From Candidatus Methylomirabilis tolerans (GTDB lineage: Bacteria; Methylomirabilota; Methylomirabilia; Methylomirabilales; Methylomirabilaceae), in the NCBI GenBank assembly GCA_019912425.1, contig JAIOIU010000102.1, forward strand, positions 37,655-101,654: a stretch of DNA of 64,000 nt, given 5' to 3'. This document shows, piece by piece, positions 1-64,000 of the stretch. Numbering within the stretch: the first letter of the stretch is position 1; every line of letters starts with the position of its first letter. Both the position numbers and the translations under genes were made by a program. A model generated the notes under the pieces. The model searched no databases, was not told the DNA's origin, and saw only the letters and a program-made list of their open reading frames with translations.

Positions 1-1059
1 CGCGGGGTCGTGTCCGCCGCCTCGTATGAAGCCCGCGCGTTCGGCATCCACTCGGCCATGCCGATCAGCCAAGCCTACCGGCGGTGTCCGGATGGGGTGT
101 TCCTCCCGGTACGGATGTCGCACTATCAGGCCGTCTCCGCGCACATCTTCCAGATCTTTTCCCGATACACCGACCTCGTAGAGCCGCTCAGTCTGGATGA
201 GGCCTTCCTGGACGTGACCGGGAGCCTCCGGCTCTTCGGCCCTGCAGAGAGCATTGGACGGCGGATCCAGGCGGAGATCCGAGCCGAGACGGCGCTTGGG
301 GCCTCCGTCGGCATCGCCGCCAACAAGTTCGTCGCCAAGGTCGCCTCCGACCTGCGGAAACCGAACGGCTTCGTGGTCGTTCCGCCCAGGCAGGAGGCCG
401 GCTTCCTCCAGGCCCTGCCGATCGAACGGCTCTGGGGTGTCGGGCCGAAGACCGCAGGACGTCTGCGTCGGATGGGACTCACGACTATCGGCGAGGTGGC
501 GGCCCGACCTCAACTGGAGCTGGCAGCCGGCTTCGGACAGTTAGGCACGCATCTGTGGGAGTTGGCCCATGGGATCGATACGCGAGAGGTGATCCCGGAG
601 GAGCCTGCCAAATCGGTAGGAGCAGAGACTACATTTGCAGAGGATACCGCCGATCCTGCTCGGATCCGTCAGACGCTGCTGGCCCTGTCGGAGCGGGTGG
701 CTCGGCATCTGCGGGTGGATGCGCTGCAGGCCGGCGCCCTGACCCTGAAACTGCGGGATGAGACCTTCCGGACCCAGACCAGATCGGCCTCGCTGTCGGA
801 GCCCACCGATCAGCCTCAGGACCTCTACCGGATGGCGATGATGCTGCTGGAGCGGCTGCCCACCTCGGGCCGCAAGGTGCGTCTCTTGGGAGTGGCAGCC
901 TCGAAGCTGTCTGATCGCGCGGGATCGGGACAGCAACTTTCGTTGGAGCTGGATCCTGCCGGTGCCAAGCAGCGCCGATTGACGGAGGCTGTGGATCGTA
1001 TCCAGGCGCGGTTCGGGAAGAAGGCGATCCGTCCCGCCAGCCTGCTCACCCGCAGTTGA
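1..1059 (+). CDS. dinB: DNA polymerase IV (Y-family translesion polymerase), N-terminus cut by window edge
   Basis: ORF 10..1059, frame open back to base 1. Translation SAASYEARAFGIHSAMP...LSLDEAFLDVTGS...ASVGIAANKFVAKVASD...ERLWGVGPKT carries the conserved DinB/UmuC motifs. Confidence 0.9.
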   Translation, partial: RGVVSAASYEARAFGIHSAMPISQAYRRCPDGVFLPVRMSHYQAVSAHIFQIFSRYTDLVEPLSLDEAFLDVTGSLRLFGPAESIGRRIQAEIRAETALGASVGIAANKFVAKVASDLRKPNGFVVVPPRQEAGFLQALPIERLWGVGPKTAGRLRRMGLTTIGEVAARPQLELAAGFGQLGTHLWELAHGIDTREVIPEEPAKSVGAETTFAEDTADPARIRQTLLALSERVARHLRVDALQAGALTLKLRDETFRTQTRSASLSEPTDQPQDLYRMAMMLLERLPTSGRKVRLLGVAASKLSDRAGSGQQLSLELDPAGAKQRRLTEAVDRIQARFGKKAIRPASLLTRS

Positions 1060-1073
1060 CCACGTATCCCTTG

Positions 1074-1103
1074 TTGACCTTTATATGATACATTGTATAT
1101 TAT
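1074..1103 (+). promoter_or_regulatory. putative sigma70 promoter with palindromic operator candidate for the HigB/HigA-like pair
   Basis: TTGACC 1074-1079, 16-nt spacer, TATATT 1096-1101 (or TATTAT 1098-1103). Palindrome ATACA-T-TGTAT at 1088-1098. About 10 nt upstream of ATG 1114. Confidence 0.4.
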
Positions 1104-1113
1104 ATGGTACAGA

Positions 1114-1470
1114 ATGGCAGAGGACTCACAGCCCCAAAAGATTCCGCTGGCCTTCTACCGCACACCGGCGGGCAGCGAGCCCGTAAAGGAATGGCTGAAG
1201 GGCTTGGATGAGGCGGAGCGCCGCGCAATAGGACAAGACCTCCTTCGGGCACAATGGCGGTGGCCTGTGAGCAAGCCACTATGCCGATCGATCGGTAGCG
1301 GCCTATGGGAGATTCGCACGGACTTGCCGACAAGACGGACGGCGCGCGTGCTGATTTGCTGTTACCGTCGGCATCTGATTGCACTGCACGGGTTCATCAA
1401 GAAAGCGCAGGCGACGCCAGGGGAGGATATTGCAATTGCACGAAAACGTCAGAAGGAGCTGGAACGATGA
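1114..1470 (+). CDS. type II toxin, RelE/ParE superfamily (HigB / phage Gp49-like)
   Basis: ORF 1093..1470 with start moved to ATG 1114 (MAEDSQ). Small basic protein with GLWEIR...ARVLICCYRRHLIALHGFIKK, typical of Gp49/HigB-type toxins. Its stop overlaps the next ATG (ATGA at 1467-1470). Confidence 0.75.
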   Translation: MAEDSQPQKIPLAFYRTPAGSEPVKEWLKGLDEAERRAIGQDLLRAQWRWPVSKPLCRSIGSGLWEIRTDLPTRRTARVLICCYRRHLIALHGFIKKAQATPGEDIAIARKRQKELER

Positions 1471-1745
1471 GTAAGAAGCGTATAGGGTCGAGTATCGACG
1501 ACTTCCTCAAGGAGGAAGGTATCTTCGAAGAGGCTCAGGCGAAGGCGATCAAGGAGGTCGTGGCGTGGCAGCTTGCTGATGCCATGAAGAAGCAGCACAT
1601 CTCCAAAAACAAAATGGCTACGTTGCTGAAGACAAGCCGCTCCCAGGTGGACCGCCTGCTTGATCCAACACGTGACATCACGCTTTCTAGTCTACAACGG
1701 GCGGCATTAATGGTCGGTCGTCGTATCAGCATCGAACTGGTCTAG
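1467..1745 (+). CDS. XRE-type helix-turn-helix antitoxin (HigA-like)
   Basis: Internal ATG 1467 of ORF 1305..1745 (MSKKRIGSS...). HTH segment ISKNKMATLLKTSRSQVDRLL. Translationally coupled to the upstream toxin. Confidence 0.7.
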   Translation: MSKKRIGSSIDDFLKEEGIFEEAQAKAIKEVVAWQLADAMKKQHISKNKMATLLKTSRSQVDRLLDPTRDITLSSLQRAALMVGRRISIELV

Positions 1746-1853
1746 ACCCGCCTTTTTATCGCGCCCTTTCCGGACAATGACCGACTAATCCTGGAAGCCG
1801 CAATCTTCAGTCAAGCCACTCATCCGCAAAAGTCTATGTTGTCAATGCCCATG

Positions 1854-1886
1854 CCGTTCGCCCTGAGCGCGTCGAAGGGTGAACGG
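1854..1886. repeat. REP-like hairpin between convergent genes
   Basis: CCGTTCGCCCT-gagcgcgtcga-AGGGTGAACGG, an 11-bp stem with one G-U. The sequence class translates as ..FALSASKGE.., as seen in spurious ORFs of many bacterial intergenic repeats. Confidence 0.5.
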
Positions 1887-1919
1887 GGGTTTACAGGGCA
1901 GGCTCAAAAGCGCGAGGTA

Positions 1920-2381
1920 TCAGTCCTCGGCGTCCGTTCTCGGGGAGTCCCCTGAGTCGTGAGATTCGCCATAGCCGAAGGCTTCCTTGGTGGTGTGGCG
2001 ACGGGGGGAGGCGTTGTTTATTAGATAGCGCCGCGTGGTGTCCTCTATGATATCGGTGCGGAGGTTGTCGTCGCGACTGAACAGACACTCACCACGTAAG
2101 ACGTAGAGGCGGAAGGAAATCGGCGCCGTATTGAGGGTACGGACATCGACTGGGAGCTTGATCTTGCCGCTCAGGTGCGCCGACAGATTAGCAGCCAAAG
2201 CGTTGTTGAAGTGGCCGCTGGAGAGGTAGACGCCGATATCTATGTTATGGAATGCTTCAGATTTGAGAAATGAGCCGTAGACGTAGGCGAAGAGCACATC
2301 AGGCTCACGTGAAAGCTCGGTAGCGATCTGCTCCCGGATCGCGCCGCGTTCCTCCTGGCTGAGCCGGTAGAGCCGTTCCAT
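1920..2381 (-). CDS. MntA-like nucleotidyltransferase antitoxin, orphan copy (no HepT partner)
   Basis: ORF 1920..2573 with start moved to ATG 2381 (MERLYRLSQEERGAIREQI...). Clear paralog of the MntA at 6379..6789 (GSF...DIG NTase core). The C-terminus diverges after KEAFG and runs on as YGESHDSGDSPRTDAED where the paralog overlaps hepT. Confidence 0.7.
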   Translation of the reverse strand: MERLYRLSQEERGAIREQIATELSREPDVLFAYVYGSFLKSEAFHNIDIGVYLSSGHFNNALAANLSAHLSGKIKLPVDVRTLNTAPISFRLYVLRGECLFSRDDNLRTDIIEDTTRRYLINNASPRRHTTKEAFGYGESHDSGDSPRTDAED

Positions 2382-2397
2382 CAGCTTCGTCCTCTCC

Positions 2398-2494
2398 TCA
2401 GTGCTTGTTCGCCTCCCATTCTTCCCGGCAGGCTGCGCACCGCTGGGTGAAGGTAGCGGGTACCTTTCATCACAATTACAGGGGCACCGGCGGA
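2398..2494 (-). pseudogene. frameshifted C-terminal zinc-finger remnant of a TraR/DksA-family gene
   Basis: Minus-strand reading gives RRCPCNCDERYPLP in one frame and ATFTQRCAACREEWEANKH-stop in another. Compare the intact gene end RCAGCGDEIPLPRLQALPFAQRCAACQEEWEAEKR-stop at 6806. No N-terminal part is present. Confidence 0.65.
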
Positions 2495-2497
2495 CGC

Positions 2498-2773
2498 TCA
2501 AGCCATGGTGGGCTGAATGTCGACGCTTGCCCGGTAGCCAAGGCGACCCAGCATTTCGACAGCATCCTCCCACGTGAGGCCAAATGCCGACACATCTGCG
2601 AGGCCAAGCCGGGCAACTGCGTCGCGAATAACCTCGAGGTCTTTCGTGTCGAACTGGCCCTCGTTGAAGGCATCATGGGCCCAGGATACGACCTCGGCCA
2701 GAGTCCGATGGCCTTGAAGATAGGCTGCAAGCTGCTCCGCTACTGTTTCCCGAGTAATTATAGATGACGGCAT
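2498..2773 (-). CDS. small hypothetical protein (91 aa)
   Basis: Last 91 codons of ORF 2498..3100, from ATG 2773 (MPSSIITRETVAEQLAAYLQGHRTLAEVVSWAHDAF...GLTWEDAVEMLGRLGY). Acidic, helical, no signal peptide. The upstream part of the long ORF reads through a repeat element and is not credible. Confidence 0.5.
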   Translation of the reverse strand: MPSSIITRETVAEQLAAYLQGHRTLAEVVSWAHDAFNEGQFDTKDLEVIRDAVARLGLADVSAFGLTWEDAVEMLGRLGYRASVDIQPTMA

Positions 2774-2789
2774 AAGTCTCAGGCAATTT

Positions 2790-2851
2790 GTCATTCCGGG
2801 CTTGACCCGGAATCCAGTGCCTTTCTGGATTCCCGCCTTCGCGGGAATGAC
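2790..2851. repeat. structured REP/MITE-like element (the IPAKAGIQ...RGND class)
   Basis: GTCATTCC...GGAATGAC termini. Nested hairpins CCGGG-cttga-CCCGG, GGAATCCAG-tgccttt-CTGGATTCC and CCCGC-cttc-GCGGG. Translates as VIPAKAGIQKGTGFRVKPGMT in the spurious long ORF. Confidence 0.7.
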
Positions 2852-2899
2852 GTTCGTTGTCACGACGTAAGAGGTGCGGAGCCTCAGCCTGCAGATCGT

Positions 2900-2975
2900 T
2901 GCCCCGCTCCTCCCAGTCTTCCTGGCAGGCTGCGCAGCGCCGGGCGAAGGGGAGGGCCTGCGTTGGGCAGCCGCC
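2900..2975 (-). pseudogene. second TraR/DksA C-terminal remnant (second CxxC half only)
   Basis: Minus-strand reading gives GGCPTQALPFARRCAACQEDWEERG, alignable at DNA level with 6815-6870. It has no start and no stop of its own and abuts the REP element. Confidence 0.55.
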
Positions 2976-3050
2976 TCGATTGTCATTGACGAAGTCGAGA
3001 GTCGTTCCGGAAGCGGATGAAATGAATTGCGCTTAGTTGGAATGTCTCGT

Positions 3051-5099
3051 CTAGTTACTCGAGCTCTTCTCGGAATGCTTGGCTCGGATAGCCTCGGCAC
3101 GAACCTCCATTTTCTCCGCTTCGCTCTCCCGGTTTATCGTTCGGAGTAGGGCGGCGTAATTTCTCAAGATCTTCGCTACGTCTGGGTGCTCCGGGCCTAG
3201 CACTTTTTCCCTTATTGTCAGCGCTCGCCTGAAGAGGGGCTCGGCTTTAGCGTACTGACCCTGTTCCCGGTACAGCTCCGCCAAGTTGTTGAGACTTGTG
3301 GCCACGTCTGGGTGCTCCGGTCCGAGCACCTTCTCGCGAATCGTCAGCGCTTGCTCAAAAAGCAACTCCGCCTCTCGGTAGGCGCCTCGAGCGAAAGAGA
3401 GTCCTGCCAAGTTGTTGAGGCTCTGAGTCACATCCGGATGTTCCGATCCGAGCACCTTCTCGCGAATCGTCAGTGCTCGTCTGTGGAGCGACTCGGCCTG
3501 GGCGTACTTGCCCTGCGCGCTGTACAGTGCCGCCAAGTTGTTGAAGCTCACGGCTACGTTGGGATGCTCCCGCCCGAGAGCCTTCTCCGTGATCGCCAGC
3601 GCCCGTTCGGAGAGCGGTGTAGCCTGAGCGTACAGACCCTGAGCGTAGTACGAGGCCGCCAAGTTGTTGAGACTTGTGGCCACGTCGGGGTGCTCCGGTC
3701 CGAGCACCTTCTCGCGAATCCCCAGCGCCTGTTTGTAGAGTAGCTCGGCCTGCGCGTACTCGCCGTGATCATGGTACAGCGCCGCCAAGTTGTTGAGACT
3801 CGTGGCCACGTCGGGGTGCTCCAGGCCCAGCGTTTGTTCCATTATCCCCAGCGCCCGCCTGTAAAGCGGCTCGGCCTGAGCGTACAGACCCTGGGCGAAG
3901 TACAGTGCTGCCAAGTTGTTCAAACTTGTGGCTACGTGGAGGTGCTCCGATCCGAGAACCTTCTCGCGAATCTCCAACGCCCGCCTGTAGAGCAGCTCAG
4001 CTTGGGCGTACTCGCCCTGATTGTGGTACAGTGCCGCCCAGTTGTTGAGACTTGTGGCCACGTCGGGGTGTTCTGGGCCTAGCGCTTTTTCCACGATCCC
4101 CAGCGCCCGCCTGTAGAGCGGCGCAGCCTGGGTGTACTGACCTTGGGTCTTGTAAAGAACTGCCAAGTTGTTGAGACTTGCAGCCACCTCGGGGTGCTCC
4201 GGCCCTAGGGCTTTCTCCACTATCCCCAGCGCCTGTTTGTACAGCAGTTCGGCTTTCGCATATTCCCCACCTTGGTATAAGGATAATCCCAGGTTATTGA
4301 GGATTATGCTGTCGTCTGCGCGCAGGGCTGCCGCTTTCTGATAAGCAGCGGCTGACTCGCGATACCTGCCCTGGTAATAGAGAGACCTGCCAAGGAAAAA
4401 CGCCGCATCCACTACCTTCGCTTGTATCCCTCCCAGCTCCCCCTCCCGCATCCGTAGTGATTCCGACAAGTGGAGTGTTGCTTCCGGATAGTTTTCCACG
4501 TAGAGGGCAGCGAGTCCTTTCTCGTAGGGATCTTTCGTCTTATGGAGCCAGGCGCGAACGGCGCGATCTACCTCATCCGGCTCCAGGCCGTATGCCTTCG
4601 CTTGCTCGGCAAGCATTGTCCGGCGCTGCTCTTCGGTGGTCTTTTCACTAACCGACTTAGGCGCGAGTCTTTCCAAGGCGCCGGCAGTTATCGCTGCCAA
4701 GGCTCTTGGATCCTCTAGCATGGCCCTGTGGCCCCGCTTCACTAGCGTGATCGACGCGAAGTTCTCCGGGGCGTTCTCAAACCGCGGTACCACCACCCGA
4801 CCGTCCCGAGGACTGATAAACACCCAGTCCGCCTCACCGCCAGGCCCCTTCACAACCTGCAGCGATACTAAGTGTCCTGGTTGGGTTTTCGCTGCAAGCC
4901 GTAGCCGCGTCTTTCCTGCACGGTCGGTGGGCGGCCCTGTCGAGCCATCGCCCTTGGTACTCAACACAACTCCAGCAAGAGGCTGATCCTGTATATTGGC
5001 TACGTGAAGCACCAGAACGCCCTCTTCTGCGTAGACCGAACCGCACCAGGCGGCAGTGGCCACAATTCCTACGCAAAATCCGCGAGCCAACTGGCGCAC
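3051..5099 (-). CDS. secreted tetratricopeptide-repeat protein (KLC-like TPR_10/12 array) with N-terminal beta-sandwich region
   Basis: 682-aa ORF. Signal-peptide-like N-terminus MRQLARGFCVGIVATAAWCGSVYA. About ten 42-aa repeats of LGPEHPDVATSLNNLAxLYxxQGxYAQAEPLYRRALxIREKV. Confidence 0.85.
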   Translation of the reverse strand: MRQLARGFCVGIVATAAWCGSVYAEEGVLVLHVANIQDQPLAGVVLSTKGDGSTGPPTDRAGKTRLRLAAKTQPGHLVSLQVVKGPGGEADWVFISPRDGRVVVPRFENAPENFASITLVKRGHRAMLEDPRALAAITAGALERLAPKSVSEKTTEEQRRTMLAEQAKAYGLEPDEVDRAVRAWLHKTKDPYEKGLAALYVENYPEATLHLSESLRMREGELGGIQAKVVDAAFFLGRSLYYQGRYRESAAAYQKAAALRADDSIILNNLGLSLYQGGEYAKAELLYKQALGIVEKALGPEHPEVAASLNNLAVLYKTQGQYTQAAPLYRRALGIVEKALGPEHPDVATSLNNWAALYHNQGEYAQAELLYRRALEIREKVLGSEHLHVATSLNNLAALYFAQGLYAQAEPLYRRALGIMEQTLGLEHPDVATSLNNLAALYHDHGEYAQAELLYKQALGIREKVLGPEHPDVATSLNNLAASYYAQGLYAQATPLSERALAITEKALGREHPNVAVSFNNLAALYSAQGKYAQAESLHRRALTIREKVLGSEHPDVTQSLNNLAGLSFARGAYREAELLFEQALTIREKVLGPEHPDVATSLNNLAELYREQGQYAKAEPLFRRALTIREKVLGPEHPDVAKILRNYAALLRTINRESEAEKMEVRAEAIRAKHSEKSSSN
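3130..4330. repeat. tandem 126-bp coding repeats (TPR units)
   Basis: The motif gccaagttgttgag... recurs at 3283, 3409, 3535, 3661, 3787, 3913, 4039(variant) and 4165, an exact 126-bp period. Confidence 0.85.
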
Positions 5100-5101
5100 C
5101 G

Positions 5102-5956
5102 TTATTCCCTTTCGAGGACGATCATGACGGGCTCATCCCCTGCCGGGTGCCACTGGTTTTCTGGTGTATATCGCTCCTTTTCCACATGCAACAGAACTTG
5201 TTGTTCGTACGCCGCGTGCGCAGACAGAGTAAAGTTCCCAGTTGCCGTCGTTATCGTTGTCTCTTTCTCGTAGCCTGCGATGCTCACCCGTACTCCGGCA
5301 AGCCCACGACCTGAACTATCAAGGATCATTCCACGGATAGACGCTGAAGGGTCCCTCTTTAACTGGATCGTTATAGCAGGATTCTCCTCTGCTTCCAATT
5401 GCACGTCGTACTGACCGACAAGAAAGGTAGTTTCCTTTGAGGCGTAAATCGTGAGCTTCCCGTTCTTGGGTGTGGATGCCGCAGGGATATCAAGCTGCCA
5501 GCCGCCTGCAACCTTCTTCGGCTCTCCCCCAATCGAGGACCACACGCGGGCATCCTCGACGGGGACCTGCTGCTGATCGAGCACAGTGACACGCACCCGA
5601 TAAAGCTGATCCGTCACACTCACTGGAGCCCAGGGACTTAGCCACCACCAGAGCACCACTGCGAACACCGCAACCCCCCCGGTCGCCTTGATGGGCTTAT
5701 TTTCTACCTTGATGTGTCCTGTCAGGAAGTGGGCAGACAGACCACAGAGTAAAGCAGACGCCAAAGCTAAAATTCGCTGCTTATATTCCGGCAATGTCGC
5801 CGGAGCAAAAACGAACACCCCGATGGAAGACATGAGCAGCAGAGCCCCCAAGATTAAAGTTACTTTTGAGCGACTCTGGGCGCTGAGCGTACGGCTATCC
5901 ACTAATGCATTCTCCCGGATGTCTCCTCTGGACCATCTCACAGTATGGCGTGGCAT
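5102..5956 (-). CDS. membrane protein, three predicted TM helices plus periplasmic CarboxypepD_reg-like beta-sandwich region
   Basis: 284-aa ORF. Hydrophobic segments LILGALLLMSSIGVFVF, ILALASALLCGLSAHFL and GGVAVFAVVLWWWL. C-terminal IRGMILDSSGRGLAGVRVSIAG...TGNFTL. Its stop at 5102 lies 3 nt from the TPR start at 5099. Confidence 0.6.
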   Translation of the reverse strand: MPRHTVRWSRGDIRENALVDSRTLSAQSRSKVTLILGALLLMSSIGVFVFAPATLPEYKQRILALASALLCGLSAHFLTGHIKVENKPIKATGGVAVFAVVLWWWLSPWAPVSVTDQLYRVRVTVLDQQQVPVEDARVWSSIGGEPKKVAGGWQLDIPAASTPKNGKLTIYASKETTFLVGQYDVQLEAEENPAITIQLKRDPSASIRGMILDSSGRGLAGVRVSIAGYEKETTITTATGNFTLSAHAAYEQQVLLHVEKERYTPENQWHPAGDEPVMIVLERE

Positions 5957-5965
5957 GACTTCTGC

Positions 5966-6382
5966 TCAGATGAGTTTGACGATCGCCGAGGCGAAGCTTC
6001 TCAGGTCGCCTAAATGTTGGCGGATGATCTCGTGAACCTGCCCGTAGTCGATCTTCCAGTACACATGGACGAGGAGATTCCGGAAGCGTGCCATCTGTTG
6101 AAGGCGTTCCATGAGGGAAGCGGGGATGATTCCGGCGTCGCCAAGTAATCCGAAACACTCCGCGTATTCATCGGGGACGCGATTCAAGTGTTTTGCTGAA
6201 ACGTGATAGCAGAGGGCGAGGGCGGCCTCGATGGCCAGCAAGAGTCGGTAGCACGCGATGTCCAGCGCATCCTGATCGGCCAGAAATGCTTCGCGGGAAA
6301 GGGCAGCGAGCCGTTCGAGACGTTCGACCGATTCTTCGATCTCTGTACACCGTGAACGGATGAGATCGGAGTTCAGGGTCAT
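5966..6382 (-). CDS. hepT: HepT toxin (HEPN, DUF86 family) of a type VII TA pair
   Basis: ATG 6382 inside ORF 5966..6496 (MTLNSDLIRS...). R-x4-H-x-Y motif in RFRNLLVHVYW. ATGA overlap with the mntA stop (6379-6382). Confidence 0.85.
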   Translation of the reverse strand: MTLNSDLIRSRCTEIEESVERLERLAALSREAFLADQDALDIACYRLLLAIEAALALCYHVSAKHLNRVPDEYAECFGLLGDAGIIPASLMERLQQMARFRNLLVHVYWKIDYGQVHEIIRQHLGDLRSFASAIVKLI

Positions 6383-6789
6383 GTGCCGAAGGCCTCCTTC
6401 GTGGCATGACGAAGCACTGGGGCGATGTCGAAATAGCGCCGCATGGTGTCCTCCATGATGTCGGTGCGGAGGTCGTCGTTGCGACTGAGCAAACACTCAC
6501 CACGCAAGACGTGGAAGCGGAAGGAGACCGGCGCCCCGTTCAGGACGCGGGCATCGACTGGCATCTTGATCTTGCCGCTCAGGTGAGCCGACAGATTGGC
6601 AGCAATGTCGCCGTTAGTCTGGTCGGTGGATAGGTAGATCCCGATGTCTACATCGTGGAAGGCGTCAGAGTCGACAAATGAGCCGTAGACGTAGGCGAAG
6701 AGCACGTCGGGCTCACGTGAAAGCTCGGCAGCGATCTGATCCCGAATCGCGCTGCGTTCTTCCTGGCTCAGTCGGTAGAGCCGTTTCAT
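6379..6789 (-). CDS. mntA: MntA nucleotidyltransferase antitoxin
   Basis: ATG 6789 inside ORF 6379..7110 (MKRLYRLSQEERSAIRDQI...YVYGSFVDSDAFHDVDIGIYL). Sits 16 nt after the TraR/DksA stop with an aaggacgag RBS. Confidence 0.85.
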   Translation of the reverse strand: MKRLYRLSQEERSAIRDQIAAELSREPDVLFAYVYGSFVDSDAFHDVDIGIYLSTDQTNGDIAANLSAHLSGKIKMPVDARVLNGAPVSFRFHVLRGECLLSRNDDLRTDIMEDTMRRYFDIAPVLRHATKEAFGT

Positions 6790-6805
6790 CAGGCTCGTCC
6801 TTGCA

Positions 6806-7198
6806 TCATCGTTTTTCTGCTTCCCACTCTTCCTGGCAGGCTGCGCAACGCTGGGCGAAGGGCAGGGCCTGCAGGCGGGGAAGGGGGATCTCGTCGCCGC
6901 ATCCGGCGCAGCGGCCGTACGTCCCGGCCTTGTGGCGCTGGATGGCCACCTCGATCGCCTGAAGCTGTTGCTGCTGCTGCGCCACCATGGCCAGGCTGAT
7001 GTTGCCCTCCGGCGCCGCGCCCCAGCCGTGAGAACCCGGCGCATCCCGCATCTGAGACTCCTCCCGCCGCTCGTGAAGCGCCTGACGGATCCGCGCGGCA
7101 AGCCGCTCACGCCGTTCGGTCAGCAACCCCAGGAGTTGCGAGCTTCTGTCCTCTGAGTCTACCTGTGTCTGATTACGCTGCTCCACCGACGACCTCAT
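6806..7198 (-). CDS. TraR/DksA-family C4 zinc-finger protein
   Basis: 130-aa ORF. Coiled-coil N-terminal half. C-terminal CAGCGDEIPLPRLQALPFAQRCAAC four-Cys finger. Confidence 0.8.
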   Translation of the reverse strand: MRSSVEQRNQTQVDSEDRSSQLLGLLTERRERLAARIRQALHERREESQMRDAPGSHGWGAAPEGNISLAMVAQQQQQLQAIEVAIQRHKAGTYGRCAGCGDEIPLPRLQALPFAQRCAACQEEWEAEKR

Positions 7199-7206
7199 TC
7201 GGAAAG

Positions 7207-9459
7207 CTAGAGTGAAAGTGCGGGCTCCGGGTTGCCGGCCTGAGCATTATCCGCAGACAGGCCCTTTTGCAGTCGAGCCACGAGGCCCGTGTAGCGAAGC
7301 TGGATCTTCTGGTTTTTCACGGCGATGGCGATTGCCTTCTTGGTTCCTACCAGGACGACCAGGCGCTTGCCTCGCGTAATGGCGGTGTAGAGGAGGTTTC
7401 GCTGAAGCATAACGTAATGCGCGGTGTGAACCGGGATGATGACCACCGGATATTCGCTGCCCTGGCTCTTGTGGATCGTGACGGCATAGGCAAGCGCCAA
7501 CTCATCCAGCTCGTTGAAGTCGTAGGTGACGTGGCGGTCGTCAAACCGAACGGTAACTTCGCGGTCCTCCAGGTCGAGCGCGACGATCCGCCCGATGTCC
7601 CCGTTATAGACGTCCTTGTCGTAGTTGTTCCTGATCTGCATCACGCGGTCTCCCAGCCGATAGAGGCGACCGGCGCGAAGCAGTTCCGGCCCTGACGGGT
7701 TCAGGAGCGCCTGCAACGCCTGATTCAGTTGCATGGCGCCGATCGGTCCTTTCTGCATCGGGCTCAGAATCTGCAACTCCTCCATCGGGTCTACGCGATG
7801 CCGTGTCGGCAGCCCCCGCGCCGCCAGCTCCAGGATCGCCGCCTGGACCTCCAGCGCCTCTTGTTTGGCGAGCAGGTAACAGTCACCGTGCTCCTGAGCC
7901 TCCCAATCAGTGCAGAACGGCATCTCCCCCCGATTGATCCGGTGGGCATTGACCACAATCTGGCTCTCCCTGGCCTGCCGGAAGATCTCGGATAGTCGGA
8001 TGACCTGCACAAAACCCGACGCAATGATGTCGCGCAGCACCGCGCCCGGCCCGACCGAGGGGAGCTGGTCCACGTCACCCACCAGAATCAGACCGGCAGC
8101 CGGCGGGATGGCCTTCAGGAGGGAGTTCATCAGCACGATATCGATCATCGAGGCCTCATCCACGATCACCAGATCGGCCTCCAGCGGTCTGTGCTGGTCT
8201 CGCTTGAATCGACCATCCTTGGGGCTGAACTCCAGGAGGCGGTGGATGGTCTTGGCCTCCCGACCCGTAGCCTCGCTCATCCGCTTCGCCGCCCGCCCCG
8301 TGGGAGAGCAAAGGAGCATCCGGCGATGTTTCTTGTCCAGGATCTGCAGAATGCATCTCAAGATGGTCGTCTTACCGGTACCGGGACCGCCGGTGATGAC
8401 CAGCAGCTTGCGTATGAGGGCCTCACGGATCGCCTCTTTCTGTTGCTCCGCCAAGTGCAGCCTATTCGTCTGCTCCGCCCAGAGAATGGCGCGTTCGATG
8501 TCGATGTCCGCGGGGAGCTCGCCGCCTTCAGCCAGGGCCTGCAGCCGCCTGGCGACCCCTTCTTCCGCCGCATACAGCGAGGCAAGGTAGGCCGCCACTC
8601 CTTGCGGCTCTGGCTCATCCATCTGCGTGCGGTCACGCACAGGCAGGCAGATGACCTGCTCTTCGTGTCGAAGCCGCTCAACCGCCTGAGTTACCAGATC
8701 CTCGTCCACCTCTAAAATACCGGCGCTTGCTTTCGTCAGGTCACCGATCGGGTAGTACACATGGCCTTCACCGGCCAGCTCATTCAGGACATAGATGACG
8801 CCGGCCTCTACCCGCAGCGGCGAATGCTTCTCGATCCCGATCGCCTGGGCGATCCGGTCGGCGGTCTTGAAGCCGATTCCGTAAATATCCTTGGCCAGCC
8901 GGTAGGGATTCTCCTGGACGATGGCGATCGAGGATTTTCCGTAGGTCTTGAAGATCTTGGCGGCATAGGCGGAGGACACGCCATGGCCCTGCAGGAAGAT
9001 CATGACCTCCCGGATCTCTTTCTGCTCCTCCCAGGCGGTCCGAATTCGCTGAAGTCTGACCTCGCCGATCCCATCGACCGTGAGCAGGCGGGAAGGCTCC
9101 TCCTCGATGAGGCGCAGGGTGTCGATGCCGAAGACCTCCACCAGTCTTTTGGCGAAGATCGGGCCGATCCCCTTGATGAGGCCGGAGCCCAGATACTTCT
9201 CGATACCGGTGAGCGTGGCGGGGGAGATGGTTTCGAAGGCTTCGACCTTAAACTGTTCGCCGTATCGGTTGTGCTGGACCCACTCGCCGGTCAGCTTGAG
9301 GGTTTCGCCCGGCGTGACGGTCGGCAGGTTCCCCACAATGGTGGCCAGGTCGCGCCGCCCGGAGACCTGGAGCCTGGCCACCACATAGTGGTTCTCTTCG
9401 TTGACGTACGTGATTCGCTCCAGCGTTCCCTGGAGCGTGTCGTATGATCGCGCAGGCAT
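7207..9459 (-). CDS. recD2: RecD2-type SF1 ATP-dependent DNA helicase
   Basis: 750 aa. N-terminal OB/HhH region. Walker A VITGGPGTGKTT. LVGDVDQLPSVGPG. C-terminal AYAVTIHKSQGSEYP. Confidence 0.9.
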   Translation of the reverse strand: MPARSYDTLQGTLERITYVNEENHYVVARLQVSGRRDLATIVGNLPTVTPGETLKLTGEWVQHNRYGEQFKVEAFETISPATLTGIEKYLGSGLIKGIGPIFAKRLVEVFGIDTLRLIEEEPSRLLTVDGIGEVRLQRIRTAWEEQKEIREVMIFLQGHGVSSAYAAKIFKTYGKSSIAIVQENPYRLAKDIYGIGFKTADRIAQAIGIEKHSPLRVEAGVIYVLNELAGEGHVYYPIGDLTKASAGILEVDEDLVTQAVERLRHEEQVICLPVRDRTQMDEPEPQGVAAYLASLYAAEEGVARRLQALAEGGELPADIDIERAILWAEQTNRLHLAEQQKEAIREALIRKLLVITGGPGTGKTTILRCILQILDKKHRRMLLCSPTGRAAKRMSEATGREAKTIHRLLEFSPKDGRFKRDQHRPLEADLVIVDEASMIDIVLMNSLLKAIPPAAGLILVGDVDQLPSVGPGAVLRDIIASGFVQVIRLSEIFRQARESQIVVNAHRINRGEMPFCTDWEAQEHGDCYLLAKQEALEVQAAILELAARGLPTRHRVDPMEELQILSPMQKGPIGAMQLNQALQALLNPSGPELLRAGRLYRLGDRVMQIRNNYDKDVYNGDIGRIVALDLEDREVTVRFDDRHVTYDFNELDELALAYAVTIHKSQGSEYPVVIIPVHTAHYVMLQRNLLYTAITRGKRLVVLVGTKKAIAIAVKNQKIQLRYTGLVARLQKGLSADNAQAGNPEPALSL

Positions 9460-9484
9460 CTTGGCGCCACTCCGACCTGAGAGT

Positions 9485-9688
9485 TTAGCCTGTCGCCTCC
9501 TCGTACCAGGCCATCTGCACCGCCTCCAACTTGGCTTCCGAGAAGCCGTTGGGATCGTCGTCGAAGTCCGGGAGTTCAGTAATCCACTTGTGCAGAGTGG
9601 TGAACGGGACCTCCAGGGGATCCTGCTCAGGATGCGACTGAATTAGGGCCGCCGCGATCTCGTACGTGTCGTCCCAGAACAGGCTCAT
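9485..9688 (-). CDS. iscX: Fe-S assembly accessory protein IscX (YfhJ)
   Basis: 67 aa: MSLFWDDTYEIAAAL...FTTLHKWITELPDFDDDPNGFSEAKLEAVQMAWYEE. Closely parallels E. coli IscX (..FTDMHQWICDLEDFDDDPQ..) as I remember it. Confidence 0.8.
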   Translation of the reverse strand: MSLFWDDTYEIAAALIQSHPEQDPLEVPFTTLHKWITELPDFDDDPNGFSEAKLEAVQMAWYEEATG

Positions 9689-9704
9689 CTTCCTCAGCCT
9701 ACCT

Positions 9705-10307
9705 CTATAGGGTTACTTTCGGGGCGTTGGTGTACCGCGCCGTCACAGCCGACCAGTCGATAGCTCGAAAGAAGGTCTCGATGTAATCGGCTCGCTTCAG
9801 CCCATAGTCAATCATAAACGCATGTTCAAACACATCCATAATCAGCAACGGGACGCCTCCGGACAGGTGCCCGGTGTCATGTTCACCGATCCAGGCATTG
9901 CACATTCGATTGGCGACCGGGTCCAGGTATACGACCACCCAGCCGATCCCCCGCATGGCTCCCGATCCCTTGAAGTCCTTCTGCCAATTGTCGTATGAGC
10001 CGAAGTCTGCTGTAAGTTTCTGACAGAGCTCTGAGGCCGGATCCAAGCCCCTCCCGCCTTTCACCATATTCCCAAAATAGTACTCATGCAAGCGCATTCC
10101 GTTAAATTCCCAGCCAAATCGCCGCTTCAACTCCGCGTATTCCGGCGCGGCAGTCTTCCCGTCTTTCAGCATCTGACACAGCGCGTCGGCCAGTTTATTG
10201 GTATTGGCGACATACCCCTGGTAGAGCGTAAAATGATTTTTCATGAGCGGATCGCTCAATCCCTCGATTCCCAGCAACTGCTCGTAATTTCTTGCCTCGT
10301 AAGCCAT
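9705..10307 (-). CDS. Fe/Mn superoxide dismutase family protein (divergent N-terminal domain)
   Basis: Start moved to ATG 10307 (MAYEARNY), preceded by GGAGGAG. C-terminal DVFEHAFMIDY...DYIETFFRAIDW is the SOD signature. N-terminal NHFTLYQGYV replaces the canonical HHxKHHxxYV. Confidence 0.75.
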   Translation of the reverse strand: MAYEARNYEQLLGIEGLSDPLMKNHFTLYQGYVANTNKLADALCQMLKDGKTAAPEYAELKRRFGWEFNGMRLHEYYFGNMVKGGRGLDPASELCQKLTADFGSYDNWQKDFKGSGAMRGIGWVVVYLDPVANRMCNAWIGEHDTGHLSGGVPLLIMDVFEHAFMIDYGLKRADYIETFFRAIDWSAVTARYTNAPKVTL

Positions 10308-10337
10308 TGGTTGCTCCTCCTCTGACAAACCGATAAG

Positions 10338-10412
10338 GGTTGACCCGAAATCCAGTGCCTTTGTAAGCTCCCGCTTCAAGCATGCGGAGACAAGCTTTGC
10401 GGGAATGACGTT
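10338..10412. repeat. degenerate copy of the IPAKAGIQ/RGND-class element
   Basis: ttgacccgaaatccagtgccttt...ctttgcgggaatgacgttcgtt shares both arms and the flanking gacgttcgtt with the 2790-2860 copy. Confidence 0.55.
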
Positions 10413-10490
10413 CGTTATTGCGACTGACGACGCTATGCACAGCAGGGAGCATAGACACGCATGCTGGGAATGTCAAGATTCAAGGATGAG

Positions 10491-12371
10491 TCAGTCCCGC
10501 GTAGTAGGCGAGCGGGTGATGGAGGGCGCAGGCGAAGTGCCGCCCGTGGAGGTGGCTTCATGCTGACGGATGCAGGCCAGAAAGCATTGGCCGAGATCCT
10601 GGAGTTTGCGCTGGCCGACCCCCTTGATCTGCAGGAAGGCGTCCTCGGTGGTGGGGCGTTCTCGTGCCATCTCACGCAGGCTGGCGTCACTGAAGATGAG
10701 GTAGGGTGGGATGCCCCGCTCTTGGGCCATGGTCCGACGGAGGACGCGGAGCGTCTCGAACAGGTCCTCATCGTTCGTTCGTCCCAGGCCCGGCGACACG
10801 GCCCGGCGCGCGAGCCTGGACGGCGCCTCGCGCGAGGGTCTGCCGACCGTCCGAAGAAGCGGCGCTGCATCTTCTCCCCGAAGGACCCGATGACCCTGTG
10901 CAGTTACGTCGAGCGTCGGGTACTCGCCCTCGCCACGCGCCAGATATCCCTGTCCCTCGAGTTGCTCAATCCAGTTCCGCACCGTCGCCTTCGGGTACTG
11001 TCGCAGCACGCCGTAGGTATCCAGCCGACTGTGACGCATCCTCGCGATCCGGGCGGTTTCGGCCCCACGCAGGACGTCCGTCACGTAGTCGGCGCCGAAT
11101 CGCTCTCCCATCTCTGTAACGCAGGCGAGGATCTGTTGCGCCAGCGTCGCCGAGCCGTCCTCAACGGCCACCTCGCCGAGGCAGATGTCGCAGGCCCCGC
11201 ACGTGTCCGTGCGGTATGCCTGGCCGAAGTAGTTCACGAGAAAGCGGTGCCGACAGGCGGCGCCCTGGCAGTAGTTGTACATCTCACTGAGCTTCGGCAG
11301 GGCGCCCGGCGCCGGCAGCCCCTCTGCCATCAGGATGGACCGCCACAGGCCGAAGTCGCCGCCGGCGTAGAGCAGCAGGCACTCCGACGGCAGACCGTCG
11401 CGCCCGGCCCGGCCCGCCTCCTGCTGGTAGTGCTCGATGGACTTGGGCATTCCGGCGTGGATGACGTAGCGCACGTCGGACCGGTCAATGCCCATCCCGA
11501 ACGCCACCGTGGCCACCACGACATCCGCCCGTTCCGCAATGAAGTCGTCCTGAGCGCGCCGTCGTTCGGCGTCGGCCAACCCGGCGTGATACGCCACTGC
11601 CCGATATCCCCGCCGTCGCAACGCATCGGTGAGCTGGTCCACCTCTGCCCGGCGGATGCAGTAGATGATCCCGGCCGTTCCCCGGTGCCGCTCCAATGCT
11701 TCCGTGACCTGTTGTAACCGATCCGTGCGCCGGCGCACCCGGTAGACCAGATTTGGACGGTCGAAGCTCCCAACCAGTATTTCGGGTTCCCGCAGCGCCA
11801 ACTCCGTGACGATGTCCGCCCGAACCCGCGGCGTGGCCGTGGCGGTGAAGGCATGGATGGCTACGTCCGGAAAGGCCTCTCGCACCGCCTTAAGCTGCCG
11901 ATACTCCGGCCGGAAGTCGTGCCCCCACTGGCTGATACAGTGCGCCTCGTCGATCGCGAAGAATGCCACTCCGGCTTGCTTCAGCAACCTCAGGCAGGGA
12001 GGAAGCATCAGCCGCTCGGGGGCCACGTACAGGAGGTGATACCGCCCGTTGGCCACGTTTCCTTCCACCAGCCGTCGCTCGTTTGGCGTCAGGCTGCTGT
12101 TCAGGAAGGCGGCCGGCACCCCGGCGGTCGTGAGTCCGTCCACCTGGTCCTTCATGAGGGCGATGAGGGGCGACACCACCACGGCCAGCTTCCCCAACGC
12201 CGCCGCCGGCGCCTGATAGCAGAGCGACTTTCCGCCTCCCGTCGGTAGGATGACGATAGAATCCCGCCGCGCCAGCACGGCCCCTATGGCCTCTTCCTGC
12301 AATGGGAGGAGCGCGTCGTAGCCCCACACACGCTTTACGGTGTGCCTGATGTTCTCCACCCGTTCCCCCAC
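10491..12371 (-). CDS. recQ: ATP-dependent DNA helicase RecQ
   Basis: 626 aa. LPTGGGKSLCYQ, DEAHCISQWGHDFRPEY, zinc-binding CRH..C..CDIC region, C-terminal HRDC-like IFSDASLREMA. Confidence 0.92.
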   Translation of the reverse strand: MGERVENIRHTVKRVWGYDALLPLQEEAIGAVLARRDSIVILPTGGGKSLCYQAPAAALGKLAVVVSPLIALMKDQVDGLTTAGVPAAFLNSSLTPNERRLVEGNVANGRYHLLYVAPERLMLPPCLRLLKQAGVAFFAIDEAHCISQWGHDFRPEYRQLKAVREAFPDVAIHAFTATATPRVRADIVTELALREPEILVGSFDRPNLVYRVRRRTDRLQQVTEALERHRGTAGIIYCIRRAEVDQLTDALRRRGYRAVAYHAGLADAERRRAQDDFIAERADVVVATVAFGMGIDRSDVRYVIHAGMPKSIEHYQQEAGRAGRDGLPSECLLLYAGGDFGLWRSILMAEGLPAPGALPKLSEMYNYCQGAACRHRFLVNYFGQAYRTDTCGACDICLGEVAVEDGSATLAQQILACVTEMGERFGADYVTDVLRGAETARIARMRHSRLDTYGVLRQYPKATVRNWIEQLEGQGYLARGEGEYPTLDVTAQGHRVLRGEDAAPLLRTVGRPSREAPSRLARRAVSPGLGRTNDEDLFETLRVLRRTMAQERGIPPYLIFSDASLREMARERPTTEDAFLQIKGVGQRKLQDLGQCFLACIRQHEATSTGGTSPAPSITRSPTTRD

Positions 12372-12663
12372 TCCTTGCCTTCAACCGGGAGACCGCGACC
12401 CGGTAACCACCTGAAACGTTCAGGACACTTATTCAACGAGCACCAAGGCCAATTATACGGAGGTTCAGTATCTTATACCAAAATCCTTTTTATGATGACA
12501 GGCCGCTGAGCGGATTGCGCTGTCAATCCATCCTTGGGGGGGCGCTTCAGGTTGACGTGATGGGGCCTTTGTGTCTACCATAAAGGTGGTCCTGCTTTGG
12601 CATGGACCGGAGACGCAAACCAATATGGGTGCAGAGCCCTACAGGAAGGACAGGAAGGAACAG

Positions 12664-13287
12664 ATGCTTACAATCACTGAATCGGCGCAAAAGAAGCTTC
12701 GCGCAATTATAGAGGCCGAGGGGAAACCAGGTCTAGGGCTGCGTGTGGCGGTTGTTGGGGAAGGTCCTGCACGTGTCCGGTATGAGCTGGCGTTTGCGAC
12801 AGAGGAGAACAAGGAGGCCGGGGACACCGTGATCGATATTGACGGCCTCATGGTGTACGTCGATGCGGAGAGCGCGCCCAAACTCCAGGGCGCCACGGTA
12901 GACTTCGTCGAGGGGGTCCACGAAAGCGGCTTTAAGATCGACAATCCGAACGTCGGATGGAAGGACCCGATAGCGGCGGCCGTTCAACGGGTGATAGACA
13001 CTCGGGTTAATCCGGGCGTGGCGGCGCACGGCGGATCCGTGACGCTCCTTGATGTCAAGGATGGTATCGCCTACATCACCTTCGGCGGTGGGTGCCACGG
13101 CTGCGGAATGGCCGACGTGACACTGAAGCAGGGGGTCGCTGTGGCGATCCGGGAGGCGGTTCCAGAGATCCGCCAAGTCCTCGACACGACCGACCATGCG
13201 GGCGGCACCAACCCGTACTACAAGGCGTCTACCCGAGGAGCTCCCCCCTGGTCTGACGAGCAGATCGATCCATTCAAAGACTACTAA
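12664..13287 (+). CDS. NfuA-like Fe-S biogenesis protein (IscA-like N-domain plus Nfu C-domain)
   Basis: ATG 12664 inside ORF 12571..13287, preceded by aggaaggacaggaagg. MLTITESAQKKLRAII...VDF; the Nfu domain carries the GGGCHGCGMA CxxC. Confidence 0.75.
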   Translation: MLTITESAQKKLRAIIEAEGKPGLGLRVAVVGEGPARVRYELAFATEENKEAGDTVIDIDGLMVYVDAESAPKLQGATVDFVEGVHESGFKIDNPNVGWKDPIAAAVQRVIDTRVNPGVAAHGGSVTLLDVKDGIAYITFGGGCHGCGMADVTLKQGVAVAIREAVPEIRQVLDTTDHAGGTNPYYKASTRGAPPWSDEQIDPFKDY

Positions 13288-13527
13288 CCGGGTTTACCCG
13301 GCGTGGTGTATCTGACGCCTCTTGACCTTGATTTCGAGGCCGTCACGGCTTTGCACACTTGTCCGTTCTCTTCGAAACTACAGGTCTACCCAATTTGCCC
13401 GATTTGACCTCTCCGGTTGACAAGTCCAATATTTTAGAATAGGTTGCCTCCAAGCCAACTCCCCTTTTCCCCAGGATTCCGGCGGAAACGATAGAGCAGG
13501 TCACAGACGGACAAGGAAGCTGAGCCG

Positions 13528-13848
13528 ATGAAGACCGATATCAAGACGCTCATGGCAGAGCTAAAGGAAGGGCTGCAGGCGCTCTACGGCGATCGCCTGA
13601 AGGGCCTGTATCTGTTCGGCTCCTATGCTCGCCATGAGGCTGATGAAGAGTCTGATGTGGACGTACTGGTCGTCCTGGATCGCGTAGACAACTATTCCCA
13701 GGAAATCGACCGGACCGGCCAAATGGTTTCGGTCCTCTCCTTGGAGCACGGGGTCACTATCAGCCGGGTCTTCGCGACTGAGCAGCGGTGGTTAGAAGAT
13801 CAGACGATGTTCTTCTTGAATGTCCGGGAAGAGGCCGTCCCGGTATGA
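13528..13848 (+). CDS. nucleotidyltransferase-domain protein (MNT-type antitoxin)
   Basis: 106 aa. LFGSYARHEADEESDVDVLVV is the NTase G-S-x..D-x-D signature. Stop overlaps the next ATG (ATGA 13845-13848). Confidence 0.8.
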   Translation: MKTDIKTLMAELKEGLQALYGDRLKGLYLFGSYARHEADEESDVDVLVVLDRVDNYSQEIDRTGQMVSVLSLEHGVTISRVFATEQRWLEDQTMFFLNVREEAVPV

Positions 13849-14228
13849 AGGAAGAGGCCCGGACACTCCTTGAGAAGGGTTACCGCGCCTTGCACGCTGC
13901 GGAGACGCTTCTTCGCGATGACGATTACGAATTTGCGGCTGGTCGAGCCTATTATGCAATGTTGCACGCGGCTCAGGCTTTGCTGCGAGAGCATGACCTG
14001 AGGTATCGCAAACACACGAGCGTACACGCAGCATTCGGGCAGCACTTTGCCAAGACTGGCCGACTCGATCCAAAATTTCACGGTTGGCTGCTGGATGCCT
14101 TTGATGATCGGACCCGTGGTGACTACGATGCCGATGTTTCGTTCGATCGGGAGTCCATCGCAATGCGGATCGAGCAGGCCAGAGAGTTTCTGGCAATCGC
14201 CAGGCAGTGCCTGGAAAGAAGCGCATAA
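13845..14228 (+). CDS. HEPN-domain protein (toxin partner of the MNT)
   Basis: ATG 13845 inside ORF 13788..14228. MKEEARTLLEKGYRALHAAETLL...AYYAMLHAAQALL...RTRGDYD (R-x4-6-H-like HEPN core). Confidence 0.75.
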   Translation: MKEEARTLLEKGYRALHAAETLLRDDDYEFAAGRAYYAMLHAAQALLREHDLRYRKHTSVHAAFGQHFAKTGRLDPKFHGWLLDAFDDRTRGDYDADVSFDRESIAMRIEQAREFLAIARQCLERSA

Positions 14229-14260
14229 CCGGCGACCGCAAGTTGATCGAAGACTTCTTG

Positions 14261-14968
14261 TTAATTGGGTCGGTCGGCGGTCGAGGCGGCTAGCACCGTT
14301 TTGATGTCGTTCACCATGACCTGTGGCACCAGCGACCCTGCGCTGTAGATGTTGCGCACATTCCCAGCCTGGTCCAGCAGGAAGACCTTGAGGACGTGAC
14401 GGTATCGGCCGGTGAAACGGCCGTTCTCATCGTAGACCTTCACCCGATCCTGCCCGTAACTTTCCAGCACTGTCCGGAGCGCCTGTTCTGAAGGCGCAGT
14501 CAGTAGATGCCACAGCGATGGCTCCGCCCCGAAGACGCGAGCGTACTTAGCAAGCTGTGCAGGCGTATCGCGTTCAGCGTCCAGGCTGATAGTAAGCAGT
14601 ACGGCCTGGTCCTGGAGACCCTCCCGAAGGAGTTGAGCCTGAAGCTCGCGAAGCGCCACGCTCGCCAGGGGGCAGCCAAGCCGGTCGGAGCAGGCGGTAT
14701 AGATGAAGCTCACGACCGCCACCTTGCCGCGCATGAGGGACGCGGTACTGACGCGGCGGCCGGCGGTATCGATCAGGACGACTGGCGAGACGCGCCTGAT
14801 GACCGGCAGGTCATAGGTTCCGGCGGCTGGTGGGATAAACTTGGGCGAGAACACGCCCTGAATATAGGTCTCCTCCCATTCAGGGATCTCGTGGGCATTG
14901 GCCATCGGGAAGGCCGGCGTGAAAAGGCTCAACGTCATCAATGCGCCGACCGGGACGATGGGGCGCAT
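14261..14968 (-). CDS. SCO1/SenC-family thioredoxin-fold copper chaperone
   Basis: ORF 14261..15004; start probably ATG 14968 (MRPIVPV..), abutting the upstream stop. VAVVSFIYTACSDRLGCP (CxxxC-type site), ISLDAERDTP, a conserved His in RYRHVLKVFLLD. Confidence 0.75.
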   Translation of the reverse strand: MRPIVPVGALMTLSLFTPAFPMANAHEIPEWEETYIQGVFSPKFIPPAAGTYDLPVIRRVSPVVLIDTAGRRVSTASLMRGKVAVVSFIYTACSDRLGCPLASVALRELQAQLLREGLQDQAVLLTISLDAERDTPAQLAKYARVFGAEPSLWHLLTAPSEQALRTVLESYGQDRVKVYDENGRFTGRYRHVLKVFLLDQAGNVRNIYSAGSLVPQVMVNDIKTVLAASTADRPN

Positions 14969-14969
14969 G

Positions 14970-16220
14970 CTACTCACCCTTGGTACGCAGCCCTTTGCTC
15001 CCAAAGTTCATGAGGTGAGCCCGGCCCACCGCGTTGAAGTCCGTGGTGAACTTGTGGGCGAGCTTCCCGTTCTCCCACGCATAGGCCTTTAGCCAGTAGT
15101 CCCCCGGCTTATCCCATTTCGAGAGGAGTGAGTTGGTGACGTAGAGGCGCGTGCCGTCCCACGATTCGGATACCATATTCGCCATCTCGCCCACCTTTAC
15201 CTGCTCGATCAGCTTGGCCTCAAAGGGATTGGAGATGTCGTAGACGCGAAGCATGCCATCCATAAATGAGGCCACGTAAAGCTTGCTGTCATCCGGGGCG
15301 ATGCTGATATCGACGGGGAGCGTGTTACCGAGATCGGCGATCACCTTGGTCGCCCAGGTGCCGTCCGCTTGCTGGTGGATCAGGACAAGTCGATGGCCGA
15401 GAGCCGTTGCTGTAAAGGCGTAGTGGTGGTTCGGCATGAGCGCCCAGCGCAGTTCCAGCGGCGCGCCGGGGACTTGCAGGACCTGCAGCGGCTTTCGGGC
15501 ATGGAAGTCCCACACGACGACCGTATCGCCGAACTCCTTCATCGCCTCCGCATCTTTAATCAACTCGCCGAGCGGCCGCATGTAGTTCTTCTTCCCGGTA
15601 AATGAGGAGGTGAGCATGCGGTTCAGATTAATGTTGACCCGCACGTCATAGCCATAGGGCGCCTCCTTCGGCATCCAGATCGTGCGAATGAAACGCCCTT
15701 CGTTGGAGTACTCCGCCAGCCCTGTCCTGCCTGAGCTGTCGTTCGCGTTCGAGAGTGCTGTGATCAACATCCGTCCCGGCAGGGCATAGAAGGTGTGGGG
15801 ACCGACCAGACCGCCCGTGTCTTTCACAAAACTTGTAATCGTTTTGACCAGCTTGGGCCTGGCTGGATCTGAGGCAACATCGAAGATGAAGATATAGCTG
15901 TCGTCCAGACCGCCAGCCCACAGATACCGCCGATCGTCGGTAAACCCAGCATGATGGGCCTCATGTTGCCCCGGCACCGGGGCCCGGTGGATGATCTGCC
16001 CGTAGGTCTTGGACTTAGGATGTACGTCGACGGTCACGAGGCTGTCGTTGCCGTCGCCCACCCCCTTAATTCCCAGCGTCCAGACATAGACATAGTCCTC
16101 CTGCCCGGTCACCTTTGGGAGGAACGGTGACTGGCAGGTCTCATCGGCAAAAGCCGTCCCGACCATCAAGGTGATCGCTATCAGCCAGAGCCATCCTACC
16201 GGGCGATGATATGGTCTCAT
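14970..16220 (-). CDS. selenium-binding-protein (SBP56) family protein, methanethiol-oxidase-like, secreted
   Basis: 416 aa. Signal peptide MRPYHRPVGWLWLIAITLMVGTAFA. Beta-propeller-type sequence with HHAGF, GPHTFYALPG, YGYDVR, typical of SBP56. RBS gcagggaggg. Confidence 0.8.
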   Translation of the reverse strand: MRPYHRPVGWLWLIAITLMVGTAFADETCQSPFLPKVTGQEDYVYVWTLGIKGVGDGNDSLVTVDVHPKSKTYGQIIHRAPVPGQHEAHHAGFTDDRRYLWAGGLDDSYIFIFDVASDPARPKLVKTITSFVKDTGGLVGPHTFYALPGRMLITALSNANDSSGRTGLAEYSNEGRFIRTIWMPKEAPYGYDVRVNINLNRMLTSSFTGKKNYMRPLGELIKDAEAMKEFGDTVVVWDFHARKPLQVLQVPGAPLELRWALMPNHHYAFTATALGHRLVLIHQQADGTWATKVIADLGNTLPVDISIAPDDSKLYVASFMDGMLRVYDISNPFEAKLIEQVKVGEMANMVSESWDGTRLYVTNSLLSKWDKPGDYWLKAYAWENGKLAHKFTTDFNAVGRAHLMNFGSKGLRTKGE

Positions 16221-16335
16221 GCTTGTTCCCTCCCTGCATTATCGTTTCTCACGTGCTCAGCAACACAAACGCGTTGCCGAGCCTGTCCGCGCCCATCTCC
16301 TGGCCTTCGGCTCTTTGATATCGTGATCCGCGAGG

Positions 16336-16757
16336 TTATTTCGGTTTCTCCCTTGCTTCGCCGTCCAGCCCTTCCAGTGTCAAGGCGACGAAGGTATTGC
16401 CCAGCGCTGTTGTGACCCGCGTCAGCTCCAGCAGGGCCGCGACGCCGCTGGCATTGTCGTTGGCGCCTGGGGTCGGAAGACGTTGCGCTCACCGAACTCG
16501 CCGGCGAGGTGCTCCACGTGCGTCCGCAGACGTGAAACTGAGATCTGCTGGACGATGTTCACGGACCCCAAGCCTGGTTTCGGCGTGCGCGCCATCCTCT
16601 CATCCGGTGATGCCGGATCACGCTGGGTTCGACGCTGAGACATGCGGGCCCCTTGTTGAGACATTGCGGAATCGGATATCACAATGGCTCCTAAATGGCA
16701 TGCTACCAGAAAGTGCGTCGTTAGACCAGAAACCCGATCCGGATTCAATGGCCACAT
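16336..16757 (-). pseudogene. decayed M28-family aminopeptidase remnant (copy 1)
   Basis: Minus-strand frame 1: ..VSRLRTHVEHLAGEFGERNVFRPQA. After a frameshift: GANDNASGVAALLELTRVTTALGNTFVALTLEGLDGEAREKPK-stop. Only the N-terminus, the DNASG motif and the C-terminal tail survive. Confidence 0.6.
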
Positions 16758-16989
16758 ATCATCGCTTCGTGCGGCTCTTGGTCTCAGAAGAGGGTCAGTT
16801 AAACCTTAAGCTAGAGCCGATCCTCACCGGGACCCACGTCGGCGCGTCACAAAAACACTTGACACATCCGTCCGATCAGAAGGAATATCGGCCTGCCCGT
16901 GATGATCCTTCCCCTTGTACACCTATTGTACACGGAACACGAGCGGGTGCGCGTCTTCCATCCAAAATCATCAACAAGGGGGCAAAGAG

Positions 16990-17337
16990 ATGAGGCCGGT
17001 TGTGGCGGTGGGTCTGGCAGTGCTCGTCATGGTGTCCAGCACGCCGAACTGGGCGGAGGCCCAAGCACAAGAAAGCACGCTGTCGCAAGTCGGGACAGGA
17101 GTCGGAAGCGCGATAGGGACCTTCGTCTATTTCCCGTTCAAGGCAGCTTTCTGCATTCTAGGGGGAGTGGCAAGCGGCGTTACCGCAGTCTTTGCTGGAC
17201 CTGAGAACGCCGGCAAGGTCGCCAGAACCGCCTGCGGAGGGAGCTGGGTCATTACGCCAGACGTTGTCAAGGGGAAGGAGACGGTGAAGTTTACGGGAGA
17301 TCCTGCGCCCTCCCAGCAGCGTCCATCCGCCAAGTAA
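16990..17337 (+). CDS. small secreted/membrane protein, conserved unknown (paralog of 30229..30567)
   Basis: ATG 16990 after aaggggg. MRPVVAVGLAVLVMVSSTPNWAEA signal peptide, then GTGVGSAIGTFVYFPFKAAFCILGG...C.GSWVITP. Confidence 0.65.
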   Translation: MRPVVAVGLAVLVMVSSTPNWAEAQAQESTLSQVGTGVGSAIGTFVYFPFKAAFCILGGVASGVTAVFAGPENAGKVARTACGGSWVITPDVVKGKETVKFTGDPAPSQQRPSAK

Positions 17338-17393
17338 GGGAGAGTGGTCACCGGGGATCTGCCCTGGTGTGGACAGACCCCCGTCCCATGACG

Positions 17394-18008
17394 TTATTGC
17401 ATCGCCTCCGCGACCCGTCCGACCAGTTGGGCGGAAGGTGTGAGGGTTTTGTCTCCCGCCTCCTTCCACTGAGCGGGACAGACCTCATGAGGGTGATCGG
17501 CGAGATGGCGATTTGCCTTCACCTTCCGAAGGAGCTCGTCGATATTCCTGCCTACGTTATAGAAGTGGATCTCGGCGCTCACTAATTTCCCTTCCGGACT
17601 GATGATGAAGGTTCCCCTGAGCGGAAGGCCGGTCTGCTCATCATAGACCCCAAACAGCCGGGCGACAGTCCCCGTGGGATCCGCCCCCATCGGATATCTG
17701 GCGCCTTGCAGGAGCTTTTCCTCTCGCTGCCAGGCCAAGTGAACGAACTTGGTGGCGGTACTCACCGTAATGACCTCGGTCTGAAGCGCCCGCAACTGTT
17801 CGTACCGCTCTGCCAGAGCGGCATGTTCCGTTGCTCAGACGAAGGTAAAATCGGCCGGGTAGAAGAAGAGCACCGTCCACTTCTCCTTCTGCTTGAGCGT
17901 TTCAAGGCTGACCGTCCCGAACCCCCCGTTGGCCGGCTCAAATGTCTCCAACTGAAACTGGGGCACCTCGTCCCCCACCCCCACACTACAGCGCTGATTG
18001 TCTGTCAT
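17394..18008 (-). CDS. 2-Cys peroxiredoxin (AhpC/Prx1 type) with in-frame TGA at the peroxidatic Cys position, a selenocysteine candidate
   Basis: ORFs 17835..18059 and 17394..17795 are in the same frame. The join reads MTDNQ...WTVLFFYPADFTFV-TGA(17835-17837)-ATEHAALAERYEQLRALQTEVITVS...HEVCPAQW. Start ATG 18008 follows AGGAGG. A hairpin lies 11 nt after the TGA. Confidence 0.7.
17804..17823 (-). promoter_or_regulatory. candidate bacterial SECIS hairpin
   Basis: mRNA UG-CCGCUC-UGGCA-GAGCGG-UA: 6 GC-rich pairs plus a G-U and a U-A, with a 5-nt loop containing GG. The stem starts 11 nt after the UGA codon. Confidence 0.5.
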
Positions 18009-18422
18009 CTGCGTGCCTCCTGTTGTCATGCTGACTCCAAAGGATGGACCATGCCTCATTCATCTCACTGGGAGGCCGATCGCTCGTCTCCCAGACGCTA
18101 CATCATAGCTGCGTCCTGCAATACTGACAATAGGTGTGCCCGCTATTGGTCGGTAGAGCCACGTTCAATACGCTGGATGCATGAGTGTCTCACACGCGAC
18201 TCAAAGCGTTGAGAACGAGGTGAAGGGGGCATCAGATATTGGCTCAGGGGAGTCGGGCGTCTCGCTAACCCGATGAACGATTGTCCGCATACTGCCCCCG
18301 CATGTAAGAGACCCGACGTGTTCTCTCCCAGTTCCTGAAAACAAGGGAACAATTTACACGAGTCGTACGTAGCCAAATGCGAAGCACTGCTGTAACTACC
18401 TAAGAAATCACAGGGGGCTGGT

Positions 18423-18437
18423 TGGCACGGGGATTGC
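18423..18437 (+). promoter_or_regulatory. sigma54-type -24/-12 promoter candidate
   Basis: TGGCAC-gggga-TTGC matches the TGGCAC-N5-TTGC consensus exactly. It lies about 255 nt upstream of ATG 18692. Confidence 0.45.
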
Positions 18438-18691
18438 CTTGAGCTGAGGTGAACCCCATTGATGACCGAATGAGGAGGGCAGCAACACGACCGGCTGTTC
18501 ATTGAGGCGCGGAAAAAGGAGCGAGTTAGAATGGGGGATGTGGGTGCGGGTGGCGATGATTCTTGGGCTAAGGCTTGCCAAGGCGATACCAGTTGCCCCC
18601 GGTCAGGAAATAAGGGGATAAGCGGTCGCTGTGCGATCAACACCGCCAACCCCTTTGACCCGAAACGTCGAGGAGGGAGAAGGAGACAGCA

Positions 18692-19180
18692 ATGTCAGAC
18701 CAGAGGTGGAATCCGTGGAAGCTCACTACAATCGGGATAGCGGTGGTCTTTGCCACGGCACTAATCACCGGACTGGTGGTAGCAAACTGGGTTGGCAATC
18801 AGCAGACAAAGCCGGTTGCTGAGGCCCCTCGAGGGCGTGTCTCGCGCGCCGTTTCGCCGCGGATGATGCCGTCCCCCGCAGCGAGACCGTCGGGTTCGGC
18901 CGTCACGGCTTGTAATCAGTATGCAAGCTCCATGGCCGGCGACAGGACTACCGAAGTCCTGAAGGACGCCTTGGTCGGAGGGGCGCTCGGCGCAGGCGTG
19001 GGCGCGGCTGGCGGTGCGATCGCCGGAGGCGGCAAAGGCGCCGGCAAGGGAGCCGGCATCGGAGGCCTGGTGGGAGCGACTGCAGGCACTCTGTACGGCC
19101 TCAGCGAGGCTAGGCAGGCGGATGCCCGCTACGTTGCTGCCTACCGAGGCTGCATGAGGAGCCGGGGCTACAGCGGCTAG
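18692..19180 (+). CDS. glycine-zipper membrane protein
   Basis: 162 aa. N-terminal TM WKLTTIGIAVVFATALITGLVV. GGALGAGVGAAGGAIAGGGKGAGKGAGIGGLVGATAG zipper. C-terminal YVAAYRGCMRSRGY, common in this family. Confidence 0.75.
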   Translation: MSDQRWNPWKLTTIGIAVVFATALITGLVVANWVGNQQTKPVAEAPRGRVSRAVSPRMMPSPAARPSGSAVTACNQYASSMAGDRTTEVLKDALVGGALGAGVGAAGGAIAGGGKGAGKGAGIGGLVGATAGTLYGLSEARQADARYVAAYRGCMRSRGYSG

Positions 19181-19537
19181 TTCGTTGCTCGCTTCCAGCT
19201 CAAGGCAGCCAAGGCAGTGAAGAACGACAAACTGCCAAGAGCGGGCTCCCCTAATAGCGGGCCCGTGATCATATCTTGACCCCCATCTGCCGCAACTGCG
19301 GCACCCCCATTTCCTTCCTGTTCGGCCTCACTGCTAGATGTAGTTGAACGCCCATCATCTTTACGATTCCTTAACAGCAACCCCTCGAATTTTAACGGCC
19401 TTTTGATTTGACCCGACAAGACCTCGATAGTACGTTGACTATGAAGGGTCGTGGTGCGCAACCTGTCGCCTCAGCAGGCGAGCTCACGTCAGGCCCACCG
19501 ACTCTCGAGGACGTTGGCCATGAACTGAGGGATAGCT

Positions 19538-21478
19538 ATGCCTATTATCGATGAAGAGACTGAACTCAACGTATTCGAGCGGGTCGCAGAGTACCAGCCC
19601 GCTCCCTCGTGGCGCACCAAGCTCTTTGGCCGTCCGCTCGCGAGCGCCGATGCGCCGCATCAAACCATCGGCAAGACGGTCGGTCTTGCTGTCTTTGCCT
19701 CTGATAACCTCTCGTCTACCGCCTATGCGACGGACGAAATTCTGTTTGTTCTGGCTACGGTGGGGATTGCGGCCTTCGTGTACGCCCTCCCGATCTCGCT
19801 GGCCATTGTCATGTTGCTCACGATCCTCACCATCTCGTATCAGCAGACCATCCACGCCTATCCGGGTGGCGGAGGCGCGTATATCGTGGCGCGTGACAAT
19901 CTGGGCGAGTTCCCGGCCCAGACGGCAGGCGCGGCGCTCCTCACGGATTACATCCTCACGGTATCCGTCTCTGTCGCATCGGGTGTGGCCCAGCTCACCT
20001 CGGCCTACCCGTCCCTCTTTCCCTATCGGGTGGTGTTGTCGATCGGGTTCATCCTCTTCATCATGCTGATTAACCTGCGCGGCGTCAGGGAATCGGGCGT
20101 GACCTTCGCCATTCCCACCTATTTCTTCGTCGCCATTTTGTTTCTGACCGTTGGGACCGGGTTCTACCGCTACATGACGGGAAGCCTCGGGGTGGTCGTC
20201 AATCCGCCGTCCCTGCGAGCCCCCGAGATGGCCTCGGTGACGCTCTTCCTGATCCTCCATGCCTTTTCGAACGGCACGACCGCCGTTACGGGGGTGGAGG
20301 CTATCTCCAACGGCATCACGGCATTTAAGGAGCCCAAGAGCCGCAACGCGGGGATCACACTGATCTGGATGGCGGCCATCCTGGGTACGCTGTTTCTGAG
20401 CATCACGTTCCTTGCGGTCAAGATCGGGGCCCTCCCCTCGGAGGAAGAGACGGTGGTCTCGCAACTGGCCCGCACAGCATTCCAGGGACAGGGGCTGCTC
20501 TACCTGGCTACCATCGCGGGTACGACCCTCATTCTGATCATGGCCGCCAACACCGCCTTTGCAGACTTCCCCCGACTCAGCGCCCTGCAGGCCGGCGACG
20601 GCTTTTTGCCCAGACAGCTCACTTACCGAGGCAGCCGCCTCGTCTACTCCCGGGGCATCGTAGCCCTCGCCCTCATTGCCTCCCTCCTGATCGTACTGTT
20701 TCAGGCCAGCGTAACCGCCTTGATCCCACTGTACGCCATCGGGGTGTTCCTTTCCTTTACGCTCTCGCAGGCCGGCATGGCCCGTCGCTGGTGGAAGGTC
20801 GGCCGCCTCGCGCCCGGCCAGGAGGTGCAGGAGCGTGGCTCGACGCTGCGTCATGATCCACGCTGGGCGCTCAAGATGGGGATCAACGGGTTCGGCTCGG
20901 TTTGTACGGCCGTCGTGATGCTGGTCTTCGCCAGCACCAAGTTCCGCGACGGGGCGTGGATCGTCGTCCTCCTTGTGCCCGCGATGGTCATGGTGTTCTA
21001 CGCCATCCACCACCACTACCGAGACTTGGCCGCGCACCTGTCGTTGGAGGACTTCGGTCCGCCCCAGCGCATGTCGCGGCACAAGGTGATCATGCCGATC
21101 AGCGGCGTCCATCGCGGGACCGTCGCCGCGCTCCGCTACGCCCGATCACTCTCCGACGATATCACGGCGGTCTACGTCTCCATGGATCCGGCTGAAGCCG
21201 AGCGGGTGCGCAACAAGTGGGAATGGTGGGGAGAGGGGGTCCGCCTCATGGTCCTCCATTCCCCCTACCGGCTGTTCCTCGAACCTCTGGTTGGCTATAT
21301 CGAGGAGATTGCGGCTCAGCGCCAACCCAATGAGACCATTACCATTGTCGTGCCGCAGTTCGTGCCTCGCCGCCGATGGCAGAACCTGGTGCACAGCCAG
21401 GCGGCCTTATGGCTGCGAATGGCCTTACTCTTTAAGCGCGGGATTGTGATTACCGACGTGCCCTACCAACTCGAGTAA
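19538..21478 (+). CDS. APC-superfamily permease with C-terminal cytoplasmic domain
   Basis: 646 aa. FASDNLSSTAYATDEIL N-terminal signature, about 12 hydrophobic segments, then a soluble tail of roughly 170 aa. Confidence 0.8.
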   Translation: MPIIDEETELNVFERVAEYQPAPSWRTKLFGRPLASADAPHQTIGKTVGLAVFASDNLSSTAYATDEILFVLATVGIAAFVYALPISLAIVMLLTILTISYQQTIHAYPGGGGAYIVARDNLGEFPAQTAGAALLTDYILTVSVSVASGVAQLTSAYPSLFPYRVVLSIGFILFIMLINLRGVRESGVTFAIPTYFFVAILFLTVGTGFYRYMTGSLGVVVNPPSLRAPEMASVTLFLILHAFSNGTTAVTGVEAISNGITAFKEPKSRNAGITLIWMAAILGTLFLSITFLAVKIGALPSEEETVVSQLARTAFQGQGLLYLATIAGTTLILIMAANTAFADFPRLSALQAGDGFLPRQLTYRGSRLVYSRGIVALALIASLLIVLFQASVTALIPLYAIGVFLSFTLSQAGMARRWWKVGRLAPGQEVQERGSTLRHDPRWALKMGINGFGSVCTAVVMLVFASTKFRDGAWIVVLLVPAMVMVFYAIHHHYRDLAAHLSLEDFGPPQRMSRHKVIMPISGVHRGTVAALRYARSLSDDITAVYVSMDPAEAERVRNKWEWWGEGVRLMVLHSPYRLFLEPLVGYIEEIAAQRQPNETITIVVPQFVPRRRWQNLVHSQAALWLRMALLFKRGIVITDVPYQLE

Positions 21479-21502
21479 TCACGGCGAGTCAGGAGGATCA
21501 AG

Positions 21503-21586
21503 GTGCTGGATCTCGTCTATGTGGGCGTGGCGCTTGCCTGTTTCGCGCTTTCGTGGGCGCTGATCAGGCTGTGTGAGCGCCTGTAA
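21503..21586 (+). CDS. 27-aa hydrophobic peptide ORF immediately upstream of kdpF
   Basis: GTG 21503, 6 nt after AGGAGG. VLDLVYVGVALACFALSWALIRLCERL-stop. One TM-length hydrophobic stretch. Confidence 0.35.
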   Translation: MLDLVYVGVALACFALSWALIRLCERL

Positions 21587-21597
21587 AGAGAAATGAG

Positions 21598-21690
21598 ATG
21601 ACGACACTGTATCTGCTGGGTGGGATTGTGGCGCTTGGCCTGTTGATCTACCTGGTTGTCGCGCTGCTCAAACCGGAGGTCTTCTCGTGA
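21598..21690 (+). CDS. kdpF: K+-transporting ATPase subunit F
   Basis: Not in the ORF track. ATG 21598, [30 protein letters not shown]-stop. Matches the KdpF pattern (..YL..ALL.PE.F). The stop overlaps the kdpA GTG (GTGA 21687-21690). Confidence 0.8.
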
Positions 21691-23492
21691 CCGCGAACGG
21701 CTATGCCCAGTTGGGATTGTACATGGTCGTCCTGCTTGCCCTCGCCAAACCGCTCGGCGCCTATATGGCCCGCGTCTATGAGGGCCGACCGTTCGGCCTC
21801 GATCGACTCCTTGGCCCGCTCGAGCGGTGGATCTACCGCCTCTCAGGGATCCGTGCAGACGAGGAGATGCGGTGGCAGACATACGCAGGGGCGATGCTCC
21901 TCTTTAACCTGACAGGCGTGCTAATGGTCTATGCCCTCCAGCGGATGCAGGGTCTGCTCCCGCTCAATCCGCAGTCGCTCGGACCGGTGTCGCCTGACTC
22001 CGCGTTCAATACCGCCGTCAGTTTCGCCACAAACACCAATTGGCAGGGGTACGGCGGCGAGACCACGATGAGCCACCTGACGCAGATGCTGGGGCTGACG
22101 GTCCAGAACTTCCTCTCGGCGGCGACCGGCATGGCGGTTCTCGTGGCCTTCATTCGCGGCCTGGCGCGTCGTTCTGCCCAGACCATCGGCAGTTTCTGGG
22201 TGGACCTCACTCGCACCACCCTCTATATCCTTCTGCCGCTCTCGCTCGTCCTCGCCCTGGCGCTGGTGTCGCAGGGGGTCGTGCAGACATTTGGGCCATA
22301 CGCCAAGGCGAGCGTCGTCCAACCAACCACCTATGACGAACCGGTGACGGACAAAGACGGGAAGCCTGTGCTCGACGAGAAGGGCCGGCCGGCGACGAAA
22401 AAGGCGAGGTTGATGGAGCAGGTGATCGCGCGCGGCCCCGTCGCGTCCCAGGTTGCCATTAAGCAGCTCGGGACCAATGGCGGCGGTTTCTTCAACGTGA
22501 ACTCGGCGCATCCCTATGAGAACCCGACACCTCTCTCGAACTTCCTCGAGCTGCTGGCCATCCTGTTGATTCCCGCGGCCCTCTGTCACACCTTCGGGGT
22601 CATGGTCAAGGATACGCGCCAGGGCTGGGCTATCCTCGCGGCCATGACCATCATGTTCGTCGGCCTGCTCGCCCTCTGCGTCGGCGCTGAGCAAGGCGGC
22701 AATCCCCTGCTGACCGGACTGGGGATCGATCAGCACGCCGGCGAGCTGCAGGCGGGCGGCAACATGGAAGGGAAGGAGGTCCGCTTCGGCATCGTCAACT
22801 CGGCGCTGTGGGCCACGGCGACTACCGCGGCCTCCAACGGCTCGGTGAATGCGATGCACGACTCCTTCACACCGCTGGGCGGCCTGGTCCCGATATGGCT
22901 GATACAGCTTGGGGAGGTCGTCTACGGCGGCGGCGGATCGGGGCTGTACGGCATGCTGGTCTTTGCCATCATTGCCGTGTTCGTGGCGGGCTTGATGGTG
23001 GGACGCACACCCGAGTATCTGGGGAAGAAGATCGAGGCCTACGAGATGAAGATGGCCTCCCTGGTGATCCTGATCCCTCCCGCCCTGGTGTTGCTTGGCA
23101 CAGCGGTCGCCGTTGTCACCAGTGGCGGCAAGGCCGGGATCTCAAACCCCGGCCCCCACGGCTTCAGCGAGATCCTGTACGCCTTCTCCTCGGCCGGCAA
23201 CAACAACGGAAGCGCCTTTGCCGGCTTGGGCGCCAACACGCCCTTTTATAACATCTCGCTGGGGGTGGCGATGTTCTTTGCTCGCTACTGGCTGGCCATC
23301 CCGACCCTGGCGATCGCGGGGTCGCTCGCCGGCAAGAAGCCCGTCCCGCCGGGCGCAGGGACTCTCCCCACCCACACCCCCCTCTTTGTGGTGCTCCTCA
23401 TCAGCGTTGTGGTCATCGTCGGGGCGCTGACGTTTTTCCCGGCGCTCGCCCTGGGACCCATCGTGGAGCATCTGATCATGATGTCGTCATAG
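21687..23492 (+). CDS. kdpA: K+-transporting ATPase subunit A
   Basis: 601 aa. Polytopic, with the [17 protein letters not shown] and [11 protein letters not shown] selectivity-filter-like motifs. Confidence 0.95.
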
Positions 23493-23506
23493 CCGGGAGA
23501 GAGCTG

Positions 23507-25573
23507 ATGGCCGCTCGAGGCAAGACCCGCTCATTATTCGATCCCGCCATCGTGCGTCAGGCGGTGGTGGATGCTTGCCGCAAACTTGCGCCGCAGCGCC
23601 AGGTGCGCAACCCGGTCATGTTCGTGGTCTACATCGGCTCCATGCTGACAACGGGACTATTCATCCAGGCGCTGTTCGGCAGAGGTGAGGCGCCGGCCGG
23701 GTTCATCCTGGCAATCTCGGTCTGGCTCTGGTTCACGGTGCTCTTCGCCAATTTCGCCGAGGCGATGGCCGAGGGGCGAGGCAAGGCGCAGGCGGCATCG
23801 CTGCGAAAGGCGCGACGGGACGTCCAGGCCAAGCTTCTCACGCGTCCCGAGCGGAGCGGCGAGCGCACGATGGTCCCGGCCACGGCATTGCGGAAGGGCG
23901 ACGTGGTGCTGGTGGAGGCGGGCGATACGATCCCGGCCGACGGCGAGGTGATCGAAGGGATCGCCTCGGTGAACGAGGCGGCGATCACCGGCGAGAGCGC
24001 GCCGGTCATCCGAGAGAGCGGTGGCGACCGCAGCGCGGTAACCGGAGGGACCCAGGTCCTCTCCGACTGGCTGATCGTGCGGATAGCGGCGAATCCGGGC
24101 GAGGCTTTCCTGGATCGGATGATTGCGCTGGTTGAAGGGGCCAAACGTCAGAAGACGCCCAACGAGATCGCGCTCGACATCCTGTTGGCGGCGTTGACCA
24201 TTATCTTCCTGCTTGCGACCGCCACCGTGCTGCCGTTTTCGATCTACAGCGCTGAGGCCGCCGGGCAGGGCAGCCCCGTGACGGTGACGGTCCTCGTTGC
24301 GCTGCTCGTCTGCCTGATCCCCACGACCATCGGCGGGCTGCTCTCGGCCATCGGCATCGCCGGGATGGACCGGATGATCCAGAAAAACGTCATCGCCATG
24401 TCAGGGCGCGCCGTGGAGGCCGCCGGCGATGTTGACGTCCTCCTGCTCGACAAGACCGGTACCATTACCCTCGGCAATCGCCAGGCCACCGCCTTCATAC
24501 CGACGCAAGGGGTCGATGAGCAGGCACTGGCGGATGCGGCCCAACTCGCCTCGCTCTCCGATGAGACGCCGGAGGGCCGCTCGATCGTTGTCCTTGCCAA
24601 GGAGCGGTACGGTCTTCGCGAGCGTGACCTTCACGTCCTGGGAGCGACCTTCGTCCCTTTTACCGCCCAGACCCGGATGAGCGGCGTCAGCCTGAACGGC
24701 CGCGAGATCCGCAAGGGCGCCGCGGATGCCATCGAATCATATGTTCGACGCCTCGGGGGGAAGTTTCCGCCGGATGTTCGCACCAAGGTGGACATGATCG
24801 CCAAGCACGGCGGAACGCCCTTGGTGGTCGCCGACGGCGCCAGAGTGCTCGGCGCGGTGCAGCTCAAAGATATCGTCAAGGGAGGGATCAGAGAACGGTT
24901 CCTTGAGCTGAGGGGCATGGGGATCAAGACGATCATGATCACCGGGGACAACCCGCTGACGGCGGCCGCGATTGCGGCGGAGGCAGGCGTGGACGAGTTC
25001 CTGGCTGAGGCGACGCCGGAGGCCAAGCTCACGCTGATCCGCGAGCTGCAGGCGCAGGGTCGCCTGGTGGCGATGACCGGCGATGGGACCAACGATGCCC
25101 CGGCGCTGGCCCAGGCGGACGTCGCGGTGGCCATGAATACCGGGACGCAGGCGGCGAAAGAGGCCAGCAACATGGTAGACCTCGATTCGAACCCGACGAA
25201 GCTCCTGGAAGTGGTCGAGACGGGTAAGCAGATGCTCATGACGCGGGGCGCGCTGACAACCTTCAGCATCGCCAACGACGTGGCCAAGTATTTCGCGATC
25301 ATCCCGGCGGCCTTTGCGACCACCTACCCTGCCCTGGGCGCGCTGAACATCATGCAGCTCGCCACGCCGGCCAGCGCTATCCTTTCAGCCGTCATCTTCA
25401 ATGCGCTGATCATCATCGCGCTGATCCCGCTGTCGCTTGGCGGGGTCCGCTATCGGGCGGTCGGCGCGGCTGTGCTGTTGCGGCGCCACCTGTGGATCTA
25501 CGGGGCCGGGGGGCTTGTGGCGCCGTTCATCGGGATCAAGCTCATCGATCTCTTGCTCCTGGCCTTTCCCTAA
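23507..25573 (+). CDS. kdpB: K+-transporting P-type ATPase subunit B
   Basis: 688 aa. DKTGTIT phosphorylation motif, [13 protein letters not shown] hinge. Confidence 0.95.
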
Positions 25574-25603
25574 GTCGGGTCAACGGCGTCACCAGACAGG
25601 GGA

Positions 25604-26185
25604 GTGGATGATATGCGTGCGCATCTGAGACCGGCGATCGTCTCGCTGGCGCTCTTCACGATCCTTACGGGGCTCATCTATCCGCTCATCGTTACGGGCG
25701 TAGCCCAACGGCTTTTTCCGAGTCAGGCCAATGGCAGCCCGATCGTCCGGAGCGGCCAGGCGGCCGGCTCTGCGCTCATCGGGCAGCCGTTTGACGACGC
25801 GAAGTATTTCTGGGGAAGGGCATCCGGTACCGCTCCCTTCCCGTACAATGCCGGGGCCTCCTCAGGATCCAACCTCGGTCCAACGAACGAGACGCTGCGC
25901 AAGGCCATCCGGTCGCGCATCGAGGCCTTGCGTGCGGCCGACCCGAACAACCAGGCCCCTGTCCCCGTAGATCTGGTCACGGCGTCAGCCAGCGGACTGG
26001 ATCCGCACGTGAGTCCGGCCGGCGCCCTCTACCAGGTCAGGCGGGTTGCCCGAGCGCGCGGGCTGGACGACGCCACGGTGCGCCACGTCGTCGAGCAGCA
26101 CATCGAAGGGCGCCAGCTCGGCATCCTGGGCGAGCCGCGAGTCAACGTGCTACAATTAAACGAGGCGCTGGACGCGATGAGATAG
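25604..26185 (+). CDS. kdpC: K+-transporting ATPase subunit C
   Basis: 193 aa. LRPAIVSLALFTILTGLIYPL N-terminal TM. SASGLDPHVSPAGALYQ motif. The start could instead be ATG 25613. Confidence 0.9.
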   Translation: MDDMRAHLRPAIVSLALFTILTGLIYPLIVTGVAQRLFPSQANGSPIVRSGQAAGSALIGQPFDDAKYFWGRASGTAPFPYNAGASSGSNLGPTNETLRKAIRSRIEALRAADPNNQAPVPVDLVTASASGLDPHVSPAGALYQVRRVARARGLDDATVRHVVEQHIEGRQLGILGEPRVNVLQLNEALDAMR

Positions 26186-26223
26186 CACGACCCGAACGAG
26201 GTTCGCAGGATGCTTTCTGAGTC

Positions 26224-28926
26224 ATGACCGTCATGTCCGAACATCGCCCCGATCCTGAGGCCCTTCTGGCTCGCGTGAAGGAGGAAGCGGCGCGTAAGAA
26301 GCGCGGCAAGCTGAAGGTCTTCCTGGGCGCGGCCGCGGGTGTCGGCAAGACCTACGCCATGCTCGAAGCCGCTCGCGAGCAGCGCGCTGAGGGCGTGGAT
26401 GTCGTGGCCGGCTTGATAGAAACCCATGGGCGACCGGAGACCGAGGCCCTGCTCCAGGGGCTCGAGATCCTCGCCTCTCACCGCCTCGAGTATCGCGGCA
26501 CAACCCTTAAGGAGTTCGACCTCGATACCGCGCTCACCCGGCATCCCACCGTGATCCTGGTCGATGAGCTGGCGCATACCAACGCGCCGGGCAGTCGACA
26601 CACGAAGCGCTGGCAGGACATCATAGAACTGCTCGGCGCCGGGATCCACGTCTACACCACGCTGAACGTCCAACACCTCGAGAGTCTCAACGACATCGTC
26701 ACCAGGATCACCGGGACAGTCGTACGCGAAACGATTCCCGACTCGGTCCTCGAACAGGCCGATGAGATCGAGCTGATCGACCTGCCCCCTGACGACCTGC
26801 TCCAGCGTCTCAAGGAAGGCAAGATCTACGTCCCGGAGCTGGCGAAGGAGGCGATCGGCAACTTCTTTCGTAAAGGCAATCTGACCGCGCTGCGGGAACT
26901 GGCGCTCCGGCGCACGGCCGACCGCGTGGACGCGCAGATGCGCGCCTATATGAGTGACCAGGCCATCCCCACGACCTGGCCCGTCACGGAGCGCCTCATA
27001 GTCCTGGTCGGTCCGAGTCCACATTCTGCCCAGACCGTACGAGGCGCCAAACGGATGGCGGCAGCGCTTCGGGCGGAATGGATTGCGGTCTATGTCGAGA
27101 CGGAAGCGTACGCCCGGCTGTCCGAGACGGACCGAAGACGCGTGGCCGAGAATCTCCGGCTGGCCGAGCAGCTCGGGGCGGAGGTGGTCACCCTCAGCGG
27201 GTCGCAGACCAATGAGAGTGCGGCAGTCCTGCGGTATGCCAGCGAACGTAACGTCACCAAGATCATCCTGGGCAAACCGACCCGCTCCTTGTGGAGGCGG
27301 ATCGTGGCCGGTTCCATCGTTGACGCCCTTGTGCGCGGTAGTGGTGACATCGATATCTACGTTATCAGCGGAACGGGGATCCCGCACGCGCCGGTTGCCA
27401 GGGTGGAGCGAGCCCCCGAGCCGGACTGGTCAGCCTATGGCCGCGCCGCGACCGTTGTCGCGCTCTGCACGGCGGTGGCATGGCTGATGTACCCGTATTT
27501 CGAGCTCTCCAATCTCATCATGGTCTATCTGCTCGGGGTGACCGGCGTTGCCGCCCGCTCCGGACCTGGCCCCTCCGTCCTGGCCTCCATCCTTAGTGTG
27601 GCGGTCTTCGATTTCTTTTTTGTCGTCCCGCACTTTACGTTTCGGGTGGCTGATGCGCAATACCTCGTGACCTTTGCAGTCATGCTCGTTGTGGCCCTCG
27701 TGATCAGCGGCTTCACGGTGCGGATTCGCATCCAGGCGGAGTCCGCACGCCAGCGCGAGCGGCGAACGGCCGCACTGTACGCACTGAGTCGGGAACTGGC
27801 GAGCGCGCGAGGCGTAGAACACGTGCTGCGGGCCGCCGGCCGACACATTGCTGACGTCTTCGGCGGCCAGGTCGCGGTGCTGCTCCCGGACCCGAGCGGC
27901 CACCTCGGCCTTCAGGTAGGCCCGTCCGCCCAGTTTGAGGTGACTCCCTCGGAGCGTGGGGTGGCCCAGTGGGTGTATGAGCATGGACAGACGGCCGGTT
28001 GTGGGACGTCAACGTTACCGGGAGCTAAGGTCTTGTATCTGCCTTTGGTCGCGTCGCAGGGTATCCTGGGCGTGTTGGGGCTGCTGCCGGCGGACCCACG
28101 CTCGCTCGAAGCGCCTGAGCAACTCCATCAGCTCGAGACATTTGCCAATCAGACCGCACTGGCGCTCGAGCGCACGCAGCTTGCAGCGGCGGCGCAGGAG
28201 GCGCAGGTACGCGCGGAAGCCGAAAGACTGCGCAGTTCGCTCCTGAGTTCGGTTTCTCACGATCTCAGGACACCTCTCGCCACTATCACCGGCGCCGCGA
28301 GCAGCCTGCTGGAAGGAGATAAAATTCTCGATGATCAGACCCAGCAAGATCTGCTGGAATCGCTCGTCGAGGAGGCCGAGCGCCTCAACCGTCTGGTGAA
28401 CAACCTGCTTGAGATGACGCGGATGGAGTCCGGAACCCTCCAGGTTCGCAAAGAGTGGCATGTCTTGGAGGAGGTCGTCGGCGCCGCGCTGGGCCGCCTG
28501 GCGAAGCTCTTGTGCGACCGCCCCGTGACCACGTCATTGCCGGCCGATCTGCCCCTCGTTCCGATCGACGACGTGCTGATTGAGCAGGTCCTGATCAATC
28601 TGCTGGACAATGCCATCAAGCATACGCCTGATGGCGGCCCTCTGGAGATTACGGTGCGGGCGCACAACGGTACGGTCACCGTGGAGGTCGCCGACCGGGG
28701 GCCAGGCCTGCCGCCAGGCGACGAGGAGAGGGTGTTTGAGAAATTTTATCGGGGACCCGGTCTCACATCGCGCGGCACTGGTCTTGGGCTGGCCATCTGC
28801 CGGGGTATCGTGGAGGCGCATGGCGGCCGCATCCGGGCCGAGAACCGACCGGAGGGCGGCGTGGCGTTCCGCTTTACCATCCCTCTGACCGGGACACCTC
28901 CAGAGGTGGAAGGCGTCGATGTCTGA
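26224..28926 (+). CDS. kdpD: sensor histidine kinase KdpD
   Basis: 900 aa. N-terminal KdpD domain with GAAAGVGKTYAM, Usp-like region, 4 TM, GAF-like region, H-box SSVSHDLRTPL, and an ATPase domain with the DRGPGLP and GTGLGLAI boxes. Confidence 0.95.
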   Translation: MTVMSEHRPDPEALLARVKEEAARKKRGKLKVFLGAAAGVGKTYAMLEAAREQRAEGVDVVAGLIETHGRPETEALLQGLEILASHRLEYRGTTLKEFDLDTALTRHPTVILVDELAHTNAPGSRHTKRWQDIIELLGAGIHVYTTLNVQHLESLNDIVTRITGTVVRETIPDSVLEQADEIELIDLPPDDLLQRLKEGKIYVPELAKEAIGNFFRKGNLTALRELALRRTADRVDAQMRAYMSDQAIPTTWPVTERLIVLVGPSPHSAQTVRGAKRMAAALRAEWIAVYVETEAYARLSETDRRRVAENLRLAEQLGAEVVTLSGSQTNESAAVLRYASERNVTKIILGKPTRSLWRRIVAGSIVDALVRGSGDIDIYVISGTGIPHAPVARVERAPEPDWSAYGRAATVVALCTAVAWLMYPYFELSNLIMVYLLGVTGVAARSGPGPSVLASILSVAVFDFFFVVPHFTFRVADAQYLVTFAVMLVVALVISGFTVRIRIQAESARQRERRTAALYALSRELASARGVEHVLRAAGRHIADVFGGQVAVLLPDPSGHLGLQVGPSAQFEVTPSERGVAQWVYEHGQTAGCGTSTLPGAKVLYLPLVASQGILGVLGLLPADPRSLEAPEQLHQLETFANQTALALERTQLAAAAQEAQVRAEAERLRSSLLSSVSHDLRTPLATITGAASSLLEGDKILDDQTQQDLLESLVEEAERLNRLVNNLLEMTRMESGTLQVRKEWHVLEEVVGAALGRLAKLLCDRPVTTSLPADLPLVPIDDVLIEQVLINLLDNAIKHTPDGGPLEITVRAHNGTVTVEVADRGPGLPPGDEERVFEKFYRGPGLTSRGTGLGLAICRGIVEAHGGRIRAENRPEGGVAFRFTIPLTGTPPEVEGVDV

Positions 28927-29659
28927 GATGGCAGAGAGTCAGGTGTCGGCAACCGACGCGCTCGGACCGGGCGGACCGGCCGTCGTGCTCATCGAGGATG
29001 AACGACCGATTCGGCGCTTCCTCCGCGCCACCCTGGTCAGTCATGGGTACCGGCTCTTTGAGGCGGCTACGGGTGAGGAGGGCTTGGCGGAGGCGGCCGC
29101 CCGCCCGCCCGACGTCGTCATCCTCGACCTCGGTCTGCCCGACATCGACGGCCTCGAGGTCATCCGGCGACTCCGCGAGTGGACTACCGTACCGATCATC
29201 GTGCTCTCGGCGCGCGGACAGGAACGCGATAAGATCGCTGCGCTGGATGCGGGCGCTGACGACTACGTGAGCAAGCCCTTCGGAGTCGGCGAGCTGCTGG
29301 CGCGCATGCGGGTAGTCTTGCGGCACGCAGCGCGTAGCCTCAAGGAGAATGCCGATCCTGCGTTCGCGGTGAGCGATCTCCATGTGGACTTGGTGGTGAG
29401 AAGGGTTGTGGTCGCCGGAAGAGAGGTTCACCTGACCCCGATCGAGTACAGGTTACTGACGACCCTCATTCACTATGCGGGAAAGGTGGTAACCCAGCAG
29501 CAGTTGCTGAAGGAGGTCTGGGGCCCCCAGTGCACCGAGCAGGCCCATTACCTCCGGGTCTACGTCGCCCAGCTCAGACGGAAGCTCGAAGCCGACCCGG
29601 CGCGTCCCCGCTACCTGTTGACCGAACCCGGTGTGGGCTACCGCTTGGCATCGGAATAG
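28919..29659 (+). CDS. kdpE: OmpR-family response regulator KdpE
   Basis: 246 aa. Receiver domain VVILDLGLPDIDG. Winged-helix C-terminus LTPIEYRLLTTL...VGYRL. Overlaps the kdpD stop by 8 nt. Confidence 0.92.
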   Translation: MSEMAESQVSATDALGPGGPAVVLIEDERPIRRFLRATLVSHGYRLFEAATGEEGLAEAAARPPDVVILDLGLPDIDGLEVIRRLREWTTVPIIVLSARGQERDKIAALDAGADDYVSKPFGVGELLARMRVVLRHAARSLKENADPAFAVSDLHVDLVVRRVVVAGREVHLTPIEYRLLTTLIHYAGKVVTQQQLLKEVWGPQCTEQAHYLRVYVAQLRRKLEADPARPRYLLTEPGVGYRLASE

Positions 29660-30085
29660 CCGCAGAAGGCGAGTCCCGTCCGCTCTCCAGCCCTTCTATT
29701 GCCAACGCCGCGAAGGTCTCGGCGAGCCCCGCCGTCACCCGGGTGAACTCCGGATATGCCAGCTTCTCGGAAGTATCTTTGCGGGTATGGTAATAGGGGT
29801 AGCGGTAGAATGCGGTGCCGGTGACCATGATGGCGCAGTAGCCATGCCGCCAAAACGACCGGTGATCGCTCCAGGCGACCCCGGGGACAAAACGGGAAGT
29901 CGCCACGTGTTCGAGTGGAAAGTCGGAGTGTTGGCGAAAGATCCGCACCGCGCAGCGCCTCAGGCCGAAAGACGTTGCGCTCACCGATCTCGCCGGCGAG
30001 GCGCTCGATGAGCCCGCAGGCGCGAGACTGAGACCTGCTGAGCGATGCGTACGGTCCCTAAGGCTGGCTTTGATATGTGGGACAT
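29574..30085 (-). pseudogene. decayed M28-family aminopeptidase remnant (copy 2), multiply frameshifted and internally deleted
   Basis: Three frames are needed. MSHISKPALGTVRIAQQVSVSRLRAH / LIERLAGEIGERNVFRPEALR / ..FPLEHVATSRFVPGVAWSDHRSFWRHGYCAIMVTGTAFYRYPYYHTRKDT... (SDH..F and YHT..D are M28 C-terminal motifs). The catalytic core is missing. The 3' end overlaps kdpE convergently. Confidence 0.65.
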
Positions 30086-30228
30086 GGTATCATCACATCG
30101 ACGTCAGATCGCGCGAGTCTCGATTCTGATCGAGATGGGGTTGTCGTGACCGTTTTCCACTCCTGAGTTATCGTACACCAGAGAAGATGCTGCTGTTAGA
30201 GAAAATCATCAGCAGGAGGATGGACGAG

Positions 30229-30567
30229 ATGAGACAGATCGTGGCATTGGGCATCGCAATGCTTGTGATCGGGCATAGTACTCAAAGCTGGGCAGGATCA
30301 GAAGCGAGTAGGCAGCACAGCACGCTCAGGCAGGCCGGCACAGGGATCGGGAGTGCCGTGGGGACAATCGTGTATTTCCCGTTCAAGGCGGCCTTCTGTA
30401 TTGTGGGCGGGCTGGTCGGCGGCGTAACCCTGATGGTTGCGGGCTCCGAGCAAGCGGGGCGAGTCGTAGACACCTCCTGCCGAGGGACTTGGACGATCAC
30501 GCCGGCTATCGTAGCAGGCGAAGAGCCGGTCTACTTTGTGGGCAATCCCTCCGGGCAACAACAGTGA
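30229..30567 (+). CDS. small secreted/membrane protein, paralog of 16990..17337
   Basis: ATG 30229, 9 nt after AGGAGG. MRQIVALGIAMLVIGHSTQSWA signal peptide. GTGIGSAVGTIVYFPFKAAFCIVGG...C.GTWTITP. Confidence 0.65.
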   Translation: MRQIVALGIAMLVIGHSTQSWAGSEASRQHSTLRQAGTGIGSAVGTIVYFPFKAAFCIVGGLVGGVTLMVAGSEQAGRVVDTSCRGTWTITPAIVAGEEPVYFVGNPSGQQQ

Positions 30568-30595
30568 GGAGATGGCCAACCTCTTGAAGTTCTCC

Positions 30596-30624
30596 TTTGG
30601 AAAAACGCGGCAAGTGTGTTATAG
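30596..30624 (+). promoter_or_regulatory. putative sigma70 promoter for the DEAD-box helicase gene
   Basis: TTGGAA 30596-30601, 17-nt spacer, TATAGT 30619-30624 with tgtgt just upstream. Implies a leader of about 190 nt before ATG 30823. Confidence 0.4.
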
Positions 30625-30822
30625 TGACTTGAAATTGTAGTAGTGATGTCGATCGAGGCTGTAACGCGGCCCGATCCATTGTCGAGTTGGGACGTTCAAT
30701 CCCGCACGGTGACTTCTCCGGTGATCCCACCGTTAGCCCCACTCAATCCGACCGGATAAACAGCACGGGCGCATCCTATCCATCACGGAATAGACGCGCC
30801 TAAAAGCAGCATTAGGAGGATT

Positions 30823-32262
30823 ATGTCGTTTTCGTCATTTAAACTCAACGCGAACCTGTTGAAAGCCGTCCACAACATGGGGTTTAAGAGCCCAACGCCG
30901 ATTCAGCGCGTGGCTGTTCCTCCCCTTCTGGAGGGCCGGGACGTTATGGCCAGCGCCGTGACGGGCAGCGGCAAGACGGCGGCGTTCCTGCTACCCATCC
31001 TTCATTGTCTTATGGAGAAGCCCAGGGGAACGACGAGGGCGCTCGTTCTGGCGCCCACCCGGGAGCTGGCGGCGCAGATCTCGGATCACCTCCGCGAGCT
31101 CGCAGCGCATACTCCCCTGAAAGGCGCCGCGGTCTACGGGGGCGTCTCCATGGGACCCCAGGAACAGGCGTTTCGCAGAGGCGTTGACGTCCTGATTGCG
31201 ACCCCCGGTCGGCTCCTCGACCATTTCCAGTACCCGTACGCACGCCTCTCCGGCATTGAGCACCTCGTGCTCGACGAGGCGGACCGCATGCTCGACATGG
31301 GTTTTCTGCCGGACATCCGCCGCATCCTGCAACACGTCCCCAAGAAACGGCAGACCCTGCTCTTTTCGGCGACCTTGCCGGCGCCCATCATGGAACTTGC
31401 CCGGGACATGCTCCAGAACCCGGTCTCCCTGAACATCGAGCGCAAGGCCGCGCCGGCGGCGGGGATCACCCATGTGGCCTACCCTGTCCCGCATGAGCTG
31501 AAGTCCACCCTCTTCCTGGAACTGGTGAGGACCAGCCCGTCCAAACATGTCCTCGCCTTCACCCGAACCAAGCACCGGGCCAACCGGCTGGCCGACTTCC
31601 TCGACAAGCACGGCGTCACCTGCGAACGGATTCACGGTAACCGCAGTCAGGCGCAGAGGACCGACGCCCTAGCCAGCTTCAAGCGGGGTCGATGCCGCGT
31701 CCTCGTCGCAACAGACATCGCCGCCCGCGGCATCGACGTGGAGGCGTTGGGCCTCGTCGTAAATTTCGACGTCCCGCAGCTCCCCGAGGATTACATCCAC
31801 CGGGTCGGGCGCACAGGACGGGTGGACGCCACGGGCGATGCGTACACCCTTGTCTCGCCGAATGAAGAGGACACCCTCCGCGCCATCGAGCGTGCCATCG
31901 GCACACGCCTGCCGCGCCAGAAGGTCCAGGGGTTCAATTACGCCACGACACCCACTGAACGCTTTGAGGTCCCCCTCGCCGAACGTATTGCCGCTATCCG
32001 CACTCGAAAAGCGGAGGAGCGGGTCCGGGCAAAGGCCAATGCGGCGCGTCGCGCTACGCAAGGAGGCATCGTGGGTTCCGCCGGCAACGGGACGGCGGGG
32101 CAGACTCCCAGGAGCTATCGCGTAGCCAGCCCAAGCCGCGTGGCCGGACAGCCGGTCACCGGAAAATCCTTCAGCAGGCCCGTGAGTGGACGCTTGAACG
32201 GGACGGCCGACTGGCGAAATCATGGCTCCACCACAGAAACGCGGAGCGCTCGGAGGGCGTAG
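30823..32262 (+). CDS. DEAD-box ATP-dependent RNA helicase (RhlE-like) with basic C-terminal tail
   Basis: 479 aa. Q-motif GFKSPTPIQ, AVTGSGKTAAF, DEAD, SAT, HRVGRTGR. Confidence 0.92.
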   Translation: MSFSSFKLNANLLKAVHNMGFKSPTPIQRVAVPPLLEGRDVMASAVTGSGKTAAFLLPILHCLMEKPRGTTRALVLAPTRELAAQISDHLRELAAHTPLKGAAVYGGVSMGPQEQAFRRGVDVLIATPGRLLDHFQYPYARLSGIEHLVLDEADRMLDMGFLPDIRRILQHVPKKRQTLLFSATLPAPIMELARDMLQNPVSLNIERKAAPAAGITHVAYPVPHELKSTLFLELVRTSPSKHVLAFTRTKHRANRLADFLDKHGVTCERIHGNRSQAQRTDALASFKRGRCRVLVATDIAARGIDVEALGLVVNFDVPQLPEDYIHRVGRTGRVDATGDAYTLVSPNEEDTLRAIERAIGTRLPRQKVQGFNYATTPTERFEVPLAERIAAIRTRKAEERVRAKANAARRATQGGIVGSAGNGTAGQTPRSYRVASPSRVAGQPVTGKSFSRPVSGRLNGTADWRNHGSTTETRSARRA

Positions 32263-32270
32263 ACCATGTC

Positions 32271-33140
32271 TTACCTGCCCTTCAGCCCCTCCAGGCCGAT
32301 TTGGCCGCATTTCTGGCCGGCCAGACGGCAGGCATGCGAAAGAGCATCGGCTAACCCAAGGCCCTTGAGATAGGCATCAATGAGGCCGGCGTTGAAGGTA
32401 TCGCCGGCTCCTAGCGTGTCTTGGGCTTTGATGGGAGGGAAAGCGGGGCTGTACTGAACCTCTCCCGGATAGGTAAGGCCGTACGCCCCCTCCTTGCCCC
32501 ATGTGACAATCAGGTCCGCTTGCGGCGCCTGCTCTCGCATCCGGAGCAGGAAGGGGCGGGGCGCGTCGAATCCTAGGTGGTTAGCATAGGCATGTGAGAA
32601 GATCAGCATCCCCGCGCCTGCGAACACCGCCTCGATTCCGGGGCGCGGCTTCTCTACCTCAACTGAGCATAGGGGTCCAGGGCTGGCATCGCGGATCCGG
32701 TGCACCATGCGGGCCGTCTCTGGACCATCTCGGCCCTCGAAGTGAACCCAGTCGAACCGCGTCAGATCGATCTGGTGAAACTCCTCATGGCCATACTCCG
32801 GCAGATCTCGATAGTGTACGATGGTGCGTGTGCCCTCTTCGAGACTCAGCAGGACGCATGAGGTTGGCGGCCGGCCGGGAACGCGGCGGCAGACGGCGAG
32901 GTCGATCCCATGCCTGGCCAGGCACTCGATGATCGGGGCGGCCTCCGGACCATCCGGCAGTACGCCTCCAAAGGCGCACGCATGACCCAGTTGACTGAGG
33001 ACAACAAGGGTATTGGCAGCGTTACCACCAGGGCTGGTGCGGAGCCCCATGGCGCGAAGCTCGGCGTCCTCAGCAGGGTAGCGCGTAAGCGTAAAGATAA
33101 GGTCAAGCGTCGCCGTCCCAATAGCCAGGATACGCGCCAT
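32271..33140 (-). CDS. PfkB-family carbohydrate kinase (ketohexokinase/ribokinase-like)
   Basis: 289 aa. GGNAANT N-terminal motif, DTLGAGDTFNAG C-terminal PfkB signature. Confidence 0.8.
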   Translation of the reverse strand: MARILAIGTATLDLIFTLTRYPAEDAELRAMGLRTSPGGNAANTLVVLSQLGHACAFGGVLPDGPEAAPIIECLARHGIDLAVCRRVPGRPPTSCVLLSLEEGTRTIVHYRDLPEYGHEEFHQIDLTRFDWVHFEGRDGPETARMVHRIRDASPGPLCSVEVEKPRPGIEAVFAGAGMLIFSHAYANHLGFDAPRPFLLRMREQAPQADLIVTWGKEGAYGLTYPGEVQYSPAFPPIKAQDTLGAGDTFNAGLIDAYLKGLGLADALSHACRLAGQKCGQIGLEGLKGR

Positions 33141-33169
33141 GCAGGTTCCCCCTTGTCGTGGTGGTCGGC

Positions 33170-33442
33170 TCAGTCAAACTGGTAATGCTTTTTGACGGGA
33201 TGGCGGATGTCCCAGGTGCAGGCCATCCCAACGGGAAAGGTCACAAGATCTCCCTTGCTGATCTGTACCGACTCCCCGCCCTCTGGCGTCACGATCACCT
33301 CCCCCTCCAGGATATAACAGGTTTCCGTGCTATTGTAGCTCCACGGAAAGGTAGAGACCTCTTTACTCCAGATCGGCCAATCCTCGACCCTGAGCGCTGT
33401 GAGTCGCTCTGGGGAGGGGTTGCGCTCCACTCGGATCTTCAT
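33170..33442 (-). CDS. small cupin-domain protein (DUF861/cupin_3-like)
   Basis: 90 aa. ETCYILEGEVIVTPEGGESVQISKGDLVTFPVGMACTWDI is a single cupin barrel. Confidence 0.7.
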   Translation of the reverse strand: MKIRVERNPSPERLTALRVEDWPIWSKEVSTFPWSYNSTETCYILEGEVIVTPEGGESVQISKGDLVTFPVGMACTWDIRHPVKKHYQFD

Positions 33443-33572
33443 GCATCCGTCCTCCTTTCGTTGCAGTGTGCCTTTTCAAAAAGTAGTCGCATGGTAAGCC
33501 GCCCTTGACGCACCGGTCAAGCCGAAACTGGGACCGGAGGATGCGTTGTGATTCGCTCTGTCGAACGATCCT

Positions 33573-33600
33573 TTGAGCTGCGCGCTCGCTCTGTTATTAT
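33573..33600 (+). promoter_or_regulatory. weak sigma70 promoter candidate
   Basis: TTGAGC 33573-33578, 16-nt spacer, TATTAT 33595-33600. The -10 sits in the loop of the hairpin GCTCTG-ttattat-CAGAGC. Confidence 0.25.
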
Positions 33601-33658
33601 CAGAGCAAGAGCCCATGCGGTGCTGCTGCACCCTGGTACACAAAAATAGAATTCTGGC

Positions 33659-33731
33659 TAAGCGATCAGCTCTCAGCGGTCAGCTCTTCTGATACTTCCC
33701 CTGTTTTGTCCGAAGCTGAGCGCTGACGGCT
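33659..33731. repeat. TCAGC/GCTGA hairpin repeat family, copy 1
   Basis: Left arm agcgaTCAGCtcTCAGCggTCAGCtcttc, right arm gaaGCTGAgcGCTGAcggct, separated by about 25 nt. Confidence 0.6.
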
Positions 33732-33807
33732 ATTTTCTTAAGGAGAGGCCATACCGACTCCTGAGGAACTCAAAGAAGAAGAAAAGAAGTTACGGCAACT
33801 TCAACTC

Positions 33808-33990
33808 GTGGTCAGCCTCACGATGAGCACGATCAGCCAGACTACACTGTCGCTGGAGGAGGCCTCCAAGATGGTCACCGCCACAAGGGAGTTGGCGCTA
33901 CGCCTCTTTCCAGGGAAAGAGCTGGCCTTCGATCTGATCTATCAGCCCCGCTTTCGGAGGCTCCTGGCCGAACGATTCCGCCTCCATTGA
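33808..33990 (+). CDS. small hypothetical protein, start uncertain
   Basis: 60-aa ORF from GTG 33808. The frame stays open upstream to an ATA at 33751, which sits 4 nt after AAGGAGAG. No family recognised. Confidence 0.3.
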   Translation: MVSLTMSTISQTTLSLEEASKMVTATRELALRLFPGKELAFDLIYQPRFRRLLAERFRLH

Positions 33991-34023
33991 GGTGGGAGCC
34001 TGTCCGGCACTCTAACCGCGATC

Positions 34024-34923
34024 ATGGTCCAACTACCACAACAGCGCGCTGAGGCCGACCTGCTCCTCGGCGCCCATATGTCAATCGCGGGCGGAATCGA
34101 TCTGGCGCCGCTGAGGGGTCAGCAGATTGGTTGCCGAACCATCCAGCTTTTTATCAAAAGCAGCAACCAGTGGCGGGCCAGGTCCCTGCCCACCGAGGAG
34201 ATTGACCGATTCCGCGCAAACCTTCGGGCTGCTGCAATTGCTCCAGCCGTGGCTCATAGCGCCTACCTGATCAATCTAGCCTCCACTGATCCTGCGCTGC
34301 ATCAGAGGTCCATGGCAGCCTGCCTGGAGGAGATCGAGCGGGCCGAGGCGCTCAGCATTCCATATCTGGTGATCCATCCGGGGGCCCACATGGGAGCGGG
34401 CGAGGAGGCGGGATTACGACAGGTAGCGAATAGTTTTCGCGAGCTTCTCATGCGAACGAAGGGCTGTCGAGTCCAGGTAGTACTCGAAACGACTGCCGGC
34501 CAGGGAACTACCTTGGGGCACCGGTTCGAGCAGATCGCGCTGCTCCTGGATCAGATCGGCCTCCCGGAGCGGACAGGGGTCTGTCTGGATACCTGCCACC
34601 TGTTTGCTGCCGGCTACGATATCCGAACACCGGAGGGATATGACGCCGTCGTCCATGTGTTTGACCGGATCGTGGGTATGCCCTCCCTCAAGGTCATTCA
34701 CGTCAACGACTGCAAGAAGGAGTTGGGAAGCCGCGTGGACCGTCATGAGCATATCGGCAAGGGAACGATCGGACTCGATGCGTTCCGCTGCCTCGTTACT
34801 GATCCCCGCTTACGTGGGATCCCGATGATCATCGAAACTCCGAAGGACAATAACTTCGTCACAGCCGATCGCCAAAATCTTGAAACCCTCCGAGGTCTTA
34901 TGGGGGAGCAGCAGGCTGCGTAA
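34024..34923 (+). CDS. nfo: deoxyribonuclease IV (endonuclease IV)
   Basis: 299 aa. LLLGAHMSIAGG, HSAYLINLAS, LVIHPGAH, LETTAGQG, CLDTCHLFAAGYD, IHVNDCK: the AP-endonuclease-2 TIM-barrel motifs. Confidence 0.92.
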   Translation: MVQLPQQRAEADLLLGAHMSIAGGIDLAPLRGQQIGCRTIQLFIKSSNQWRARSLPTEEIDRFRANLRAAAIAPAVAHSAYLINLASTDPALHQRSMAACLEEIERAEALSIPYLVIHPGAHMGAGEEAGLRQVANSFRELLMRTKGCRVQVVLETTAGQGTTLGHRFEQIALLLDQIGLPERTGVCLDTCHLFAAGYDIRTPEGYDAVVHVFDRIVGMPSLKVIHVNDCKKELGSRVDRHEHIGKGTIGLDAFRCLVTDPRLRGIPMIIETPKDNNFVTADRQNLETLRGLMGEQQAA

Positions 34924-35095
34924 TAGCCTGCCGCGTAACTTCGTTGATCGTTCCACCGTACCGGGAAGGTTTTTGGTTGCATTGATGCTGAAAAGGAGCT
35001 AACGTGAGAAGAAGCGGGAAGAATTCCGTACCTGCGACCCTGCCGCAGGCCGACGAAATAGAAGGTGCAGTGAGGGCGCCCAGGGCTGTCTCGCT

Positions 35096-35821
35096 ATGAT
35101 CCAGATGTTCCATGTGTACAAGACGTTTGGAAAAGATCTGGAGGCCTTGGTCGATGTCGATCTTCATATTCACAAAGGGGAGATGGTCTTCCTGGCTGGT
35201 CCCAATGGCGCCGGGAAAAGCACGCTACTCCGTTTGATCTTTTGCGACGAGCTTCCCACCTCTGGTCAGATCCTGGTCAATGGCCGCAATATCGTCCGCA
35301 TGAAACCGAGGGCGGTCCCGGAACTGAGGCGGACTCTGGGGATCGTTTTTCAGGATTTCAAGCTCCTTCGCGATCGGACTATCGAGGAAAACCTTGCCTT
35401 GGTTGCCAGGGTCGTCGGCATGACAACGTTGCAGGTGCAGCGTAAGGTCGAACAACTGCTGAAGCTGGTTGGGCTTTCACACAAGGCGCGGGTGGTACCG
35501 TATAAGCTGTCAAACGGTGAGCAGCAGCGGGTGGCGGTGGCGAGAGCGCTGATGAATGATCCTGTCATCCTCTTAGCGGACGAGCCGACCGGAAACCTGG
35601 ATCCTGAACTGGCCGCAGACGTCATACGACTTCTTTTTGAGATTAATGCGCAGGGAACCACCGTCCTGGTGGCTACTCACAATCTCAAACTGGCGGAGGA
35701 GGCGGGCTGTCGCACAGTATTCCTCAAACAAGGAAGGATCGTCGAGGAGTGGCAGCGGGTGAACCGGCCGGCAGGCTGGGCGCAAGAGAAAAGGGTCTGG
35801 AGTTCAACCAGTCTGCCTTGA
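35096..35821 (+). CDS. ftsE: cell-division ATP-binding protein FtsE
   Basis: 241 aa. GPNGAGKST, LSNGEQQRVAVARAL, LLADEPTGNLD. Followed by ftsX. Confidence 0.9.
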   Translation: MIQMFHVYKTFGKDLEALVDVDLHIHKGEMVFLAGPNGAGKSTLLRLIFCDELPTSGQILVNGRNIVRMKPRAVPELRRTLGIVFQDFKLLRDRTIEENLALVARVVGMTTLQVQRKVEQLLKLVGLSHKARVVPYKLSNGEQQRVAVARALMNDPVILLADEPTGNLDPELAADVIRLLFEINAQGTTVLVATHNLKLAEEAGCRTVFLKQGRIVEEWQRVNRPAGWAQEKRVWSSTSLP

Positions 35822-35848
35822 ATCTTCCTCGGCGCGTCTTGCGTGTGA

Positions 35849-36748
35849 GTGGTGGTTGAGAAGCTGAAACATCTGTTGGCTTATGCTCTGATCAACCTGG
35901 TTCGCGCCGGATGGGGCGGGTTGGCGTCGATCGTCAGCATTGCGGTATCGTTCGTCATCATCGGCATCTTTCTTCTGTTGATCCAACATTTCAGCGCGCT
36001 TGTTACTGAGTGGAAAGAACAACTCCAGGTTTCTGTCTTCCTGGATGACCAGATTACTCCGTTACAGCTAGATATGCTCAGGCGACGAATCGAAAATGAG
36101 GCAGCCGTCAGGACCTTTACGTTCACGACAAAGGAAGAGGCTCTTGCCAGCTTCCGTCGAGAACTCAAGGGGCAGGAAAGTCTCCTTGAGGGCTTGGGTG
36201 ATAATCCGCTCCCCGCTTCATATCAACTCAAGATCCGCGAAGGGTATCAAAGCCCGGAAGCCCTCAAAGGGCTCAGCGCATTCCTGAGCCGCCTCGAGGG
36301 GGTGGAGGATATCCAGTATGGACAGGAGTGGGTTGAGCGTATTGCCCGAGTCGCGCAACTCATCAGGCTGCTCGGCGCCATCATCGGTTCGGTGCTGACG
36401 CTAGGGTCAGCCATGATCGTCTCGAATACCATTCGGCTTGCCGTCTATACGCGCGCGCAGGAGATCGAGATCATGCGACTCGTCGGTGCTACCAAGGCGT
36501 ATATCCGCGCCCCCTTTCTTGTGGAGGGGATGCTTCAGGGCAGCCTTGGCGCCGGGCTTGCCCTGGGTGTACTGTTTGCAGCTTACCGATTCGTCGCGCC
36601 GACCTTCAATGTGGCCTCTCCACTCTTCTCTACAGCAGCGGGGCAGGGATTCCTGGAATCGTCGATGATGGCAGGTTTGGTGGGGGGAGGCGCAGTGATC
36701 GGCGCCCTGGGCAGCGCACTCGCCGTCAGCCGCTTCTTGAAGCTATAG
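35849..36748 (+). CDS. ftsX: cell-division permease FtsX
   Basis: 299 aa. One N-terminal TM, a periplasmic domain, three C-terminal TMs with the EIEIMRLVGAT motif. Confidence 0.88.
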   Translation: MVVEKLKHLLAYALINLVRAGWGGLASIVSIAVSFVIIGIFLLLIQHFSALVTEWKEQLQVSVFLDDQITPLQLDMLRRRIENEAAVRTFTFTTKEEALASFRRELKGQESLLEGLGDNPLPASYQLKIREGYQSPEALKGLSAFLSRLEGVEDIQYGQEWVERIARVAQLIRLLGAIIGSVLTLGSAMIVSNTIRLAVYTRAQEIEIMRLVGATKAYIRAPFLVEGMLQGSLGAGLALGVLFAAYRFVAPTFNVASPLFSTAAGQGFLESSMMAGLVGGGAVIGALGSALAVSRFLKL

Positions 36749-36773
36749 CCGATAGTGACGGTAAGGGAGAAGA

Positions 36774-38009
36774 ATGACTTGTTCACCTCGTGCCCTCTTG
36801 ACGGTGGTGGCCCTCATAACAACCCTTCTCCTCGGCCCGTCATCCGGCTTGGCAGCCGACACAAAGATGGGGCACTCGTCGCGCCTCCGCGAGAAGCGCG
36901 AAGAACTCAAGCAGGTCAAAAGGGATCTGGACCGGGAGCGTCAACAGGCGAAGCAGACAGCGCGGAAAGAGCGAACGCTTTTCGATGAGTTGAAGCGGAC
37001 AGACCGGGCACTTCAGCAGAAGGGACGGGAACTGAAAGAGTTGCAGGCCAGGCTGAAGGTAAGCACGGAACGGCTTCAGACTACTCAGCGTGATATCGCA
37101 CTGACCCGGACTCAGCTTGACCGAATGCAGGGCCTGTTCCGGAGGCGTATCCGCGCCATCTATAAACAAGGGCGCCACGGCTATGTTCAGGCGCTCCTGT
37201 CCGCGGATGACCTGTCCGGTACCGGGCGCCGCATACGATACCTCGCGGCGATCGCCAATCAGGATCAGCGGATGGTTGCCGCCTACACGGTGACTCTCGA
37301 GACGCTGCGCACTCAACAGGCCGAGCTGGAGCGATCAAAAACCGCGCTGACGATGGATCAGAAGGCCGTCACGGAAAAGCGCGAGGAGGTCTTGGAGGAG
37401 CAGCATACCAGGCGCCTGCTGCTGGGCGAGGTTCAGGAGCAGAAAAAGGGCCATCTGACCGCCATCCGGGAGCTGGAGCTGGCAACCAGAGAGCTCCAGA
37501 ACCTCATCGGTCGCCTGCAGAAAAAGAGGCGGCCCCAGATCGGGAAAGCGCCTTATCCTGGGTCGTTGCGGGTTCCCGACGTTTCTAAAGGACCGCTCGG
37601 CCCGTTTGCATCGCTCAAGGGCCGCTTACCGTGGCCGACGACCGGCACCATGGTCTCTACGTTCGGTCGGCGAGAGCACGCACGTTACAGGACGATGATC
37701 TTCAACCACGGCATCGAGATCCGTGCTCCCGAGAAGCAAAAGATCGCGTCGGTCTTTGAAGGCGTTGTACTGTACGCCGATTGGTTCAAAGGGTATGGCC
37801 GCTTGATCGTCCTTGATCACGGGGAAGACTACTATACGGTGTATGCACATGCTGCAGAGATACTCGTCAAGGTGGGCGACCGGGTGGCAAAGGGACAGAC
37901 TATCGGGTTAATCGGTAACACGGGGTCGGTGAACGGGTCGCAGCTCTATTTTGAAGTGCGGCATCGGGGAAGGCCCCAGGATCCTGTGGCCTGGCTTGCC
38001 CCCAACTAA
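36774..38009 (+). CDS. EnvC-like murein hydrolase activator (coiled coil plus M23/LytM domain)
   Basis: 411 aa. Signal peptide, long coiled-coil region, C-terminal GYGRLIVLDHGEDYYTVYAH...QLYFEVRH. Confidence 0.85.
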   Translation: MTCSPRALLTVVALITTLLLGPSSGLAADTKMGHSSRLREKREELKQVKRDLDRERQQAKQTARKERTLFDELKRTDRALQQKGRELKELQARLKVSTERLQTTQRDIALTRTQLDRMQGLFRRRIRAIYKQGRHGYVQALLSADDLSGTGRRIRYLAAIANQDQRMVAAYTVTLETLRTQQAELERSKTALTMDQKAVTEKREEVLEEQHTRRLLLGEVQEQKKGHLTAIRELELATRELQNLIGRLQKKRRPQIGKAPYPGSLRVPDVSKGPLGPFASLKGRLPWPTTGTMVSTFGRREHARYRTMIFNHGIEIRAPEKQKIASVFEGVVLYADWFKGYGRLIVLDHGEDYYTVYAHAAEILVKVGDRVAKGQTIGLIGNTGSVNGSQLYFEVRHRGRPQDPVAWLAPN

Positions 38010-38013
38010 ATGT

Positions 38014-38054
38014 AGCCGTCAGCCATCAGCTAATAGCTGGATGCTGATAGCTGG
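38014..38054. repeat. TCAGC/GCTGA hairpin repeat family, copy 2
   Basis: agccgTCAGCcaTCAGCtaatagctggatGCTGAtagctgg is an imperfect long hairpin directly after the envC-like stop. Confidence 0.6.
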
Positions 38055-38071
38055 TTATCTGGGAGGAATCG

Positions 38072-39415
38072 ATGAGATCCGGAGGTCCTTTTCAGAAAGG
38101 GCGAAAGAGTCTGGCCATTGTATTGATCTTGCTGTTGTTGATCATCGGTGGCGGAGGCCATCATGAGGTCACGGCTGTCGAGGACAACTACGAGCGGTTA
38201 AAGGTCTTCACGGAGGTCCTGTCGCTGGTCCAGACGAATTATGTGGAGGAAACGAAGCCTCGCGACCTCATCTACAGCAGTATTAAAGGGATGCTGGAGT
38301 CGCTCGATCCTCACAGCGCGTTCATGCCGCCCGATATTTTCAAAGAGATGCAGGTTGAGACTCAGGGCTTGTTTGGCGGTCTGGGGATCGAGATTACAGT
38401 GAAGGATAGAATGCTCACGGTGGTGGCGCCGATTGAAGGAACCCCAGCCGATCGGGCCGGCATGCATCCTGGCGACCGGATCGTGAAGATCGATGGAAGC
38501 CCAACTAAAGATATGACTCTCATGGAAGCAGTGAAAAAGCTTCGAGGCTCCAAGGGCACGAGCGTCACCCTGACCATCCTCCGTGAGGAGTCCCCTGGCC
38601 CGTTCGATCTGACGTTGGTTCGGGAAGTCATCGAGGTGAAGAGCGTGAAGGCCAAAGATCTTGGCGATGGGATCGCCTACGTCCGGATCAGTGCGTTCCA
38701 GGAGCGGACCGGGAAAGACCTCCTGAAGGCGATCGAGCAGTTGGGACAGGGCGTGATGTCGGCCATGGTGCTGGACCTTCGCAACAACCCGGGTGGCCTC
38801 CTGAATCAGGCTGTCCAGGTGTCCGATCTGTTCCTGGACCAAGGACAGCTCATTGTCTACACCGAGGGTCGGCTCAAGAACCAGGATCTCCGCTTCTCGG
38901 CAGAACACGGGGCCCAGATCCCCAAAATTCCCATTGTAGTCCTGGTGAATGGGGGCTCCGCCAGCGCCTCCGAGATTGTCGCAGGCGCGCTGCAGGACTG
39001 GAAAAGGGCGGTGATCCTTGGGACAAAAACCTTCGGGAAAGGATCGGTACAAACGGTTGTTCCGCTGAGCGATGGTTCCGGTCTGCGTTTGACTACGGCG
39101 AAGTACTTTACGCCGCAGGGACGGTCGATCCACGGCACCGGGCTTGTACCCGATATCATCGTAGAGGCACCACGGCCCACCGTAGCCAAGGCGCAGAGTG
39201 CCCCACCGGATGAAAAGGAGGGTGAGGCTGGAAAAGAGCGGCCTGAGAGACGGCAGGAAAAGAAAATTTCCGAAGAGGAAGGAGACGCGAGTCTCCAGAT
39301 CAGTAAGCGAGAGGGGCCTGATCCCAGTGCCGACGTCCAGTTAAAGCGGGCGATGGAAATTCTCAAGGCGAGTCGGATTATCGAGAAGGGATTCGTAAAA
39401 GGGAATGCAGGGTAA
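38072..39415 (+). CDS. ctpA: carboxy-terminal processing protease (S41, PDZ-containing)
   Basis: 447 aa. PDZ segment GGLGIEI...PADRAGMHPGDRIVKIDG. Catalytic GGSASASEI and TFGKGSVQ. Confidence 0.9.
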   Translation: MRSGGPFQKGRKSLAIVLILLLLIIGGGGHHEVTAVEDNYERLKVFTEVLSLVQTNYVEETKPRDLIYSSIKGMLESLDPHSAFMPPDIFKEMQVETQGLFGGLGIEITVKDRMLTVVAPIEGTPADRAGMHPGDRIVKIDGSPTKDMTLMEAVKKLRGSKGTSVTLTILREESPGPFDLTLVREVIEVKSVKAKDLGDGIAYVRISAFQERTGKDLLKAIEQLGQGVMSAMVLDLRNNPGGLLNQAVQVSDLFLDQGQLIVYTEGRLKNQDLRFSAEHGAQIPKIPIVVLVNGGSASASEIVAGALQDWKRAVILGTKTFGKGSVQTVVPLSDGSGLRLTTAKYFTPQGRSIHGTGLVPDIIVEAPRPTVAKAQSAPPDEKEGEAGKERPERRQEKKISEEEGDASLQISKREGPDPSADVQLKRAMEILKASRIIEKGFVKGNAG

Positions 39416-39416
39416 G

Positions 39417-39482
39417 GCAGCGGTCAGCCATCAGCATTCAGCGGTCGGCCTAAAGCTGTTTGCTGAAAGCTGAGAGCTGATA
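39417..39482. repeat. TCAGC/GCTGA hairpin repeat family, copy 3
   Basis: gcagcggTCAGCcaTCAGCatTCAGCggtcggcctaaagctgtttGCTGAaaGCTGAgaGCTGAtag, directly after the ctpA stop. Confidence 0.65.
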
Positions 39483-39495
39483 GTTGCTCTTTACA

Positions 39496-40569
39496 ATGGC
39501 ACATTTGACCTTAGGGATCGAAACCTCATGTGATGAGACGGCGGCGGCTGTACTGGAGGATGGCCGGCGAATCCGTTCTTCCGTCGTCGCCTCTCAGGAT
39601 CTCCTCCACGCCCCCTACGGCGGGATCGTTCCCGAGTTGGCCTCCCGCCGTCACGTGGAGGCGATCTGGCCGGTGGTGCGGGAGGCATTGACCGTGGCAG
39701 GGGTCAGCCTAGCCGAGCTGAACGGGATTGCGGCAACGTCAGGACCTGGGTTGATCGGTTCTCTGCTGGTCGGTCTCTGCTTCGGGAAGGCACTCGCCTT
39801 TGCCCGTCATATCCCGCTGGTCGGCGTCAACCACCTGGAGGGGCATCTCTATGCCGCCCTATTGGATCATGAGGAACTCTCCTTCCCCTTCACCGGACTC
39901 GTGGCGTCGGGCGGCCACACTCACCTCTATCTGGCAATGGCCCCAGGTGAGTATCGCTTACTCGGTCGGACCAGGGACGATGCTGCCGGAGAGGCCTTCG
40001 ATAAAGTGGCCAAATTTCTCGGCCTTGGTTATCCAGGCGGGCCGTTGATTGAGGAGTGGGCGAGGAAGGGCGACCCGAACGCTGTGCGATTTCCCAGATC
40101 GGTTCCTCCGCGAGGGTCATACGATTTCAGCTTCAGCGGTCTGAAGACTGCAGTCGTCAATTTTGTCAAGCGTTCAACATTCAATGTTCAACGTTCAGAT
40201 AGTGGTTCGCGTCAGCCTTCAGCCTTCAGCTTTCAGCCTGCCCTTGACCCTGCCTTGGTGGCGGATATCTGCGCCGGATTTCAAGAGGCTGTGGTAGATG
40301 TGCTGGTTCGAGTGAGCCTGACGGCGGCGAAGGAATCTGCCTCGCAACGTCTCATCCTGGCCGGAGGGGTAGCCTGTAATGGTAGGCTCCGGTCAAAGCT
40401 TACAGAGCGAGCGATGGAGGAGGGTGTACACGTCTACTACCCCAAACCGTCTCTCTGTACCGATAATACTGCTATGATTGCGGCTGCCGGCTACCCTCGC
40501 ATGCTGCGCGGCGAGAGAGTCCCGCTTTCGTTGAACGCCGATGCCGATCTTGCGCTCGGTGTGATGTAA
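39496..40569 (+). CDS. tsaD: tRNA N6-adenosine threonylcarbamoyltransferase TsaD, with an in-frame repeat-derived insertion
   Basis: ATG 39496 (MAHLTLGIETSCDETAAAV). HxxxH region VNHLEGH. SFSGLKT. The inserted low-complexity stretch is KRSTFNVQRSDSGSRQPSAFSFQPALDP. Confidence 0.9.
   Translation: MAHLTLGIETSCDETAAAVLEDGRRIRSSVVASQDLLHAPYGGIVPELASRRHVEAIWPVVREALTVAGVSLAELNGIAATSGPGLIGSLLVGLCFGKALAFARHIPLVGVNHLEGHLYAALLDHEELSFPFTGLVASGGHTHLYLAMAPGEYRLLGRTRDDAAGEAFDKVAKFLGLGYPGGPLIEEWARKGDPNAVRFPRSVPPRGSYDFSFSGLKTAVVNFVKRSTFNVQRSDSGSRQPSAFSFQPALDPALVADICAGFQEAVVDVLVRVSLTAAKESASQRLILAGGVACNGRLRSKLTERAMEEGVHVYYPKPSLCTDNTAMIAAAGYPRMLRGERVPLSLNADADLALGVM
40171..40238 (+). repeat. heptamer tandem repeats inside tsaD (TTCAAC-type then TCAGCCT-type)
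   Basis: cGTTCAACaTTCAATgTTCAACgTTCAG at 40171-40197. gTCAGCCTTCAGCCTTCAGCTTTCAGCC at 40211-40238. The second block has the same pentamer as the intergenic family. Confidence 0.7.
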
Positions 40570-40579
40570 GAGCATACGA

Positions 40580-41119
40580 ATGGCGAAGCTACCGATTCTG
40601 CTCTACCCATCTCCCGTTATCCGAAAGAAGTCACTGTCGGTCACGTCGATTAATGGCGAGCTTCAGCGCTTCATTGATGATATGGTGGAAACCATGCATG
40701 CGGCTCCAGGCATGGGTCTTGCCGCTCCCCAAGTGGGAACACTCAAACGGGTCATCGTTCTGGACCCGCCTGATGATGTCGGGCTCACCGGGCCCCTGGC
40801 CCTCATCAATCCCGTGCTGATTGGCGGTGAAGGGCAAATCATGGAAGAAGAGGGATGTCTCTGTATCCCGGACCTGAATGAGCCGGTCTCGCGATTTCAG
40901 CAGGTGGCGGTCAAGGCATATGATCGGAATGAGAAGGAGATCGTTCTGGAGGGGGCTGACCTGCTAGCGCGTATCCTGCAACACGAGATCGACCACCTGG
41001 ATGGTATCCTGTTTATCGACCGCCTCAGCACCGCAAAGCGTCTTCTGCTCAAGCGACGGCTGAAGAACAGCATTCAGCGATCAGCGGTCAGCAGGCAGCC
41101 TAAAGCTGACGGCCGATAA
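40580..41119 (+). CDS. def: peptide deformylase
   Basis: 179 aa. GMGLAAPQVG, EGCLCIP, HEIDHLDG. The last ~17 codons (NSIQRSAVSRQPKADGR) are encoded by a TCAGC-family repeat. Confidence 0.92.
   Translation: MAKLPILLYPSPVIRKKSLSVTSINGELQRFIDDMVETMHAAPGMGLAAPQVGTLKRVIVLDPPDDVGLTGPLALINPVLIGGEGQIMEEEGCLCIPDLNEPVSRFQQVAVKAYDRNEKEIVLEGADLLARILQHEIDHLDGILFIDRLSTAKRLLLKRRLKNSIQRSAVSRQPKADGR
41068..41113. repeat. TCAGC/GCTGA hairpin repeat family, copy 4 (overlaps the def 3' end)
   Basis: cagcatTCAGCgaTCAGCggTCAGCaggcagcctaaaGCTGAcggcc. Shares cagcattcagcg and gcctaaagctg with copy 3. Confidence 0.65.
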
Positions 41120-41128
41120 CGCTACCCG

Positions 41129-42091
41129 CTACAATTTCTTCTCGACGTGAGCCTTTGTCTTGAGACTCTCAATCCACTCCTTAAATTTCGCCTCGGTCTT
41201 CTGTTCAAACAGGATAGCACGCAGACGCTCCTTCACCTGGTCGAACGCAAGGCCTTGACCGAAAGCTCGCTCCTCGACGACAATAAGGTGGAAGCCGGCC
41301 GGAGTCGTGATGACGTCGCTGGCTTGCCCGATCGGCAGGGCAAGGACGGCCTGCTCCAACTCCGGGGCGAGTTCTCCGCGCTTCATTGTCCAGACCTCAC
41401 CACTGGCCGACGCGAGCGGTCCTTCCGAGTATTGCTTGGCGACCGTCGAGAAATTGGCTCCCGTTTTAAGAAGTTCCTTTGCCTCTTCAATCCGGTTCTT
41501 GGCACGCGATATCTCGCTGGGCGTCGCCTGCGGCGGCACAGTCACAAGAAGATGGCGAATTTTAAATTGGGGACTCTCCTTAAATTGCGCCTGCTGTTGC
41601 TCGTAATACTGCTGGACCTCCTCGTCAAGCACGACGACCTTGGCTCGTACCCGCCTGGCCACCAGCTTCGTCAGCACGACCTGCTCGGCGATCCCCTTCC
41701 GAAACTGCTCCTCGCTGAGCAGTTCTCTGGACAGAGCGGCTCTCAACTCTTCATCGCTGGCTAACCCGTTGCGCTTCTTCAGTTCCTCGATGGTGGACTG
41801 AATCTCCACAGGGGTCGCCTCAGTCTTGTCCTTCTGCGCCTCCTGGAGTTGCAGCCTTCTGAGAATCAACTCGTCCAGGATCTGGCGTTCCGTGCTGCGA
41901 AGCTGCCGCTCTCGTTCCATCCCCGGCGTTTCCTGCATGATCCTTCGGATAGCCTGAAGCCCTTCCTCTTGTACCTCGGTCAGGGTGATCACGTCATCAT
42001 TGACCACGGCGACGACACGATCAAGGATGACGGCCTCGGACACAAACGCCCTCATGCCTATCCAGAGGATGGCCATCCCCAACACGAGCAT
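41129..42091 (-). CDS. SurA-like periplasmic peptidyl-prolyl isomerase (PpiC/parvulin type)
   Basis: 320 aa. N-terminal anchor/signal, SurA_N-like DRVVAVVNDDVITLTEV, parvulin domain IRHLLV...FSTVAKQYSEGP...GFHLI. Confidence 0.8.
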   Translation of the reverse strand: MLVLGMAILWIGMRAFVSEAVILDRVVAVVNDDVITLTEVQEEGLQAIRRIMQETPGMERERQLRSTERQILDELILRRLQLQEAQKDKTEATPVEIQSTIEELKKRNGLASDEELRAALSRELLSEEQFRKGIAEQVVLTKLVARRVRAKVVVLDEEVQQYYEQQQAQFKESPQFKIRHLLVTVPPQATPSEISRAKNRIEEAKELLKTGANFSTVAKQYSEGPLASASGEVWTMKRGELAPELEQAVLALPIGQASDVITTPAGFHLIVVEERAFGQGLAFDQVKERLRAILFEQKTEAKFKEWIESLKTKAHVEKKL

Positions 42092-42097
42092 AGGATG

Positions 42098-42120
42098 TAG
42101 GGGGGAGGGGGTAGGGTGTA
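42098..42120. repeat. G-run element (gtaggggggagggggtagggtgta)
   Basis: Intergenic between the surA-like start and the mfd stop. Same G/C-run character as the insert inside mfd at 44633-44695. Confidence 0.35.
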
Positions 42121-42169
42121 GAAATCTACTGACCGCATTCCACTGCTGCCACCCGCCACCCTGCCTGAT

Positions 42170-45100
42170 TCATCGACACTCCTGAAGTTGCGACAGCAAC
42201 GCCTGAGCGGTAGCGATGTTGTCGCGCCCATTCACCGTGTATTCCAGTGCATCGCTTCCCGTACGCGTGGTGTTTCCGGGGATATAGCGCAATCGGCCGC
42301 CCTCTTTATGAAGCAAGGCGGCTACCTTGGCTGGGGCAAGGGGCGGTGGCTCGCTGAAGGCGAAGCGGATGGTCTTGCCTGTAATATTGACCTCACGAAT
42401 GCAGAGCGATCTGGCCAGGATCCTGAGGGTCATCGCGGTCAGGAGCCGTTCTGTCTCATGGGGGGGCTCACCAAAGCGATCGACCAGTTCCTCCCGAAAG
42501 GCAGAGATCTCCTGTGGGAGAGAGAGCGCGGCCAACCGCTTGTAGAGCTGGAGTCGAATGTTGGGGTCCTCCACATAGGCCTCCGGCACATACCCCTCCG
42601 CCTCCAGCCTGATGGAAGGCTCGACAGGCTCCGCAGCCGCTTCACCCTTCAGATTTCTGACCGTTGACTCGATCAGGCGGCAGTACAGATCAAATCCCAC
42701 GGCGGCGATCTGGCCGTGTTGCTCCGATCCCAGGAGGTTGCCCGCTCCTCTGATCTCCAGGTCCTTCGCCGCTACCTTGAATCCGGCGCCGAGTTCGGTC
42801 AGTTCTGCGATGGCCTGGAGCCTCTTCTTTGCGACCTCTGAGAGCGCAGCATCCTCCGGCACCAGGAGATAAGCGTACGCTCGATGCTTATCCCGACCGA
42901 CTCGCCCGCGAAGCTGGTAGAGCTGCGCGAGGCCCAAGGCATCAGCTCGATCAATGATAATGGTGTTGGCGGTACCGACATCCAGTCCGGATTCGATGAT
43001 GGTGGTGCACAGTAGAATATCGAACTTTCCGCCGTAGAAGTCGCACATGATCCGTTCCAGGCGTGCTTCCGGCAGCTCACCGTGGGCTACCGTCAGCCTC
43101 GCCCGTGGAACCAACCGCTTGATCAGACGCGCTACGCTCTGGATGCTCTCCACGCGATTATGCACAAAGAAGACCTGTCCTCGTCTATCCAGCTCCTGCT
43201 CTATCGCCTCCTTGATGAGGGCCTGGTCGAACCTGGCTACGATCGTCTTGATTGAGAGGCGCTCCTCCGGCGGGGTCTCGATGGTACTGATATCCCTAAC
43301 CCCCAGCATCGACATGTGCAGCGTTCTCGGGATCGGCGTCGCGGTGAGCGTCAGAACATTGACCTGTCGCCGGATCTGCTTCATGCGCTCCTTGGCTGCG
43401 ACGCCGAAGCGGTGCTCCTCATCCACCACAAGCAGTCCCAGGTCCCGGAAGTGGACATCCTTCTGGAGCAGGCGGTGGGTCCCGATCACGATATCGACGA
43501 TGCCCTCACGGACGCCACGCAGTACGTCGCCCTGCTCTTTGCGGCTGCGGAAGCGGGAGAGCATCTCAATCTTGATCGGAAAATTGCCGAACCGCTCAGA
43601 AAACGTCCGGGAATGCTGTAAGGCGAGGACAGTAGTCGGAACCAGGACCGCCACCTGCTTCCCCCCCATAACCGTCTTAAAGGCGGCCCGCATCGCCACT
43701 TCGGTCTTACCATATCCGACGTCACCGCAGATCAGACGGTCCATCGGCCGATCTCGCTCCATGTCGGCCTTGGCCTCGGCGATCGCCCGAAGCTGGCCCG
43801 GGGTTTCTTCGTATGGGAATCCAGCCTCGAATTCCCGTTGCCACGGCGTATCAGAAGGGAGAGCATACCCCTTGACAACCTGCCTGGCCGCATACAGGCT
43901 GAGCAGCTCCTGGGCCATCTCGCGGACGGAAGCCCTGACTCGCTCCTTGGCCTTAGTCCATGAGGCGCTCCCCAATCGATCGAGGGTGGGTGGAGCACTA
44001 TCGGCGCCCGCATACCGATAGACTAGATGGAGTTTGCTGGTCGGCACATAGAGCTTGGCGTGATCGGCGTAGATGATGAGCAGATAATCGCCTTCTATCC
44101 CGCCAACAGTAAGTTGCCGCAGTCCTTTGTATATGCCGATCCCGTGATCCTCGTGGACAACGAAATCGCCATAGGCGAGGTCCTGGTAGGAGGCAAGGGC
44201 GGAGACCGCCTTCGGACGTAAGCGGCGGGGCGGAAGATGTCGCATCCCAAAGATTTCGGTTTCGGTGATATAAGTCAGTGACGCCTCATCCAGATGGAAG
44301 CCACCGCTGAGTTCACCAGTAATGACAGTGATTTCGCTTGGCAACGCCATCCCTGAGCCGATAGAGGCTGCGACCTCATGTTCCCTGAGTACCTCAGCCA
44401 GGCGCCGACCTTGGGCCTCACTCCTGCAGACCAGGTGGATTCTTCGGCCCTGCCGACGCCACCCTTCAAGGTCGCGTGTGAGCTCCATCATTCGGCCACG
44501 GTAGGCCGTGATGGTGCGCACCTGGAACCCGATCGCTGCCTCTTCCGTAAGACTGTTCGATTGCAGGAATTCCTCCAGGAAGATTCGCGGCCTCAGGGAG
44601 AGTCTCTGCTCAACGTCGCTCCAGTCGAGGATCCCCCCCACCCTGCCCTCCCCCGCACCCAGAGGGTACTCGGGGGAAGGGTTAGGGAGAGGACGTGAGG
44701 CGTCTTGCGAAAGGCTGGCCGCGTGAGCCTGCAGACCCGCCGGATCTACCAGGACCCATGCGGCATCGGGCGACACGTACTGCAGAAGATCGGCTGATTC
44801 CTCCAGAGCCTGCTGACACGCTTCACCCGTCAAAGGCGCTTCTACAACAGGCAGGACGGAGACCTGCTCGACAGCGCGAATGGACCGCTGGGTGGCTGGA
44901 TCGAATGCGCGAAGCTCAAGTATCTCATCGCCGAAGAATTCAGCGCGAACAGGAAGATCCGATTCTTCGACACGGCTCAGGACGGATTTGGGAGGGAAGA
45001 GGTCGAGGAGATTCCCGCGCAGGCTGTATTCGCCGCAATCCGTCACCTGATTCACTCGACGGTAGCCGCCCACCTCCAGGGCGCCCACCAACTCATCCCG

Positions 45101-45526
45101 CGGGATCAGTCGTCCAACGTACAGCGTAAAGGCGGCTCCCAGGAGGGCTGACGGGGGAGAAAGGCGTTCAACAGCCGTTCGGATAGAGACAACCGTCAGG
45201 GGCAGCTCTTTCGTGGCAAGACCTGCCAGGCAGGCAATCCGCTGATACCGGGTCTCGGGGTCCTCATCACGTTCAGGTAAGAAGCCGACCGGACCGCGGA
45301 AGAAGACGCGCAGATCTTTCGCCAGCAGTTCGGCCTCGGCAGGCAAGGAGACCAACACCACGATGGGACGTTTCGCCTGACGAGCGATCTGAGAGAGAAT
45401 CAACGCCTTTGAGGTCCCGAAGAGACCGGTGAGATACAGTGCGTCGACCCCGTCGTCAAGCCGGGACACGATCTCCTGAATCTCAGGAATCAGGAGATCC
45501 TCTAACTGCTCTATCGATCGTATCAT
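42170..45526 (-). CDS. mfd: transcription-repair coupling factor Mfd
   Basis: 1118 aa. UvrB-homology N-terminus, CarD-like GDFVVHEDHGIGIY, helicase motifs GDVGYGKTEVA and DEEHRFGV, TRG motif, C-terminal D7. Confidence 0.95.
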   Translation of the reverse strand: MIRSIEQLEDLLIPEIQEIVSRLDDGVDALYLTGLFGTSKALILSQIARQAKRPIVVLVSLPAEAELLAKDLRVFFRGPVGFLPERDEDPETRYQRIACLAGLATKELPLTVVSIRTAVERLSPPSALLGAAFTLYVGRLIPRDELVGALEVGGYRRVNQVTDCGEYSLRGNLLDLFPPKSVLSRVEESDLPVRAEFFGDEILELRAFDPATQRSIRAVEQVSVLPVVEAPLTGEACQQALEESADLLQYVSPDAAWVLVDPAGLQAHAASLSQDASRPLPNPSPEYPLGAGEGRVGGILDWSDVEQRLSLRPRIFLEEFLQSNSLTEEAAIGFQVRTITAYRGRMMELTRDLEGWRRQGRRIHLVCRSEAQGRRLAEVLREHEVAASIGSGMALPSEITVITGELSGGFHLDEASLTYITETEIFGMRHLPPRRLRPKAVSALASYQDLAYGDFVVHEDHGIGIYKGLRQLTVGGIEGDYLLIIYADHAKLYVPTSKLHLVYRYAGADSAPPTLDRLGSASWTKAKERVRASVREMAQELLSLYAARQVVKGYALPSDTPWQREFEAGFPYEETPGQLRAIAEAKADMERDRPMDRLICGDVGYGKTEVAMRAAFKTVMGGKQVAVLVPTTVLALQHSRTFSERFGNFPIKIEMLSRFRSRKEQGDVLRGVREGIVDIVIGTHRLLQKDVHFRDLGLLVVDEEHRFGVAAKERMKQIRRQVNVLTLTATPIPRTLHMSMLGVRDISTIETPPEERLSIKTIVARFDQALIKEAIEQELDRRGQVFFVHNRVESIQSVARLIKRLVPRARLTVAHGELPEARLERIMCDFYGGKFDILLCTTIIESGLDVGTANTIIIDRADALGLAQLYQLRGRVGRDKHRAYAYLLVPEDAALSEVAKKRLQAIAELTELGAGFKVAAKDLEIRGAGNLLGSEQHGQIAAVGFDLYCRLIESTVRNLKGEAAAEPVEPSIRLEAEGYVPEAYVEDPNIRLQLYKRLAALSLPQEISAFREELVDRFGEPPHETERLLTAMTLRILARSLCIREVNITGKTIRFAFSEPPPLAPAKVAALLHKEGGRLRYIPGNTTRTGSDALEYTVNGRDNIATAQALLSQLQECR
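44633..44695. repeat. C/G-run inverted-repeat element inserted in-frame in mfd
   Basis: cccccccaccctgccctcccccgcacccagagggtactcgggggaagggttagggagagg. The arm ccctcccccg pairs with cgggggaaggg. Translated in mfd as LPNPSPEYPLGAGEGRVGG. Confidence 0.5.
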
Positions 45527-45531
45527 CGTAA

Positions 45532-45553
45532 GGTCAGCTCTCAGCCTTCGGCC
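45532..45553. repeat. TCAGC repeat family, short copy 5
   Basis: ggTCAGCtcTCAGCcttcggcc spans the gap between the mfd start and the upstream gene stop, and encodes the last residues (..KTAEG) of that gene. Confidence 0.45.
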
Positions 45554-46047
45554 GTTTTCGGAGGTGCCATCTCCATGATACGACGTATGATGCTGCTCGT
45601 GGAAGAGCCCTCCACTAACGGAATCGTGACGACTCGCCCACCACGCCTCTCGACCATCTCTCGACCGACGACCTCTTCCTTCGCCCAGTCGGCGCCCTTA
45701 ACCAACACATCCGGCTCAAGCGCGTCGATGGTGCAGCTTGGGTCTCGTTCCTCGAAGATGACGACGTAGTCAACCGAGGCCAGAGCCGCGAGCAACTCTG
45801 CCCGCTCATCCTGTGAGAGCACAGGCCGAGATCGGCCCTTGAGAAGCTGAACCGACACATCACTGTTCAGGCCAACGATCAACAGGTCGCCCAGCGCCCT
45901 CGCTTGCTGTAGCAAGCGGGTATGTCCTCGATGGAGGAGATCGAAACAACCATTGGTAAATACTACCCGCTCTCCCAGCGCCCGGCGCTGTTGGACGATG
46001 GTAGCCAGTTCGCAGAGCGATCTGATCTTGCCGGTGCCTACCGTCAT
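45541..46047 (-). CDS. D-glycero-beta-D-manno-heptose 1-phosphate adenylyltransferase (RfaE/HldE domain II type cytidylyltransferase-fold)
   Basis: ATG 46047 inside ORF 45541..46221, after ggaagg. VVFTNGCFDLLHRGHTRLL HxGH motif. VKGADW...GGRV...STSSII. Confidence 0.8.
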   Translation of the reverse strand: MTVGTGKIRSLCELATIVQQRRALGERVVFTNGCFDLLHRGHTRLLQQARALGDLLIVGLNSDVSVQLLKGRSRPVLSQDERAELLAALASVDYVVIFEERDPSCTIDALEPDVLVKGADWAKEEVVGREMVERRGGRVVTIPLVEGSSTSSIIRRIMEMAPPKTAEG

Positions 46048-46304
46048 TCCGCCTTCCCGGCCTTCCCTGGTACAAGGGAGAGCGATCCGCGCAGAGTGGC
46101 CTGTTCGATCAGTCGCCTCCCCTTTGCAGCATACGGAGCGGAGGTCATCAGCCGGATCTCTCCAAGCGGGCCGAAGGTAATCCCATGAAATCCGCCGACT
46201 CGCATAGAGCGGAGCCAACACGGAACACCATAACGTTGCAGATGCAACCGAAGGAGTTCCGCCTGCATCTCATCGTACGTGGCATAAATCATCTGTTCAT
46301 GCAT
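46044..46304 (-). CDS. small DUF2007-like protein, start uncertain
   Basis: ORF 46044..46415. Chosen start is ATG 46304 (MHEQMIYATYDEMQAELLRLHLQRYGVPCWL). The stop overlaps the downstream ATG. Confidence 0.4.
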   Translation of the reverse strand: MHEQMIYATYDEMQAELLRLHLQRYGVPCWLRSMRVGGFHGITFGPLGEIRLMTSAPYAAKGRRLIEQATLRGSLSLVPGKAGKAE

Positions 46305-46441
46305 CCGTGGCCTACCTGGCCCGACGGCGGCTCGATCGAACGACATGAGGTAAGGCGATTTCACGGTGGGGAGACCGGGCGACGGGTACGGATCGGTGCA
46401 GCAAAACAACCTCACAATTTCCGAGGAAACTCCTTAAACGA

Positions 46442-47176
46442 TTATTGTAAGACGAAATGAGCCCTCCGATTCCATTTCCAGGCCGACTCATCGTGACCTG
46501 GGGCGAAGGGTCGCTCCTTCCCGTAACTGATGATCTTGATCCTCTTGGTATCGATCCCGGCAGCCGCGAGGTAATTCGCCACCGACTTGGCGCGTTTCTG
46601 ACTGAGAGCGAGATTGTATTCCTGCGTCCCGCGCTCGTCGCAGTGGCCCTCGATGATGATCGAGGCGGTCGGATTTCTCGTCAACCATCGGATGTTCTCA
46701 TTCAGACTCTTTTTCATATCCGTCCGGATCGATCCTCTATCGTAGTCAAAAAAAATATCCTTCAGGGGTGATGCCTTCTCTGCTCCTCCTGCCTGCGCCG
46801 TTTCCGACTGTGGCATCACAGGAGGCAAGACCGCCTCAGCGGGGATCCTTGCCGCAGGGGCAGCAGCGGCCATCTTCGCTTTCAGTGCAGCAAAAGCAGC
46901 CTGGCACTTACTACGTATGCGGGCATCAGGATCGGCAAACGGATTGAACTCCGTGGCTTCATGAATAAACCAATCCAGGCAGGTTTCTGCAGCGGCGAAC
47001 TCCTCGGGCGCGCGCATCTCAGCCCCGGCGGTCTTCACCTCGGCAAGGGTGGCCTTCATGCCGTCTATATCAGGGCGATACGACGCGGTGGTCGCACACC
47101 CTGTGATGATCAGAGCCACCGATGCACAGATCAGCGCGAGCTGGAATACCCGGCCAGTCTTCAGATTCCTGTCCAT
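46442..47176 (-). CDS. pal: OmpA-domain peptidoglycan-associated lipoprotein (Pal-like) with DUF4398-like N-region
   Basis: 244 aa. Lipobox LIITGC. C-terminal IIIEGHCDERGTQEYNLALSQKRAKSVANYL OmpA_C signature. Confidence 0.8.
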   Translation of the reverse strand: MDRNLKTGRVFQLALICASVALIITGCATTASYRPDIDGMKATLAEVKTAGAEMRAPEEFAAAETCLDWFIHEATEFNPFADPDARIRSKCQAAFAALKAKMAAAAPAARIPAEAVLPPVMPQSETAQAGGAEKASPLKDIFFDYDRGSIRTDMKKSLNENIRWLTRNPTASIIIEGHCDERGTQEYNLALSQKRAKSVANYLAAAGIDTKRIKIISYGKERPFAPGHDESAWKWNRRAHFVLQ

Positions 47177-47210
47177 CTTCGGTCCCTCTCTCCTTAAGGC
47201 AGCTATCAGC

Positions 47211-47567
47211 CTATTTTCCGCGCTGTGCTATCGCCTTGGCCTCTTCTGCGGCCTTCCTGGCGATGCCTGCCGCCATTTCCGCCGTCGCCAGATCACGCTC
47301 AAACAGCTCCCGCTCCGCAAGAACGAGATATTCCTGCGCCCTGGCCATCTGGTAGCGGGCCGCTTTGATATTCGATGCACCCTTGGTCTTCGCCTCGGCA
47401 AGAGCCACTTGAGCAGCGGTTACAGCGGCGGGGGCAGTCCGCTCCCCGGCAACCCAATCGTAGGATTCCGACCTGAGATGCACCCCTGAGCAGCTCCAGA
47501 GTAATGTCACCACGCTAATCACGGTAAGTGCAAGGGGCTGCCGAACAGCCCGGCCGCTGATTCTCAT
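47211..47567 (-). CDS. DUF4398-like lipoprotein
   Basis: 118 aa. Signal plus LLWSCS lipobox-like. Helical AEAKTKGASNIKAARYQMARAQEYLVLAEREL. Confidence 0.55.
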   Translation of the reverse strand: MRISGRAVRQPLALTVISVVTLLWSCSGVHLRSESYDWVAGERTAPAAVTAAQVALAEAKTKGASNIKAARYQMARAQEYLVLAERELFERDLATAEMAAGIARKAAEEAKAIAQRGK

Positions 47568-47836
47568 CGCGTCCCTCCTGTGTTTCCTATACAGGGTAGG
47601 TGAAATCTGATGTGGGCGACAACGCAGTAACGGCGATACGCCTACCTATCGATAGGATAAACGCGCATCATCTATCACGGTCCACTTCACCAGTCACAAC
47701 CAACGTCTTTCTCAATATATAGATGGACCTTGCTGAAACGCCGCTATGCCCCGATCACCACGAGGCTTACGACACTGCAGACCGGCTCCGCAAGCATAGA
47801 CATCACGGGACGCCTTCCACGCAGACGCCATCTCGA

Positions 47837-49099
47837 TCACACGTCGCTCGCCGAAGATGAGAGTGGATCGGTAAACAGCCGGACGGCAAGCGAAGAGTCG
47901 CGACCGTTTCCTGTTCCCTCGGCCAGCCAGGAGCGCAATGGGCCGTAGACGAGTCGCGTATAGAAGGCGAGACCCAGACGGCTCAGGAGGAGCACTGTCG
48001 AGACCGCCGTCCAGACGGTCACCGCCACTAAGCCCCAATCCGGCCGGCCAAGCGCCAAACTGCCGGTCAGCAGGAGCAGATTGGGATTGCGCCGGGCCAT
48101 CACCAGCCTGAAGTAGGAATCAAAGGGTCGCCAGCAGAAGATACTGTACCGGCCGAGCCAATATTCAAACGTGCCCTCAACAAGGCGCCCGACAATATAG
48201 CCGATAAAGATCACCCACATCGCGAGATCCAGCGTGAGCGACGGTATGCCTGGATAGAACGACTCCAACCCGCGACCCCACAATAGGTACCAAAATGGTG
48301 GATGTATCAAATCCATGATGTGGTCGAAAAAGTGACCGAATCGGGTTGACGTCACCGTGACCCGAGCGAGCTTTCCGTCTACCGTATCCAGGAAGGTCAT
48401 GCACCATGCGGCAAGAAGTCCCCACCCATACAGACCGTTCGCAAAAAGGGCGCCGGCTGCGCAAACCAGCAGTACGCTGATCGACGTGACATGATTCGGC
48501 CGTAAACCGAGGGTCACACACAGGCGCGTGGCCCATCGAGCCGGGACAGGCCAAAACCATTTTGTCACCAGGTCGGTCACGCCTTTATAGGAGTTGGAAA
48601 ATAATCGCTCCTCCAACGCCCGTTTTGTCTCGATCCTGATCGATGCCACAAACGGCGGTGCCGATTTCAGCAACGACTTATGAAACGAGGATACGCGGTC
48701 CTCAAGTCGTTCTACCCGGACGGATGGAAGGGTATTCACGCTCCTCTCTCCGGAAAGAAGAGCGCAGGCCTCTCTAACCAAATTAGCGGCTACGTGAGCC
48801 GCAACTACCCGTCGAGACGGCCCTTCCGGTACCTCAAGGATGATATTCAACGAGGCAGCCAGATCATGGAGGACCCGGCCATCGAAGAGGTAATCCCCGC
48901 GAACGATAAGCACGGAGTCACTTGGTTTCACTAAGGAAAGATCATCCGCAATAGCCGTAACCCCTGCCTGTCTCAGCACGCGTCGGTAGCGCTCGCGAGA
49001 CGATAGCCTCCACAGCGTAACCGGGGCTTCTCCAAGTATATGGGCGTAAACAGTCATTATTCTCAGTCGGCGCGCTTCCAGAAAGTCGGGCGGTGCCAC
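47837..49099 (-). CDS. CDP-alcohol phosphatidyltransferase-family membrane enzyme with a degenerate N-terminal nucleotidyltransferase-like domain
   Basis: 420 aa. The exact family motif D-x2-D-G-x2-A-R-x8-G-x3-D-x3-D is present in LDTVDGKLARVTVTSTRFGHFFDHIMD. Several TM segments. The ~150-aa soluble N-terminus lacks a clear GxGxR loop. Confidence 0.8.
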   Translation of the reverse strand: MAPPDFLEARRLRIMTVYAHILGEAPVTLWRLSSRERYRRVLRQAGVTAIADDLSLVKPSDSVLIVRGDYLFDGRVLHDLAASLNIILEVPEGPSRRVVAAHVAANLVREACALLSGERSVNTLPSVRVERLEDRVSSFHKSLLKSAPPFVASIRIETKRALEERLFSNSYKGVTDLVTKWFWPVPARWATRLCVTLGLRPNHVTSISVLLVCAAGALFANGLYGWGLLAAWCMTFLDTVDGKLARVTVTSTRFGHFFDHIMDLIHPPFWYLLWGRGLESFYPGIPSLTLDLAMWVIFIGYIVGRLVEGTFEYWLGRYSIFCWRPFDSYFRLVMARRNPNLLLLTGSLALGRPDWGLVAVTVWTAVSTVLLLSRLGLAFYTRLVYGPLRSWLAEGTGNGRDSSLAVRLFTDPLSSSASDV

Positions 49100-49199
49100 C
49101 CGGTAGTTGCCCGGTGGCCCAGCGAAATGTTCATAAAGCCGGATAGGAAACGACTAGGTATACTACTATACACAGGTCGACTTCGTCAAGATCGTGCGC

Positions 49200-50972
49200 T
49201 TACCCGGGATTACCCTTGTGCGTGATTGGAACACAACTCGGATCATAGTCATTCATGACCAAGGAAACCTCACCGTGTCGAATGCGGTAGACCCTGTCGG
49301 CGGACTCCACCATGACAGGTTGATGCGAAATGGCCAGAATCGTCAGCCGATCCAGAAGACCGCGTAACGTACGGCATATCTCAGCCGCATTTTCCGGATC
49401 GAGCGCGCTGGTCACTTCATCCAGGATCAACAGTTTGGGCCGATGCACCAGCGCCCTGGCAATCGCAATGCGTTGTCGCTGGCCTCCTGACAACATCGAA
49501 CCGCGTTCCCCAACCGAACTATAGATCCCGGATGGTCGTGCCACAACAAACTCCCAGGCGCCTGCAGCGCGCAATGCGGCTTCAGCATCAGCCTCGCTCA
49601 GATCCGGATCGCCAAGCGTCACATTCTGCAGCACTGTGTCATGGAACAGGAAGGTTTCTTGCGGCACATATCCGATCATCCTCCGCCACTGCCTCAGATC
49701 AACACTGTCCAATGACAGGTCGTCGATCCGGACATGACCTTGCTGTGGGCGCAGCAGACCCGTAAACAGATCCGCTATCGTTGTTTTCCCTGCCCCAGAT
49801 GGTCCCATAATAGCAGTAAACGACCCTACTGGAACGACCAGTGACGCATTCCACAGTACCCAGTGTTTTCCATATCCAAAGTTGACTTTATCAAGGCAAA
49901 GGGCCTTCTCCAGGTGAGGGGCCAGGCCTCCTGGCTCTGTTTCACGATCGCGGTTCGCGCTGTCAATGGCCGCTTGCAACGACCAGAAGGCACTTTCCAG
50001 GGTTCGCATTTTCTGGTATTGCCGCTGCATCTTAGCTAGACAGGTCAGCAATCGAGCAAGAAGGAACACCATAACCATCACGATATTGAACGGCATCTGC
50101 CACCGGCTAAGGGCCACATATAACCCGACAGCGATAAGGACGGCTAACAGAATCTCCTGGGAGGAGCTGAGCAGCTCGGTGCTGAGTACTTCACGCTGAA
50201 ACGCCAGGTTTAATCGCTTGGCGTTGGACTTGAGGGGAGGGCCGATCAACTCTTCACGCGCCATTGCCTTGAGGGGTTTGATGGATTGAAGGCTATCAGT
50301 CAGGCCGGCGAGAAGGGATTTTAATAAATGGGTTTGGCGGCTTCCAGCTCGATGCGCCATGCGGATGAAACGGTTGAGTCCATAGAAGATCACGATTCCG
50401 GGAACCAGGATTCCCAGGGTTGTCTTCCCCGCAACAACGAAGGCCACACATGCATACACAATCGCCTCGATAAACAGGGTCGTACTCTTGGCGCCCTCAA
50501 GATACCCCATTGAGGCTCGCATCGCTTCAGTGCCTACGGCATTAGCGAAGCTTCCGACAGGTTGGCGTACGTAATACTCCCACCGAGCGGCCAGCAGAGC
50601 TTGGAGCAGCGAGAGTCGCAGTTCAGTGGCAACGTGTGTAACCGTATAGCCGACCTGGGTTTTGGCCAATAGAAGAAATACCCCTTTAGCGACCACACAG
50701 AGGACAATCACGACCAACAATGTACCGACTGTCGGCCTGAGTCCGACGACTGAAAGGGCTTGCGTCAGGATACGCTGCGCGCCGGATGGGATCACACCGG
50801 TTCCAAAGGTCTTTTCACCGGTCGCCATGCTCAGCATCGGAAGCAGAAAGAGGAGGCCGACCCCCTCCGCGATGCTGGCGAACAGCAGGCAGATCAGCGT
50901 AAGCGCGCTCCGTCGCGGATACATCCGAATGATGGTGCTTAAAAATCGCATAGCGCCACCCGACGACTTCAA
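49200..50972 (-). CDS. ABC exporter, fused permease-ATPase (MsbA/lipid-flippase type architecture)
   Basis: 590 aa. Six-TM N-terminal half. GPSGAGKTT, LSGGQRQRIAIARAL, LILDEVTSALD. Confidence 0.85.
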   Translation of the reverse strand: MKSSGGAMRFLSTIIRMYPRRSALTLICLLFASIAEGVGLLFLLPMLSMATGEKTFGTGVIPSGAQRILTQALSVVGLRPTVGTLLVVIVLCVVAKGVFLLLAKTQVGYTVTHVATELRLSLLQALLAARWEYYVRQPVGSFANAVGTEAMRASMGYLEGAKSTTLFIEAIVYACVAFVVAGKTTLGILVPGIVIFYGLNRFIRMAHRAGSRQTHLLKSLLAGLTDSLQSIKPLKAMAREELIGPPLKSNAKRLNLAFQREVLSTELLSSSQEILLAVLIAVGLYVALSRWQMPFNIVMVMVFLLARLLTCLAKMQRQYQKMRTLESAFWSLQAAIDSANRDRETEPGGLAPHLEKALCLDKVNFGYGKHWVLWNASLVVPVGSFTAIMGPSGAGKTTIADLFTGLLRPQQGHVRIDDLSLDSVDLRQWRRMIGYVPQETFLFHDTVLQNVTLGDPDLSEADAEAALRAAGAWEFVVARPSGIYSSVGERGSMLSGGQRQRIAIARALVHRPKLLILDEVTSALDPENAAEICRTLRGLLDRLTILAISHQPVMVESADRVYRIRHGEVSLVMNDYDPSCVPITHKGNPG

Positions 50973-51174
50973 ATAGGGTTGATCGCAGAGCAGGAACCTT
51001 GACGATGCTGGGGAATTCCACGTACAACTCGGTACGCTGGCCGGCTCAGATTATCCCTAATGTCCAGGCCCGCACCATTTGAGCTGATATGAGGGTACCA
51101 ACACCCAAAACGGATCGATCTACAGTTATTCGGCTATCTCCAAAGACGGAGGTTATGGAGGTAGTCGGGTTGGT

Positions 51175-52533
51175 TTATGCGAGCCGGACCTCGAAGATGT
51201 CCTCGTGTCGGCGCCTTACTTCTACCGGGCGCAAAGCCCCGGTGATCCTCCGCAACCGCTCCGCTCGCTCCTGAAGGGCCGAGACTTCCAGGCGCGGGAA
51301 ACGCTGCCGATTGTACTCCACGCTATGGCGAGGGCTGCCGGAGCGCTGTTTCCGACGCCGTTTGATGCTTCGTACTTCGGCCTTGATTATGCCGGAGAGG
51401 CGTAGCGGGATACGGGTAAGACCCGCATAGGGGGAGCGGCGTGGGAGGAGCTTGATCAACCGAGCCGAGGCCAGCCCGTTGTCGAACCCATAGATGAAGC
51501 GGTCGACAAGACGGCGGCGGGCGCCGCCCGGATCGGGGTCGAAATCAGGGTTGCGGATGGCCGCGATGACCTCATCGGCAGTACGACACCGCGGACCCAG
51601 TTCATTGGGGAATCGGAGTTCATGGCGTGGGTCCTCGATGGGAGTATAGGGTATGATGCGCGTGCCGAGGAGAAAACCCTCTACCGCGGTTGTACACCCG
51701 CACTGGATCAGGCAATTGGACGCTATGAGCCAGGGCACCACGTTCCCCTCATGGCGAACGGAGACGTTTGGATACGTCGCGAGGAGCGTTCGCCAGAAGT
51801 CGTGGTTCTCGGCGGGGTGGGGCCTCAGCACGATCCGCCGGTCGGGGAACGCCCGCGCGACCGCCGGGATGAGGGCCTGGAAGGCCTCGAACACCACCCG
51901 CTTGTAGTGGAAGAGCCCGCGGGCGAACTCGTCCGGCATCCCGAGAGACCAATGTCCACGCACCCATTCTCCGTTCTTCATATATAGGAGGTTCAGGGTC
52001 TCGTGATAGCCGTTGACGTGGTTGAAGTTCGTATTGAAGAGGATAAAGTCGCCGAATTCCCGACGCAGTTCGTCCACCCGATCCTGAAAGAGTGTGCGCA
52101 TCTCCGGTCGCAGAATATCCGCTCGCGGGTTACCGAGGACTCGGACTGCCTCCCGTCGGCAAGCGGGATGGCCATAGAAGAGGTCGCGGTTATCCTCGCC
52201 CCACGCCACAAGCAGGTCGATCAGATCGAAGGCGTCCTTCGCAATGCGACGAGCGTAATAGATATCCGGCGCGTAGTGAGCGACCGCCTCCTCATCCCAT
52301 GCGATGATGTAGTGGCCAATCCGCCGTATGATGTGCAGCATCTTCATGCTGGGCTCCGTCAGCGACTTGGCGATGTAGAGACTCGGGGGGAAACGGCCAA
52401 TCCGTTCGTGGATGCGCCATTTGGCGCCGATGATGCTCGTCCAGCCCTCTTGAGCGGCGAGAACAGCTACAAGCAGCTTGGCATCCAGCTCGCGAACCTG
52501 GTTCTCGACCGGAATGATTAAGAGCGGCTTCAT
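51175..52533 (-). CDS. uncharacterised surface-carbohydrate biosynthesis protein, candidate glycosyltransferase
   Basis: 452 aa, soluble. MKPLLIIPVENQVRELDAKLL... Two Rossmann-like halves by hydrophobic pattern, basic C-terminal tail. From memory it resembles families found beside NeuB genes, but no catalytic motif could be verified by eye. Confidence 0.4.
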   Translation of the reverse strand: MKPLLIIPVENQVRELDAKLLVAVLAAQEGWTSIIGAKWRIHERIGRFPPSLYIAKSLTEPSMKMLHIIRRIGHYIIAWDEEAVAHYAPDIYYARRIAKDAFDLIDLLVAWGEDNRDLFYGHPACRREAVRVLGNPRADILRPEMRTLFQDRVDELRREFGDFILFNTNFNHVNGYHETLNLLYMKNGEWVRGHWSLGMPDEFARGLFHYKRVVFEAFQALIPAVARAFPDRRIVLRPHPAENHDFWRTLLATYPNVSVRHEGNVVPWLIASNCLIQCGCTTAVEGFLLGTRIIPYTPIEDPRHELRFPNELGPRCRTADEVIAAIRNPDFDPDPGGARRRLVDRFIYGFDNGLASARLIKLLPRRSPYAGLTRIPLRLSGIIKAEVRSIKRRRKQRSGSPRHSVEYNRQRFPRLEVSALQERAERLRRITGALRPVEVRRRHEDIFEVRLA

Positions 52534-52837
52534 CTGCCGGCTTCCCTCCCGATGGCCTTCTCCTTGTTCATTCGGAATAACTCCTCGGGCATATTACGGC
52601 TTGTCCGTTCAAGAACGCATTGTTCGGCCAATCCGAGCAACAGTACACTGATCTGGCTTAAGCAGACGCTAGATCGAAGCCGAACGCTTGAATGGCGACC
52701 CAACTTTCTTCTGAATACGCCGTATGCTTTACCGTTTCTACGGTCTGTTGCGTAAAATTAGGCATTGCGGCACCTACCATCTCAACGAAGTGGGATCCCT
52801 AATTCGTGATGCACAATCTTCATCAGATATAGAGCCA

Positions 52838-54784
52838 TTAGGGCCTATTGCAGCCTGAGGCGGAATCACGACTCTTTAATATCCTTGCGGCAAGGGAAGC
52901 GCCATCGAGTCCATGATATTTCAGCACCTCTGACGGTGTTCCCCATGCCGGGTATCCTTCAATGCCAAACTTTTGGAAATGCCGATTATCCATCACGTGA
53001 GAAGCCGTGAGTGTGTTGAGAAGTGTATCGCCCAATCCGCCCACAGGCGCATGATCTTCCAGTACAAACAGAGCACGACATGTATCGATAACCTCTTGTA
53101 ACCAGTCCGTGTGCACCCGGTTGATCCAGGGCATGTTGACCACTTTCAGGTGAAAGCCGCTCTCGCGTAAGATTTCGGCAGCCAATAATGCCTCATGAAG
53201 CATGATGGGTCCGTATGCGAACAGGACGGCATCGCGTCCATCCACCAGTGTGACGCCACGCCCAGGCTCTAGTCGGTAGCCTTGGGGCAATTCGATGATG
53301 CGTGGCGAGGGGCCGATGACAAGCCTCAATACGCAGCTTTCCTCTGCTTCTTTCACGCAATATTCAACCGCCATCCGTGTCTCCGCGGCATTGCAGGGCT
53401 GGATCACGACAAGGTTCGGTAGCGCCCCAACAAGGGAGATATCCCGGATGCTCTGGTGCGATTGGCCGGGTCCGGCAGGGATCAGGCCAGCGTAGTGGCA
53501 GACGTAGATAATCTTGGTCTGCTCGCACGCATTATTATAGATCTGCTCGTTGGCTCGCGAAGCCAAGAAGGCTGCAAAGGTGTTCACCACGGGCAGCAGT
53601 CCCTGGAGCGCCAGTCCGCCGGCCATCGACACCATATCCTGCTCGGCAATCCCATTCTCGATAAAGCGTTCGGGGTAGGTGAGCTCAAAGGCGCGAATGC
53701 GACAGTCGGCGGCCAGATCGGCATCCAACACCACGAGTTCCTCCCGTTCGGCGGCGATGTCCACGAGCGCCCGGCCAAAGGCGTCGGCGACGTATTCGCT
53801 AGACACGGCCTTAGCGCCCTTGTCTTCCTGGGTAAGCTCTTCCATTGCGAGCGGCAACAGCCCCAGTCTCTCCATGCGCGCCTGAATGCGCGTCACGATT
53901 TCCTGGTAGGCATCGGTAAAGGATCGATCATCCGGGGCGCCGGAATGCCAACGATAGAGCCCACCGCCGGTCTTCAGGGCCGTTGGGTGCTCCATAAACG
54001 ACACGCCGCGGCCCTTAATGGTATCGGCAATGAGGACCTTGGGCGTGTCGGTAATCGCCTTGAACTCAGCAAACACCTTCTCCAGTTGTCGAAAATCATG
54101 CCCATCGCAGCGAGCCACGTGCCATCCAAAAGTCCGCAACTTGGTTTCCAGATCGCCTAGATCGCAGATGTCACGGACGGGCTTATCCGACTGTACCTTG
54201 TTGTGATCGATGATCAGACTGATATTCGCGATTCGCTGATGAGCCGCCGCCTGTAACGCTTCGTAGACCTGACCCTCCTGCATTTCGCCGTCGCCGTTCA
54301 TCACGAACACGCGCCCCTGATGACATCTCAGGCGCTTCGCAAAGGCCATGCCCTTCGCCTTGGAGATGCCCATCCCCAGTGAGCCGGAGTTGGCCTCGAT
54401 ACCGGATGTGCTGACATCGGGATGTCCGCACGTTCCCTCCAGCCTTCTGAGTGTGGTGAACTGCTCCTTCGGAAGAATGCCCAAAGAAAACAGGATAGCG
54501 TACTGACCGGGCACATCATGGCCTTTCGAGGAGAAGTAGATATCACGATCGGGATGCTCGACGCCGACAGTGACGGTATTCATTTCCGCATAGTACAACC
54601 ACACAACAATGTCCATCGCGCTGAAGCTTGAGCCCAGGTGTCCGGAGCCGGCACGCTTGACGGAGGCCAGCGTGTTGGCCCGGCACATATCAGCGATCAG
54701 CGCAAGCCTGTCATATTGATCAATTGCGGCCGCACGGACGCGTTGAAACTCTTCCAACGGGATAAGCGTGACCATATGAAGCAT
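52838..54784 (-). CDS. transketolase-family ThDP enzyme (N- and C-terminal halves fused in one polypeptide)
   Basis: 648 aa. GSGHLGSSFS, NGDGEMQEGQVYEA ThDP-binding motif, a pyrimidine-binding half with FENGIAEQDM, and a C-terminal domain. Confidence 0.8.
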   Translation of the reverse strand: MLHMVTLIPLEEFQRVRAAAIDQYDRLALIADMCRANTLASVKRAGSGHLGSSFSAMDIVVWLYYAEMNTVTVGVEHPDRDIYFSSKGHDVPGQYAILFSLGILPKEQFTTLRRLEGTCGHPDVSTSGIEANSGSLGMGISKAKGMAFAKRLRCHQGRVFVMNGDGEMQEGQVYEALQAAAHQRIANISLIIDHNKVQSDKPVRDICDLGDLETKLRTFGWHVARCDGHDFRQLEKVFAEFKAITDTPKVLIADTIKGRGVSFMEHPTALKTGGGLYRWHSGAPDDRSFTDAYQEIVTRIQARMERLGLLPLAMEELTQEDKGAKAVSSEYVADAFGRALVDIAAEREELVVLDADLAADCRIRAFELTYPERFIENGIAEQDMVSMAGGLALQGLLPVVNTFAAFLASRANEQIYNNACEQTKIIYVCHYAGLIPAGPGQSHQSIRDISLVGALPNLVVIQPCNAAETRMAVEYCVKEAEESCVLRLVIGPSPRIIELPQGYRLEPGRGVTLVDGRDAVLFAYGPIMLHEALLAAEILRESGFHLKVVNMPWINRVHTDWLQEVIDTCRALFVLEDHAPVGGLGDTLLNTLTASHVMDNRHFQKFGIEGYPAWGTPSEVLKYHGLDGASLAARILKSRDSASGCNRP

Positions 54785-54805
54785 CAGAAGGACATTGGCA
54801 TAAAA

Positions 54806-55588
54806 TTATGCGAATATCCCATCATTCCTGAATTTCTCCATCAGTTTTTCAACAATAAAAAAATCAATAGGAGAATCGATATCAATAGCCCGCTCCTGGG
54901 GGATGATATGATATCGCACAAAATCTCCAGTAAGAGAAGCGGTCTCGTAAATGACATTCGTACGACAGGCTATGACATTCGAACGAAAGTAGGCTTTTTC
55001 ATAATGTTGCCTCGCAATCGGTGTGACCTCTCTACCGCTTTCCGTGAAGTATGTAACCAGGTGCTGACCGCCCTTTCCATCGTTAATCAGTTTCAGGGCT
55101 TTTAGTGGATGCTGGCGTGCTTCCGCAATCACCACAGCCGATTGTGCCAACGGATCTTTTAAGAGTTCTTCAATACAGGAGTCAATATCTTCCGGCATCT
55201 GCAGAGGAACCGTTGTCATCATACGTACGACGATATCCGGTTTATATTGTTCATACTCCATCAACCATTCCACCATATGCTTGACGTATTCCCATTCCGG
55301 TGAATGGTCGGCCGCAAGTTCCTTTGGGCGAAGATATGGGACGTCCGCGCCGTATCGTCGTGCAATTGCCGCGTACTCTTCCGAATCAGTGGATACTATG
55401 ACGCGGTTAACATACCTCGACGCCTTAGCCGTTTCAATGATCCAGGCTATCAATGGTTTTTCCATGAGTAAGCGGATGTTTTTATGGGGGACTCCTTTGG
55501 AGCCGGAACGGGCCCCAATAATGCCCAGAATCTTCAGATCCGGATATCTGTCTACACGCATGGGCGCAATCGCGTACCCGATGGCCAT
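54806..55588 (-). CDS. CMP-sugar-acid cytidylyltransferase (acylneuraminate/KDO cytidylyltransferase family, CTP_transf_3)
   Basis: 260 aa. GIIGARSGSKGVPHKNIRLL P-loop-like motif, VIVSTDSEEYAAIARRYGA, RPKELAADHSP. Confidence 0.8.
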   Translation of the reverse strand: MAIGYAIAPMRVDRYPDLKILGIIGARSGSKGVPHKNIRLLMEKPLIAWIIETAKASRYVNRVIVSTDSEEYAAIARRYGADVPYLRPKELAADHSPEWEYVKHMVEWLMEYEQYKPDIVVRMMTTVPLQMPEDIDSCIEELLKDPLAQSAVVIAEARQHPLKALKLINDGKGGQHLVTYFTESGREVTPIARQHYEKAYFRSNVIACRTNVIYETASLTGDFVRYHIIPQERAIDIDSPIDFFIVEKLMEKFRNDGIFA

Positions 55589-55613
55589 GCACCGGATAAC
55601 CCTTCTACACGTA

Positions 55614-56543
55614 TCATCTAATCCTTTCCATGATCATTGTGTAGACTTCTTGAATCGCAGGACACGGAACATGGTGCAACTTTGCCAGTCTCAAAATTGC
55701 GCCTGGAATAGCATCGACTTCCGAGGGGATACGTTTTCCAATATCGCGCTGAAGCGAGGTGGTGAGCGTTGGTGGTAGTGCATCAATCTGATGCATCACC
55801 GCCTCGGGATCGATCTTCACTCCCTCCTTGCGTGCCACTGCTACCCCCTCTCCGACACAGCCTTCTAACTTACGGCGCCATACCGGGTCTTGACGGATGA
55901 AACCAATCGTCTCTTGGCTGGCGGCAGTTGTCGAAGCGATCGCGTTGAGGCGAGCCAATTTTCGCCAAATGACTTCGGCTTCTCGATTACATACAAGAGT
56001 CTCAACCCCCATTCGCGACAAGAATTCACCGATGCGACACAAGTCCTTTTTGGGAATATCGTGATTTGAGGCTAACTCGATATGAGGGGCGTGACGCGAG
56101 GAATGAATTATATGATTCCAGCCGACCTTGACGGCCTCTATCGCACCGATCATACCGACTGCCACCCGGTTTCCCACACGTTCGCGAATGGCAGAAACAT
56201 GCTCGAACCCATTAAGAAGCGGGATCACCACGGAATTCGAAACGAGCGCCCTTGAAACCAACCCGAGCGCATCGTTCAAGAAAGGAGCTTTTACAGCAAT
56301 AAACAAGAGATCTGGCTCATAATTAAGCTGGTGGACGGCTTGAGGGTATGCCAACACCTCTCCAAATCGAGCGCTCTCCAGGCGTATGCCATGCTCATTA
56401 ATGACGCGTACCTGTTCTGGCTTGCCGATACAGGTTACCAACACACCCTGTTTCCAGAATATCGAGGCCAGAAACCCACCTATAGCGCCGAGGCCGAGTA
56501 TTGCCACGGATGGCTCTGCTTTATTTTGGCCAGGGGTGTTCAC
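55614..56543 (-). CDS. ketopantoate-reductase-family (ApbA/PanE) 2-oxoacid/oxosugar reductase
   Basis: 309 aa. VAILGLGAIGGFLA Rossmann motif. Family-typical ..PLLNG.., with ST.QD-like TTSLQRD near the C-terminus. Confidence 0.7.
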   Translation of the reverse strand: MNTPGQNKAEPSVAILGLGAIGGFLASIFWKQGVLVTCIGKPEQVRVINEHGIRLESARFGEVLAYPQAVHQLNYEPDLLFIAVKAPFLNDALGLVSRALVSNSVVIPLLNGFEHVSAIRERVGNRVAVGMIGAIEAVKVGWNHIIHSSRHAPHIELASNHDIPKKDLCRIGEFLSRMGVETLVCNREAEVIWRKLARLNAIASTTAASQETIGFIRQDPVWRRKLEGCVGEGVAVARKEGVKIDPEAVMHQIDALPPTLTTSLQRDIGKRIPSEVDAIPGAILRLAKLHHVPCPAIQEVYTMIMERIR

Positions 56544-57726
56544 GGATTACTTGTTCATTAACCTCAGTTCCCCATCCAGGCCCTGTCGGGACGTGGAGAT
56601 ATCCATTCTCAATGCGTGGAGGATTGGTAAAGAGATCCTCTCGCCACGGCACATCATCAACATCGATCTCCATGATCCTGAGGTTAGGGATCATCGCACA
56701 AAATTGGGCGCTGATGAAAGTCGACAAATACCCATTATAATTGTGTGGAGTGACATTCATCTCGTACAGTTCTGCCGCATCAGATATTTTCTTTGATTGC
56801 GCAAACCCGTTCCAGATGATATCAACGCTTGCAACGTCCATCGCGTGTTTCTCAAAGTACGGCCGGTACTGCCGCATCCCGTACAAATTCTCGCCACTGC
56901 ATACGGGAGTATTGATAGAATTTCTGATCTGTACAAGAGCCTCAGGGTCGTACGAATCTATCTCAAGCCACAGCAGGCCAAATTGCTCCAGCATCTTTCC
57001 GATCTTAATGTACCCTTCCGTCCTAAAATTGAAATTGAGGTCCAAGATAATATCGATTGTGTTACCTACTGCAGCGCGTAACACACCAACCCAGTCCTCA
57101 ACAGCCCGCAGCAACGGTCTATCTGCGTTCAACTCCGGCCCGCCCGAACTCTTGAGAAACCCGGGCATATAGACATACGGATCGTCGCCCACAATTCCGA
57201 TATTCGTTTTTATTGCCCTATAACCACTGGCAAGTATCTCTTGACCAAATCGCTTGACATCATCAAAAGACTTAATCTGTTCCCTGCAGACTATCCGCCA
57301 AGCGCGAATCCGCGTCGTTCCACAGTGCGACCAGTACAGTGGTATTTTTTCTCGTAACGGTCCCCCAAAAAGCTCATACACCGATAAGCCAAGCGCTTTT
57401 GCTTTTATATCAAGCAAAGCATTCTCAATGCCTCCAATGGCTTTCTGAACTATGCTTCCGGGACTTTGACGAGTCCTGGAATACATATCCCAATAGAGTT
57501 TCTCGGTGACACGGGGATCTTGACCTATCAGAAGCGGCGACAAATCTCTCACAACTCCCTCTAGGCCCCTAGGAGAACCGTGTGAATCAGTACATTCGCT
57601 CCATCCAATGATTCCCTGATCGGTCCTGACCTTAATAAACGTCCATGGTCTCCAGCCGGCGTCGCAATGTAGTGTTTCAACGCTGACAATCTTCATATCG
57701 TATCCCGCACACGACCACTCAATCAT
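56521..57726 (-). CDS. enolase-superfamily enzyme (mandelate racemase / sugar-acid dehydratase type)
   Basis: 401 aa. MKIVSVETLHCDAGWRPWTFIKVRTDQGIIGWSECT capping domain. ...IENALLDIKAKALG. Barrel with metal-ligand-like D/E positions (LDLNF.., WLEIDS..). The start may be ATG 57696. Confidence 0.75.
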   Translation of the reverse strand: MIEWSCAGYDMKIVSVETLHCDAGWRPWTFIKVRTDQGIIGWSECTDSHGSPRGLEGVVRDLSPLLIGQDPRVTEKLYWDMYSRTRQSPGSIVQKAIGGIENALLDIKAKALGLSVYELFGGPLREKIPLYWSHCGTTRIRAWRIVCREQIKSFDDVKRFGQEILASGYRAIKTNIGIVGDDPYVYMPGFLKSSGGPELNADRPLLRAVEDWVGVLRAAVGNTIDIILDLNFNFRTEGYIKIGKMLEQFGLLWLEIDSYDPEALVQIRNSINTPVCSGENLYGMRQYRPYFEKHAMDVASVDIIWNGFAQSKKISDAAELYEMNVTPHNYNGYLSTFISAQFCAMIPNLRIMEIDVDDVPWREDLFTNPPRIENGYLHVPTGPGWGTEVNEQVIREHPWPK

Positions 57727-57735
57727 CGACCCTTC

Positions 57736-59208
57736 CTACAGTTTGGTGGGGTCGGTGCTGATGTAGATATCTTTTAACTCTGAATAGACGTCCAACGCCT
57801 CTGTGCCGGGCTCGCGTGAGCCGTTTCCCGATTGCTTCAGACCGCCAAAAGGCATGTGGGGTTCGCTTCCATAGGTTCCGGCATTCACGATGGCCACCCC
57901 GGCCTGTACCTTTTGTGTGAACTGGATCGCTCGATGCAAGTTGCGGGTATGGATGCAGGCTGTCAGTCCATAGAGAGAATCGTTCGCGAGGGCCAGAGCC
58001 TCTGCGAAATCCTTGACGCGATACAGGCAGGCAATCGGACCAAACAACTCTGTTGATGAGATATCATCGTGTGCCCCCACATTCTCAATGATCGTGGGCG
58101 TCATGTAAAAGCCGTTGCGGTGTGGTAGATCGGTCAGCCTGTGCCCTCCGGCGAGAACGGCGGCGCCCTTCTGTCGCGCCCCTTCGATCGCATCGAGCAT
58201 ACGGGTGAGCTGCTTCTCGTTTATTACAGGACCAAGATCATCGTCATCGGTCGGTCCGACCTTGAGTTGCTTCGCGCCTGTTACGACCATGTCGCGAAAC
58301 CGGTCATAGACGGCGTCAAAGACGATGATCCGGCTCCCCGACGCGCAACGCTGTCCGGCATTGCTGAAGGCTGAAAGCAACGCCCACCTGGCCGCGTTCT
58401 CCAGATCGGCATCGTCGCACACGACGAACGGGTTCTTGCCGCCTAGTTCAAGTGATACCTTCGCCAAGCGCTCGCCCGCAACCCGCTGGATGGAGCGTCC
58501 GACCGCGGTCGAGCCGGTAAAACTGATCACCCCTACGTCAGGGTGTTCCACGAGCGGCGCGCCCGCTTCTTCTCCATACCCCTGGATGATATTGAGCAGA
58601 GCGGCAGGTAGACCCGCCTCCTGAGCGATGTGACCGACAATCCAGGCAGTCGCCGGCGTATCTTCTGCCGCTTTCAGTACAACGGCGTTACCGCAGATCA
58701 AGGCCGGAAAGATCTTCCAGGCTACATTGGCAATCGGAGTATTGGCAGGCACAATCAGACCGGCGATACCGATCGGCTGACGTATGGTCATGGCAGACCG
58801 ATCAGGAATCCCGCTGGTTGTCGTGCGACCATACAACCGCTGTCCCTCGCCGGCATAAAACAGCCCCAACGCAATCGCTCCACCAGTCTCGGCATACGCA
58901 TCTTTGTACGACTTGCCGGTCTCTAACGCGACGATTTGCGCAATCTCCCGCTGCCGCGCCTCCATTCCAAGGACGATTTTATGTAAGAGCATTCCACGCT
59001 GAACGGGCGGGGTATCCGCCCAGGAGGGTTGAGCCCGCTTGGCGGCTTTGACCGCCTGATGCACATCCTCAGCCAGTGACCGAGTTACGCGGCACGCCAC
59101 CCGACCATCGGCAGGATTCAGCTTGTCAAACCACTCACATGAGATGGCTGGACGCTGCCGTCCATCAATCCAGTTCGGGATCTCCGCTGGGAAGAGCCTT
59201 GTCCCCAT
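57736..59208 (-). CDS. NAD(P)-dependent aldehyde dehydrogenase
   Basis: 490 aa. FTGSTAVG, LELGGKNP, catalytic Cys region NAGQRCASGSRI, and the EEAFGP variant STELFGP. Confidence 0.88.
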   Translation of the reverse strand: MGTRLFPAEIPNWIDGRQRPAISCEWFDKLNPADGRVACRVTRSLAEDVHQAVKAAKRAQPSWADTPPVQRGMLLHKIVLGMEARQREIAQIVALETGKSYKDAYAETGGAIALGLFYAGEGQRLYGRTTTSGIPDRSAMTIRQPIGIAGLIVPANTPIANVAWKIFPALICGNAVVLKAAEDTPATAWIVGHIAQEAGLPAALLNIIQGYGEEAGAPLVEHPDVGVISFTGSTAVGRSIQRVAGERLAKVSLELGGKNPFVVCDDADLENAARWALLSAFSNAGQRCASGSRIIVFDAVYDRFRDMVVTGAKQLKVGPTDDDDLGPVINEKQLTRMLDAIEGARQKGAAVLAGGHRLTDLPHRNGFYMTPTIIENVGAHDDISSTELFGPIACLYRVKDFAEALALANDSLYGLTACIHTRNLHRAIQFTQKVQAGVAIVNAGTYGSEPHMPFGGLKQSGNGSREPGTEALDVYSELKDIYISTDPTKL

Positions 59209-59214
59209 TGTCGT

Positions 59215-60033
59215 TTACCAGGCCGTCCACCCGCCGTCAATAATGACGTTTGCTCCGGTCATATACGATGAGGCGTCAGAGACCAAAAAGGTGATGGCCC
59301 CGTTGTATTCATCCTCGTGCGCCATCCGCCCGAGCGGAACTCGCGCAGCATAGTTTGCGAGGAACTGTTCATTCTGGTTGTTAAACACCCCGCCGAGGGT
59401 AAGGGTATTGGCCCGTACGTTGTTGCCTGCCCAATATGTCGCAAGATAACGGGTCAGGTTGAGAAGCGCGGACTTGGAGGCAGAATAGGCCGCCGGCTTG
59501 ACAAACGGTGTTCCGCCTGCGCGGCGATATTCATAGATGCGCTGATCAGGGGCGACCATCCCATAGATGGAGCCGATGTTGATGATCGAGCCGCGGCCGG
59601 ATCCAGCCATCTGTCCTCCTACGACCTGGCAGCAGAGGAAGGCGCCTTTCACGCCGACCTCCATCACCTTGTCCCACGAGCTTTCCGGGTAGTGCTCAAA
59701 AGGTCCGTTTTCCTCTGCCGGCGCATTGGGTGGAGCATCAAGGGCCGCATTATTGATCAACGCATGGGGCACGCCCCACTTCGCATTGACCTGACTCAAA
59801 CCGGCCTCAATCGAGCGTCGTTGCGTGATATCCACTTGTACGAACATGAGGTTCTCGTCGTTGCGTCGCCCCGCAAACCGTTCGGTGACCCGTTGCTCGT
59901 CAACCTGGATATCGAAGATAGCGACCTTGGCTCCCCGATCCGCCAGCGCGAGGCTGAACCGGCGACCGAGCTGCCCAAGCCCGCCGGTGACAATGGCAAT
60001 CTTCTCCTGTACGCTAAAGAGGTCTTGAGCCAT
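59215..60033 (-). CDS. short-chain dehydrogenase/reductase
   Basis: 272 aa. VTGGLGQLG cofactor motif, NNAA, YSASKSAL catalytic Y-x3-K. Confidence 0.85.
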   Translation of the reverse strand: MAQDLFSVQEKIAIVTGGLGQLGRRFSLALADRGAKVAIFDIQVDEQRVTERFAGRRNDENLMFVQVDITQRRSIEAGLSQVNAKWGVPHALINNAALDAPPNAPAEENGPFEHYPESSWDKVMEVGVKGAFLCCQVVGGQMAGSGRGSIINIGSIYGMVAPDQRIYEYRRAGGTPFVKPAAYSASKSALLNLTRYLATYWAGNNVRANTLTLGGVFNNQNEQFLANYAARVPLGRMAHEDEYNGAITFLVSDASSYMTGANVIIDGGWTAW

Positions 60034-60041
60034 TCAAGCGG

Positions 60042-60569
60042 CTACTCCCGTTGCTGCGGCGCCAGAATACGCTCGAAGAGATCGCAGACCTCACGCACCG
60101 CTCCATGGCCGCCGCGCGCCTTCGTTTGATACAGGGCGTAGGGGAGCACATCCGGATGGGCGTCCTGGACGACAATGGGGAGCTTGACACACATCAGGCA
60201 TGGCATGTCATTGACGTCGTTACCGACGAACGCCGTTTGCGCCAGGGAGAGGCCCATCTCCTGGACGCGGGTTTCAAGCGCCGCGCGTTTATCTTTGCAT
60301 CCTTGAAGGCACTGAATGCCCAGCTTCCTGCCGCGAGCTGAGACAACCGGATTCGTCTCCGTCGAGACGATGAGCGTTGCAAGTCCAAGCCGTTCGAGCC
60401 GTTGCAGTCCCAGGCCGTCGCCACGAGAGCACCGTACCGCCTCGCGACCGTCTTCAAAGACGTACACCATGTTATCGGTGAACACCCCGTCGAAGTCAAA
60501 GACCACCAAGCGTATCTCACGGATGCGCTCCTCAAGGAAGCGGACCTTAGGCATTGTTGCGCTGTCCAT
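60042..60569 (-). CDS. HAD-superfamily KdsC-type phosphatase (ulosonate-phosphate phosphatase)
   Basis: 175 aa. LVVFDFDGVFTDN, ..GDGLG.., FVGNDVNDMP, typical of the KDO8P/KDN9P/Neu5Ac9P phosphatase family. Confidence 0.8.
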   Translation of the reverse strand: MDSATMPKVRFLEERIREIRLVVFDFDGVFTDNMVYVFEDGREAVRCSRGDGLGLQRLERLGLATLIVSTETNPVVSARGRKLGIQCLQGCKDKRAALETRVQEMGLSLAQTAFVGNDVNDMPCLMCVKLPIVVQDAHPDVLPYALYQTKARGGHGAVREVCDLFERILAPQQRE

Positions 60570-61630
60570 TACCCTTCAGCGCCTGTCAGGTCCTCGAACG
60601 AGATATTCTCGTCCGCATTCAGGCGGCGACGGAGCGCCTGTCCGATGACATGTTCGAGTTCGAAAGGCGGCACGCCGTCGCTCGGCGATTTGATGGCGAT
60701 ATCGTCCCGTGTCAAGACGTGGCCGGTCGGTAACTCATGGGCCGCGACAAGCTTCTTGCCCATCTTGAACAGCGGTTTGTCCTCGCCGGGAAGCGGCCGC
60801 TTTTTTCCGTCACCCAAGGCGGCGCGTACTCGATGTAGGTCCCGCACCAGCTTCTGTAGGCCGATCGGCTCCAGAGAGAAGGCGTGGTCTGTTCCCTTCC
60901 AGGCGCGATTCAGGGTGAAGTGCTTTTCGATGACCTGCGCGCCCAGGACATTCGCCATCAGGGCCATAGCGATCCCGTTTTGATGATCCGAGAGTCCGAT
61001 CACCACATCCGGGAATCGCTCGCGGTAGGTCATAATCACACGTAAGTTCATGTCTTGAGGCTCGACCGGGTAACTCGCCGTCGATTGCAGGAGACACAGT
61101 TGTGGGTTGATCGGCATAATCGTATCGTACGCGCGTTGTACATCCTCGATGGTGCCCCCACCAGTACTGACGATCATCGGCTTACCAATCCAGGCGACGT
61201 ATGTGAGGAACGGCGTATTCTTCAGATCCCCTGATGCAATCTTGAAGGCCGGCATATCGAGTTCTGCCAGAAAGTCGGCGCTCACGAAGTCGAAGGCCGT
61301 GGCAAACATCGTCACACGTAATTCGTTCGCATAGCGCTTCAGCTCACAATACTCCTCCCTCCCAAATTCCAACGCCTCGCGATGAGCGCCATACGTGGGA
61401 CCGAAGCTGTTCTCGTTGTTGTAGGGCATATCGTAGATTGCGCGTGTGTACAGCGAGCGATTATCACGTTTCTGTAGTTTGACGGCGTTCACGCCACACT
61501 GTTTGGCGACACGAAACATCTCCTTAGCCTGTTCCAGGCTACCCTGGTGATTGTGACCGATCTCAGCGATGACGTAGCAGTCGCTGTCGTCGTGAATATG
61601 ATCGGATCCGATAGTCAAATTCCGCGGCAT
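60569..61630 (-). CDS. NeuB-family sialic-acid-type (ulosonic acid) synthase with C-terminal SAF domain
   Basis: 353 aa. CYVIAEIGHNHQGSLEQAKEMFRVAKQCGVNAVKLQKR, ..SDHQNG.., EKHFTL, and a C-terminal SAF-like LTRDDIAIKSP. Confidence 0.88.
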   Translation of the reverse strand: MPRNLTIGSDHIHDDSDCYVIAEIGHNHQGSLEQAKEMFRVAKQCGVNAVKLQKRDNRSLYTRAIYDMPYNNENSFGPTYGAHREALEFGREEYCELKRYANELRVTMFATAFDFVSADFLAELDMPAFKIASGDLKNTPFLTYVAWIGKPMIVSTGGGTIEDVQRAYDTIMPINPQLCLLQSTASYPVEPQDMNLRVIMTYRERFPDVVIGLSDHQNGIAMALMANVLGAQVIEKHFTLNRAWKGTDHAFSLEPIGLQKLVRDLHRVRAALGDGKKRPLPGEDKPLFKMGKKLVAAHELPTGHVLTRDDIAIKSPSDGVPPFELEHVIGQALRRRLNADENISFEDLTGAEG

Positions 61631-61750
61631 AAAACCTATTCTCCCTCCCTATACATAATGTGCCGACTCCCCCGACGGTGGCACGGACAGAAGGAAGTGC
61701 GTCTGACGGGGAAGAGCATCGATCGATGATGCCGATGGCTTCGAGCGACG

Positions 61751-62938
61751 TTACACGGAGGACGCTGTCTTGATGGACGCGAAGGCCTCACAGATACGGT
61801 TGATCTGGTCAGGGGTATGCGCCGCACTGACACTGCATCGGAGCAGGCTCCCCCCATCTGGGGCGGCCGGCGGCAAGATCATATTTACGTAAACGTCTTG
61901 GCGGAGAAGACCGTTCCAGAAGGCAATCGTATCTTCCGCCTGTTCGAACCGTACTGCTATGATCGGACTGGGTTCCGGGCTAAGCCTGAATCCTAACCCC
62001 TTTAACCAATCGAACAATCGTTGCGCATTCGTCCAGAGCTTCATACGCAGCTCAGGTTCTGTTTGGAGTCTTCGCAGAGCAACCCTCGTGGAAGCAATCA
62101 CTGAGGGACATGGGGATGCGGTGAAAATATACGGACGGCTCGCATACCTGATCAGTTCCATCACGGGATGATCCGAGACGCAGAATCCACCGGTAGCGCC
62201 AAGACTCTTGCTGAAGGTCCCGACGATAAAATCGACGCTACCCTCGACGCCGGCCTCTTCGGAGCGCCCGCGGCCCCGTTCCCCCAAGACTCCGAGCGAG
62301 TGAGCTTCGTCTACGAGCAGATAGGCGCCATGCTCCTGTTTCAAGGCTGCTATCTCCACCAGCGCTGCGCGATCCCCCAACATACTATAAATGCCTTCCG
62401 CGATGATCAGCGTATTAGGACAACGCTTCCCCAGACGTGTTAGACGCTTATGGAGGTCGGCCGTATCGTTGTGGCGAAACCGAATAATCTCAGCGCCGCT
62501 CATCCGGCAGCCATCATAGATACTCGCATGACAGTCGGCATCGATCAGGATCACGTCGCCATGGCCCGCGAGCGCCGAAATCACTCCAAGGTTAGCCAGA
62601 TAGCCGGTCGAAAAGACATCACACCATCGACGTCCATAAAATTCGGCCAGCTCTTGCTCTAACGCAAGGTGTCCACTAAAATTACCATTCGCCATTCTGG
62701 AACCGGTGGTACCGGTTCCTTGCTCCCGTACAGCGTTGACCGCGGCATCAATACACTCAGGGTCGAACGTTAATCCCAGGTAGTTATTCGTCCCTGCCAG
62801 GATCACCTGCCGGCCGTTCACGATAGCTTCAGTCGGCGACACAAGGCGCTCAATCGTCACACGAAAGGGATCCTCGCTTACCCGCGCTAACGACGTCCGG
62901 GCGTCAGCCAACTGTCTAAATTTCTTGAGAAGGGCCAT
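61751..62938 (-). CDS. alpha-oxoamine synthase, serine-palmitoyltransferase-like
   Basis: 395 aa. GTNNYLGLTFDP...GTGTTGSRMANG, STGYLANLG, RFRHND, PLP-lysine GTFSKSLG, RPYIFTAS, YVNMILPPAAPDGGSLLRCSVSAAHT. From memory this tracks bacterial SPT more closely than BioF or Kbl. Confidence 0.75.
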   Translation of the reverse strand: MALLKKFRQLADARTSLARVSEDPFRVTIERLVSPTEAIVNGRQVILAGTNNYLGLTFDPECIDAAVNAVREQGTGTTGSRMANGNFSGHLALEQELAEFYGRRWCDVFSTGYLANLGVISALAGHGDVILIDADCHASIYDGCRMSGAEIIRFRHNDTADLHKRLTRLGKRCPNTLIIAEGIYSMLGDRAALVEIAALKQEHGAYLLVDEAHSLGVLGERGRGRSEEAGVEGSVDFIVGTFSKSLGATGGFCVSDHPVMELIRYASRPYIFTASPCPSVIASTRVALRRLQTEPELRMKLWTNAQRLFDWLKGLGFRLSPEPSPIIAVRFEQAEDTIAFWNGLLRQDVYVNMILPPAAPDGGSLLRCSVSAAHTPDQINRICEAFASIKTASSV

Positions 62939-63186
62939 TACCTCGGCTCCAGGAGTTGCTCAATCTGCCTGGCGAAATCTCCAATAGTCCGTACGTCCGA
63001 GACGATGTTTAAAGGAATAGAAATGTCGAATCGTTCCTCTACCTCGAGCAATAGTTCCATGACCTTCAGCGAATCGAGATCGAGATCGGCGACGAGCTCT
63101 GTCTCTTCCGAAAGGGTCTGTCCGTTCTGCCCATGCGGTCGCAGGATTTCGTAGAGTTGCGGCAGTATTGCCTCGTAGTGAGCCAT
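62938..63186 (-). CDS. acyl carrier protein
   Basis: 82 aa. The phosphopantetheine site DLDLDSLKVMELLLEVEERF. The TAATG junction overlaps the SPT-like start. Confidence 0.85.
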   Translation of the reverse strand: MAHYEAILPQLYEILRPHGQNGQTLSEETELVADLDLDSLKVMELLLEVEERFDISIPLNIVSDVRTIGDFARQIEQLLEPR

Positions 63187-63236
63187 CTGTGAGTCAGCCT
63201 GACGTATATTGGGTTAGGCGGCCGCCCTTATCCTGG

Positions 63237-64000
63237 TCAGGGAAGGCCAAAAGTAAGTCGCAGACCTTCTTCCAAACGCACCTTTGGCGTCCAGCCGGAA
63301 ACCCGGGAGAACGGGATGCTGTCGCAGGTCCAGTCCGGATGTCTGAACTCCCGCACCTTCCCAGGGGTGAACATCGGCGCATATCCTATCATAGATGCGA
63401 CCATCTTGTTGAGCCACGCAATGATATTCATGATCAGCTCAGGCACCCGGAAAGAGAATACCCGTTTTCCCCGAAGTTGCTGGACGGTCTTGATGACCTC
63501 ATGCCAAGTATATCCCTTGGGATACCCATCATCCAACTCGAACGCGTGCTTCTCTCGGACATTGCCCTTCAGCCATTGTATCACGGCCTCCGCAAGGTCT
63601 TCTACGTAGAGTAAGGAGAATCTGGCGTCTTGTCTGCCTAGTATGGGAGCGATCCCATACAGCATCAGGCGAAGCAGGGGACGTATTGCGCGGTCCTCCG
63701 GGCCATAGACCACCGGGGGGCGAAGGGCGGTCCAGGGAAGATCGGCTACTGCGGCTACGGCAAGCTCCCCCAACCGCTTACTGGCTGCGTAGGGCGATAA
63801 TTCCGGCTCTCGAGCCGCCAACGATGATATTAAGAGAAACCGGGGTACGGGACTTCGGCCTGCGGTAATATGCGCCAACCGTGAGACCGCCTCAACATTT
63901 GTTCGATAAAAGTCGGCCTCGGTAATCCCCCGTACTACCCCTGCGCAGTGGATTACGGCATCCACTTCGTCCACCAGGCTTTCGAGACAATTGCGATCTT
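63237..64000 (-). CDS. NAD-dependent epimerase/dehydratase-family reductase (extended SDR), N-terminus beyond window
   Basis: Frame is open to base 64000 (..LESLVDEVDAVIHCAG). Catalytic YAASK. A long C-terminal substrate domain. Confidence 0.8.
   Translation of the reverse strand, partial: DRNCLESLVDEVDAVIHCAGVVRGITEADFYRTNVEAVSRLAHITAGRSPVPRFLLISSLAAREPELSPYAASKRLGELAVAAVADLPWTALRPPVVYGPEDRAIRPLLRLMLYGIAPILGRQDARFSLLYVEDLAEAVIQWLKGNVREKHAFELDDGYPKGYTWHEVIKTVQQLRGKRVFSFRVPELIMNIIAWLNKMVASMIGYAPMFTPGKVREFRHPDWTCDSIPFSRVSGWTPKVRLEEGLRLTFGLP

Follow-up and report, generated by a model that had tools for sequence, protein, structure and literature searches.

Gene content of the locus

The window, that is the whole stretch of 64,000 nucleotides analysed here, ends in three open reading frames, all on the minus strand, coding for a synthase and an acyl carrier protein (ACP), as well as a reductase (Table 1). 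Read from their sequences, these very probably form the 3' part of an operon with the order aasR-cerR-acpR-spt, the core of bacterial ceramide (dihydroceramide) synthesis, which was originally defined from Caulobacter crescentus and E. coli B. The reductase gene is truncated by the window edge and its N-terminus lies beyond it; the full gene was read from the Logan contig L083, which agrees with the final 2141 nt of the window without a mismatch and continues into aasR. All the ORFs of the operon are intact and retain their catalytic residues. The three frames, and the motifs quoted for the synthase in a first-pass annotation, were found where it had placed them.

Table 1. Position, strand and basis of assignment of the features identified in the window.
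Feature	Position	Strand	Basis
spt, predicted serine palmitoyltransferase of 395 aa (alpha-oxoamine synthase, PLP-dependent)	61751..62938	-	NF047599; identity to SpSPT and BL21 Spt; catalytic residues
acpR, predicted dedicated acyl carrier protein of 82 aa, with Ser39 (DSL) as phosphopantetheine site	62938..63186	-	Pfam PP-binding; likeness to BL21 AcpR; position
cerR, predicted ceramide reductase (extended SDR, NDUFA9-like); the C-terminal 253 codons of 308	63237..64000	-	Pfam Epimerase; likeness to BL21; position
Sugar-acid cassette immediately 3' of spt	52838..61630	-	Family matches, none at equivalog cutoff
TIGR04396 family member ("surface carbohydrate biosynthesis protein") with a GT-B fold; candidate for the cassette's transferase (or 2-epimerase)	51175..52533	-	TIGR04396; AlphaFold/Foldseek
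MsbA/PglK-like ABC exporter; candidate lipid flippase (putative association)	49200..50972	-	Pfam ABC_membrane and ABC_tran

The synthase

The translation of the synthase contains the motifs NNYLG, GTFSKSLG, RPYIFTAS and YVNMILPPAAPDGGSLLRCSVSAAHT. Judged by its sequence, this protein is a serine palmitoyltransferase (SPT). It reaches 620.8 bits against NF047599, the NCBIfam SPT equivalog (cutoff 500), for which the experimentally tested Spt of E. coli BL21 gave 599.2 bits; with the ALAS (227.7, cutoff 338.55) and CqsA (199.9, cutoff 428) models it stays below the threshold. It is also under the cutoff of the alphaproteobacterial SPT model (472.6, cutoff 670) and above that of the "BetaP" model, which places it in the E. 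coli B/Nitrosomonas-type branch.

The closest solved structures are bacterial SPTs. The enzyme of Sphingomonas paucimobilis (SpSPT, PDB 2jg2), against which the first-pass annotation had proposed an alignment, shares 52.7% identity over 385 residues (E=8e-128), and the tested E. coli BL21 Spt shares 57%. The catalytic set is conserved: H137, D210, H213, K244 and R367 are aligned with H159, D231, H234, K265 and R390 of SpSPT, K244 being the predicted PLP lysine. Leu355 and Thr78 replace Arg378 and Asn100 of SpSPT in the alignment. The leucine recurs in the Spt of E. coli BL21, an active enzyme, together with the ILPPAAP loop; it is thus a trait of the clade, and R378 does not define the branch. 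Logan contigs break within spt, and an exact look-up of the whole protein gave no match, whereas that of the ACP led to L083. Exact 40-mers from the window end had no match in the genome contigs of the GTDB representatives used, which do not include the source genome.

The acyl carrier protein, the reductase and the acyl-ACP synthetase

The stop codon of acpR and the start codon of spt overlap by 1 nt (TAATG), in agreement with the translational coupling to a dedicated DSL-type ACP suggested earlier. The ACP matches Pfam PP-binding (PF00550, 7e-10) and is 43% identical to the AcpR of E. coli BL21 over 67 aa (E=1.5e-18); Ser39 and helix II are aligned with those of the E. coli protein, where the site reads LES. 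It scores below the cutoffs for housekeeping AcpP, e.g. 42.9 against 70.45 for TIGR00517. Of 80 related loci, 75 have an ACP gene immediately 5' of spt. AcpR is known to be selectively acylated by its cognate AasR and used by Spt (PMC9386255). In sequence and position the 82-aa protein is an AcpR, and the same acylation and use are predicted for it.

The reductase lies 5' of the ACP and was correctly described as an extended SDR with YAASK: its in-window part matches Pfam Epimerase (1.7e-14). The full protein on L083 has 308 aa, with GATGFIG (residue 9) and YAASK (residue 125), only the latter being inside the window. It is 41% identical to the E. coli BL21 protein ECD_02852/epi over 303 residues, the full length. 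Its solved relatives are first a chain of a bacterial NAD-dependent epimerase/dehydratase and then NDUFA9 subunits of complex I, a likeness already reported for CerR (PMC11087976). Curated NCBIfam models comprise none for CerR, and the top match was HpnA with 81 bits, far under its cutoff. The slot between aasR and acpR is kept in at least 70 of the 80 loci. CerR reduces 3-oxo-ceramide (or 3-oxo-sphinganine) and is periplasmic (PMC11087976). The window SDR is a CerR in both sequence and position, from which 3-oxo reduction and periplasmic location are predicted.

An acyl-ACP synthetase, recommended for a search by the first-pass annotation, is encoded on L083 directly 5' of cerR. This AasR, a fatty acyl-AMP ligase of 608 aa, shares 44% identity with the AasR of E. 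coli and exceeds the cutoff of NF006624 (762 bits against 600). On its other side, also beyond the window end, aasR has as divergent neighbour a gene for a TagF-like glycerophosphotransferase.

Candidates for the ceramide synthase

No homologue of the ceramide synthase bCerS/YghO was identified in the 64-kb window nor in the next 3.5 kb. In close relatives bCerS homologues accompany the same array, and many related loci contain a divergent GNAT of the YghO type; 49% identity to E. coli YghO was measured, as on the bCerS protein of the relative L003. Indirect evidence for a bCerS elsewhere in the genome comes from two metagenome runs holding the window, which have one contig each that is about 84% identical in nucleotides to a relative's bCerS. 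In metagenome X1, the run in which the depth of the window was measured, this contig has 7474 nt, matches the L003 bCerS gene at about 84% and shows a depth of 222, the window contigs having 193-207. Four other proteins (P0003, P0007, P0008 and P0011) were discarded as the bCerS of the source strain, all being from other Methylomirabilota strains or samples; their loci comprise the full array together with the GNAT, NTP transferases and lptF/lptG.

Conservation, host and transcription

The array aasR-cerR-acpR-spt is present in at least 70 of the 80 related loci, from several phyla, and near homologues of the whole cluster are common in metagenome-assembled genomes (MAGs) of Nitrospirota, Desulfobacterota, Acidobacteriota and Methylomirabilota. 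Biotin genes were identified in no locus examined, including the window and L083. By its sequence, the host is Methylomirabilis-like (methane-oxidising NC10): the housekeeping protein Mfd is 81-82% identical to those of Methylomirabilota and at most 46% to others. The spt cluster, in contrast, is 76-78% identical to those of Nitrospirota and Acidobacteriota MAGs. A similarity across phyla so much higher than that of Mfd fits lateral transfer of the cluster. The head-group neighbour genes vary between Methylomirabilota strains.

Three metatranscriptomes have contigs of the operon. With 100% identity, these contigs cover the cluster and span the cerR-acp, acp-spt and spt-neuB junctions, although they could include carried-over DNA.

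The downstream neighbourhood

The sugar-acid cassette comprises a NeuB-like synthase, a KdsC-like phosphatase, an SDR, an ALDH, an enolase-superfamily dehydratase, a PanE-like reductase, a PseF-like cytidylyltransferase and a transketolase-like protein. The gap between spt and neuB contains no terminator-like site and is bridged by the RNA contigs, with the same reservation on DNA. Among 47 related spt loci whose downstream flank is 8 kb or longer, the cassette adjoins spt in about 20, on the same strand and within 10 kb, in two phyla and despite rearrangements. Among 72 loci anchored on NeuB, from many phyla and one archaeon, the cassette occurs without spt within 10 kb in 70, the two exceptions being NC10. 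The cassette was therefore dropped as a sphingolipid-specific head-group pathway. Its occurrence in those 70 loci indicates a general sugar-acid pathway, and the adjacency may only mirror an envelope-glycolipid island. It is a neighbour co-transcribed with spt that may belong to the sphingolipid system, as a candidate only.

The 452-aa TIGR04396 protein (326.6 bits, cutoff 125) was identified in 13 of the 47 spt-anchored and 3 of the 72 NeuB-anchored loci. Its AlphaFold model (pLDDT 91) resembles both GT-B glycosyltransferases (HepE, LpxB, TagF) and UDP-GlcNAc 2-epimerases in Foldseek, with TM values around 0.5; the modelled fold is a generic GT-B and fits a glycosyltransferase or a 2-epimerase alike. 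A homologue of the exporter lies directly 3' of spt in 37 of the 47 loci, whereas in the window the cassette intervenes.

The ceramide operon, the CMP-ulosonic-acid cassette, the TIGR04396 GT-B protein and the MsbA-like exporter could be thought of as one functional unit in NC10 and in many Desulfobacterota. Its product would be a sphingolipid bearing a sugar acid similar to sialic acid, comparable to a ganglioside but bacterial. The frequency of the cassette at spt loci, its co-transcription with spt and the much greater frequency of TIGR04396 at spt-linked cassettes speak for such a unit, but it is weakened by the 70 loci having the cassette without spt and is regarded as rather unlikely.

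Alternative functions of the cluster

The synthase could be confused with BioF (8-amino-7-oxononanoate synthase, of the biotin pathway) or KBL (glycine C-acetyltransferase). NC10 orthologues with 77-94% identity are named "8-amino-7-oxononanoate synthase" by JGI and, for Ca. M. lanthanidiphila, by NCBI, and the BioF of E. coli takes acyl-ACP as substrate, which would also suit that function. Those names are automatic, however, and the loci that bear them are aasR-cerR-acpR-spt arrays; best homologues among BioF enzymes in biotin operons, which would have contradicted the first-pass annotation, were not what was found. The synthase passes the SPT cutoff and falls short of those of bioF (TIGR00858, 335.5 against 426.45) and of two KBL models (307.4 against 460; 273 against 493). 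The E-values of solved KBL (2e-63) and BioF (2e-55 or weaker) structures fall short of those of the SPTs by some 65-70 orders of magnitude, and the neighbours of the gene are aasR, cerR and acpR, with biotin genes in none of the loci. A BioF or KBL function is thus extremely unlikely.

A different product is somewhat easier to conceive, since alpha-oxoamine synthases of like sequence take other amino acids. The array would then yield a long-chain amino-ketone or amino-alcohol other than the canonical serine-derived ceramide, such as a 1-deoxy (alanine) or glycine base, a cysteate sulfonolipid-type base or a CAI-1-like signal. Cysteate acyltransferase and CqsA are among the weaker matches, 1-deoxy-ceramides occur in anoxic waters where relatives of the cluster abound (PMC11334938), and bCerS is not adjacent to the array in this genome. 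Against this, the synthase is 53-57% identical to tested serine-using SPTs and belongs to the same curated equivalog as the E. coli BL21 Spt; the matches to cysteate acyltransferase (2.5e-56) and CqsA (2e-30) are far weaker, and close relatives have bCerS homologues beside the same array. Such products, taken together, are improbable. Even less probable is a horizontally acquired remnant making no ceramide, either because the ceramide synthase is missing or because synthesis ends with the free long-chain base. The similarity of the cluster across phyla relative to Mfd, the TagF-like gene in the bCerS slot beside aasR and the differing head-group neighbours among Methylomirabilota strains would fit a remnant, but the ORFs are all intact with their catalytic residues, the operon is present in three metatranscriptomes and a contig of the same depth in the same metagenome contains a bCerS-like gene.

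Proposed pathway

Synthesis of ceramide is the preferred function, and the biochemistry of the reference systems (PMC9386255, PMC11324152, PMC11087976) gives by analogy the probable substrates, the amino acid included, order of steps and final lipid. AasR would adenylate a free long-chain fatty acid and load it on the phosphopantetheine of AcpR at Ser39. Spt, through a Schiff base at Lys244, would condense L-serine with the acyl-AcpR to 3-oxo-sphinganine with loss of CO2. The second acyl chain would be added by an N-acyltransferase of the YghO/bCerS type, presumably encoded at another place in the genome, and the NDUFA9-like CerR would then reduce the 3-keto group to give ceramide. Finally, the MsbA-like ABC exporter, conserved beside spt, probably flips the lipid towards the outer membrane.

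Significance

The first-pass remark that few bacterial groups are known to make sphingolipids is outdated, since genomic surveys predict Spt in 38-40 phyla (PMC11334938). The NC10 bacterium is a new host of a known pathway and not a new system; with a prediction in about 40 phyla and the underlying biochemistry already known from reference systems, the novelty is modest. No paper naming Methylomirabilis together with serine palmitoyltransferase was found in the literature searched, where "Methylomirabilis" and "sphingolipid" co-occur in only two papers, incidentally, and two text files from the supplement of Ding et al. 2024 make no mention of Methylomirabilota.

Methylomirabilis (NC10) carries out nitrite-dependent methane oxidation, and lipid biomarkers are part of the means by which it is followed in nature. 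From the intact and transcribed ceramide operon, sphingolipids are predicted in NC10, which would be an additional lipid class for enrichment cultures and sediments. Public labels of the NC10 orthologues are BioF or generic aminotransferase. The BioF labels are mislabelling and may lead to over-calling of biotin metabolism and hide the sphingolipid capacity of NC10 genomes. Being far more alike across phyla than a housekeeping gene, the cluster adds to the view that bacteria pass on ceramide synthesis laterally, as a mobile module.

Comparison with known systems

The direct protein reference is the E. coli BL21(DE3) cluster ECD_02850-02854 (yghO/aasR/epi(cerR)/acpR/spt), of which Spt, AcpR and AasR were tested experimentally (PMC9386255). 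Both clusters have the order aasR-cerR-acpR-spt and the same 1-nt overlap of acpR and spt, both Spt proteins fall under NF047599, and the identities are highest in Spt (57%), followed by AasR, AcpR and CerR (44, 43 and 41%). Differences are found at the two ends: the divergent neighbour of aasR is yghO (bCerS) in E. coli and the TagF-like glycerophosphotransferase in the window organism, and spt is followed by lptG/lptF in the former and by the sugar-acid cassette in the latter. Second copies of lptF/lptG near the cluster are common to E. coli BL21 and the Methylomirabilota relatives.

Caulobacter crescentus, likened here by gene set, shows a like five-protein logic in CC_1162-CC_1165 and CC_1154 (spt, acpR, cerR, aasR and bcerS; PMC11324152, PMC11087976): Spt with its dedicated ACP, the acyl-ACP synthetase, the NDUFA9-like reductase and, encoded away from spt, a ceramide synthase of the GNAT type, for which the bCerS-like contig is the candidate in the window organism. 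The triad of SPT, ACP and NDUFA9-like reductase that the first-pass annotation had recognised by its likeness to Caulobacter is borne out by the equivalog, the solved relatives and the gene order of BL21. The window Spt falls below the alphaproteobacterial SPT model. The SPT of Sphingomonas paucimobilis has in common with it the PLP lysine and the His/Asp/His/Arg390 set and differs at Arg378 and Asn100. In Sphingomonadaceae aasR is far from the acpR-spt operon (PMC9386255), whereas in the window organism it is part of the same array.

Gene array at the window end

The array comprises three ORFs placed head-to-tail on the minus strand from 61751 to the window end (spt, acpR and cerR), with the stop codon of the ACP gene overlapping the start codon of the synthase gene as TAATG. 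The final 2141 nt of the window recur with 0 mismatches in L083, a public Logan contig that continues for 3567 nt. This contig gives a full-length SDR of 308 aa (GATGFIG at residue 9, YAASK at residue 125), preceded by a 608-aa fatty acyl-AMP ligase (aasR) with a 22-nt overlap between them. The first-pass annotation had proposed a Caulobacter-type ceramide core here; all the motifs it quoted were found in the three ORFs, the triad was confirmed and its reading as SPT, ACP and ceramide reductase is supported.

Features of the array, the genes downstream of it and the housekeeping gene used for comparison
Feature	Positions	Strand	Remarks
Mfd (housekeeping)	42170-45526
HldE domain II-like heptose-1-phosphate adenylyltransferase	45541-46221	minus	TIGR02199, 193.6 > 181.5
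CDP-alcohol phosphatidyltransferase	47837-49099	minus	420 aa; weak phosphatidylinositol-phosphate synthase model matches
TIGR04396 "surface carbohydrate biosynthesis protein"	51175-52533	minus	452 aa; 326 bits
Eight-gene sugar-acid cassette, NeuB-like synthase to transketolase-like protein	52838-61630	minus
GC dip	54000-58000		GC 0.50-0.52; flanks about 0.58-0.60
spt, class I/II aminotransferase-fold protein	61751-62938	minus	395 aa
acpR, phosphopantetheine-binding protein	62938-63186	minus	82 aa
cerR, extended-SDR/epimerase-family protein	63237-64000	minus	253 codons inside the window, rest past its end

Identity of the synthase and the reductase

The synthase scored 620.8 bits against the NCBIfam equivalog NF047599 "serine palmitoyltransferase" (cutoff 500), where E. 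coli BL21 Spt scores 599 bits. The other assignments tried fell below their model cutoffs: BioF (335.5, cutoff 426), KBL (307, cutoff 460), ALAS and CqsA. Its top solved-structure matches are the Sphingomonas and Sphingobacterium SPTs (8e-128 and 5e-81), with KBL (2e-63) and BioF (2e-55) far weaker. The proposed alignment to S. paucimobilis SPT (SpSPT) gave 52.7% identity over 385 residues; His137, Asp210, His213, Lys244 and Arg367 align with H159, D231, H234, K265 and R390. SpSPT Arg378 is replaced by Leu in the window synthase, whose ILPPAAP loop is also present in E. coli BL21 Spt. The best solved relatives of the reductase are one bacterial epimerase/dehydratase chain and then NDUFA9 subunits of complex I, a likeness also reported for Caulobacter CerR (PMC11087976).

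Conservation and the ceramide synthase

The window SPT recovered 80 loci from one-genome-per-species bacterial contigs. The ACP lies directly upstream of spt in 75 of them and the reductase upstream of the ACP in about 70, preceded by the ligase in most such loci with enough flank. A divergent GNAT of 380-400 aa is present in many; the one in relative L003 shares 49% identity with E. coli YghO, the ortholog of bacterial ceramide synthase (bCerS).

No YghO homolog was found within the window, and the divergent slot beside aasR, occupied in relatives by the bCerS GNAT, holds on L083 a TagF/TarF-like CDP-glycerol glycerophosphotransferase (1-1155; PF04464, 7.6e-28). Contigs from three bioreactor metagenome runs containing the window were compared with the L003 bCerS gene. 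Run X1 has a 7474-nt contig with ~84% nucleotide identity at depth 222, the window's own contigs being at 193-207; X3 has an equivalent contig (6059 nt) and X5 two. This points indirectly to a bCerS gene encoded elsewhere in the source genome. Strains seem to differ in the head-group genes that neighbour their ceramide core.

Host, lateral transfer and expression

All sampled window words (100%) are present in the bioreactor metagenomes, and within the genome set the SPT of Ca. Methylomirabilis sp. bin48 comes closest (90%). Window Mfd is 81-82% identical to Methylomirabilota MAGs and at most 46% outside close relatives, whereas the SPT keeps 76-78% identity to Nitrospirota, Acidobacteriota and Binatia MAGs; the ceramide cluster has therefore probably moved between phyla.

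A "Patescibacteria group bacterium" MAG (DATMXF01 contigs) carries an spt cluster, bCerS and Mfd with 77-98% identity to Methylomirabilota sequences, and this bin is probably mislabelled or contaminated.

Three metatranscriptomes from the study of the bioreactor metagenomes gave contigs spanning 52-64 kb with 0 mismatches, across the cerR-acp, acp-spt and spt-neuB junctions, DNA carry-over being possible. No terminator-like site was found in the spt-neuB gap.

Genes downstream of spt

The same-strand run after spt comprises a NeuB-like synthase, KdsC-like phosphatase, SDR, aldehyde dehydrogenase, enolase-superfamily dehydratase, PanE-like reductase, PseF-like cytidylyltransferase, transketolase-like protein, the TIGR04396 protein, an MsbA-like ABC exporter and the CDP-alcohol phosphatidyltransferase. 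The exporter is a good flippase candidate, since a homolog directly follows spt in 37 of the 47 loci with enough flank. Both the phosphatidyltransferase (homologs within 10 kb of spt in 7/47 loci) and the HldE domain II-like gene lie downstream of the exporter. Downstream of spt, locus L166 from a different Methylomirabilota strain carries genes for Glyphos_transf, NTP transferase and methyltransferase proteins.

The cassette adjoins spt in about 20 of the 47 loci (NC10 and Desulfobacterota). A NeuB-anchored search identified it without spt in 70 further loci from many phyla; the copies in Actinomycetota (Gaiellales), Acidobacteriota, Chloroflexota, Desulfovibrionaceae and a Methanoregulaceae archaeon MAG are 50-80% identical. 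All the cassette enzymes score below the curated equivalog cutoffs (NeuB 283 < 400, PseI 223 < 340, KdsC 117 < 208). Judged from sequence, the cassette forms a CMP-sugar-acid pathway of its own, apparently uncharacterised, and looks like a widespread CMP-ulosonic-acid one. The GC dip falls on the genes for the cytidylyltransferase, the PanE-like reductase and the enolase-superfamily dehydratase. The nearest relatives (L001, L003) lack these genes in their cassette, and the best matches come from a groundwater "Deltaproteobacteria" MAG (cytidylyltransferase 81%, enolase 74%), so that the segment is probably a recent module swap.

No Pfam domain was found in the TIGR04396 protein. AlphaFold predicts for it, with high confidence (pLDDT 91), a GT-B fold like that of HepE, LpxB, TagF and UDP-GlcNAc 2-epimerases, which makes it a candidate transferase or epimerase. 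It is commoner with the spt-linked cassette than with the free one. A sugar-acid-decorated sphingolipid would be an improbable product of the ceramide genes and the cassette.

Comparison with known systems

According to genomic surveys, 38-40 phyla are predicted to have Spt (PMC11334938). Within the literature searched, "Methylomirabil…" appeared nowhere together with "serine palmitoyltransferase", and "Methylomirabilis" only incidentally, in two papers, with "sphingolipid". Both pathway and gene order have been described before (PMC9386255, PMC11324152, PMC11087976), and NC10 orthologs are publicly named "8-amino-7-oxononanoate synthase" or generic aminotransferase. The Methylomirabilis-type bacterium is therefore a new host, probably so far unreported, of a known pathway, and the finding is also an annotation correction for those orthologs.

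The E. coli BL21 region is ordered yghO (divergent), fatty acyl-AMP ligase, epimerase-family protein, ACP and spt, the last two sharing one base exactly as in the window. Identities to the BL21 counterparts are 57% (Spt), 43% (AcpR), 41% over the full length (CerR) and 44% (AasR). In BL21(DE3) and Caulobacter, AasR loads the fatty acid onto the specialised AcpR, and acyl-AcpR was the preferred thioester substrate of the Spts tested by Padilla-Gomez et al. (PMC9386255). In the relatives, the GNAT is found together with MobA-like NTP transferases and with second copies of lptF/lptG, a grouping that recalls Caulobacter CC_1152-CC_1156 (PMC11324152).
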